A stretch of 64,000 nt of DNA. Source: Chrysomallon squamiferum. Taxonomy: Eukaryota > Animalia > Mollusca. The notes below the pieces were generated by a model that made no database searches, was not told where the DNA came from, and was given only the letters and a program-made list of their open reading frames with translations. Below are positions 1-64,000 of the stretch, in pieces. Position 1 is the stretch's first letter. The number at the start of each line of letters is the position of its first letter. Position numbers and translations under genes: made by a program. Location: positions 17,608,001 to 17,672,000 of the forward strand of contig CM022674.1 in NCBI GenBank assembly GCA_012295275.1, in the 5' to 3' direction.

Positions 1-2340
1 AACTAAATCTAACCATAATACACAGTTTAACCCTAATAATAAGGTAAACAGATAACTAAATCTAACCATAATACTAACTTTAACCCTAGTCATAAGGTAA
101 ACAGATAACTAAATCTAACCATAATACTAACTTTAACCCTAGTCATAAGGTAAACAGATAACTAAATCTAACCATAATACTAACTTTAACCCTAGTCATA
201 AGGTAAACAGATAACTAAATCTAACCATAATACTCTAACTTTAACCCTAGTCATAAGGTAAACAGATAACTAAATCTAACCATAATACTAACTTTAACCC
301 TAGTCATAAGGTAAACAGATAACTAAATCTAACCATAATACTAACTTTAACCTAGTCATAAGGTAAACAGATAACTAAATCTAACCATAATACTAACTTT
401 AACCCTAGTCATAAGGTAAACAGATAACTAAATCTAACCATAATACTAACTTTAACCCTAGTCATAAGGTAAACAGATAACTAAATCTAACCATAATACT
501 AACTTTAACCCTAGTCATAAGGTAAACAGATAACTAAAATCTAGCAATAATAATAACTTTAACCCTAGTCATAAGGTAAACAGATAACTAAATCTAACCA
601 TAATACTAACTTTAACCCTAGTCATAAGGTAAACAGATAACTAAATCTAACCATAATACTAACTTTAACCCTAGTCATAAGGTAAACAGATAACTAAATC
701 TAACCATAATACTAACTTTAACCCTAGTCATAAGGTAAACAGATAACTAAATCTAGCCATAATACTAACTTTAACCCTTTCATAAGGTAAACAGATAACT
801 AAATCTAACCATAATACTAACTTTAACCCTAGTCATAAGGTAAACAGATAACTAAATCTAACCATAATACTAACTTTAACCCTAGTCATAAGGTAAACAG
901 ATAACTAAATCTAACCATAATACTAAATTTAACCATTAACCCTAGTCATAAGGTAAACAGATAACTAAATCTAACCATAATACTAACTTTAACCCTAGTC
1001 ATAAGGTAAACAGATAACTAAATCTAACCATAATACTAACTTTAACCCTAGTCATAAACAGGTAAATCTAGATAATAATAAATCTAACCAAAATACTAAA
1101 AACAGATAACTAAATTAACCATAATACTAACTTTAACCCTAGTCATAAGGTAAACAGATAACTAAATCTAACCATAATACTAACTTTAACCCTAGTCATA
1201 AGGTAAACAGATAACTAAATCTAACCATAATACTAACTTTAACCCTAGTCATAAGGTAAACAGATAACTAAATCTAACCATAATACTAACTTTAACCCTA
1301 GTCATAAGGTAAACAGATAACTAAATCTAACCATAATACTAACTTTAACCCTAGTCATAAGGTAAACAGATAACTAAATCTAACCATAATACTAACTTTA
1401 ACCCTAGTCATAAAGGTAAACAGATAAACAGATAAAATCTAACCATAATACTAACTTTAACCCTAGTCATAAGGTAAACAGATAACTAAATCTAACCATA
1501 ATACTAACTTTAACCCTAGTCATAAGGTAAACAGATAACTAAATCTAACCATAATACTAACTTTAACCCTAGTCATAAGGTAAAGAGATAACTAAATCTA
1601 ACCATAATACTAACTTTAACCCTAGTCATAAGGTAAACAGATAACTAAATCTAAATCTAACCATGATACTAACTTTAACCCTAGTAATAAGGTAAACAGA
1701 TAACTAAATCTAACCATAATACTAACTTTAACCCTAGTCATAAGGTAAACAGATAACTAAATCTAACCATAATACTAACTTTAACCCTAGTCATAAGGTA
1801 AACAGATAACTAAATCTAGCCATAATACTAACTTTAACCCTAGTCATAAGGTAAACAGATAACTAAATCTAACCATAATACTAACTTTAACCCTAGTCAT
1901 AAGGTAAACAGATAACTAAATCTAACCATAATACTAACTTTAACCCTAGTCATAAGGTAAACAGATAACTAAATCTAACCATAATACTAACTTTACTAGT
2001 CAAAACAGGAAACAGATAACTAAATCTAACCAAATACTAACTTTAACCTAGTCAAAACAATAAACACAAGATAACTAAATCTAACCATAATACTAACTTT
2101 AACCTAGTCATATTAAACAGATAAAAATTTAAAATTTTGATGAAAACTTTAACCAAGTATATAAAAACAAATAAATGTAAATTCAACCATTGTTTTAATT
2201 TAACCCTAGGTAAACAGAATAGAACCATAAATACTAACATAATAAGGTAAAACAGATAACTAAAATAAATCTAAAATACTAAATAACTTTAACCCTAGTC
2301 ATAAGGTAAAAACATGTTAAAATAAAATCTAGCCATAATA
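1..2340. repeat. 53-bp tandem satellite, roughly 40 copies, scrambled after about 1990
   Basis: Unit AACTAAATCTAACCATAATACTAACTTTAACCCTAGTCATAAGGTAAACAGAT repeats almost perfectly from the window edge. Confidence 0.97.
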
Positions 2341-2363
2341 CTGTTTTATACATTTTATTTTAG

Positions 2364-2768
2364 TGAAAGTCTTCACACTTTGTCAGAAAAGGAAGTGATA
2401 TTTTTAAATAAGTAAAACGGCAGCTAAACACACTGAACCTTTTTTCAATAATTTAATATTAGTCCAGTGATAAGAATTTTTTAGCTTCATCCTTGCAGAA
2501 TGGTTCATGATTGACTGTAGTAAGTTAGGAAATTTCACAAAATATAGAGTATCTCAGGGAAAAGCAAGAATTTTTTTTTTTTTTTTCTGCTTTTTCTTAT
2601 TATTCTGTGACTAACTGTATTAGTCATTTTATTTTGTAATTGAAATATTATCTTTAATTCAGGCAGTTGAGTTTTCCTATCAGACTGAAGACTGAACTAA
2701 AACTGAAGTCTATAAACAGCATCAATGATATCACTAATCGTCTCAAAATTATTCAACAGCAAAGATGA
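2364..2768 (+). CDS. Last two coding exons (2364-2411, 2663-2768) of an unidentified gene starting left of the window
   Basis: Boundaries ttttag|...|gtaaaa and ttcag|...TGA; phases join (AA+G=Lys) to give ESLHTLSEKEVIFLNKQLSFPIRLKTELKLKSINSINDITNRLKIIQQQR*. Confidence 0.65.
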
Positions 2769-2910
2769 TTTTTCTGTCGCTTCTTTTTATATCATCTCTG
2801 TTTCTAACCTTATTTGAATTTATTTTCTGTCTTACTCTTGGTTTATTTGTTTCCATCCATTTAGTTTCTCTTGAGTGCTTTTCTTTATTGCCATCAGGGT
2901 TTTCCTGGGA

Positions 2911-2934
2911 TTATTATTATTATCGTTATTATTA

Positions 2935-3023
<89 letters not shown>

Positions 3024-3095
3024 GTTATTGTTATTACTATTATTATTATTATTAGTAGTAGTAGTATTGTTGTTGTTGTTGTTGTTGTTATTATT
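2911..3095. repeat. (TTA)n/(TTG)n microsatellite
   Basis: Direct inspection; it is the source of the poly-Y/I/L ORFs. Confidence 0.95.
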
Positions 3096-3359
3096 ATTTT
3101 ATATAATTACTGTTATTATGGTTGTTATTTTGTTATTTTATTTTATTTGTTTTATTACTGTTATTAATAATGCATCACTACAGACTGTATGACAAAATAA
3201 AGTAAAAAACCCACAAAAAAACCCTGCTGAAATGTAATGCATGTCAGGATCAAATCTCCTGCTAGAATATGATTCATGTGATGATAAATCTTTAACATTT
3301 ACAACTAGTTCACATTTTTGTTTTTTTTTATTATATATTTTTTTTTTTTTTTTTTTTGT

Positions 3360-6300
3360 GATGATAATTCGGTATTTCTTTATTAGTTTCTTGTCTGTAT
3401 AAAAATGTTTGAATATTTAGGAATACACTTATTAGTTAAAATAGCTTTTTCTATAGCACAAACATATACACCACAGTTACTGCTATCAATCTGCCTGGAA
3501 TGTCAGAGTAATTAATAAAAGACCACAATGAAGATTTCCATAATATATCTTACGTTCCAACATTAAATAGCTGGAAACATGAAAAATGACTTCATTGTTT
3601 TTACCTCCAAATGTATCACAGTAGTACAGTACGTTTTTTTTTGGATATATCTGTTTCAGTTATTACTCAATGAGTGTTTCTTTCATTCAATGGAACAACA
3701 ACGTATTCATAATCAAACCATCTTTTACATTTACTTTCTGTTACGTGAAATGTCCATCTGGGTTGGTCACTATCACCGTTCACAAATATCTTCTGACCAA
3801 ACCAACCACAATCTACCATGTGAATATGTTGATTCTTCAGTTGTTTTTGAAGTACAGACATGAACACATTACTGTGGCTGCTATTCAGGCAGCTATCATG
3901 TAGAAGAATGTGGTTTATGACATCTGCATTTACAGTTATACCATCAATTTGAGTGCTAACAAAATATACCAATGATTGCATCGCTATTGAATTCTAATCA
4001 ATGAAACGCTGTCTGTGTCTCTCACTCTATTTTTTCGTATTAAAATGTAATATCTGTGATGATACACTGTTTATTATACTCTTGTCGTCAAATAATAACA
4101 ATGATCTGCATGTTTGTAAATCTGTTACGTTTATGTCATTTACAGGTTTCATTTCACAATTCTTAATTTCCAAACTATCAATGTCACAAAAAAAAAAAAG
4201 GAATCGATTCTCCATTCTTTTCTGCAACAGATGAATTAAGCCTGTATGATTGTCCATCAAGTCCTGGCAGTCTTCACGTCATGTAATGTTATTTGGTTCG
4301 TTTCTTGGTTGTCCAAAACTTCTGCAGTCTGATACATAACAGCCAAAGACATAAGCTTGTAAACAGAATAAAAGTGTTTTCATAACATGTTCACTTTTAC
4401 TTTGAAAAGTACTGAGACTTCGCTTAAACCAGGTTCACTGTTGTTATTTGCCTTCAGATATGTTTAGTGACTTCCTGATCAGAAAATGCATTGACCTGAA
4501 CAATGAAAAAGTGTCAAAACATACATACTTTTCATTACATTCCTTGCATGAATAATAATTTAAAAGAAGTGTTTCAGATTTCTCAGCAATAGTAAGTGTA
4601 GCAAAAATACTGATCTTAAATATATGGTTTAAATTCAACTATAAACGTTCACATTGAACTTCTTTCATATTTGTATTCGTTGTGGCAAATATATAATTTG
4701 ATGTCATTTTCTGTTTCCTAGTTCAAATTATCCTGGAATTAGAAAAAAATGTTCTTACAGAGTTGAATGTCACGTTTTATACCTTTGAAATCACTGCTGA
4801 TGCACCAAACATTAATAACAGATTGAGTAAATAATGGCAGATGTTTGTCTACTCTATGGCAGAATAACATGTAGCATGTATGATTAAAGTTGTCAGTTAA
4901 AAAGACAGATCATTATAATCACATGAAACAAACTGACCACAATGTTCAGTAAGTGTGGTATTATGACCTTGGTGACAGGAATCTCCATGGTTTCAAACAA
5001 ACTTTTCAGCTGATACTTAGTTTCTGCTTTTCCTATATTTTTACTCTGATCATTATTTTTCCTGAACAAATTGTGAGGAACTTGAATGTAATTTGAATTT
5101 GTTTTCATATATTCACTCGTAAAGGAAACATTTCTGAATTGTGAAAATAAGAGCTGAAGGGAAAGAAACTAAATGTTCTTTAATAAACATTTATTATGAG
5201 AGCATATGCAGATCTTTTCTATTGTCTTTGATTTACGATAATTATCAAATAACTGTTGTACAGAACTGTAACCCATTGCATCAAGCTGACACGTTATGAA
5301 ATGTGCATGATTATTTTTCCTGACTTTCACTGTAAACAAATATATTTACGTCATAAAACAATATTACCTTGAGCTCTTTCAGTATATTGCCAATAATTTA
5401 ATTTAAACAAATCATAACCATTTTGCTGACCATTAATATTTGTTCTCATTGCATAAGCAACATTTAATACAGCTTTGTGTAAAATATCATCTGGTACTTT
5501 TTCGCAGTGTTTATTTTCATCTTTCAAATGTTGCAGTACTTGCAGTATACTTTCTTCTACTAATTGAACTCGTAATTTTACATAAGTTTCAGAATATACA
5601 GTTAGAGGTTCACATTTATTTTCATAAATAATTAACCATGCAAATCGCTTGCTGCTAGGGCTTGCATCACTGCATTAAAACAGCAGGTGTTGCCAAAATA
5701 TTTCAAAGGTTTCCATGTGAATCCTGTATCGGTGACGTCTGTGTCACCATTTTTTACATATCTCTCACATTCACAGCTGTGATCATGCACTAGGCTGGAT
5801 TCGTTCTTTATTTTAGTGGTATTACTTCTTGTTTCAGTTTTATTTCTGGGTGCTTGCTGAAAAGTACCTTGTTTCTTAAAATTATCTGGTTGCTGTTTAG
5901 ATTTCGCTCACATTTCTGATTTTGTTATATTTATTTTTTTACCAATTGGCTTCTTTATCTTACTTAAATATTGTTTCACTTTCATACAATCTACAGCTGC
6001 CAATTTTTGCACTGAAAAATGATCTAGTCTTTGTTGGGTTCTGCAAAACTTTACCTTGAACAGAGTCAACACTTGGGTTATTTTCTATACTGCTGTTTGG
6101 CATCAACGTTCCCACATACTGACACAAACCAAACATTACATTTATGATACACCAACCCCAGAGACTTTACACTGGAATACACAAGGAACAGAAATATGTC
6201 TATCTGAAAAATGCAGGAAAATGTAAAAATATGCATGAATAATTTACTTACTACCCTGTCTGAGGAAATTAACCTAATAAACTATGTCTGGTTTTTTAGT

Positions 6301-7499
6301 TAAATCATTTCACAATTTACTTGTACATTAGTAGAGTTACCAGACTCGCTGGTATGTAACACTGTTACGGGGCGTCTAACGTAGTCGCATGCGACCCGTA
6401 ATTAACACAGTCGTCACGTGACCAAATTAGAATCCCGCAACAGCCGTAACACTGCTCCCCCAAATTACCACTAACTATACATACAGACCTCCCTGTATCA
6501 GGTAGATAGCTACCCGCTTTGGCTCGGCAGTGACGGTATTCAGGGAACAAGGTCATATATAAATTTATATTTAGCCAATTTTAAATCACTAGAAACACAA
6601 CAACACAAGTTTAGATTTAAAGACTGTATGTATTATATGATCTAATAATAGTTATTTACCATGTAAACTTACAACGCTTACACAGCTGATTACAAACAGT
6701 TTCATGCCACAAAATGACTCCCTCCACATCAGTGAACATACGGGGCATATTAAATGTGTTTATCCCTCAAGGTAACATAGCACACCCGAACATGTATTCG
6801 AATATGCAAGTAAATGAAAATAACCTACTACTTAGCAAGATGATCAGATATCCCCCTATTCTCACCCGCTGTTTTAGAGATAATAATTACACTTTACTTT
6901 GATTGGTCTGATCACAGATTACAAGCCATTCTCCAACTAATGGTTATACTACTTCAAATTAAATATAGTTCAATGATATCTGTTAGAAAACCACATCAAA
7001 CAACCTTTCAGTTGGTCAAACAGAGCCTTAAAAACTTATAGTTATCTAAGTCAGATGGATCTATGTAACTGTCCATCTGAGGGTTAGCCACACGTCTGTT
7101 CTGTACGGTGTAAAAACTGATTGCCCCAAACAAAACACGATCTCTGCTTTTATTACCTAGGAAAGACCACATAGCGGCTCTTTTAACACAGATGTCCCAG
7201 AGTGGTGCCGAGACTGGTTGGAACTTTAGCAGACACAGGTTCCATGGTTCCCCAAAACAACATCTCACCATAGCTTATACAAGTTTTAAGAATAATCTAA
7301 CGTCTATTACATATTAAACAGGAGACGGCTTTCTCCGTCACACTTAGCTTATATAATTCTTAAGGTTGCATATTAAAGAGCAGACTGCTGTCTCCCTTAC
7401 AAACACTATGTCACTAGAGGATGTCAGAGTCAAAAGAACTCGTACAATGCAGTATGCCATTGTAGTGTGTTACTCGTGAATACAGTAAATATTGCTCAT
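3360..7499 (-). pseudogene. Disrupted PHD-like finger + USP (C19) + Ulp1/SENP (C48) dual-protease gene; exons about 7401-7499, 6252-6273 and 6203 to about 3360
   Basis: USP Cys box LKYFGNTCCFNAVMQAL (about 5660-5710), GQQNGYDL (QQDAxEF-like), HLVSFPSALIFTIQK, His box NHGDSCHQGHNT (about 4955-4995) and CYMLFCHR. Ulp1 motifs FDYEYVVVPLNERNTH*(W)VI...YYCDTFG and RQIDSSNCGVYVC (about 3460-3715). Many stops and frameshifts; small upstream exons are phase-compatible. Confidence 0.8.
6363..7342 (-). mobile_element. Probable solo LTR (Gypsy-like), about 980 bp, in an intron of the protease pseudogene
   Basis: TG...CA termini with inverted ends TGTTACGG/CCGTCACA, higher GC than flanks, AATAAA on the minus strand near 7150; no matching TSD seen. 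Confidence 0.6.
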
Positions 7500-7879
7500 C
7501 TAATAAAGAAACCAAAAGTAATTGCATTTTATCAAATATATTTATTATGTTAATTGTTAATAGCATTACAATGAATTCCGTATTAATAATTACCATTATA
7601 ATGAGATAATACAAACATCTAAAAGACATTAGGAAAAGAGTAAACTCTAAATTAATATATTTCAATAAAATTCTGATTTAGTATTTACTGATTTAACTAA
7701 ATTATATTGCTCACACACACGCAGGCACGCACAGACACACAGTAACACAAAAATATATTAATAACAATTATTATATTTCTCATTTAGTATTCAAAATAAG
7801 GTTTACCAGAAGTAAAAAAAAACAAAAAAAAACAGCAAAGTTTAAACAAAGCAGTTAAATTACTGGTGATACTGGAATG

Positions 7880-7970
7880 TGAGTTAATTTCCCACGTCGC
7901 TAATCCCAATAAAAACAATAGCTTAATACAACCGCACTATCACGTGACTTGCACAACCAATCAGACCAAG
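7880..7970. promoter_or_regulatory. Candidate promoter of the protease pseudogene
   Basis: TCACGTGA E-box and two CCAAT motifs clustered just upstream of a minus-strand donor (about 7806). Confidence 0.35.
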
Positions 7971-8329
7971 TGTTTTGTTAATCTGATTTCCTGTTCTTGA
8001 AAGTGAAAACAAAAGCAACTTGTGGAAATGAAAGTCGTGTCTCTTATCTCTTTGTGAAAATATATGTTTATTAGTATTAAAGGGATTTTGTCCATTTTAT
8101 CACCGTAAATTATTTCTAAAGATACGTGAGTATGCAGAATAAAATAAGAAAAGGTAAAAAGAGAAAAAAAATAAGAATACAAATATAAGTGGAGAAAGTG
8201 AACAGAAAATAAAGATAAGTAGTACTGAAGGTGGTCAAGAAGTCGTCATACTGAGGATGTCAAATATACAAGCAGTGAGCTTAAATGTTCAAACTGCACC
8301 ATTTTATCAGTCAACAACAATGTTAATAA

Positions 8330-8880
8330 ATGTACCCTTGGTTTTATCTTCTATGATGATTTAGAACGGTATCCCTTTGTATTTCTATAAAAGTAAAAAT
8401 GATAACCTTTTCAAGGAACTTAATTTGCCAAACCCAAAACAAGATTTCCTAACAACTATATTATTTAATGCATGTTATTATTCTTCTTGGAACAACTTTG
8501 TAAAAGGTGTTTTAGATGATTCTGGTTTAACATATCACAACTTTGATAATGTTAAATGATTACGTGAAACGATATCCAAAATATTACATGATCAACATCA
8601 ACAATTATGGAAAAATCATATTATAACGTTTTCAAAGGATATTAATTACAACATTTTTAAGAATGAACTGAAATTAGAAAACTATTTTACTTTGCTGTCT
8701 CCAAAAAAAAAAAAAAAAAAAAAAATACTAATATCTTATGTAAATTTGGACCCGCGAAAGCTTAACTTCCTACTGAAACCGGATGATGGTCTGATATTCT
8801 AATTAAAACCAGAAAATGTCATATTTGTAATCTTAACAAAATTGGAGATGAATATCACTATATATATGAATATCACTATA
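8330..8880 (+). mobile_element. Degenerate 3' fragment of a non-LTR retrotransposon (LINE) ORF2
   Basis: Translates with breaks to SWNNFVKGVLDDSGL...FKNELKLENY...LPTETG*W...RKCHICNLNKIGDEYHY, matching the LPIETGRW...CxxC...IGDEFHY tail of invertebrate LINEs. Confidence 0.8.
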
Positions 8881-9653
8881 TAAAATTTAGGATCTTTATT
8901 TTTGTGTACTAGAGGATACTTTCCTAAGCTTTTTTCTTTCTTTCTTTCTATTATTATTATTACTGTATATAAAGTTTTTATTTTTATATTAATAAAATTA
9001 AAAGTACTGTGACTATTACACTAATATTATTGGAAATGACTTAATTACACTTCAGCTGTAACTACTAGGTATGCAACAAATGGGATGTGTAACAAGTGAT
9101 AGACAAACACCATTTGTCCATTTTCATGCATTAATTAAAGAAACAGTTAATTGATAGAAAAAATGTAAGCTGAAGATTGAACTAAAGTTACTTCATACAC
9201 AAAATAAAGATAGTAAAAACATTCTATCATGCAAATTAAATAAGAAAAAAGAATCAGTGTAATTAAAAATATATACAAGTATTTGCTATTCAAATTGAAT
9301 CAGCATATTCTAATGATTAAATACATAGAAGTAAAAATAAATAAATATATTCCCAATTAATAATAATGATAATAATATAAATAAACAAATAAATATATAT
9401 TTTAAAAAAGTGTATGAAGATAAAATAAATGTATGAAAAATATTAATTGAATACAATAGCCAAGTATTATAAACAATATATATATACAAAAAAATGTGTA
9501 TCAGTGTCTTAAAAACAATACATGAACTGACACATTTCATACAGTTTATGTAACAGTGGCATAACCAGCAAAGGTTAGCACTTTAGACAATACTTTCTGT
9601 TTTCCATCACTGAAAAACAAACAAGTAAATTAAAAGTAAATCATTAGAAAGCT

Positions 9654-9713
<60 letters not shown>

Positions 9714-11716
9714 GTAATAATGGCAACAAACACAATACAAATAAATCATTATTAATTGAACATAATTTCTGGAAGGAAACAATCATCAAGACAGGCAAAA
9801 TAAATACAAGATATTTATACAAGAAAATCACTCAGTGTAAGTCCAACACATTCCTCAAAATTGTTTTTTAATAAAAATAACTAATCACCAACAAAAAAAT
9901 ATAATAATAATACATAAATTAAAAAAAAAAATTAAAAAAAAAAAATTGTTCGAAACAACTTATTGACAGATAAAATAAAGATAGTATTAAAATTTTATCT
10001 GAAATTAAATCAGTTTAAATCCACACTTACAGTTCAGTGTCAAAGAGATAAATGTAAACGTTAGACAAAAATGTTTCTAATTTAAAATCACATTTATTTT
10101 ATTAATTATTTTCTATTTCTCAATTATTAAATAAATATTCCTACTTAAAACTTACATTTACTTTATTATCCACTATTTTGTAATTATTAAAGCTATATGT
10201 AAAAACTATCAGATGAATGAAGATTTACATTTGCTTTATAAATTTTGTTAGTATTTTCTAATGATAATTTAGTGAAATCTAAACATTATATGAATGTATC
10301 TTTTAATTAATAAAAGAAAAATGCACATATTTTCTTTTGTATGACAATAACAGTAAAAAATAGACTATATTACATTATATATCTAAAATTATAAACATAA
10401 TAAAAATTTAGTACCACAGAACAATTTATTAAAAAAATAATCTATCTCTCACATGCATGTGTATGTGTTTTGTATATTTTACATTTTATTTGACCATATA
10501 AATTTATATATTAAAAGCATGAATAGAAACATTTTGTAAAACAAAAAGGTAAACTCCAGATGAAAATCCAAGTTTACTTAGTACAAACATATAAAAAGTT
10601 GATTTAGTACTAGAGAACTATTGTGTAAAGAAGAAAATAAAAAACAAAAACACTTTTACACAACATTACTATACTACTTTTCTTAATATAAACATAGTAA
10701 AATATTTAGTAATGCAGAATAATTTTGTCAAATAAAAAATATACATTAAATATTCTACACTCTACTTTAAAACACAAATTTAATTATAAAATCCTATTTA
10801 ACAGATATTTTCACAAATAAACAGTCTAATAACAACACAATTAATAATCAAATCATCATGAATAATATAAGAAATCTGATTTAAAAACTGCTTGCCTTTT
10901 CACTTTCTGAATAACCTGATCAAAATTAACATCAGTATTTCTGTTGTTTTATTATTGCTGGGCAGCCAAACATTTCTTAACATCTTTTTCATGGAATTGT
11001 GCAATAAACACCCCAAACTCTTTCAATGAAATTAAAATGAAGTGAAATTTTCATAAAGTCACAGTTATTATAATAGTTCTTGTTATGTTCAGGTCCAATA
11101 GAGACTAAAAAATGCTTAAAGATGCAGCAGCTGTAAAATATGTTAACAACGTTTGTATAGAAACACAAACTACACAATATATGAATAAAATATTTGAACA
11201 GAAACAGCAGAGTGCACAGTACAGTAATGGAATATCTGAATAGAAAGAATTTACAGTATCTAGATATACACCAGACTACACAGCAATATAGTTACACAAA
11301 TTTACACTGTATTTAATTCTTCATCACAATCAATTAGTTCACAGATCTTAGTTTGAAAATGTTGTCTGGCTCATGTATCAGTAATGATACTTTTGAATTC
11401 AAAAATTAAAACTGTACACAGTATTTAACACAATTAAATACACTGACACAACATTACATTAAAAATGTGCACAAATGAAGCAGCTCAAACTGAAACGTCA
11501 GAAATCACTGTATTTCAGGATGAAGTATTACATTAAGATCAACTTTGTACCATGGAAATTACAAACAAAATTTAAATTATTGTGTTTATTATGAACATCA
11601 GTTTTATACAAAAATATTATTTCTGAACAACTTCAAAATGTTCTCACAACCTGATCTCCGACGTAAAGTGATAGTCTGTGTATATAATGTACTAAACTGA
11701 AGAGTTCAGTTTCATA

Positions 11717-14700
11717 TCAAAATGTATTTATATTACTATCTTTAGCACCGTGCTCCAATAAATAGGAAATAGTTTTGCTTTTGTAACAATAATATCTGTG
11801 TCTCTTAGCTTTGTCAAGAGGAGTTTCACCTAGACCATTTATAAGATTTACATCAACACCTTTTTCAATCAGTGCTGTCACAATTTCTACATTTCCATCT
11901 TCAGCTGCTAAGTGTAAAACAGAATTGTTATCCTTGTCTGTTAAATTAGGATCAGCTCCTTGTTTTAACAAATACAAAAGTATTTTGTAATGCAGACACT
12001 TGACAGCTATAAAAAGAGGAGTTTCACCTTCACTGTTCTTTACATTTACATCAGCACCTTTATCAATCAGTGCTCTTGCAGTTTCTACATATCCATGTTC
12101 AGCTGCTAAGTGTAAAACAGAATTGTTATCATTGTCTGTTAAATTAGGATCAGCTCCATGTTCCAGTAAAACCAAAGCTACCTTTCTCTTATAACAGAAT
12201 GTATTTAGATTTTTAAAAACATTAACTTTATTGTACTTCAGAGCTCTGAAAAGAGCAGTTTCACCTTTCCTGTTCTTAACATTTACATCAGCACCTTTTT
12301 CAATCAGTGCTGTCACTGTTTCTACATTTCCATGTTCAGCTCCTAAGTGTAAAACAGAATTGTTATCCTTGTCTGTTAAATTAGGATCAGCTCCTTGTTT
12401 TAACAAACACAAAAGTATTTTGTAATGCAGACACTTGACAGCTATAAAAAGAGGAGTTTCACCTTCACTGTTCTTTACATTTACATCAGCACCTTTTTCA
12501 ATCAGTGCTGTCACAGTTTCTACATTTCCATGTTTAGCTGCTAAGTGTAAAACAGAATTGTTATCATTGTCTGTTAAATTAGTATCAGCTCCATGTTCCA
12601 GTAAAACCAAAGCTACCTTTCTCTTATAAGAGAATGTAATTCGATTTTTAGAAACATTAACTTTATTGTACTTCAGAGCTCTGAAAAGAGCAGTTTCACC
12701 TTTCCTGTTCTTAACATTTACATCAGCACCTTTTTCAATCAGTGCTGTCACTGTTTCTACATTTCCATGTTCAGCTCCTAAGTGTAAAACAGAATTGTTA
12801 TCATTGTCTGTTAAATTAGGATCAGCTCCTTGTTCTAATAAACACAAAAGTATTTTGTAATGCAGACACTTAACAGCTATAAAAAGAGGAGTTTCACCTT
12901 TCCTGTTCTTTATATTTATATCAACACGTTTTTCAATCAGTGCCGTCACAAGTTCTACATTTCCATGTTCAGCTGCTAAGTGTAAAACAGAATTGTTAGC
13001 ATTGTCTGTTAAATTAGCATCAGCTCCATGTTCCAGTAAAACCAAAGCTACCTTTCTCTTATAAGAGAATGTAATTCGATTTTTAAAAACATTAACTTTA
13101 TTGTACTTCAGAGCTCTGAAAAGAGCAGTTTCACCTTTCCTGTTCTTAACATTTACATCAGCACCTTTTTCAATCAGTGCTGTCACTGTTTCTACATTTC
13201 CATGTTCAGCTCCTAAGTGTAAAACAGAATTGTTATCATTGTCTGTTAAATAAGTGTAAAACAGAATTGTTATCATTGTCTGTTAAATTAGGATCAGCTC
13301 CTTGTTCTAATAAACACAAAAAGAGTATTTTGTAATGCAGACACCTGTTCTTTATAACATCAACTTTTCAGTCAGTGCTGTCAAAAGTTTCTACATATCC
13401 ATGTTTCACATTGTCTTTAAATTAGTATCAGCTCCATGTTCCAGTAAAACCAAAGCTACCTTTCTCTTATAAGAGAATGTTCTTTATATTTATTCATCAA
13501 CACCTTTCCTGTTTTTTTACAATCAATCAGTGCCGTCACAATTTCTACATTTCCATGTTCAGCTCCTAAGTGTAAAACAGAATTGTTATCATTGTCTGTT
13601 AAATTAGGATCAGCTCCATGTTCCAATAAAACCAAAGCTACTTTTGTCTTATAAGAGAACGTAGCTGGATCTTCTAGAAAAATGAACTTGTTGTAATTCA
13701 TAGCTGTAAAAAGAGGAGTTTCACCTTTCTTGTTCTTAACATTTACATCAGCACCTTTATCAATCAGTGCTGTCACAATTTCTACATTTCCATGTTTAGC
13801 TGCTAAGTGTAAAACAGAATTGTTATTATTGTCTGTTAAATTAGGATCAGCTCCATGTTCCAGTAAAACCAAAGCTAAGTTTCTCTTATCATATGACATA
13901 GCTAGGTCTTCTGTAATATCAGATAGTTTTGTTATATAAGACGACAGAGCCGGATATTTAACAAAATTATATCTTTTGTTATTCAGAAATGCAAAAAGAG
14001 GAATTTCACCTTTCTTGTTCTTAACATTTACATCAGCTCCTTTATCAATCAGTGCTGTCACAATTTCTACATTTCCATGTTTAGCTGCTAAGTGTAAAAC
14101 AGAATTGTTATCATTGTCTGTTAAATTAGGATCAGCTCCATGTTCCAATAAAACCAAAGCTACGTTTCTCTTATCATATGACATAGCCAGGTCTTCTGTA
14201 ATATCAAATTTGTAGCATTTCAGAAATGTAAAAATAGGAGTTTCACCTTGATTGTTCTTAACATTTACATCAGCACCTTTTTCAATCAGTGTTGTCACAA
14301 TTTCTACATTTCCATATTTAGCTGCTAAGTGTAAAACAGAATTGTTATCATTGTCTGTTAAATTAGGATCAGCTCCTTGTTTTAGTAAATACAAAAGTAT
14401 TTTGTAATGCTGACATTTAAAAGCTATAAAAAAAGGAGTTTCACCTTCACTGTTCTTAACATTTATATCAACACCTTTATCAATGAGTGCTGTCACAATG
14501 TGTATATTTCCATATTTAGCTGCTAAGTGTAAAACAGAATTGTTATCACTGTCTGTTAAATGAGGATCAGCTCCTTGATTTAGTAAATATAAAGCTATTT
14601 CTGGTTTGTGACATATCAAGGATACATGAAGAGGAGTTTTCTGTTCAGTGTTAATTGCATTTATTTCAGCACCCTTTTTTGTTACTGCTTTCACAACATC

Positions 14701-17255
14701 TATGTCAATTTCACAGGCTGTGTGCAATGCTGAATTCTCGTAGTAATCTGTTATATTGGTATCAGCACCATTTTCCAGTAAGAACAAAGCTATTTCTTTT
14801 CTGTGTGTCACTGCGTTTACAGCTTCATGAAGTGGAGTTTTTCCCTTACTGTTTACTGCGTTAACATCAGCATTTCTCTTTATTAGTGATTTTATCATGT
14901 CTAAGTCACCACGCAGAACTGAGATGTGGAGGGATGTATCTGATAGCAACAATTTCAAACTAACGTTGACACAAAACGACAGTCTGAATGTAATTTCATC
15001 ATCAAACAACTGAATCAATTTCTGATTAACAGCTACATTCACATTAGGATCAGCTCCTTTATCAAGAAGACACTGAACAACACCTGCACTGTTACATATC
15101 ATTGCCACTTTCAGTACTTGACTTTTCTTCCAGTTCTGATCTGCATCATAACATCTCTGTGAAATAAGAAAATTCACTGTATCAGTGGCTCCCCATACTG
15201 CTGCTGCTAAAAGTACTTCATCTCTGTTCTCATCGTTTAAACAATCAGGTTTCAGTTTTACTATTTCTTTTATAACACCAGAATTATTCTGACAAACAGC
15301 AATAATAGCAATGTCTTTCATTTTGTTTATTATATCAATGGTAACCAGTTTCTTGAATGGATGGCTTACATCAACAACTTGAAAAGTCTTTGACTTCCCA
15401 AAATACCAGTTTCTTGATTCACGTCTCAGTTGTCTATGGAACATAAGCAATAACAGTTTAATGGCTTTTTCCTTGATTTCACTGTTGTGTTTCTCGTGTT
15501 CTATCTTTTCAGCTAACAGACATGCAATCTTCATATTACCTGAAAAAATAGAAGCAAGTAAGAGATGTGAACACTCATTCAAACTAATATTTCTTTTACA
15601 CTGTAACAGTTCTTTGAGTATGGCAGCACTGTCTGTTTTTGAAGAAACAGCTGCATGCAATGTGTCAATTGTTGGAATAACACCTGATTTTAGCAACATT
15701 CTCACAACATCTTCATCACCAAACAAACAAGAAATATTCAAAAGTTCATTTTTCAGATTTGTTAATTTCATTTTACACAGATATTCAGTGAAAAATCTTA
15801 ACAATGTTCTTAATCCCTTCAAAATAAACTCACTTAGAACACATGATGAAATTTTTAAATGTGTTGTAGCAACATAACACATGGGAATAAAATAACTGTC
15901 AAGAACAGATAAAGTATTGCTAAATATTTCATCAAGCTTGTCTACATTTATAGATGATATACACAAATATTCATGTTGATGTTTATGTAGTTGTTGATGC
16001 AGTATGTCAGACAATTTATCATTAAAGTACTTTTCCTCTATGAGATACTTCACAAACTCTTCATCTTTCAATGATGGATGTGAAATAATGTCTGCAGCAT
16101 TGCTTGATGCCAACAAGTCAGTAAATCTCTGAGCAAGGACATCAAAGCAGTTAGGTTTCACAGTCATTGTAATGTGACTTTTGTTAGACACTCCAGGCGT
16201 CACAACATATTCTAACAACATGGGGACAGGACACATTTCTAGCAACTGTGCTGCTTTCTTTGGAAATTCTGATGAAAACATCAGAAACAATGAGTCAAAC
16301 ACTGACTGGTGAATAAATGTATATTTATTGTCAGAACACTTCAGATAGGTACCACACATTTCATCAGCTGTTTTCTTTATGTCTGTGAGATCAGTGTTTT
16401 TTACACTCCGACAGACTCGCTCTAGCTGTCTTACTAATTTCATTATGTCACTGTCAGTGTCATTTTCAAATGGGTCCAGTGAATCAATGCTGAGACTGTC
16501 TTGCTGGAACAAGATCAGCAGTAGAACCAGGTAATTGATCTGTGAAGCTTTATCATTTTTCAAATTTTCCAGTTGTTGTCTGAGATATTCGACAGGTTTC
16601 TCAAAAAACTTAACTCCTCTTTTCTGTGCATCACTTGAATTAACATAATACACACATACCTGAGGAAATCCTAACTTTGTACATGAACAACAAATGATAG
16701 TCCATTTATCATCTTCATGCATTGTAACATTCTTTTGTTCAAGATACTTGTTTAGAATTTTTAACTTTTCATAATAATTCAGGCAACATTCATTGCTCTG
16801 CAGGTCAAGGATATGATTTTCATTGAACAGATCAAATTCCTTCAGACTGGCTATAATTTCTGTAAATATTTGTTTTCTTAAAGTAATAATACATCTCACA
16901 CACTTGTCTTTAACAAGACTCCAAACCTCTGGAAATAGCTGTTTCCAGCATGACACAAAATCTAATACAAGATTAGTTTTACCAAATATGTCATCAATGA
17001 GAACAATACATGGTTTATCTTTAGACACAGGAATGTATTTGAAATCAGAGTGATGAGTCACGATGTAAGAGTCTATTTTTTCTTCTTTCTCTATCTGTTT
17101 AATCATGTTCAGACCTAGAGTTGTCTTTCCTGAACCTGGACATCCTACTACAACCACAACACCATTCTTTTTCAAAAGTGTTACACCTCTTTCTTCTGCT
17201 CTTGTTTCAACATAGACTCTCCTGTCAACTGAGTTTAACTGTGACCTGGTAGACT
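11717..17255 (-). CDS. Giant terminal exon of the NLR-like gene: nSTAND3-type STAND NTPase + ankyrin repeat array; frame broken at about 13250-13520
   Basis: Acceptor tacag| at 17256-17258; YVETRA...VVVVGCPGSGKT (Walker A), IVLIDDIFG (Walker B), IITLR, GFPQVC, FIHQSVFD; then more than 25 ankyrin repeats (GETPL/NSVLHLAA...GADVN) across ORFs 13456-17175 and 11717-13276. Confidence 0.92.
11800..13250 (-). repeat. 435-bp coding tandem repeat (4 ankyrin repeats, 145 aa), about 3.3 copies
   Basis: Matching motifs recur at 12000/12435/12870 and 12231/12666. Confidence 0.93.
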
Positions 17256-17549
17256 CTGTATCACAACATTAAAAGAAATAATATCTATTATTAACACATT
17301 TTAAATATATTTTACTATTAAAATATAGATAATATAATTTGTAACTAGTCATCAGATGTGAAATTTTTAAAATAAAGCAGCAGATTTTTTGTTATAATTT
17401 TAGTTCATCAAAATTTAATGACAATACCATATCACAGTTTTAGATGGTGTGAAAGTAACATAATGATTATCTTCTTATAAATTAACATCTTACAGAAGTA
17501 AAATTAAACACAAAAAAAAACAATAAAATTAAAAAACAAAAAAAAATAC

Positions 17550-17582
17550 CTTTGATATGGGATGTTCGTCCATCAGTCTTTG
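17550..17582 (-). CDS. 33-bp micro-exon of the NLR-like gene (TKTDGRTSHIK)
   Basis: tttcag| acceptor, |gtattt donor, phase 1-1, open frame. Confidence 0.6.
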
Positions 17583-17825
17583 CTGAAATAATATAAAAAT
17601 AAAACAAGTTTATATTACTGATGCTGAGTAAAAGAGAATGATTAAAGTGAATTGTACAGTAACTCTGTACTCCATCCATGGAACAGTCAACATATAGCAT
17701 TATTATTATATCTTTCTGATATATTTTAATATAATTATTTCTACTAGTATTAAAACTACTGCTGTTGTTTTTTCTCACTATTGTTACTTAGTTATTGTTA
17801 TTGTTCATATTATTATTATTATTAT

Positions 17826-17857
<32 letters not shown>

Positions 17858-18934
17858 TTATGTTCTTTACTGATTTTCAGTAGTTGCAAGTGATAATAAT
17901 GGCAGATGTATTGGCTAGTTTAATTTATGCAGAATTCTCTTAATAAAAAAATCTAGATAAGATTAATGATACTTATAATGTGTGTGTGTGTGTGTGTGTG
18001 TGTCTGTATGTGTGTGTGTGTGTGTGTTTGGGTGGGATGTCATAAGCACACATGTCAAAATGCGCCAACAAAACTGCGCTGGCGTAACATTTGTTATTAT
18101 TGTTGTTATTCTAATTATTATTTTACAAAGATTAACAAATCATAAACTTCAAACATTTAGTTCCAAATTATAAGCACTCCTGGGTAGTCCATGACTTTAG
18201 TTTCTTCAAATTGTCCAGTGGGAGTTAGGAAGCCAGCTTTGGATCTCACAGATTTAGGAAATGTTTAACTTACTCCTTGGCCAGCATTAACATGTGTTAT
18301 GACATTTTCCATATGGAACTGTTCTAACCTGATTGCTTCAGGATTAAATTGTTCAATTTCACAACTTACAAGCATTATTTCTCAGATCCACATGTAGATC
18401 ATACACTGCACACAGTATGAATAAAATGTGTCATTTGTTAGTATTATTGAATAAAACAATGTTTTAAAAAATGTGTAAAATTCTTTATATTAAATGTAAC
18501 TTTTTGCGTTTTTATATATATATATATATATTAATGAGTATTTTGATGCATATTCTAATAAACAGGAAGGCAAAACAGAAGTTTCTGTTTTTGACTTGTC
18601 AGTTAAATATTTTTTGTCTCATAATAGAACATTTCTAAAGTGAGATATATCTTAGTCACTCAGGCCAATGTTGTTGATGTGATGAATGGCAGTTTAATTT
18701 TATCCATGAACAATCTATCATTCAGCATAGCACAAAATGTTGTAGAATCCTCATGTGAACTAAATGGTCGTTCACACAATTTGTGCACTCATGGTAGTGG
18801 GTAGGCATATATGTGTGTATGTATTATGTCTGTGTTTGTTATGTGTTGGTCATACTTTTTGATGGTAAAATACTACCGATTAATGTGACATATATTTCTG
18901 TTATCGATTAAGAATGTTTTGATTTTTAACTTAC

Positions 18935-19021
18935 TGGTTTTCACAGCTTCATCTCCTGATACACTACTTCTGTTACTTGATAGATTTGTATCTGTTCTCA
19001 TATTTACATTACATTCTACCA
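18935..19021 (-). CDS. Exon of the NLR-like gene (VECNVNMRTDTNLSSNRSSVSGDEAVKT)
   Basis: ttgcag|...|gtaagt, 87 bp, phase 1-1, open. Confidence 0.75.
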
Positions 19022-19649
19022 CTGCAAAAAGAAAAAGAAGTTATTTAAAGTCAGAGCCTACAAGTGTTATTTCTAAAACTGTCTGTACCTACATGAAGAG
19101 CATACAGTATCAAAAATCTGTGTGTATGTGTATGTGTGTATGTGTGTGTGTGTTTTTGCATATATCAACAGCTATTTCTAAAACATGCATATTGACATAA
19201 GATAATGAAAATGACAATTTTAGAAGCAGTTTCTAAAAACAAAGGTGAGAAAAATATCTAACTGCAGAGAATAGCACATCCCAGAATACTTGGACAATGT
19301 ATTGGTTGCTGGTTGAGATAGGTCACATATGATAAGTGGGCTTTGTGTTCTGGGCAACATTAATGGGTTCAAGAAATTTAGTCAGTGTTTAATTTAATGA
19401 AAAATAAGTAATTTTGATAAGGTAAAATTTAGCTATGTAGTTGCTAGAGGTCAGCACTGTAGTAAAATGACTTCTAAATAATTACTGAGTGAGATTGGTG
19501 ATGTCAAGTTGTCAGTTAATGAATCATGTTTTAAGTGTGTAGTTCACTGCTGTTTTATGATACACCCAGTAAGATCATGTGCACCAAAACACGATACAAT
19601 TTCCATCAACTTTACAAATACGCATACACACATATATGCATACACACAC

Positions 19650-19697
<48 letters not shown>

Positions 19698-20000
19698 CCA
19701 TATATTTACATACATATACACATATACATACATATAAATATATACATATACATACATACATATTCAATGCATACACACATGCATACGCAGCCACACACAT
19801 ACATACATACATTCTTCTCCGTACTTTAATCCTAAAGTTTATGACAGTAAAGTCATTGTCATTGTCATTGTGACACTTGTAAAGAAAACTTGTTGTGGCA
19901 CTTTATCATAACACAATCTCATAGAAAGCCAGTCATCAACAATGAAATGTCCAACTATGTATATAAAACATACAAAATATGTAACATGTATGTGTGTGTA

Positions 20001-20031
<31 letters not shown>

Positions 20032-20176
20032 GTTAGAACATACAAACCAAACTCTTAAGTACACAAAGTACATACACTATTATTAACTATATAAAAATTA
20101 GGATCTTTACTTTTGTGTACTAGAAGATATTTTCCTAAGATTTTTCCTCTCTTTCTTTCTGTTATTTTTATTATTA

Positions 20177-20230
<54 letters not shown>

Positions 20231-20742
20231 AAGTTTTAATTTATTATTCTTTATTATCACTGTATATAGTAACAGAATAAAATGAAAAACACTGACTATT
20301 ACACTAATATTATTGAAATTGACTTAATTAGTCCTTCAGCTATAACAACCAGATGTGCAACAAATAAGAGACAAACACCATTTGTCCATTTTCATCCAAA
20401 ACAACAATAAAATACAAAATAAAAAACTACTTTTCATTTTGGATGCTTGTCCATCAGTAAAGATTATAAAAATAAAACAAGTTTATATTACTGATGATGA
20501 GTAAAAGAAAATGATTAAAGTGACCTGTACAGTTATTCATGGAAGTGTCAACATATAACATTATTATTATCTCTTTCTGATTTATTTTACTATAATTATT
20601 ACTACTAGTATTAAAACTACTGCTGTTGTTTTCTCTCACTACTGTTATTTAGTTATTATTGTTTATATTATTATTATTATTACACACACACATATATATA
20701 TATGTATATACATATATAGATATAAACATATACATAAATATA

Positions 20743-20773
<31 letters not shown>

Positions 20774-20781
20774 TTACAAAT

Positions 20782-20822
<41 letters not shown>

Positions 20823-21190
20823 TACCATCTCAGTGTACATGTACTTCTTAATTCTATGATATAAAATTCCTGAATGTTTCGGCAAATTATTGATTAGGTA
20901 TTCTATTGAAATGCTACTTATGAATGTTAACAGTTTTTCTTAGCAAATGTGTTTCTTGTGATGACATGGTGACATCAATATTAAAAACTGCTTCAACATC
21001 AAAATACATGCAATGTCAATGCCATATAAGGTTCATCTTTCTGAAAAAAATAGACTTGTCTCCTTTATCATAAGTGGGTCACATCTGTGGATGTTGTTCA
21101 TTAAACAGTGTCTGAGAGAAAAGCACTAATGTGTATTCTCTTATATATTAAACATGTACAGAAAAAGAAAACTTTCACTTTTCAACTTAC

Positions 21191-21277
21191 TAGTTAAATT
21201 GTTTTCAGCTCCTATTTGAAAATGTTGACAGTCATGTATGTTTACTGTTGGATTTACAAGTTGTAATATTGGAGTAT
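21191..21277 (-). CDS. RHIM-encoding exon of the NLR-like gene (DTPILQLVNPTVNIHDCQHFQIGAENNLT-M)
   Basis: ttcacag|...|gtaagt, 87 bp, phase 1-1, joins in frame to both neighbouring exons. Confidence 0.82.
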
Positions 21278-21799
21278 CTGTGAAACAGTAAATACATTTT
21301 TAAGGACAGAATACAGTATTAATACAATCAATTAATAGTATTATTGCATATAACACTATATCATTTAAAAATGTTTTTAACTGATTATGTGCAGGTGCTA
21401 TGAAATAAGTATTACTTTAAACTATTAAAATGTTTAACAGTAAATACAAGATTAATTATAATGGTCTCGATGAAGTAACAAAACAGTAACTAGAGTGTAT
21501 TTTGCTTTACTGTTTTAATCTGTTGAACAAAAAGGCCACAAAAAACAACAAAATTAATTCATTATCAATGTAACTTTTAAAAGTGTCAATTTACTAATGC
21601 CTAAGAAGTAACTAAACAATACATTGAAACATTGTATTGATACAAATGTAAATAGTACTTTTGTCAGTTTAGAATTTACCATCAATAAAGTAAACACTAT
21701 ATTGAAATATTGTATTATTACAAATATATAAATAATGTTGACTCTTTATAATTTCCTATTAAAAAAGTAAACAGTACATTGAAATACAGTGAGCATTAC

Positions 21800-22047
21800 C
21801 ACGACTGCTTGACACAGGTAGTTGTAAATTATGATCTCTATGAGTGATGTCAAAGGAAGACTGAGATGTGATGCCAGAGAGAGATACACTTGTCATATTG
21901 TCTAAGAGAGACACAGCTGTCACACTCTCTGCAGAAGAAATAGCTGTCACAGTTTCTACAGAAGAAACAGCTGCCACAGTGAACGAAACAGCTGTTGTGT
22001 TAGAAGAAACTTCTGAACTCTCATTTTGGTCATCCATATTGGCTGAG
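21800..22047 (-). CDS. S/T/V/A-rich exon of the NLR-like gene (SANMDDQNES...PVSSSR)
   Basis: tttacag|...|gtaatg, 248 bp, phase 2-1; overlaps ORF 21759-22037; the ATG at 22037 has a good Kozak context. Confidence 0.78.
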
Positions 22048-22587
22048 CTGTAAAAAATAATATAATGATTTTTTATATAGGACGAAGAAACGAAATGTTT
22101 TATTTACTTATTTTATTTACTGTTTTATGGGGTCAGACATAAGATTAAGGAACAGTCAGAAAACAAAAGAAGAAACCCACTGCAGTCACTTCACTATCTA
22201 CTCTGTCTTATTAACAACAAGTGATGTTTCATTTATACCTACCCACAGACAGTACAAACTATTTCATACATCAGGTGTTGAGTACTGCTTAAATGAAAAC
22301 GACTCAAGATTCCATCAGCAGGCATTGATCCAAATATCTAATACAACTTGCACATTTTACTAGAGACCTACATCTAGTACCTTGTATTAATAGTAGCATT
22401 GACTCATAGACTGTATTCTCAATTTCTGTTCTATAAATAAATGCCTGGACATAAATAAAAAGAGGCTTAAATAAATATCCTAATTTTATAAATAGGGGTA
22501 TTTGATTATGTTATTTAGAAATACTCAGGAAAACACAATTTCACAATACTGTTACCTAAAAACACAATTCTAATTAATTAATCTTAC

Positions 22588-22707
22588 CTCATTTTGGATT
22601 TGTTCTTTTTCATCTTTTTAGGGGGTGGTGATGCACTGACTGGGGCAGGTTCTGCCTCTGGGTTCCTGCGTTTCTCAGCTGTTCTGCTGCTTTGCTTTCT
22701 AGTCAAA
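22588..22707 (-). CDS. Basic exon copy A (LTRKQSSRTAEKRRNPEAEPAPVSASPPPKKMKKNKSKM)
   Basis: tttcag|...|gtaaga, 120 bp, phase 2-2, open. Confidence 0.72.
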
Positions 22708-22951
22708 CTGAAACACACAGATTTACTAGTGCTATTCCACATTTTTCTAAACACTACAAATATACATGACAAAAATCAACGAAACAGTTGTCAGAAATCA
22801 CTGTAAATGACAAAACCAGTGCACTGTAAAAAAAGTCCATGAAAATTACTGCTTTCCCATTAAACTGATTAATTTAGGATTCCTGATATCAACTTTTCAT
22901 TTAGTGCATTTTTCAAACTGAAAACACAAACCAACATCAGTCTGCATAGAG

Positions 22952-25924
22952 CAGGGGTGCTCACACTTTTTCAGCTTGCGAGATACTTTTAAAATAACCT
23001 TGTCAAAATGATCTACCTGTTTTAAAATATGCTAAATACTTTTATTTAAATAGGCATCGAAATAAATTGAGAACGCTCGTTCAGGTCACCGGGAGGTTAC
23101 CAAGTATCAATAATCCTTCAGTGAATGGCTAATGTCTTTTCTGAATCTTTTTCCGAAAAACAACGATTGATTCCTTAATTCTGTTGTTTATTTTTATTTT
23201 TCTCGTATGAAATTCCACCAAAGTTAGCGCCCAGCGATTTTTAATTCTTCCATTTTTTAGATGCATCCACTGTGTGACGTCACATGTTTAGTGATGGTCG
23301 GTCTGTAGTGTGACGTTACTTAGTTTGCAGCAGTACTGAATTTAAACGTAGCATTACCGGGCACGAGTTTTATTAAAATGGTATCCATTCATGTGTAAAC
23401 GTTTAAAAAATGGGATTTTTCCAATGACTTTTAGTTCGAAGTAAATGAAAAACAAATATGTCAAAACTACAATGCAAAAGTTGTACTGAAAACAAAACGG
23501 CAGTAAGAAATGAAGCCAAGTTAAGACGTATTACTTGTAAGTCGCTTGACGGAGTACTTGCCTATATCGATGGTTTCAAAGGCTACACACAGAAATCAAA
23601 CGTGCAAAGGCAGGTGAAAACAGGTAGCCTTCACGACTGGGCAAAAAAGAATTTTTTCACAAAACAGTTCAGACTCTCAAACAAATTCAGCTTCTGATAG
23701 TATGAAAGTAAATCGTAATGTTACGTGTTCTAATTCCAATGGAACATTATTTGAAGAAACCAGTAAAGAACAATATAAGAATCATTGCAATACACATTGT
23801 GGTTGGTTATGCAGGAGAGACCTATATCTGACTATCGGTCCCTGATTCCGTTACTGAAGAAGAATGTGGTGCAGTTTGTAAGTGGGAAGGACAATAACCA
23901 ATCATGTTTGGGAGTTTGTTCACTTTTTTGCCCAAGCAATGAGAGATGATATCAAACGGATGATACAGTATGCCAACTTTATGTCAGCTGAACAAGATAA
24001 CACAGAAGCTCGCAAAACTAGTGACGAAAAATAATACATTTATGTGAAGATTGTAGTGAGGGACCAGCCTGTGGAACTATTACTTAAATGTCAAAAAATG
24101 ATTAATTTCGTTGGAGTAACTTCAGAAAGAATCAAACATGCTATAGATGATGATTTCCATGATTTGACATTACTAGTGAAAAAGACATAAAAATCTCTTA
24201 TTTGTGCCTGTGTAGATAGATCAAAATTTAATGTTGGTATATTGATTGGAGCTCTAACTGTAATGGAAACTGAAGGCAGTGAATGGTTGCTAATAATTCA
24301 TTGCTCAGCACTCAGAATTGAAGGGGCGGTCAAAGATGCATTTACTGAAATTGGTGACTTGGCAAAAGTGGATGACATGATGTTGAATCAAGAACAGTGG
24401 CAAGTGTTGGAGAATATTGCTTCTTATTGCACAGCGGTTAGCGGTTCCAGTCCAACGTATACCGAAAGCTTCTGGTACACGATTTCAAATTCATAAATAC
24501 AGGACCATCAAATCTATGATCATAAACTTTCTGCCTCTATGTTTATTTGCGGTAAACATGATACAGGCTTCAAAAATTGTTTGCAAAGCAGACCAAAACG
24601 CTACACTAAAGGGGTTCCTTAACAAATGCATTCTTTCCATGACCCTATCTTCAAGACAATGAAAATAGATGATCACACTCAGCGGGATATATCTTATCCA
24701 AATTAAGGCTTGGAACAAGTACAACTTATATAACGATTTTGATGAAAGCCTAGCTTACCACAATTTTGCCATAGATATGGTTGTTGCTGAATGGAGGGGT
24801 TTAAATAATCTTGTGGTAAACAAATTCGTCTACTTCCAAAGTAAACAAGGCAAGTGGTGCCAAATATCCAGACACCATCACTCTGAATATCCACACATTC
24901 TTCTTATCATTTAAATCATATTGGCGGTTGCTCTTGCTATTGCAAGTGTTGAGAGTGGCACAAGCGCTCTCAGTCGGTAGTTGACAAATACCAGGTTGAA
25001 CATGTCCAATTGTACACTGGATGATTTGCTGGTGATTACAGTTAACCTGCCTGCACTTATAATCTGTGGCCCTTCATATGAACAAAAACTTACAGACAAA
25101 GCTGTTTCCCAGTATACAGTTTACTAAAAAAAACTAAGAAAAAGACCAGCATCTTGTACAATAGACAACCTGATTCTAGACTCTTTGTCAGACTCACAAG
25201 ACACATACTTACCTGTGCCCTCTTCAGATGTGATAAAAATAACCTGCAATGAACTAATGTGTGTAGAGGATTTTCTTGCTACTACAACATCAGATTCAGA
25301 GGACTTGGATGATGCTCGAGTCAAACAGTTGATACTTCAGACACTGATGATAGTGACAACTCAAAATGCTAACTGAAACAAGTTCATCATTCAGATTCTC
25401 ATATCAGTATTGTTTGATCAGTTAAGTAAAACAATAAAAAGAACACAAATTGTCACGATTTGTTTTATTGTATTGTTTAGTTATTAAATGCAATACACTA
25501 TATATATATATATACACAAAGTATTAATAATGTGAGAAAAATGATATGGATACATAACAAATATATTAATTATACTGTTGTCCATGCATGTATGTTAGGA
25601 TTTCACAACAATAATAATGGGAATCGTAAACTTCATACATTTGTTGTAACCTATTGGTTACGAGTTCCTGTTTTTTTGGTAACTTCTAAATGTGTTCGTT
25701 AGCAGACACAATCCTTATTTCGATGTATTTTTAAATATGTACTGAATATATTTATATATAAATTATCTGTTCTTACACTTTACATCAGTGCATGAATCGT
25801 TACAGCACAACACAACTGAACACATTTTTGTCACTTTGATGACTTGCAGTGAATACCGTGCGATTTATCCGCACTACACTGGCGATTGACCAGTCGATCA
25901 TGATCGAAGTATTGGACACCTCTG
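22952..25924. mobile_element. Non-autonomous hAT (Charlie/Buster-like) element, split by a nested insertion
   Basis: TIRs CAGGGGTGCTCA / TGGACACCTCTG, GATCGA-type subterminal motifs, imperfect 8-bp TSD gcatagag/gcttacag; empty site visible in the paralogous segment near 26433. Confidence 0.8.
23051..25727 (+). mobile_element. Decayed hAT transposon with a ZNF862-like transposase pseudogene (about 23380-25100)
   Basis: TIRs (GG)CATCGAAATAA / TTATTTCGATG, TSD tatttaaa/tttttaaa; motifs IHCSALRIEGAVKDAF, GTRF and the dimerisation region EYPHILL...ASVESG...RLNMSNCTLDDLL; many stops. Confidence 0.85.
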
Positions 25925-26077
25925 GCTTACAGAATAGAAAGTCATATGGAAAAAAGCTAAAATAAATCTCCTAATTTTTTAAATAGAGTTTGATCATGTT
26001 ATTTAGAAATACTCAGGAAAGCACACTATTTCAAAATACTGTTACCTAAAAATATAGTTCTAATTAATTAGTCTTAC

Positions 26078-26197
26078 CTCATTTTGGAGTTGTCGATTCC
26101 CATCTTTTTAGGGGGTGGTGATGGGCTGACTGGGGTGGGTTCTGCCTCTGGGTTCCTGTGTTTCTCAGCTGTTCTGCTGCTGTGCTTTGTAGTCAAA
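26078..26197 (-). CDS. Basic exon copy B (LTTKHSSRTAEKHRNPEAEPTPVSPSPPPKKMGIDNSKM)
   Basis: Paralog of 22588-22707 within a duplicated segment (about 22480-22950 vs about 25960-26440); intact splice sites, phase 2-2. Confidence 0.68.
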
Positions 26198-28430
26198 CTG
26201 AAAAACAAAGTTTTTACTTGTGCTATTCCAAATTTTTTCTAAACATTACTAATATACATGACAAAAATCAGCCGAACAGTTGTCAGAAATCACAGTAAAT
26301 TACTAAACCAGTGCATTGTAAGAAAAGTCCATGAACATTACTATCTTGCCACTAATTGATTAATTTAGGTTTCATGATGTCAACTTTCCATTTAGTGCAT
26401 TTTTCAAACTGAATACACATACCAAGGTGTCTGCATTCAGAACGGAAAGTCAGAAAGATAATCTGTGAGTAACAATGTCTGATTTTAAAATATGCAGAAC
26501 TGTATCAGCTGGGTCAGTTCAGATAGTTCAGGATTCAGATTCATTTGAGGCATCATATGAGTAATATTATAATCAATTCCTATCTTAGTTTTGTCAGACC
26601 TATTACTACATTATATAAACAATACAAATATAAATGTACCAAGAATAGTGTTACTAAGTAATATTCTTAGTCTTGTAAATTAGTTTATATAAACAATACA
26701 AATAGAAATGTCACAAATATGCACCTGAACATAATGAGTGGAAACGTGGCAAGTAATTACAAAGTTGTGATGATTGACAACAGAATGATGTTCTATGTTT
26801 CTGAATGACAGTTACAAATGATTTCACTGTTAAAGGCCAGTGTGTGATATTTCCTTGTTTTTCTTAACTGCAGCATGCTCACATATCAGATTTTGAACTA
26901 CATTGTTTGGCACATCTCTCATTCAGTGTCAAGTTGGCACTTTGGTGCACATCATAAACACAAAGATGACACAAAATAAGAATGCATTCAACATTATGCC
27001 TCAAACCTACAGGACATTAGTTTGACAATTATTACAATCATCAGTCCATTAGTGACCTCAACACTCTACATCCAACGCAATGCTGTAACTCTTCCTTAGT
27101 ACTTACTTAGCATTTTAAACAATTCTTAAAATTTAATTCTTGGAAAAAATCAGTATGAACATGTCTGATACTTTATATCAGGGTGACAAAACTGTTATAT
27201 CTATTAAATAAATATTGTATGATTATTCTTCAATATTGTGTCTGTTTGTATATAAACATACTTTGAGAAATTGTAGACTTCAGCTTTCAATAATCTGATA
27301 CATTCTTCATTCCAAATCTTCGTCACTTCATGATTTCATGTTAATTTACAGACACATTTCATCTGTGCAGTGTTTGAAACTGTCATCTTAATACACCATC
27401 AATACAGTAGTGACATCTCTGAGTAGTACAGTGTTCAAACATTGTCATGCTATGTACAAAGACTTTCTTTATTTACTATTTATTTTTTAAAGATGCTTTC
27501 TCCGCACCATAGATTTATATTTGTAAAATATATATATATATATATATTTTTTAAAGTCATTTCATGCAGTTAAACATGACTCTAGAGTAATTATAATAAC
27601 CTATGATTGTGTTTGAGTATGTATTCCTTCACTTAAACATTAAATTTAAATGCATTTTCAAAATAATAATAATAGCCATTACTCTATTATGTTTTTAAAT
27701 TGTTTAATACATTACTGAATGATAATTTTTCTACACTAAGTATAATAATTTATATCAGATTGAAAATATATATACACAAACACACAGCTGCACCGGAAAG
27801 AAACATTTTCTTCACTATGTCAAGACAAAATGAGTAAAAACAGCTGTATTTATGCTTCAAAATGTTTGGATTAAAGTTAGTGTCACCTAACTGGGGTTAT
27901 TTCATTATATAATACTTGTTGAAAACTGATTAAATATTTGAAGAAAGCATAGAATATTCTGTGACTGAAAGCATATCAACTTATTTTCTTTTTTAAATGA
28001 ATTACAAGTGACAGTCATTTTGTTATCTTGGAAAAAGAAACAGAACACTGATCAGAGTTTCCACTTAGAAACTGTTGAGTAACTCCTGTTACTTCGTTTT
28101 TCAAATGTAGATAAATAAATAGATAGCAACAAAGAAAACATTAGATACCTAAGCTAAAAATTCATTTTATTTATCAAATCAAATATAAAATTTGCTTATT
28201 GAAGTGAGTGTAAGTTATTTTATATAAAGATTGAAAACTGTTAAAGAAACAATTATAACTAACAAACTACCCAACAAGAATGAAAAGTTACTTTTTTAAT
28301 AAAACCTGGACCTAGTCCGAGACTGACTTTGACAACTAAAGTTGTATCCGTCTTGTACTGTACATTGCACACTTATAACATTAAATTTTAATGTAACTAA
28401 TTTAAACAAACAGAACATTTACTTACTTAC

Positions 28431-28511
28431 AATTCAGTTTAGCCCATCTTTAGACATTAGCTGCTGTATGTTAAACAAGTTGTCTGTAACTGTCCATACA
28501 ACTCTTCTGTC
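28431..28511 (-). other. Probable non-coding or poison exon of the NLR-like gene
   Basis: tgacag|...|gtaagt, 81 bp; contains stops in the phase-2 frame. Confidence 0.4.
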
Positions 28512-31360
28512 CTGTCAATAGAACAATACAAAACATACACACTGATTTACCTTGCTTCATAAAATAATATTGTCAAGACTTTCTTTTATTATTATTATTA
28601 TTACTATTGTAATGAAAGAACTGCTGTCATTTACCCAAAATATTAATAAAAAAGTAAAAAGAAAAATGAAAAAGAAGAATTAAGCACCAAGAGGAACAAA
28701 ATACTAAAAAAGTAAACTTAAAAGTAAATCTGTTATATCTGCCATTTTATCAAAAATCAGTATCAAAAATCATTAACATACTTGAAACTGATGCTTAAAA
28801 TAGAATTTTATTTATTTGTTTATTATCAATGTACATGGATCTGGTTAATTTACACAATAAAATGTTATGTACAAATGTAATACTCAAACTTTAAAAAAAT
28901 AGATCAGCTCTATTTACTAGTGTATTTGTAATATACCAGACTTGTTTCAGTCATATTATAGTTTTATATGTACACAAGTGGTTGAGATAACATGTCTACC
29001 TGTATTCTGACTGAAAACATTAGATGATTTCACAAGTTTGACATCTGAAAGTGGATGTATAACCTTGTCATAGCTGAACATGGTGAAAACAAAAATTCTT
29101 AATGAAACAGTGAGTGAATATCTGCTGTCATTTGAGGACATAAATTTAAGATTAACCACATATATAGAGATGAATTCTCTTTTATAAATAATTTACTGAA
29201 TTACTCTTCACCTCCATTTCTTGTTGTTTAACACTCACTGCACAATTTCCTATGTGCATCTAAACATTATGCTCTGATCATATAACTTTTCAGTCCTGCC
29301 AGTAGAATAACACAAAACATAGATGTTTTCAAATTATTAAAATATGTGCTAATTTTCATTTAGAAAAATAAAAGAAAACAAATTTAATATAATAAAGAAC
29401 ATTTTTTTTTCTAAAACAACAACAGAACAACAAAATCTGAACTCTCAAAAACTGAGAGTTATAATTAGAAGAGACAGGATGAAATTTTGGAACGTTTCTG
29501 TTAGTTGATACATTTAACTTTCCACACGTACGTGGGATTACAATTTAATTAAGACATAGAAAGGTAAACTACAGGTGTGTGAAATACGATATTATTGTTG
29601 TTGTTGTTAATTCAATTTGTTAATGCTTGGTTAAGAAACACTCAAATTAAACATATTAATAACTGACTGTACCTTTTTGCTGTTCTCTAATACTATTGAG
29701 TCGGCAAACACTGGTGTCAATTCTTATCAACCAACCCATTATAACACAAACATTAGTTGAGCACCAGTGTCAGCATTACAAAGAATTTTGAGAGTACGTA
29801 TAGGCAAGATGTGATGACTTTCATAAATTTATTTTTAGGCACTGACCAAAAAAAATATGTAGCTTTTCATGAAAGATGTGTGTTTACTTTGCCAAATTAC
29901 GTTGTTACGTACAGCACTCACAGTTACTGCTGGTTCAGGTCTTGGAAAACCATTATTTAAAACAGTTTTCACTTAATAAAACAATAAATTGTAGTTATTT
30001 AAAAAGAAAAATAACACAGGAATCAAAATTAATTTTTTTGTGATATTTAGGATTGCACATAAAATCAAATAAAGTTACTGTCTTATCACATCTACTTTAT
30101 CCTCGTCAGGCTCAGTGCTGAATGCCTCAGTGCAGCAACTGGTATTTTAAATTAATTTATTAGACAACTGCAGTGAGAAAAAGACGTGCATGAATGGATG
30201 ACTGTACCCTTTTTTACTCTATGGCTTGTATGTGGACTCAGCTTTTGATGCGCTTTAAACAGCCAGAAACTAATCGCTTCATTAACTAGGTTGCGATATA
30301 TTTATAAAAAAAATATTAATAAAAAAATAAAAAAATAAAAAAATATGCGGATACATTTTAATTCAATCTTTGCCAAGTTAGTCTTGGAATAAATCATCGA
30401 GCTTCCAGTAATGCGTTCAATATAAGAATTCGTTCTCAAATACACAGATTCCTTTGAACTACAGTACAGATTATAGCAGCGAATTGTTTATCTAAAAGGG
30501 CCTACCTGACGTTTGTTTAGGCACTTTCTTTCTGTATCTTTAGTTTTTGTTTCTTCTTTTAAGGTACACGCCCTTTCCTCTCTGTTGTTCATATATTTGT
30601 GTTGTTACATCTAAACAAACGTCCAATAATGTAAAATGTAGATAACACTCCTGACCTTCCTAATGCTAAGGAGTCCAGTCTCTCACACGGGATAAATGTT
30701 TGCTACGTTCTTTAAACGATGGCACAATGCACACATAACACAGTGTATTGTGTGTGTGTCTGTCTGTGTGTGTATGTAAAGATCAATGACTTATAGAAAA
30801 CACAAAATATAAGGGAAATAACTCAAAAATAATAATTAAAGTAGGTGTATTTTCTGTAATAATTAACTAATTAACTTCCTAACTTCGTGCAATAACAGTA
30901 GTTTTCTCCATCAAGCATACATTCTTTATAAAACGTTGGTTAAAGAGATACTGGAAACTAAATATTTTTTAGAAAATAAATCAGATGGCCATTTTTGTGA
31001 TTTTAAAATCGCAAATAATTCGAGATTCGAGACACAATTATCGATGATAAATACCATTAAATCATTTCGGAAATCTTCTTTCTATGATTCATAAGTAAGA
31101 CGTAAGTAATTTAAGAAAAATAATCTAATATAATCCATCCTCAAACATGAGTCATATAACAGGAATGTTGGTCCGCCATGACACTTTAGCGATACATCGC
31201 CGAGATGAGCGTGTTTCAGGAGGTAAAGAATTCAATTAGCATGTTTGCAGAATCTTGATAAAATTTCAAACAGTAAGTTAAAAATACGAATTGTATACTG
31301 TGAAATAAATAAAGAACCAACAGAAACTACAAAAAACAATACAGTATAAGTTTTCCTTAC

Positions 31361-31389
31361 CAGCAGAAGTGACACAACTTATTCGCCAT
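31361..31389 (-). CDS. Candidate first coding exon, copy 1 (MANKLCHFC)
   Basis: GAGATGG Kozak context; |gtaagg donor in phase 2, compatible with the downstream phase-2 exons. Confidence 0.5.
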
Positions 31390-33049
31390 CTCCTCGCTCT
31401 GTTAATCACCCAGCAATGACCTACTTTGTGTAGCTTTCAGAGTGCTCCGGGCAGACACTGCTTATTTATTATTTATTTACTTGTTCGAGGTCACTGGTTT
31501 AGCTGAATGCATTATCACTGAGAGTTGGCTAAAATGTCAGTTTTCTAAGTGTGTCATGTTTCTGAAATATGGTTTCAGGTTAAAGTCAAAATGATATTGG
31601 GCGGATTATCAACAATGTTGAAGAAAATTATAATACTGCTGTACCTGCAAAGTAAAACTGATTTGAAATAAATATTTTAATTTTTTTTAAATTCTCTCAT
31701 GTGTAAGGGTTTTTTAATTAAATTAAGTAGGCCTAACTAAAAAAATAAAAATCTGACGTCTAATCCACTGAAACACTTTAAAGTGGAATGAACAAACGGG
31801 CACAGCAGTAGGAAGAAAAGTAAATGTGTTATTATACTGACTGTTAAAATTATATTTAAAAACAAAAACACATTTTAATCAAAACCGTCACAAAAATGAA
31901 CTGAAGAATAAATGTAAAATAAATAAATGAATATGAAATAAATAAACAAACACAAAGAAGTGAATAAAGAAAGAAAGAACGAAGTAGAATCTGGATACGG
32001 ACATTTGCCCCCCCTACAATAATAAAGTGCATAGGCGGAAAAATCCACAAGCAGAAATGCAAGATAGGATAAATGCTCCACGAATTAAAATAAAATGTAT
32101 ATCTGATAATTATAATAATTACAAAAGGAAAAACAGACATAATATTCAGTCATTGTTTATAAAATAGCCTTTCACTTTATTGTTAATTGTGGGATTTATG
32201 CAATTATTTAATAGGTCAAGTAAATTGGGTGTGACGAGCTTTAATGAATGAATAACTTTAAAAATAATTAGTATGACAGGTGACATAGCATAGCTTGGAC
32301 ACTATGAAATCATTTTTCACTTGACACTGACAACACTGATTTCGATGTAAGTTTTAAATTAATTTATTACACGTTTGCAGTGAGAAAAAGCATCCATGAA
32401 TGGATGATTGTACCCTTTCCTCTTTGGCTTGCATGTGGACTCAGCTTTTGATGCGTTTTAAACAGCCAGAAAGTAATCGCTTCATTAACTAGGTTTAATA
32501 TATTTAAAAATAATAATAATAAATAATAAAAAATAATAAAATATAGAAAATTGGGGAATATATTTTAATTCAATCCTGAAAAAGGTAGTCTTGGAATAAA
32601 TCATCGAGCTGTCAATAATACGTTCAGTACAGGAATTTTTTCTGAAATGCACAGATTCCTTTGAACTACCTTTGAAATAGATTATAGAAGCTAATTGTTT
32701 ATCTAACGGGACTACCTGACGTTTGTTTAGTCACGATTTTTATGTATCTTTAGTTTTTGTTTGGACAGTTGAGCTATATCTCTGTATCTCTCTGTTGTAC
32801 ATATACTTTTGGTGTTACATCTAAACCAACGTCCAATAATGTAAAATGTAGACAACAGACCTGATCTTCCTAATGTTAAGGAGTCCAGTCTCTCACACCG
32901 GATAATGTTATTAAATGTTTGCTACGTTATTGAAACGATGGCACAATGCACACATAACACAGTGTATTGTTTGTGCGTCTGTCTGTGTGTGAATGTAAAT
33001 TTGTATGACGTTATCACTACAATCTTATTAATGTATGTGTCTATGTGTT

Positions 33050-33121
<72 letters not shown>

Positions 33122-33961
33122 TAGATAGATAATATATATAAATATTTATTTATTTATATATATATACAGTCATAGATTGATATATATATAAATACACTGA
33201 AAACGTATAAGATCAAAGTGACTACTTGACGGTTTAAGTATAGTCATGGTACAACCGAAATGACTGTTGTAATATAATTATTTGTACCAGTCGTACAGAG
33301 ACCTTGCATTACATTTTCATTTTTACGTGACGATATAAACTAATTACAATGCATATGCTCATAGAATGCAAAGAGAGGGATTAAGGACTTATAGAAACAA
33401 GAAAATATAAGGGAAATAAGTCAAAACTAATAACTAAAGTAGGTGTATTTTCTGTAATAATTAACTAATTAACTTCCTATCTTCGCGCAATAACAGTATT
33501 TTTCTCCATCAAGCATACATTCTTTATAACACATTGGTTAAAAAGCTACTGGAAACTAAATATTTTTTAGAAAATAAATCAGATGGCCATTTTTGTGATT
33601 TTAAAATCGCAAATAATTCGAGATTCGAGACACAATTATCGATGAAAAATACCATTAAATCATTTCGGAAATCTTCTTTCTATGATTCATAAGTAAGACG
33701 TAAGTAATTTAAGAAAAATAATCTAATATAATCCATCCTCGAACACGTCATACAACAGGAATTGTATGTCCGCCATGACACTTTAGCGATACATCGCCGA
33801 GATGAACGTGTTTGACGAGGTAAAGAATTCAATTAGCATCTTTGCAGCATCTTGATAACATTTCAAACAATAAGATAAAAATACGAACTGATTGTATACT
33901 GTGAAATAAATAAAGAACCAACAGAAACTACAAAAAACAATACAGTATAAGTTTTCCTTAC

Positions 33962-33990
33962 CAGCAGAAGTGACACAACTTATTCGCCAT
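33962..33990 (-). CDS. Candidate first coding exon, copy 2 (MANKLCHFC)
   Basis: Identical to copy 1. Confidence 0.45.
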
Positions 33991-36467
33991 CTCCTCGCTC
34001 TGTTAATCACCCAGCAATGAGCTACTTTGTGTAGCTTTCAGAGTGCTCCGGGCAGACACTGTTTATTTATTATTTATTTATTTGTTCGAGGTCACTGGTT
34101 TAGCTGAATGCATTATCACTGAGAGTTGGCTAAAATGTCAGTCAGTTTTCTAAGTGTGTCATGTTTCTGAAATATGATTTCAGGTTAAAGTCAAAATGAT
34201 ATTGGGCGGATTATCAACAATGTTGAAGAAAATTATAATACTGCTGTACCTCAAACGTAAAACTGATATGAAATAAATATTTTAATTTTTTTTTAATTCT
34301 CTCATGTGTAAGGGTTTTTTAATTAAATTAAGTAGGCCTAACTAAAAAATAAAAATCTGACGTCTAATCCACTGAAACACTTCAAAGTGGAATGAACAAA
34401 CAGGCACAGCAGTAGGAAGAAAAGTAAATGTGTTATTATACTGACTGTTAAAATTATATTTAAAAACAAAAACACATTTTAATCAAAACCGTCACAAAAA
34501 TGAACTGAAGAATAAATGTAAAATAAATAAATGAATATGAAATAAATAAACAAACACAAAGAAGTGAATAAAGAAAGAAAGAACGAAGTAGAATCTGGAT
34601 ACGGACATTTGCCCCCCCCCCAATAATAAAGTGCATAGGCGGAAAAATCCACAAGCAGAAATGCAAGATAGGATAAATGTTCCACGAATTAACATAAAAT
34701 GTATATCGGATAATTATAATAATTACAAAAGGAAAAACAGACATAACATTCAGTCATTGTTTATAAAATAGCCTTTCACTTTATTGTTAATTGTGGGATT
34801 TATGCAATTATTTAATAGGTCAAGTAAATTGGGTGTGACGAGCTTTAATGAATGAATAACTTTAAAAATAATTAGTATGACAGGTGACATAGCATAGCTT
34901 GGACAATATGAAATGATTTTTCACTTGACACTGACAACACTGATTTCGATGTAAGTTTTAAATTAATTTATTACACGTTTGCAGTGAGAAAAAAACCTCC
35001 ATGAATGGATGATTGTACCCTTTCCTCTTTGGCTTGCATGTGGACTCAGCTTTTGATGCGTTTTAAACAGCCAGAAACTAATCGCTTCATTAACTAGGTT
35101 TAATATATTTAAAAAAATAATAATAAAAAAAAATAAAAAAAAAAATAAGAAAATAAAACAAATTGGGTAATATATTTTAATTCAATCCTTAACAAGTTAG
35201 TCTTGGAATAAATCACCGAGCTGGCAATAATGCGTTCTATATAGTAATTTTTTGTGAAATGCAGAGATTCCTTTGAACTACAAAACAGATTATAGAAGCT
35301 AATTGTTTATCTAAGGGGCCTACCTGACGTTTGTTTAGTCACTTTCTTTCTGTATCTTTAGTTTTTGTTTGCGCTGTTGAGCTATATCTCCTTTTCTCTG
35401 TGTTGTACATATATTTTTGTGGTTACATCTAAACCAACGTCCAATAATGTAAAATGTAGACAACAGACCTGACCTTCCTAATGTTAAGGAGTCCAGTCTC
35501 TCACACCGGATAATGTTATTAAATGTTTGCTACGTTCTTTAAACGATGGCACAATGCACACATAACACAGTGTATTGTTTGTGCGTCTGTCTGTGTGTGA
35601 ATGTAAATTTGTATAACGTTATCACTACATTCTTATTAATATATGGATAGATAGATAGATAGATAGATAGATATATATAGATATATTGAGAGATAGATTG
35701 AGAGATAGATATAAAGATAGTGACAATTTATAAGATTATGGGGACTACTTGACTGATTAAGTATAGTCATGGTACAACCGAAATGAATGGTGTAATAACA
35801 TGATTTGTACCAGTCGTACAGAGACCTTGTATTACTTTATCATTCTTTCTCGATGATATAGACTAATTACAATGCATATACTCATAGAATGCAAAAAGAG
35901 GGATCAAGGACTTATAAAAACAAGAAAATATAAGGGAAATAACTGAAAACTAATAATTAAAGTAGGTGTATTTTCTGTAATAATTAACTAATTAACTTCC
36001 TATCTTCGCGCAATAACAGTATTTTTCTCCATCAAGCATAGATTCTTTATAACACATTGGATAAAAAGCTACTGGAAACTAAATATTTTTTAGAAAATAA
36101 ATCTGATAGCCATTTTTATGATTTTAAAATCGCAAATCATCCGAGATTCGGGACACAATTATGGATGATAAATACCATTAAACCATTTAAGACATTTGTT
36201 TTCTATGATTCTTAAGTAAGATGTAAATAATCCAATATAATCCATCCTCAAACATGAGTCATATAACAGTAATTTTGGTCCGCCATGACACTTTATCGAT
36301 ACATCGCCGAGATGAGCGTGTTTCACGAGGTAAAGAATTCAATTAGCATGTTTGCAGAATCTTGATAAAATTTCAAACAATAAGATAAAAATACGAATTG
36401 TATACTGTGAAATAAATAAAGAACTAACAGAAACTACAAAAAACAATATAGTATAAGTTTTCCTTAC

Positions 36468-36496
36468 CAGCAGAAGTGACAGAATTTATTCGCCAT
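36468..36496 (-). CDS. Candidate first coding exon, copy 3 (MANKFCHFC)
   Basis: Same ATG and donor retained, with an L>F change. Confidence 0.45.
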
Positions 36497-36587
36497 CTCC
36501 TCGCTCTGTTAATCACCCAGCAATGAGCTACTTTGTGTAGCTTTCAGAGTACTCCGTGCAGACACTGTTTATTTATTTATTTATTTA

Positions 36588-36678
<91 letters not shown>

Positions 36679-37177
36679 TTGATGTTCTGATACAATTTTT
36701 TTTGTTACATACTGAAAATAATTCGCCTGGCTTACACGCCCATCTCTCAAGTTTCATCTTCTTTATGTACTTTATTCTAAAAAGCAGTTTGTTCTAGGTC
36801 ACTGGTTTAGCTGAATGCATTATCACTGAGAGCTGGCTACAATGTCAGTCAGTTTTCTGAGTCTGTCATGTTTCTGAAAGATGATTTGAGGATAAAGTCA
36901 AAAACATAATGGGTGGGTTATCATCAATGTTGAATAAAATTATAATACTGCTGTACCTCAAAAGTAAAACTGATATGAAATAAATATTTAAATTTTACTT
37001 TTAACTCTCTCGTGTGTAAGGGTTTTTGAATTAAATTAAGTAGACCTAAGTAAAAAAAAAAAAAAAAATGGCGTTTAATCTACTGAAACACTTTTAAGTG
37101 GAATAAACAAACGGGCACAGTAGTAGGAAGAAAAGTAAATGTGTTATTATAGTAAATGTGTGTGTCTGTGTGTATAT

Positions 37178-37220
<43 letters not shown>

Positions 37221-38754
37221 TTTTTTTTTTTACACTGAATTCACAGAAAAAGTTATATATTCACTCTGTGTTTGAAATAAATTCACAACTATTGTGAATA
37301 AATATTTTTATTTTACACTAGTTTCACTTTCTTTCCATTGGTTATTAATAAAGACAAGTAACAATTGATTCAAAAGTTAAAAAGATTTTTTATTCACAAA
37401 AATCATGATTATTAACTGATTTACAACAATTTTTTTTTTTTTTTTAAATGGTTAACAAACAAATCGAAGATATTTTACAAATTATTAAAAGGATAATGAG
37501 CAAACAGTTTGGAATGATTTTTCATTCTCAATGTTCAATCATGCCTGTACTGGGCACCCTATTCGAGTAAATTTAGAAGTTAATTTCACTGATAATTAAT
37601 TGCAAACATTTAAATTAAAATTAATAATCATTAAACATAATTATTATTAATAAGAAAATATGAAATACTAATTATAATAACAAATTTAATTTAAAATGTA
37701 CAATAATTATTACCTATATGAAAATGAAAAATGATATTAATAATAACAAATTACATTTAATTTAAAATACATGTATGTAAAATAATTGTTAAATCATAAT
37801 TATTTTTTCAGTACGAAAATGTAAAATAATAATTATCATAACAAATTAGGAATAAGCTGAACACTCACAATGACTGTTTTATGGCTAAACACAAAGCCTG
37901 GATTTCATCTAGTTTTATCACAGTTCAGTTTTTTCCCTTTCATGGTTTAATAATGTGTTATGAATCTGCTAATGTAAAAATATTATAACAGTAATCTGTT
38001 ATGAATAGGGAAATAAAAAAGCAATTGTTATTCTAAAATAAAATATGCAATGAAAGTATTATGCTAAATATTATGAATAAAATTAAAAATATAACTTTTG
38101 TAACAATGTAACAATTAGGAATGGGGAAAAGCAAAATATTTATTACGTATTTGTTTGTTTTTTCTGAATATTCAAATGTAAAATATAACAAATTATGAAT
38201 GATCAAATGTTAACTGAAAAAAAGACAAATAAAAATGTATTACAACTTTCTTCATTTCAGAACATTTTAGTAACAGCAGTATGTAAGTGCATGTATTCAT
38301 GTATGTATGTATGTATGTATGTATGTATGTATGTATGTATGTATGTATGTTTGTATGTTTGTAGTCCATATACTTGTATGTGTGTGTGTTTATGAGCATA
38401 TACAGAAAAGATGAACACAATACAAGTCAATAAAAATAATTTAAGTGGGATTTTGTATACATATTGTAAATATAAAGAAATGAGAAAGAGTTCTGTTAAC
38501 ATATTCAAAAACAGGTTTAATAACAGATGTAAAGTTATTCTTCAAAAATAAATTATATATATATATATATGGTGTTTTTTTGGAATATATTATATTGATA
38601 GGTATCTGGAATCATGGATAAAAGGTATTTGTGAAGGCAAACACACGCACATATGCATAAGTATATTGGCACAAATGTATACATGCAAACATATATATAT
38701 ATATATATACTAAAGGATATATATATACACATATATATATAACACAAAGGATAG

Positions 38755-38785
<31 letters not shown>

Positions 38786-38811
38786 TGTGTGTACAAATAT
38801 ATATCTATCTA

Positions 38812-38860
<49 letters not shown>

Positions 38861-38877
38861 ATAGATAGGCACATCAA

Positions 38878-38908
<31 letters not shown>

Positions 38909-40089
38909 TATATACACACACATACACACACATACACACATATACACACACACAGACCCTGTACACAAAATGTGGATTCACATGATGTAATTTTCTAAAG
39001 AACATTTTCAATGTAACTCCATTCACTGATTACACTGATTTCTTTCAATGAACATTGCAACAAATGACAGCAAAATAATCTTATTTCCAGTACACTCAAA
39101 ATTACCACACGTAATTATAAACATCTTTGGTAATATAAATCTTGCGTGTGACAGAAATTTTTTTTTTTAAGAATAATGTGGTTTTTTGGGTGTTTTGTTT
39201 AAATGGTATAAATACATACAGATATTATAACACAGCCACTGATAAAGTAATGGTATTATAATATACATGTTAATAATTATAGTGTACAAATGCATAATAC
39301 AGTGATCATAATTAATTGTATAATGACAATATTAAACAAATCATGTCCAATTAAATATACATCTGATCAAAGGAATTTATATAAAGATTTTACCAGCTGG
39401 TGCAAAACATTTGATACATATAATTACAAATAAACAGTCAAAAAATATATTAGTTTGCACATAAAAACAGACATAAAGTATATATATTCATACATGAATA
39501 CACTGAAACATACATTCTGTATATTTATATGTTATTAATTTATTGTTTTGGTTCATCTATCACTGCATCTAACAAAGTATGACAATAAAATAATATGAAA
39601 TAATGTTAGAAATGAATATGTATTTCAAACCAATTATAACACCCTGTGTTATGTTGTTATACTTAATTATTAATTAAGATTGGACAGCAAAAAATATAAA
39701 ATAAATAAAATAGAATTTGGAAATATGCAGACTATTTCTTCGTATCACCAAAAATAAATTTAATAAAAACTTTTAGACCACTTTCTCAAGCAATAGTTAA
39801 ATGCACTTAGCAAATTAATGTAGAATAAAATAATTTAAAAAAAGGGTATTATTGTTTCTGTAATAAAAGAAGAAGAATAACAAATGTTCTGATTCACAAC
39901 CTTTATAAAAATCATTTCAAAACAGTAAGAAAACAAAATACAACCATGTAAGTTAAACTAACAATCTTAAACCTGTAGTTTCTTAATCAGCAATTTCGTC
40001 CAAAGTGTTTACAATCAGTTCCATATGTTAAAATGTCGAACAATAAATTCAGCTTGACCTAACCATTAAAGTTAATTATTTGTTTGTCT

Positions 40090-40816
40090 TCACGTTTCAA
40101 TTTTTCTGTCAATTATTTTCTGAAATGATCCAGACTGATTTTGTACATTCTTCAAGGTCTGAAGAACCTGTAAATAAAAAGGGAAGAAATAGTGGCAGGT
40201 TATTTTGTGTATGACATTTACGTAGATATTTAAGTATATTATAACTGTTAGTTACTGGCAAATGATTGCAGTGTGATGTCGCCCATCATTTGTACAGTAA
40301 GTAGCAATTTTTATTTATTAACATATTATTTGTTTAATCCTCATTTCTTATTTTTGTCTTAAATTAATTATTTTATTTTATTAATTAGAGAGAGAAATAC
40401 ACAGAGAGGTACAGATATGTATAGCTTTGTTTTGTTCTGTTTTGTTTTTGTTTGTTTAAGTTTTTTTGATGGAGGAATTATTTTTATTCATATTTAAATT
40501 GTAATTAATATTAGACAGGTTTTTTTTTAAAGTTTTTTTTTGGAGAGCTGTTAAGGGGAGACAACTCACCTTTTTAATGGTTGGCCTGTCCTTTGAGTGC
40601 TGTGACCAGCAACTCTGCATGAGATCTTTGTACTGCGGCATCATGTTTGTTACACTGTTCAGCCGCGGCCTGCTTCCACGATTCACCAGCTCTATCACCT
40701 GTAAACACACTGCTGTTGTTTAACACACACATCAACATATCACAGGTGTGTACATACTAATGTGTGTTTGTACACCAACGCTCACAAACACACACACTCA
40801 CACACACATGGTTTGA

Positions 40817-40863
<47 letters not shown>

Positions 40864-41337
40864 CAAGTGCATGTAAATAAACTAATTTATACATGCATTT
40901 GGATACTAATATAAGTACCTTTACAGAGATACATATGCATTCAAGTATGCAAAAACACATATATAGAGAAATATATTAATAAATCAACTCAAATACATTT
41001 GTACACAGATACATGCAGACACATTCACACCCACACATATATTATTGCACATATATATACACATGCACACACTCAAACAATATACACAAATACACACAAA
41101 AATAACAGATTGTATCACACTACATCTTGCTATGTGGTGGTATCTTCAAACTGGTCTTAACACACACATACACACACACACACATACACAAACAACAAAT
41201 TGTATCAAATTACCTCTTCCTCCTTCCAAACACATCCACACACAAACACACAAACATATACACAAACAAATCACATCAAACTACACCTTCTGTGGTCTCA
41301 TCAAACAGGTCTTATCACACAAACACACACAGAAACA

Positions 41338-41374
<37 letters not shown>

Positions 41375-41476
41375 AAACAAACACACACATACAAAAACAC
41401 ACACACACACACAAACACATAAAAATCACATCAAACTACCTCTTCCTCTGTGGCGATCTCTTCAAACAGGTCTTAA

Positions 41477-41533
<57 letters not shown>

Positions 41534-41973
41534 CGTCACACATACAGTGACACAAACACACAAAAATCACATCAAACTACCTCTTCCTCGGTGACGATGT
41601 CTTCAAATGGGTCTTCACAGACAAACAGCTCCCACATTACAAGTCCAAACGAGTAAACATCGGCTGCCGTTGTGATCACTGCATCATCCTCGAGTACAGT
41701 GGGGTTCTGCAGTATTTCTGGAGCTGTCCAGCGAATGTTGGCTGGACATGCACTGTAGTTACGACGACCTGTAAAGTTACCTGTGTCTTTGTACAGTCCA
41801 TTTAGTAACTATTCTAAAACTTAACAGCTGTTGAGATTAAATTTTATGTTTCTTTTATTTTTATTTTTAAATGAATATTTTAAGATTATATACATACTTA
41901 CATACACAGATACACACACACACACACACACACACATATAAACACATACACACCTAGTTAAACATAAATGGAC

Positions 41974-42014
<41 letters not shown>

Positions 42015-42685
42015 TATACACATACATATGTATACAAAAACTATACATACATTAACATATGCAGTTATACTCTCATATTTATATATACAAACATTAATGT
42101 TCAAATATGTACCCTTATTGAATTATATTAATAAACTACTAGAACACATGAACAACAGAAAATCTTAAATGGTTTCATATCAGTCTACAGCTTTGCTAAT
42201 GGGAGATAACTCTGCCAAGAAAAACACATAATATTGTCTACCATAGTTCTTAAAAGGCATTATGGGTAAAGTATAAAAACATATTTTCTTTATTTAATTT
42301 TTTATTTATTTATTTATTTATTATCATTATCAGTACTTTATATAAATAATCATTATATGTATAAGATTTTTATTTTTATATTAAATCTCTCATTTTTGCA
42401 TTAAAATATTCACATAAAGATTCACCAATACTAAGCTAAAAGTTTATTTTCCTTTTGAAATAAAATCTTGGTCTTCTACATCCATGTTTTTCTCACAGAA
42501 ATGGGAACAGACTGATACAAATTCAATAATTTCTATTTATTGTTCAGTTACTGACTCTTGTTCATAACAATAATGTCTGCCATTTTTCTTTCAAGGAATT
42601 GTGGGTAAAACTCACAGCAGCAGTCTTCCTTTGTACAGTTCTGTCTTAGTGGCTGTATCATTTTTGTCTGTCCAAAATCAGCAAC
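40090..42685 (-). CDS. TKL-group protein kinase C-lobe exons (42616-42685, 41581-41768, 40570-40698, 40090-40167)
   Basis: VADFG, IRWTAPE, DVYSFGLVMWE, CWSQHSKDRPT; canonical splice sites with consistent phases; stop at 40090. Confidence 0.9.
41100..41475. repeat. About 4 degenerate intronic copies of the kinase exon 3' end and donor, separated by (CA)n
   Basis: aatcacatcaaactacctcttcctc...cgat.tcttcaaa..ggtctt at 41424-41475 copies the true junction at about 41565-41616; older copies near 41270, 41200 and 41110. Confidence 0.8.
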
Positions 42686-44128
42686 CTGAAATTTTATAAA
42701 AATTAAAATTTATTTATAATTCACCAAATTTGTCTTTAAGAATCTGAAGTATAGCCTACAAGAACCTTGTTTGAAACAAACCTCTTAAGAAAATAATAAG
42801 AAATTTTATTTTAAAAAAAACAACAATTCTACTGACATTGTCAGAACAGTCAGAGATTGTGTTCATGATAACCATGAATTAAAAACTCTTTGACAGCAGA
42901 AAAACGAAATATTATAGTTGACCACACCAAGCGTGCTTTAACAGATCTTTGAATGGAATGTAAAAAGTTAGAATGAAATTTAAAATAATAATTCTTTTAA
43001 AATTCTCCACATCTCTTTTAAACTGATTTATAATTTTTTTTATTTATTTGTTTTCTTATTTTTATTAATATTTTATTTTATTTTATTTTATTTTATTTTA
43101 TTTTATTTTATTTAATTGCTGGAAATAAATTACGAGGGATCTTTTATATGCACTTTCACTAAAACTACTTGGCCTATGATCCAACAATAACAGAGCACTG
43201 TCTGACCTGGGAATACACAATTATGTTGTTATGAGTGTGTAACTAATACACTAGATTAAGATCACATTACTGACACTATTAAATTATTATCTAAATTTGT
43301 TATCTACATACTGAATATAAACAATTACTCTGTATAGTGTGCACTGTAAGCTACATAATAAGGTGTAAAGAAATATAACTCTCCAGTGAGGTTTAATGTG
43401 AGTGTTGTATGATGTACCAAGTGTTATAACATTATTTGTATAAATAATTTTGTTACTAGGTAAATAGGTTAGTATTGGAGAGGACTTAAAATTCATCATC
43501 ATTCGATTAGCACATCAGTAAAAATAAAACAATTAATTGGTTTATTGTTGTTGTTTGCGTATGTTTCTATTGTTGCTGTTTTTTTTATTTGTTGTTTTTT
43601 TTAACTGGTTTTTTATTTTTTATTATTATTATTATTTTTATTTTACTTAAACTTTGAAAATATTCAAATTAAATGTCACACATTTATTGAAATTTTCTTC
43701 AAATTGGTGAAATGTGATTAATGGCAGACTTGAAAAGAGCTCTGCAAATTACAAAACTACAATAACAATAACAACAACAACACCAACAGCAACAATAATC
43801 ATTTTAGTTATATGTGATGAGTTGTTCAGCTATTATTCAAGTGTTTCATTTAGAAAATATTTTTCTACAAATGTACTCCAAGATATTGAAAGTTGTGTTC
43901 ATGTCATGACTAGAAGATATCTTTTTTCTTTTATTTTCTGATTTTTTTTATAGATTTTTTAATTCCTTTCTTTCTTTCTTTTCTTTCTTTCCTTCTTTTC
44001 CTTTTCTTTCTTTCTTTCTTTTATTTTCTCTTTTTGTTTGCTGGAAGAGGGAATTTTTTGGGGTGGGTTTTCTCTAGTAGTAGTAGTAATAGAAGTGGTA
44101 ATATATTTATTATGATTATTATTATTAC

Positions 44129-44206
<78 letters not shown>

Positions 44207-44220
44207 TACAATACATTTAC

Positions 44221-44866
44221 CTGAATTATTGACAGTCAAACAGCCATTTGGACAACAGCACTGGTGATGAAGTTCTGCTGTCTATAAACAAATAAATAAA
44301 TATATTTGAAAAATGCATCCAGTAAAATAATAAATTAAAACAATAATGAATACAGCAACAAAGCATGAAGAAATGGACACAAAATTAATTATTATATTTT
44401 CAACAAATCTTGCATGTGAAGCAAAAAAAATGGAGAAGAAAAAATGTATTTTAGTTTATCCTACCTAATGAATGCACACTTTTAAAATCCCATATTTTAA
44501 AATTTGAACCTTATAAAGAGTGCCAAAAATTCCTGTTTTCAAATTCCAAAATTTACAATTATTATTTTTGATTTTTAATATTAACACTGCACCTATTTTT
44601 AAAATACTTTATATGAACTTCCCAAATTTTATATTTAAAATTTCATACCACATTTCCAACACCAGAATCTTCAATAATTTTAAACAAACCATCATCAGGT
44701 TCTTTTCTCGTTGCATCACAAATTAACTTAATTATTGTTTTCCTTTGTTGCACTGACCTAAAAAAACAACAACATTTGTTTAAATAAATATATAAATAAA
44801 TTAATGTTATTCTTTTTATTTACATCAAAGTCATTTTTGTTTAAATGTTACTTTAGACGTGTGTGT

Positions 44867-44924
<58 letters not shown>

Positions 44925-45726
44925 CCAATGTTTAGAAATATGAAATTTTGTAAATTATATACCCTGAAAATAAAAGTATGTTGTTATGCTTATAAATATA
45001 AGACCAGTATCTATCGAATGCAATAAAACTATTTTTATATATATTTATAAATAAAACACATACACATTAAAAATTAATTCTTATTATTTAAAAATGATAT
45101 CTGCAAGTATTTATATACATTAAAAGCAAATTATTTTTATTTACAAATATTAAATTTGCACATATAGCAATCTGAAAGACCATACATTCAAATATTCACA
45201 AATATAAGATCTATTTTACCTATATATTCAGCAAAAATAAATTCTAATAATTTATTTATGAATATAGTGAATAAATGTTTGTTAATTCATATACAACAGA
45301 AACATTATTCTGTTTAGAAATATGAGATTTACATCTACTTATATCAAACAAAAACAAATTTCAATATTTGTTAACATGAAATATGTACAGATCTGTATGC
45401 AACAAAAATAATTAATTTTGATTATAAATACTGAATTGTTTATAAAATTCATAATTATATTTTTGTTTTTAATATTATGAAGAGAAAATGTGTCTGTGTA
45501 CATACTAATGAAGTTTGTACATGCTTATAAATCTAGTGAAAATAAATGCAATCTGCATGTACCTATCAGCATTAAGAACAAAACTGTTTATTTAAAATTT
45601 TTAGATCTTTGCTACCTGTAATCTTCAAAACAAATATATTTAGATATATAAATTAAAATTTTAACATACTTTCAATAAAACCATGTTCTTTTGTTCTTCT
45701 TCTTATTCTTCTTCTTATTATTATTG

Positions 45727-45769
<43 letters not shown>

Positions 45770-46484
45770 TAAAGTAGCTAATAATAATTATTATTTTTTT
45801 TTTTTTAATCATCATCATTACTGATCTTAATGTATATAAATGTAACTGTACCTACATGAATAAAACAAATTCTTATATCGATTAAACCTAAAATGAAATT
45901 TAAGAAATGTTGCTGTATATTTCCAATTACTAAATACAAATAATGATCCACTGATAAATATGAAGTGTGTAAGTACTTGTCTCCAGTAAAGACCAGTGCT
46001 GAGTTGGTGTGGTTGTTCCTGATATCTCGAATGACTTGGAACTTGGCGTAGTTCTGCAAACCAAGAGTAAAATATTGTTTCTGTTCTTTGATGTTGAACT
46101 TACATACCTGATAAAAAAAAAAAATTTAAAAAAAAAAAAATGAAAAAGAGATGAAACATTTTGTAGCTGACAGTTAAACATTAATTAATAATTATAGAAA
46201 CAGAGAGCAAGAATGTGTGTAAGTGAAAGACAGACAGTGAAAGGGAGAAAGAAAGAAAGGTATAAACAGGGAAAAAGAAATACAGATGGAGAATGAGAGA
46301 CAGAAAGAATGAGAGAGATATAGAAATAGACTGATAGAGAATAAGACAGTGAAAGAGAAAAAGAGAGTGAGAGAGACAGAGAGAAAATGAGAGAGAGAGT
46401 AATTGATGGGGTAGAAAATGAGATAGAGAAAGAGAGAGAAAGAATGCGGGCAAAATAAATAACAGAGATGAAAACAAAAAGTGA

Positions 46485-46553
<69 letters not shown>

Positions 46554-46579
46554 TAAACTATTTGTCAAGGCTAATTAAA

Positions 46580-46640
<61 letters not shown>

Positions 46641-48018
46641 AAACTATTTGTCAAGGCTAATTAAATAAAAGAGAGAGAGAGAGACAAATAAGATGATCTG
46701 GATCTATTATGTCTAAATGTCTAAATGTACGTGTTTAAATATTATATTTATGAATGTGGATGTATGTGAAATGGACATATGACAGTTAATGGTATCCATG
46801 TTAATGTAGATATAAGTAAACAACAAAAAATTTTCACTGCAACTAAATAACATCCATACCCTTGCACAATGTCAGTGTTGACTTGAGACATGTTGTGTGA
46901 TAAACACGGGTTAAGAGTATAGTTGTAAGACTTCCCTGAACTCACAACTCATAGGTCATGGTAAAGAAAAGAATTGGTGAAGTGTGAAATATGAAACATA
47001 ATAACCACAATGAACAACAACAAAAATTGAAATTGTAAATAGTAAAATCCTATTTTATTATCTGATCTTAAAACCACAATATTCCTGAGAATGATAATGT
47101 TGATGATGAAGATAATAATTATGATGATTATCTTGATGACAATAATAATGCTGCTGCTACTGATGAAGATGATTATAATAATAGATGATGGTTGCAGAAA
47201 TGGTGTTTTTATGCTGGTGATATTACCAGTATATTGTGATAAACATGATAACATAAGAGATGTTTGTGGTAAATTTCTGGTAAATCAGTGATAACAATCA
47301 TCACACTTATAATGGTAAAAGTCAAATTTAATATTTTGTAATAATGATTATGATGATCATGGTTGTAATATGTTGTAAAAGCTGATGATGGTGCAGATGA
47401 TAATCCATGGTTGAATGTTACCAGTGATAGCAGTGTTGGTAGTCAAAGTAATAATGTTCTTGTGGTTGTGGTTTAACAGTACATGGTAAAGTTAGTGTTT
47501 GTGTTAGTGGTTTTGACTGTAAGACCAGTTACAAAACAGTTTTGAAGAATAAGCATATTCAGTTTTAAATAATATGTCAGAATACAAATTAATAATTTCA
47601 GTCAAAAATCATTTTAATTTTGTTATGATTTATTTATTTAGCTTTTTTTTTTCTTCTTAATATTTATTATTACAATGCATGTATTTATTTATTCAATTTA
47701 TTTTAAAGAAATAATCCTCTTTTTTATTACTTACAAAAAGAACCCCAGTGTAGTTAAGTTAATTTAGATGTATTTGCATAAAAAAAATAAGAAGCAGCAT
47801 TTATAAAAATTCGAATACATTACAAAAATCTGCATGCATTACCTCGGCAAGCCATCACTGCGTTGTAAACTTTTCAAATCAATTATGTCTCTTGTGCTTA
47901 TAACCAGTTTACATGAGCCTATTTGTATAAACGGGACAGCTACATAGTCATTAGAAACGGCAGATTCAGGAGAATTAATCAGCATAAAGACGACAAAACT
48001 AATGATTAGCGAACTCAT
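44221..48018 (-). CDS. Signal peptide + MRH (mannose-6-phosphate receptor homology)-like domain exons (47843-48018, 46838 to about 46940/46980, 45977-46107, 44649-44757, 44221-44281)
   Basis: MSSLIISFVVFMLINS..., IIDLKSL..SDGLPR, YNYTLNPC, CYLVAVCK..YFTLG, RKTIIKLICD, ELHHQCCCPNGC follow the Cys/motif order of invertebrate M6PR-like domains; the exon 2 acceptor is unresolved. Confidence 0.7.
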
Positions 48019-48089
48019 CGCATTTCTTCTCACATACGAGAGTTCCGATAACAACCACCGATCGGAAACTGCTGGTGTGATGTCACTGT

Positions 48090-48240
48090 TCAACGTTTAC
48101 TAAAATCGGGTCATAAGCTGAATTAGGTCAGGTCGTCCTGTCAATAATTGCGCTTCTTGAAATTCATTGGTTAACGTATTTTTAAAAATGACCGGCCGAG
48201 TCTGCAATAAACCACGCCCAATATCATTGTTATTTTAAAT
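48090..48240. promoter_or_regulatory. Candidate promoter of the MRH/kinase gene
   Basis: CpG-richer patch with ATTGG/CCAAT and CCACGCCC motifs immediately upstream of the ATG at 48018. Confidence 0.4.
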
Positions 48241-48661
48241 ACGTGCTCTTAATCCTTGGCTAGAAGCAAGTGTAAATATTTCAAATAGGATTAAAGATAT
48301 TTTGTACTGATTAACTGTAGTTATGTAATTTAAATGTAATAATGCCACAGAGACAGCAGCACTCAAAAATTAAGCTAAATGTTTTTCTTTGGTTCTTTTT
48401 TTAAATTTCATGCGGATGGTTGATAAAGGGAAGCAACCAGTAAAGTGTATATAATGAAAGCTGTTGCTGTTAAATCCCTTTGACATACGGATTGCGCTGG
48501 CAGTATAATAATTTTATATTTTTTTTTTTATTTTTTTTTTTTTGTTAGTTTTGTTTAGTTAGTTAACATATTGGTATTATATTTATTAGTTGTTTTTTTG
48601 TTTTTTTTTTTTTTTTTTTTTGTTTGTTTTTGTTTTATTTGTTTTATTTGATTATGGTGAT

Positions 48662-48707
<46 letters not shown>

Positions 48708-50028
48708 TTTCTTTGTCATAAAAAAAGATGGAACGAATATTAAGAAGAAGGAAAAGAAGAAATAGCATTTAAAATGATCAGCTTGTCATTAGGCCTATAC
48801 ATTTCTTTTTTTTTATTTTATTTTATTTTATTTTCATTGTATAGTTTAATTTTAATGTAGTTATGTGTGAAAATACAAGTTTTCTCATTAAGAAATATCC
48901 AAACACATTTGAAACAGTAATAACCCCAAGCACAGCGACAGGGAACGATCACCCAACCTTCAGCACGATATACTCTTAATTTTCAGATGTCATTATAGTT
49001 TCCATAGATCACGTGACCAAGGACAGCGACACGTGTTTAAAAGTGGCCTGTTCATAGTGTTTTTAGTGAAATGGACATGTAGATCGATTGGTATTAACTC
49101 CAGATGCTTTCCGCAATAAATATTAAAATCCAGTTTAATACGTCCACAAATGTTGGTGCGATTATTATTTGCGCTAAATTCATTTGTTTGTTTGTTTTTG
49201 TTTTTTTTTTTTTTTTTTTTTTTTTTTGTTTTTTTTTTTTTTCAGTTTTCTTTTTTTGTTTTTTTGTTTATATTTTTTTTTTTTTATTTATTTATTTATT
49301 TATTTATTTTTTTTTTTTTTTTTTTTTTTTTTTCTAGAATGACACTGTATTATTCATGGACAGACGATATGACAGGAAGATACTGAATATCAGAAAGAAT
49401 TCTAGCTACAAACAACACCAGGAAATATAGAAATTACAATGAAACCTTTTTTCGAATGAAAGTTCATCTACATGTTATTAAAAATGTGTAAACACTGAGT
49501 GAAGCCCAACAACATATTAGTTCCAGAAGCGAGATATCTAAGTGAAGCGTGCATACAACCCATTCTTAAACTGACACCCTGCAGTCTTCATTAACTGCGC
49601 AAATACAATTTTCTGTCTATTTATAGATGCCACAAAGGATGTTTTGGCCTTCTGTTCCTTTCAAATATTTAATAATCGACAATGAACTAAACCAAACACG
49701 TTTATTTAAATAAGTTATGTTACTGAAACAATGACATTTATTATATTAATGTTGGTATTTCCCTGTCTATAAATAGCAAGAACCGTAACTCTGGATGAAA
49801 TTATCCGCAACGGTTCAGTGTGTAAACCAGTGTATTTGATGCATTGAATTTGTAGAGAGACAGAATGTATTCCCTAGCGAAATCCTCTGCTTAAGTATGT
49901 TGTGTTTGTGTCTGTTTTTATATGTTTATACCTAGTGTGTCTGCATAATTAATGTGTATATAATATTGTTATAATGTTTGAATGTATCTGCGTGTCTTTG
50001 TATATGCATTTGTATGTGTACGTGTGTT

Positions 50029-50070
<42 letters not shown>

Positions 50071-50369
50071 TGTGTGTGTTTCACGTCGGTTTTTAAATGA
50101 CACAAAAGACAGAAAGGTAAAAGGCAATTTTACTAAACAAGAGACAACTAACAAAACATTTTTTGAAAAACCTGATCCACGACAGTTCACAACAATATAT
50201 GCAACATAACAATACATGACTTGTCAACCCTCACAGTCTCTTAAATAGCGTTATGAGCGTAGGTGTGTATATATGTATGTATATTATGTGTGTGTATGTT
50301 TTTTTTTTTTGTGTGTGTGTGTGTGTGTGGTAAACCTATATATATATAGATTACAGCCAATATGTGAAA

Positions 50370-51300
50370 GAAGTCATCTGGTCTAATGCCTGAAATGTTT
50401 AGGTTTAGCCTAACTCCCAAGACTGTCAGACATTTGGCCTAATGTCTAAGATTTCCAATAAATAGACCAAACGACTGAAATAGACCTCAAGTCATTAGGC
50501 AAAATGACTGAATGAAAAAGAGTGACTTACAATTGGATGAAGAGATTTATTTCGTAACTCATATAGTAGTGTTCTATTTATTACAGCAGTTCAAACGTTT
50601 GTTCTCGAAACATACACGTTTTGTTTGACACCTCTTTTTTCCTCTATAGTTGCATTTCACAATCCCTTGTCCTCCTGCGTAACTCCTTTGACACTGCTGC
50701 TCTAAAAACATTTTAACACATCATACAACAAAAGCAGTCTCTGGGAGCATACATCAAACTGGTTCTTGGTAGACTGTTCATTGTCATCAGTATCTACAAT
50801 CACACCCAGCAGGCTCCTGGGGTCACCACGGCCCCTGTCCACAGCTGGAACAGGCACTGCCACGTTGTCTCTCTCTCCTTCTTCTCCGGCAGACAACACA
50901 ACGCGACTGCGTTTGATCATCCGCTCGTCTTGCTGAAACTGTTCATCTTCGGCGAATTTTTACTTGGCGCTGACGTCGACACAGGAACTCTACTTTCGGC
51001 GTCAACTGGTCATCCTCGGAGTGGGACCGCAGCTGGTCAGACCTGGCGTCTTCATCTGTTTGGCGTTTCTTGCTCAGTTTCTGCACGTCTGCGCACTTAA
51101 GAATTTCAAACGTGGACATGAGGTAGTAAGTACACGTGGTGGGTTTCTCCTATGGTCAGCAGATATTTTCTTTAGCTGGTCCATAATCAAGAAGTACTTA
51201 TCCTTTGGAATGTACACTCCCTGCGTAACTCATACTTCTTAATCAATCACTCTTAAAACGGACTTCCAAAAGAACCACAGTGATGGAAAAATAAGTGATC
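50370..51300 (-). mobile_element. Internally deleted KRBA2/Ginger-like integrase-family DNA transposon remnant
   Basis: RMIKRSR...NVAVPVPAVDRGRGDPRSLLGVI...NQFDVC...GGQGIVKCN...CCNK* resembles the C-terminus of KRBA2-like transposases; short repeated gtcat.tggc.taa motifs at 50370-50510. Confidence 0.7.
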
Positions 51301-51347
51301 TGAATGCATTCAGGAACTACTGCATTTTATACCACCTATTATCACGG

Positions 51348-51399
<52 letters not shown>

Positions 51400-52243
51400 C
51401 ACACACACACACAAACACACGCATGCATATGCATACATACATACTAACAATACATACACACATAGTTATATGTATTGTTTTTCATCACCGTTACAAACAT
51501 CCTAAGGGATTAAGTAAATCATCTTTGTTTTGTTTTCAAAGATAAAACGTTATTTAAAATATTATCATAGTGGGGAAAAACGCCTCGCTTGGACATGCCA
51601 TCAGCAAATTAAAATAAAATATATTTAACTATAGGAACCAAAGTTATAAAGCCAAAGTCGTCAAGTTACAATCCATCCAATCTAACAACAGACATATGAT
51701 TAATTAAAATACCTAAATACTTAATACATTAATACATAATGATATTAGCCGCCTCAAAATATGTCTTACCCGAGTAAATTGATTACGGCAATAATCTTGA
51801 CAACAACTAAAACACCTAAATACATTAATACGTAACGATATGAGCCGAGTGCTATAAAATAACGCAAAGACCAGTGTCCAGTTGACCTGTCAGAAAGCGT
51901 GCCCGTCGCAGACGTGCTTCACAACAGCTTGCTCTGATTAGCACGTTAATTTTTTTCCTATCCTATCCTAGTGTCCAGTTACAACGCACTTGGCTGTCCA
52001 GCACTAAACACTTCGGAACTCGGCTCATCTCACTTTCATTTTTATATTTAGACTGGACCCCATTGCTCCCAGACTGCATTCCCCAAAGTATTTATATAGC
52101 AAAATACCCACGGTTAAAATCACCAAAGACAAAAATAAACACGGTTATAATATTCATGAGTTTTTGCATAAACTAGATTTTGTGTTTATAATCAACCTTT
52201 TATATGTCTGTGTGTTTGTATTTATGATTATTAGTTGTATTAA

Positions 52244-52308
<65 letters not shown>

Positions 52309-53624
52309 ATTTTAGTATTATTTGATTGTTCGTTTTATTTTTATTTATTTATAGTTATGTTGACGCATATATATATATTGAAATAAATAAATTAATAAAT
52401 AAATAAAACAGGGACAAATTTAAATAAATAATTCAACAAATAATCAAATGAACACACAAACAAACAAACTGAAATAAAGAACGAAAATGTTTTTCTTTTA
52501 TTACAGAGATAACACGAATTGTTTTCAAATCTACAGACAACACTGGTAGAAGTTTCAGGAATGTTTCCTCCACAAAATACATTTTTATATCAGCAGTGAG
52601 GATCATTTTACAAACTATTTTATACAGTACAACACATACTATAATTTTTATATAAAGTCAGCACTAGCAAACACGAATGTGATAAAGACAAACTCGATAA
52701 AGCTGCGATCGATCCTAATAATCTACCGGTATCAGGAGAACTTTTCAAATACCAGTAATAGTTCTCGTTTTTATATTATCATAAATTTATCTTTATCCAG
52801 AACACGAATTAAAATAAAATAATTCAGCAACATTTGCTTACATAAATTTAAATTTAACAACTCTTTCCAAAGAAAACAATTATAAAACTAAATTTAACAA
52901 GTGTTATAAATTTACATTTAGCAATTGTTTCAAAATTATATGTAATAAATGCTAAAAGAAATAAACAATTCAGATATTTTCTTTCTGGTTTTTTTTTTTT
53001 TTTTATGACATTGTTTTCAGTATTTTGATTAAACAAAACATTCCTGTAAATTGGAATAGTGTTTCGTTTTTTATTTTTATTTCATTTCTCAAGTTAATAA
53101 TTTAGGCTAGCACTATTGTATCGTTTCAACTAATAAAACTGTTTTAATTAAAAAAAGACGACTGTAGAGTTTTCATTACAGTTTTAGTTCAAAACAGAAG
53201 TTGTTGGAATTTTCACCACAGATTTAATTCAAATCCGAAGATACTCGAATTTTCTTTACAGTTTTAGTTAGAAGGTGAAGATGAATGAATTTCCATTATA
53301 ATTTTAGTTCAGAAAAGCAAATGGTGGAATTTTCAGTACAGTTTGAATTCAAAACAGAAATAGGTCGAATTGTCATAACAGTTTTCGTTCAAAATTGAAG
53401 GTGGTCGAATTTTCTTTAGAGATTTAGTCCAAAACAGGAGATTGTGAAATTTTCATTACATTTTTAGTTCAAAACAGAAGACGGTCATTTTTGTAATTAC
53501 AGATATAACTTTAGTCAGAAGACAGACAAATGTTCCTAAAACTATTTGTTCAAAACAGAAGATGGTGGAATTTCTATTACCGTTTCAATGTATAACAGAA
53601 GATGTTCAAATTCTCAATTCTGAT

Positions 53625-56043
<2,419 letters not shown>

Positions 56044-56728
56044 TTTATAAATGGTATCAATGTCGAAATTCAGATATCTGTTTTCAGAACTAAATTAATC
56101 TAATTATATAAAGAGAATTTAATTGTTATTTCAGAGAGCCAAATAAACTAATAATTTCTTCTACTAATGTTTCCAAGACACTGTCACTACCAAACTGAAC
56201 TCTTCAAATATATTAAACGTTTGACACAAGCTTCTGTTTTCAGTCCTGTGTTAAATAAAACCTTTTCTAATAATTCCTGCAGCTTCTCTTCGTTCAGCTC
56301 AAAAATACAGAAGCCAAATAGAATGGTAATCACATTCGGTTAACAAGTATTTGATGCTACAGTGAATATGGATAATTTAATTAATAATGTAGTGATTATG
56401 GATATTTTTGTGTAATTCGTACTGATTCTTTCAATTCATCTGAAAGAAATAGAAGGCGAACAGAATTGTTTATTCGTATAATAGTCATCAGGGAAATGAT
56501 CATTTGAAATATGATTTGTTCTGTCTTGCTTCAGCGATTGGTTTAGGGCGAAATGTTTGTTATCTTTCTTTTTGTTGCTGTATCTTTGTGGGTTTTTGTT
56601 ACTGAGGGGAGTGTGTGTTTATATGGTTGTTCTGTTTATTTGTTACTGAGTCATGTTGTTGCTTTTGTTGTTCGTACTGTTCTTTTATTGTATTAATATA
56701 TATTTGTAAGTGTATATCGTGTGGGATC

Positions 56729-57115
56729 TAGTAGGTTTAGAGGAAGCTAGTATGTACATCTTGTTAATTTTTTAGTAGTAGTAATTGTAGTAATAGTATA
56801 GTAGGTTTAGAGATAGCTAGCATATATATCTTGTTAATTTTTTTGTAATAGTAATTGTAGTAACAGTATAGTAGGTTTAGAGGAAGCTAGTATATACATC
56901 TAGTTAATGTTTTAGTTGTTGTAATTATAGTAATAGTATAGTAGGTTTAGAGGAAGCTAGTATATCTAGTTAATGTTTTAGTTGTAATTATAGTAATAGT
57001 ATAGTAAGTTTAGAGGTAGCGAGTATGTACATTTTGTTAATTTTTTAGAAGTAGTAATTGTAGTAACAGTAAAGTAAGTTTAGAGGTAGCTAGTATGTAC
57101 TTCTTGTTAATTTTG
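56729..57115. repeat. Minisatellite of about 70 bp, about 5.5 copies
   Basis: tagtaggtttagaggaagctagtatgtacatcttgttaa... recurs at 56729, 56799, 56869, 56939, about 57002 and about 57071. Confidence 0.9.
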
Positions 57116-57334
57116 TTCTAATGTCACTAAACAAAAGTCAAATCAAATCACCTTTTCATACTGCTGGTTCTGAAAATGATTCCATTCCATGGGATAAAAG
57201 TTATATCCCCAGAAATGGTTTCGTATTAACTGGGATTTGAACGCTATCTTCACCCCACACATTTTCCCATATCAGCAGCGTCTGATTCTCATTTATCCAA
57301 ATTAGTCTGTGATCTGATGATAATAATTACAAAA

Positions 57335-57369
<35 letters not shown>

Positions 57370-57406
57370 AAGAAAACAAAAATAAATAAACAAACAAATA
57401 AATAAA

Positions 57407-57479
<73 letters not shown>

Positions 57480-58024
57480 CATACACAGAGAATAAAAGAA
57501 AGAGGGAGAAACAGAGAGAGACACAGAGAAATAGAGAGAGAATGACAGCTGTGTGAGAACTACAGCGAGACAACGATTCTTTCTCTGAATTAGCAAACTC
57601 AGCTGAAATTAATCGTGGAGTAAGCTTTAATCTGATGGTGCCTAGAGAACTTGCATTTGCCTTGTTTGATCTGTATCTGGTATGAATGGAAATCAGATAC
57701 CGAATTTCTTGTTTATGGTGCGTTTCTTGCCCGTAACGTCCTAAAACTTTAACCTACGTTCACCCATGAAAGACCTCCTAAAAAACTTGAACAACGAGTA
57801 CGCAAATTTCACAAAGCTGTCACTTGAAATTCATTAACCTAATTATTAATTTATGAAGAGTTCGGGACGCCAACATTGAATATTAAACGGGTAGAACTGG
57901 TGTTTTATATCGTTGTGTGAATGACCGAACCACTTTTGAAACGAGTTAGTGGTACAGTCCACCCGCTTCAGAAATGTCTACCTTAAACTGAAGAAGCTTG
58001 AAATTATATTTATTTATTTATTAT

Positions 58025-58375
58025 ATGTTATATTATATTATATTATATTGTATTATCTTATATTATATTATATTATATTATATTATATTATATTATATTG
58101 TATTATCTTACATTATATTTACATTACTATAATATAATAAATAGAATAAAATAGCACAGTATAACACATACTGCATAATATAGTATAGAATAAATAGTAT
58201 AATATAAATATAGTAGAATATAATATAGTATAGTATAGTATAGTAAAGTATAGCATAGTATAATATAATATAGTATAGTATAGTATAGTATAGTATAGTA
58301 TAGTATAGTATAGTATAGTATAGTATAGTATAGTATAGTATAGTATAGTATAGCATAGCATAGTATAGTACAGTA
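58025..58375. repeat. (TATTA)n followed by (TAGTA)n pentamer microsatellites
   Basis: Direct inspection. Confidence 0.9.
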
Positions 58376-58602
58376 TTTCAAATGTCTTTAAAACTGGAAC
58401 CTCTGCACTCAACAATAATAACAGTAAAACAAGTTTTAGTAAAACTGAAATAACACAAACATCTATTCAATTCAAGGAAAGAATCATTTGTTCACTTTAA
58501 AAATATGTCTCATCTGATTATTGAATTTTTTCATTATACTTTTCCAGTTCTTAACCTCTACCTCCATCCCTCCTATGTTTCTAATTTATTGGATTTTTAA
58601 AC

Positions 58603-58649
<47 letters not shown>

Positions 58650-58969
58650 TAAATAAATAAATAAATAAATAAATAAATATTGTAAAAATCCGTCCTCTGC
58701 TCTCTGAAGTTTTGTGAGCCAAGTCAAGAAGACTATTTTAGCAATTACTAGTTTACCTTTCAGATACAGAGACTTGTTGTAATGTGTTAATTCTGTTTAA
58801 TATTATTTATTCATTATTTAGTCTGGAAGAGAGAATTCTAAACACCAAGATGTAACATACTGTTATTAATTAATGCGTTTTGATTAAAATCTAACATAAA
58901 ATACTGTTGATATGTATATATATACAACAGAGAAACATACAGACTCTATTCATTAAGAGATTTGTAATG

Positions 58970-59008
<39 letters not shown>

Positions 59009-59106
59009 AATGTGAAAGTATTCACTTTAAATTAATCATTATTTTATTTCTTTTCTCAAGATATTTAATTTTGGTTTCTAGTATATTGTAAATATTTGGT
59101 AGACTC

Positions 59107-59176
<70 letters not shown>

Positions 59177-59926
59177 AAGAAGATGATGATGAATGATGAT
59201 GAAGAAAAAAAAAAAACAGAAGTAGAAATTATTAATTAATTAAATTATTTTCCAGCATATATGAAACAACATATCTATCTGAAGAGAGGTCACACTAATT
59301 AGATAAAATTATAAATACAAATAAAAAATTAAAATTTACAGACCTTGTGCTGAACCTGTAACTAACGCCACCCCTATTACAACAACCTGCCAATACAGGG
59401 CACCCATCATAGTTGTCTGCCCGAGCGTTAATCTTTAACGTCCAAAAGGCACTGATGTTTTAGTTTAACTTCCCCGACAAACGACGCTTTTCTAGTAAAT
59501 ATCCACCCGTATTTCACCCACATATTAATCAAGGAGGAAGGCGTTCGTCTGGTCTTTCAAAATAAAAATAGATACCTCAGTTACACTGGCAGTGATCATG
59601 GCAGAACGAAAACCGGTTAAGCAGGGTTTTTTTGTTACGACGTAAAGTGACGGTTCATGATTCGGTGTGTTATTGTTTTTATTTTTATTTTTTTAAATAT
59701 TTATTGATTTTATTTGTATTTATTTCTTTACTTTTTTTGCCTATTGTTATGGACATTTTTGTTGTTTTATTGTTATTATTGTTTATTATTATTAGTAGTA
59801 TTATTAATATTAATACTACTATAATAACAACTGCTACATTATTATTAGCATCATCAAGAACATTATCATCATATTTATTACTTAGTTATACATTTTTCTT
59901 TTTATTAGATTGCTTCGCTGTTTTTA

Positions 59927-59972
<46 letters not shown>

Positions 59973-60378
59973 TTCCCTATCATTACCTTTCTCAAATTTT
60001 ATATTAAAAACATTCATAAATAGCTCAGTTTCAAAATGATGTCAAGAGGTTTATTGTAACGGCTATGAGGAAAACAATTAAAATAGCAAAAACAACTTTA
60101 CCGTGTGCAAATGGTTGTATACGTATACACATATGCTTGCGCAGCATTTGTGTCGGTTTGTATGCATGTCAGTATGTATGCATGTGTTTTAGTGCATCTG
60201 TGTTGAAAAAAATATCAGACTGTTATTTCACTAGGGTTTGTTTGTTCTGTTGTTATTTTACTTTTGTTTTTTTCAAGATTTTTCCTTATACTGTCACAGC
60301 TTATTTGTAACCTTTTTGAAACGATATTTACTCAGAATTATTTTCTTTTCAATGATGATGATGATGATGACGTCGATG

Positions 60379-60413
<35 letters not shown>

Positions 60414-60697
60414 CAACAATGTTATCGTCATCATCAACATCATCATTATTATTAAAAGCTAATAACTGAAAACAGAAACAGTTTTCTTTTACAAAATATT
60501 AGTTTAAGTTTATTTTTCTGTTAGTCTCTGTATTTAAAAATATACACATAAGTAAAGCTATAAATGTTATCACAATTATGTTATGATAATAAGAGAAACA
60601 CTAGTATGTTAAATTCACTTTTTTTAAATTAAGTACATATATGCACATTGAACATACATACATACATACACACCTACATACTTTGATAAATTTTGAT

Positions 60698-60732
<35 letters not shown>

Positions 60733-61072
60733 GATGCATTCATATATATATATATATACACACACATATGCATACATACATAATCTAATGGATATGAAGA
60801 GACGTAACGACAGATACATAATAAAGTGTAAAATAAAGAACGTAAGAAGTAAAGTCAGACGTAATCAGTAAACAGATTAGTAGTTAGACACAGTTTGTCT
60901 TCTGGAATGATATCTTTACATTTAATGAAAGTCACAGCAATAAACAAAACAGATAATTAAATGTTCATCTTAAAATATAATTATTAGATTAGCTGATATT
61001 AACATCTTAAATATTCTAATTTATCAAAGTGTATACATTATAATTTAATGTTAAATGTTTCCATACTTCAGT

Positions 61073-61876
61073 TTATATATTTCCAGAAACTTCATCTTCA
61101 GAAATATTTTTCTCTTGTTTCTTTGGTTTCTTTACCTCAGTGTAAATATCTCCAGAAATGTTTTCTGCGTCTTTCTCTTTAGACTTGTCTGGTTTCTGAA
61201 CGAGCGTGTAGACGTCACCAGATGGCGCAGTCTTTGCAGGAAGTCTGTTCTTCTTCTTGGTTTTATCAACCACGGCGTACAGGTCGCTTTGTGCAGTCAC
61301 ATTTTCTTCGCCTGTTTTCTTATCTTTCTTTCCTTTCTTATTCTTGTTAACCTTAGCGTACATACCAGCGTTGTCGTCGAAACCAGTTTCGCCCTCTACG
61401 TTATCATAATCGTTTCTGTTCCCGTGTTTAGATTTCAGAGCTTTGCTTACGTTATCTTCATTACTTTTAGATTCAATCGTTGTCGCTTCGTCTTCCACTG
61501 TGGCATAATCATCTGAAGGACAGTTAACAGACTTCACGCTGTTTCCCTTATAGTAGAGATCATTTCTAATCAGCTCTACGTCTGTTACGATTTCTTCGGG
61601 TCTTTTGTTTGTTTCGTTGTTCTTGGGGGCTCTGGTATCTGGGTCTATGTTGTAGTAATCAATCTCAGACTGCTGATTGGTTTTCTGTCCACGGTTTCTT
61701 AAAATTAAATAAATAAAATTTCATGTAAAAACGAAGAAAACAGTTATAACTTGATCAATATTTCTTTAGCTGCTTAGTAATCAAGTTTTATGTTTTATTT
61801 ATCATAGAAGATCATCATTCACAGAATTATTATAATTTCGTTAGCAATAGAACTGTTCTTCTTGTTGCTGTTTTTC

Positions 61877-61907
<31 letters not shown>

Positions 61908-63751
61908 TTATTATTATTGTTGTTGTTGTCATTGTTATTATTATTGTTATTGTTGTTGTTGTTCTGGCTTATCTAGTGTTAGGAAGAGAAGATTATGTTT
62001 CTGTTTGTTTTAACGGCAAGATAAAATTTAAGAAAAAGATGAATCAACAAATCTAAATAATTTTATTGCTTACCTTTTAACAAAAACGACAATTAAGATG
62101 ACAACAACTGCAACTAACACGACGCCACCAGCAGCTCCGCCGACAGCTGCAACTAAACAAAGAAGCATAAGTGCCGTTGTAATTTTAATTAATAAGATTA
62201 ATTACAGCTCAAGAATTTAAAACAAATAAATACATAAATAAATAAACCATTTTTAAAAAGTTATCATGATCATAATCATCATCGTCATCATTATTATTAA
62301 TATTGTTGTTGTTGTTGGTGGTGGTGGTCGTCGTCGTCGTGGTGCATACAGTATGCACATACAGAACAAAATTTGGTTATCAGTAAGCATTAAATTGTTT
62401 GAAGATTTATTCCTAAAAGAAAGCAAAAGAAAATAGAAAGAGAGAAAGAGGCAAAGATATACAGATACAGTGACAAACAGATAGACAGATAGACAGATCA
62501 TAAACAGGCTTATACACGGATGAATGCACACATGGATGGATATAGATTGATAAATGGACCGACAGAGACTAAGCTCTGTATATGCACATGTATGTATATA
62601 TTCGGAATAATAGAATTATCGATGTAGGTATATCTATTACAAAAAAAAAAAGTGGTGAAAAGAAGTTAACTGTAGATTCGGAAAGTATTTAACATAATTA
62701 TGTTTAGCAAAAAAAAATTTAAAATGTTTGAAGATTAGTCTAATGAAGAATGTGTAGTACACAAATTATTTTATTCGATATTTTCTATGAAGGTAAAACT
62801 AAAAAGTAATACCTGGAAAACCCTGTTTTTCTTTCTCAGCTGCTAATTTACCTGTCACATCGTCCGTCGATGTAACGGTTTCTTGTCCTGACCTAGTAGT
62901 ACTACTGATGATTGTAGCTTTGGTTGTGCTGCCTGTTTGTGAATAGCACTGAACACGTAAACTACCTAGAGGAAAACAGGATAGACTAGGCTGTATAATT
63001 CATGTAGCATGCATTTAACAATATAATAGAAGTTTTAAAACTTACATACATACATACGTACATAGAAACATACACACATGCATTCAAAAATATATACGTA
63101 CTTACGTATATAAACACGTACAAACATAATACATATACATGTATAAACACACACATTATACACACACATACATACAATCTTACATAAACGTACATGCTCC
63201 CACAAACACAAATATATACATATATACAGACTCAGACAGGCACTAATAAAATTTGTTTCTTAAAAATTGAAAGGTTTGATAAATATATCTCAAATAAACA
63301 AAAAATGAAATTAACAAAGAAATTAAGATAAACAAAAGAAACACACACACACAAACCAATAATTTCATTAACATGTAAAGGAAATTGTCTGCTAAAAATG
63401 CGTCTATACCTGAACCTCCAGTGTTCCAGAAATTGATGCAGAAAGTTGATCTCACTGGAGCAGAGTCGGCCTTAAGACGTAACAGATATCCTTTACTATC
63501 AATAACATGTTTGTATGTTGTTTTACTTCCACTGCTTCTACATAAAAATGATACAGAAGTTGTTGGCTCTTCTATAGTTAAAGTAGATTTACAGTTTTCT
63601 TCAGAATCTTGAATCTGTACAAAACCAATCTGAGTTGTTTGTGTTGAGTGAAGAGAACAGTTACAAGTGATACTCGTGTTTTCTGTTACAAACACGTCAA
63701 GATAGAAACCTTGAATATGACTGATTACTTCAGCTTTACACATATGTATCA
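61073..63751 (-). CDS. 3' part of a type I membrane receptor; exons 63410-63751, 62813-62965, 62074-62152, 61073-61697; 5' end lies beyond the window
   Basis: Cys-containing beta-rich ectodomain, S/T-rich stalk, TM VAAVGGAAGGVVLVAVVVILIVVLLKR and a tail with many Tyr motifs; all splice phases consistent. Confidence 0.85.
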
Positions 63752-63761
63752 CTGAAATAAC

Positions 63762-63809
<48 letters not shown>

Positions 63810-64000
63810 TAATAATAATAATAATAACACATCAAAAAATAATATAAATAATTTTATTATATCATAACCATTCATTATTAATTATTATTATTACGATCAA
63901 AATTATATTTATCATCATATTATCATTATTAATTTATTGGTAGTCATTATCATTATTCATAGTATTATTATTAGTATTATTATTAGAATTAGTAGTAGTA

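Follow-up and report, generated by a model that had tools for sequence, protein, structure and literature searches.

The window, by which we mean the whole 64,000-nucleotide stretch of DNA analysed here, raises the question of whether a molluscan STAND receptor may carry a short, RHIM-like amyloid motif where other receptors carry a folded effector domain. Our analysis indicates that the gene has an nSTAND3 NTPase preceded by a 160-residue leader, in which a RHIM-like motif sits, and followed by ankyrin repeats, and that it may well encode an immune receptor of the fungal style, to which we give a probability of about one half. Its exon structure, the splicing of its family into the motif exon, the intact Walker motifs, the STAND fold, the lack of a folded effector domain and the recurrence of the motif in relatives are established here. 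Sensing, oligomerisation, amyloid nucleation, partner and output are inferred from the NWD2/HET-S, bacterial BASS and ZBP1/RIPK systems.

Features of the nSTAND3-ankyrin gene in the window
Feature	Position	Strand	Evidence
5′ UTR exon, likely the first of the family	31361..31392 (upstream end provisional)	-	RNA joint 31360|28510 in two of four runs; contains a short upstream ATG
5′ UTR exon	28431..28511	-	RNA joint 31360|28510 with GT..AG ends (donor GTAAGG) in two of four runs; translation
Duplicate of the 22707-22588 exon, same frame open	26078..26198	-	87% over 493 columns with 22459-22947; translation
Exon, 120 bp, phase 2-2	22588..22707	-	RNA joint 22588|22047 in two of four runs; translation
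Exon rich in Ser, Thr and Val, predicted to be non-globular, with some three 27-bp repeats	21800..22047	-	composition and repeats
RHIM-like motif exon, 87 bp, phase 1-1	21191..21277	-	canonical sites; acceptor used in three of four RNA runs
Predicted linker exon, 87 bp, phase 1-1	18935..19021	-	AG..GT, in frame; no Pfam match
Linker exon, 33 bp, phase 1-1	17550..17582	-	in-frame prediction from sequence
nSTAND3 NTPase with helical and winged-helix parts	15994..17255	-	Pfam PF20720, 87.1 bits (cut-off 27.2)
Ankyrin repeats continuing the NTPase frame	13522..15400 (start approximate)	-	Pfam Ank, 14 stretches
Break in the array: ankyrin-coding pieces disrupted by numerous deletions and frameshifts	13255..13521	-	alignment to the intact array
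Second ankyrin frame with terminal stop	11717..13282	-	Pfam Ank, 13 stretches

Splice-site inspection revealed an AG acceptor and a GT donor at all five exons named by an earlier, sequence-only reading of this DNA, and once spliced these form one open frame with a lone stop at its end. RNA evidence came from contigs of four runs of one study, placed over 20830-31700. The joint 21800|21277, for which that reading had asked for junction reads, was found with GT..AG ends in contigs of the gene family from three of the four runs. The motif exon, with its canonical sites, preserved frame and used acceptor, is thus real. The gene does not start at 22047, where it had been placed, but upstream, with exons at 22707-22588, 28511-28431 and about 31361. 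A single RNA contig spans 22588-22707 and 21909-22047, and one run of the four joins the 28431..28511 exon to the 22707 exon with other letters in between. The first in-frame ATG of the window copy is at 22613, within the 120-bp exon. Translation of the 28431..28511 exon gave a main-frame stop immediately before the donor, so the upstream frame is closed on this splice path. A death-fold domain further upstream was considered and is ruled out on the supported, commoner RNA splice path by this stop.

Of the 537 placed RNA contigs, 53 were at least 99% alike to the window; most were only 90–95% alike, so that none can be assigned to the window copy. In three of the four runs a contig departs from the shared sequence at 21959, ahead of the motif exon, and some family members therefore likely lack this exon. 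One run had no contig in the motif-exon bin, and in the other three the summed depth was lower there than over the exon before it; depth of contigs is no measure for ranking gene parts, and no inference was drawn from it. The introns contain exon copies in decay, together with what is likely the remnant of a transposon, and a decayed copy of the 33-bp linker exon lies near 20460-20430.

The leader upstream of the NTPase has 160 residues, including 29 Ser and 18 Thr, and its composition suggests that it is non-globular or disordered. The Pfam scan of the leader exons gave no folded domain and, as had been claimed, no death-fold; for the 21800..22047 exon there was just one weak match (E 0.1).

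The NTPase had been called a STAND NTPase of the nSTAND3 type, and the Pfam score and structural matches bear this out. Walker A (GCPGSGKT at 17145) and Walker B (..IDD near 16995) are both intact, and G37, G40, G42, K43, D87 and G91 are invariant in an alignment of 25 sequences. The predicted model of this region (pLDDT 93.9) matched MalT with Z 14.6 (rmsd 5.5, 322 aligned), an archaeal STAND-TPR protein with Z 14.0 and NRC2 with Z 13.8, and Foldseek matched it to NRC1, Avs5, SAMD9, NLRP3 and Apaf-1; generic AAA+ proteins match nearly as well, over about 200 residues. The modelled region has the STAND order, with helical and winged-helix domains after the NTPase. Of the 33 Pfam families matched, the 25 best-scoring include neither NACHT nor LRR; with nSTAND3 and ankyrins in their place, the gene does not fit the strict definition of an animal NLR (NACHT plus LRR).

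The expected ankyrin array is present, but not in one frame to 11717 as had been read. The main frame terminates at 13458-13456, inside a scrambled ankyrin stretch that shows 69% identity and 164 gap columns against the intact array. The second frame contains recent 435-bp repeats, 95% alike, and an AATAAA at 11590 lies past it. This break arose from either decay or misassembly. As it stands, the window copy would give a protein of 1,426 residues whose ankyrin array is cut short; should the assembly be wrong at the break, the product would be longer. An intron bridging the break is disfavoured: in-frame GT..AG pairs exist, all inside ankyrin-derived sequence and with poor consensus.

One might take the window copy for a paralogue in decay, from a family that used to be functional, and ascribe the transcripts to its relatives. 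The scrambled array with its stop would fit this, as would the intronic debris, the large share of RNA contigs less than 95% alike, and an ATG near the start of the 22707 exon that relatives' contigs have and the window copy lacks. Against it, the 3.8-kb exon and all leader exons are open, the Walker motifs are intact and 53 contigs are nearly identical to the window. The break also falls within tandem repeats of recent origin, a setting in which misassembly is presumably common, and a last-exon stop would still spare the NTPase along with as many as 14 of the Pfam ankyrin stretches. We regard decay of this copy as quite unlikely.

The motif exon encodes ...VNIHDCQHFQIGAENNLT, and the next Met codon is finished by the 19021 exon. 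The RHIM-like motif VNIHDCQHFQIG occupies codons 21245-21210, residues 103-114 counted from the first Met; it is internal rather than extreme N-terminal, being 103 residues from the start and about 60 residues ahead of the NTPase region. RHIM was the sole Pfam family found on this exon (PF12721, E 0.0019 across 24,736 models). Its score of 18.1 bits is below the curated cut-off of 20 bits, and it was obtained from the 28 whole codons of the exon alone, so short a query flattering the score. In this respect the RHIM likeness is weaker than had been claimed.

In this register, V, I, F and I stand at offsets 0, 2, 8 and 10, followed by G and M at 11 and 18, so that the motif has the hydrophobic positions and subsequent Gly expected of a RHIM. 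The spacing is that of RIPK3 V450, I452, V458, V460, G461 and M468, the first four of which nucleate the fibril according to the available part of 10.64898/2026.02.19.706818. The core, FQIG, deviates from the strict tetrad (V/I)Q(V/I/L/C)G. It does occur naturally in amphibians, as the core of RIPK3 in two species and of RIPK1 in two, and VQFG is the core of RIPK3 in seven species (PMC12119088 Supplementary file 8); the accessible text of PMC12119088 does not include FQIG among the core variants assayed for function. Relative to RIPK3, the motif exon has His, Ala and Glu at G457, D462 and N463, and the first glycine of the G-phi-Q-phi-G signature is a His. With the motif exon as query, a search of solved structures returned no match at E 10 and an ESM Atlas search nothing usable. 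When a 30-residue piece, made up of the 28 exon residues and two more from reading on past the donor, was modelled as a complex of four copies, the prediction scored 0.04, a value that weighs on neither side.

The closest relatives are molluscan, as had been supposed: Gigantopelta aegis with 38–50% in the NTPase region, Haliotis and bivalves. Their database entries bear the names uncharacterised or ankyrin-like, with no RHIM annotation among the matches listed, and a second profile search revealed no new nSTAND3 group and no RHIM annotation. Of 21 leaders that look folded, at least 7 carry HEPN_DZIP3, which makes the N-terminal slot an effector slot; relatives other than those with the RHIM-like motif have HEPN domains or different short motifs there. 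By eye, the leaders of P0061, P0064 and P0067 look death-like and that of P0036 caspase-like, folds absent among the Pfam matches listed. In 71 of 149 database models the leader is shorter than 20 residues, and many of these may be truncated gene models.

The 12-mers of the motif rank 1–4 among the 149 leader 12-mers for likeness to the N-termini of 74 relatives. Against 71 targets the likeness statistic was 225, with 12 of the 71 at p<0.05, p-values that are optimistic because the targets are related to each other. This exceeds all 42 controls, which gave 76–114 (12 sets from other segments), 109–153 (15 shuffled queries) and 96–177 (15 shuffles keeping hydrophobic positions). Several of the 12 matches are likely due to chance, about 3.5 being expected and two lying in HEPN-bearing leaders. 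The literature-defined pattern matched 6 of 78 N-termini versus 2.3 in shuffles (P 0.025), two of the six being near-duplicates and two looking accidental, and the strict core was present in only 3 of the 78. Patterns 2 and 4 (P 0.0015 and <0.001) were devised post hoc and were discounted as evidence.

In a quick maximum-likelihood tree the clade of the window has seven rows (SH-aLRT 99), and three of these, P0034, P0005 and P0003, carry a motif in the same register. P0034 has two copies, with the core VQFG, the first of them 12 residues past the start Met. Same-register motifs occur in both gastropods and bivalves. Pfam RHIM matched none of the 52 N-termini scanned (of 78; at most the last 170 residues of each, with 26 omitted as folded-looking or read-through models). 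De novo EM learning on 49 relatives produced an overfitted motif, of a Haliotis type, against which the window motif scored near zero; the log-likelihood was 179 versus 153–158 for shuffles, the real set having been given more starts.

These negative results, together with the sub-threshold RHIM score and the many models with almost no leader, are what one would expect if the likeness had arisen by chance or convergence within a disordered leader rich in Asn, Val and Ile, with signalling through a helper NTPase or the NTPase itself. That explanation appears improbable in view of the E-value across all Pfam, the order-specific likeness above every control, the shared register in two molluscan classes and the dedicated symmetric exon of the motif. 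The sequence comparisons support recurrence of the motif in relatives beyond chance, as the sole part of the leader common to them.

The layout, a motif N-terminal of a STAND NTPase and repeats with no folded effector, is that of an amyloid signalosome, its amyloid nature being judged by likeness. By analogy, a ligand would bind the ankyrins and the NTPase would oligomerise; this would bring the motifs together in a stack that acts as a cross-beta seed, and the seed would convert a partner bearing a matching motif, with NF-kB activation or cell death as the output. The best partner candidate would be a RIPK1-like kinase, because in a bivalve, the zebra mussel, RIPK1 depends on its RHIM for maximal activation of NF-kB, as described in the available portion of PMC12119088. 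A search for a matching motif in six frames of the 64 kb found only the exon itself, short spliced exons and distant genes escaping such a search, and comparison of P0034 residues 1-42 with shorter proteins gave no candidate with three words in common.

The motif could instead be a selected interaction strand that does not template. It would then merely stabilise the receptor's own oligomer, much as cRHIMs of insects act in receptor oligomerisation, or bind an adaptor or inhibitor that is folded. We consider this rather unlikely, since the motif spacing is that of fibril-nucleating positions and, with no folded effector domain to carry the signal, any downstream partner would have to be recruited by the leader or by the NTPase.

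Among the closest known systems are the RHIM-NACHT-repeat proteins of the BF82280 type in Branchiostoma floridae, already described, by sequence only (PMC4262963, as far as its available text goes). Both are animal proteins in which a RHIM or RHIM-like motif replaces a death-fold domain ahead of a STAND NTPase and repeats. BF82280 has NACHT and is from a cephalochordate, whereas the window gene has nSTAND3 and ankyrins, is molluscan and belongs to a multi-copy family with several motif types. Like fungal NWD2/HET-S, PP-motif NLRs and bacterial BASS3 NLR/Bell, it places a short motif of the amyloid type ahead of a STAND NTPase with C-terminal repeats. Those families also exist as "all-in-one" forms with folded effectors, and they have an adjacent partner gene with the same motif and demonstrated prion behaviour (PMC7889193; 10.1101/2020.01.06.895854). 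In contrast, none was seen adjacent here, the motif lies inside a 160-residue leader, and prion behaviour would be a prediction. With the RHIMs of vertebrate RIPK1, RIPK3, ZBP1 and TRIF it shares the spacing of the four nucleating hydrophobics, the Gln, the Gly and the Met, but it has no kinase, Z-alpha or TIR domain and its motif rides on an NTPase. Other mollusc nSTAND3-ankyrin proteins have the same nSTAND3, a repeat sensor region and a variable N-terminal slot (HEPN, Ig and others). Bacterial Avs5 immune proteins also use nSTAND3, according to the accessible part of 10.1101/2025.07.08.663546; unlike the window gene, their effector is a Sir2 enzyme.

Amyloid signalling by STAND receptors is proven in fungi and bacteria, and the available text of PMC4262963 notes the animal layout, by sequence, in amphioxus. 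In the open-access literature we found no experimental animal case and no paper with both RHIM and nSTAND3. What is new here is a RHIM-like motif on nSTAND3 in molluscs; the RHIM-NTPase-repeat layout itself was already known from amphioxus. A wider proposal, which we put forward tentatively and consider possible rather than probable, is that molluscs run a large receptor system of the fungal amyloid type, in which nSTAND3-ankyrin proteins swap HEPN and other domains for exon-encoded motifs, each seeding its own partner. Equally tentatively, these motifs would be part RHIM-like and part new, clade-specific types, such as GM(T/S)GG-A-N and (T/L)VIN(D/E)I in Haliotis clades. If true, amyloid signalling would be demonstrated for the first time in a STAND receptor of an animal, and animal immunity would gain its first amyloid motifs outside the RHIM type. 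The family supplies short candidate motifs, RHIM-like or not, from snails, abalone, mussels, scallops and clams, and it is a plausible upstream sensor for the RHIM-bearing RIPK1 of molluscs.

Our analysis showed that the five exons which the sequence-only reading had joined into the minus-strand gene all possess AG acceptors and GT donors, and that the joined frame is open throughout. The motif exon (21277–21191; 87 bp, phase 1-1) encodes VNIHDCQHFQIGAENNLT; a Met codon is completed by the next exon. RNA contigs from four runs of one study, covering parts of the region, were aligned over 20830–31700. As predicted, the joint 21800|21277 was found with GT..AG ends, in three of the four runs. The joints 22588|22047 and 31360|28510 were each found in two runs, and that from exon 28511–28431 to the 120-bp exon 22707–22588 in one. 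The identities of the 537 aligned contigs were spread (53 at ≥99%, 120 at 95–99%, 252 at 90–95% and 112 at <90%), which indicates a transcribed multi-copy family; no contig is assignable to the window's copy. In three of the four runs a contig departs from the shared sequence at 21959, with at least 255 other letters beyond, so some family members likely differ ahead of the motif exon. Three 27-bp repeats at 21901–21980 encode Thr/Ala/Val/Ser-rich 9-mers in the leader, and their copy number varies among family members in the RNA contigs. These repeats might provide a further beta-forming segment.

Along the splice path supported by the contigs, the frame is closed by a stop in exon 28511–28431, and 22613 is the position of the first in-frame ATG. 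The leader comprises 160 Ser/Thr/Val/Asn-rich residues, and Pfam found no domain in those of its exons that were scanned. This indicates that there is no upstream death-fold domain, in agreement with the sequence-only reading. Residue 103 opens the motif and residue 198 Walker A. The large exon contains the anticipated nSTAND3 domain (Pfam, 87.1 bits) and 14 ankyrin stretches, with 13 further stretches in the downstream frame (Pfam). The predicted fold of the NTPase region (pLDDT 93.9) aligned best with STAND proteins: MalT reached Z 14.6 (rmsd 5.5 over 322 residues), an archaeal STAND-TPR protein Z 14.0 and NRC2 Z 13.8. The scores of generic AAA+ proteins, over about 200 residues, came near these. 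Foldseek matches of the region include NRC1, Avs5, SAMD9, NLRP3 and Apaf-1. The main frame ends at a stop at 13456, giving a product of 1,426 residues as it stands. Ankyrin fragments with many deletions lie at 13521–13255 (69% identity, 164 gap columns), and beyond them another ankyrin frame, containing 435-bp repeats that are 95% alike, extends to 11717. The break stems either from decay of this young array or from its misassembly. It is improbable, in our estimate, that the window's copy is a dead member of a functional family.

RHIM was the sole Pfam match of the motif exon (E 0.0019), and the RHIM-type pattern occurs at one place in the window's six frames, the motif exon itself. The V, I, F and I of the motif match in offset RIPK3 V450, I452, V458 and V460, named as fibril-nucleating residues in the accessible text of 10.64898/2026.02.19.706818; Gly follows, and Met stands at offset 18, as RIPK3 G461 and M468. 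The core, FQIG, departs at its first place from the strict core (V/I)Q(V/I/L/C)G given in the accessible part of PMC13506858. FQIG is listed as a natural core in RIPK3 of two and RIPK1 of two amphibian species (PMC12119088 Supplementary file 8). At the position of RIPK3 G457 the motif has His, and mouse RIPK3 has Glu (10.64898/2026.02.19.706818, accessible text).

The NTPase region matched 980 representatives, and relatives were drawn from 150 of them; Gigantopelta aegis proteins were the top named relatives among the matches listed. Of 20 looked up, 18 belong to Gigantopelta, Haliotis, Potamilus, Sinanodonta, Solemya, scallops and Mytilus. The NTPase start was located in 149 of 154 proteins, with at least 20 residues ahead of it in 78, among the matches listed. 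With filters that discard weak matches, Pfam RHIM was found in none of 52 leaders among these matches; unfiltered tests gave a signal. A literature-derived RHIM pattern occurred in 6 of the 78 leaders against 2.3 in shuffles (P 0.025), again among the matches listed; two of the six are near-duplicates and two seemingly accidental. The motif's 12-mers ranked 1–4 among the 149 12-mers of the gene's own leader for likeness to 74 relatives' leaders. After removal of near-duplicates and read-through models (71 leaders left), the 12-mer statistic was 225 for the motif, with 12 leaders at p<0.05, against 76–114 for other segments of the same proteins (12 sets), 109–153 for shuffled queries (15) and 96–177 for shuffles keeping hydrophobic positions (15). 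The size of this effect is uncertain because the targets are akin and some matches are due to chance. Against a RHIM stand the profile score of 18.1 bits, below the cut-off of 20 and obtained with a short query, and the lack of a sequence match among solved structures. The 12-mer effect kept its direction in every control, and we regard a chance likeness as quite unlikely.

Clear cases by eye are the related proteins P0034, P0005, P0033, P0100, P0079, P0077 and P0136. A de novo motif search in relatives was overfitted and did not single out the window's motif. P0034 carries LTVKDCSNVQFG, and another copy stands 12 residues from its start Met. This protein (XP_041355392.1) looks like two tandem paralogues fused in one model, each half opening with the same RHIM-like motif directly ahead of its NTPase. 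A quick tree groups the window's NTPase with Gigantopelta proteins in a clade of seven rows (SH-aLRT 99). Within it, P0034, P0005 and P0003 carry a motif in the same register as that of the window's gene, the motif of P0033 is a close variant, and a different, Gly/Asn-rich motif occurs in P0032/P0002. The leaders of the Gigantopelta paralogues P0002 and P0175 open, by eye, with a hydrophobic, transmembrane-like segment.

In other relatives the leader slot is occupied by HEPN_DZIP3 (7 or more of the 21 leaders that look folded) or by Ig domains. Two Haliotis-containing clades (P0012, P0049, P0057, P0060; and P0008, P0010, P0046, P0052, P0053) possess their own short beta-rich motifs just ahead of the NTPase, Gly/Asn- or Ile/Val/Asn-rich and not RHIM-like by profile; these are candidate new amyloid signalling motifs.

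Other features of the window
Feature	Position	Strand	Description
Tandem array	1–2342		Period about 53 bases
Many short broken frames	3600–7300	minus	Resemble decayed mobile element (by eye)
Decayed insert	22950–25925		Separates the 120-bp exon from its second copy; short inverted ends CAGAGGTGTCC / CAGGGGTGCTC; broken transposase-like frames
Three to four tandem copies	30145–37159		83–94% alike; region with likely first exon and promoter
Spliced gene	53600–56100	minus	PAN and fibrinogen C-terminal domains; fibrinogen-related protein

The decayed insert is presumably a hAT-type element; one of its frames had no match in Pfam. The tandem copies with the likely first exon are possibly alternative starts. 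One of the short broken frames has, by eye, a peptidase-like GNTCCFNAVMQ motif. Fibrinogen-related proteins of this kind are often tied to mollusc immunity.

In the gene and its family we observed the architecture, splicing into the motif exon, intact NTPase motifs, no folded effector, and motif recurrence. We put at roughly one half the probability that this receptor templates amyloid through its RHIM-like motif in the manner of NWD2/HET-S or bacterial BASS3 pairs (PMC7889193; 10.1101/2020.01.06.895854, accessible parts). The ankyrins would bind ligand, the NTPase would then oligomerise, and the motifs would stack into a cross-beta seed able to convert a partner bearing a matching motif. The best candidate partner is a RIPK1-like kinase, since zebra-mussel RIPK1 has a RHIM required for maximal NF-kB activation (PMC12119088, accessible part). 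No partner with a matching motif was found in the window's six frames or, by likeness to the P0034 N-terminus, among shorter proteins. That the motif is genuine yet non-templating seems unlikely to us.

The open-access literature yielded no paper combining RHIM and nSTAND3. Among the papers listed, none of those mentioning nSTAND3 concerns molluscs by its title, and no title points to a molluscan STAND protein bearing an amyloid motif. One reference list names a paper that is reportedly on an oyster protein containing a RHIM. Bivalves have domain-shuffled STAND expansions, in an account whose accessible part leaves RHIM unmentioned (PMC8195603). Amphioxus BF82280, noted earlier by Kajava et al. 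(PMC4262963, accessible text), is an animal protein that combines RHIM with NACHT and repeats; like the window's gene, with its RHIM-like motif, it has repeats, but NACHT where the latter has nSTAND3. The motif-bearing receptor is real as far as sequence and splicing go, its function being putative, and is a variant of a RHIM-NTPase-repeat kind already known in animals.
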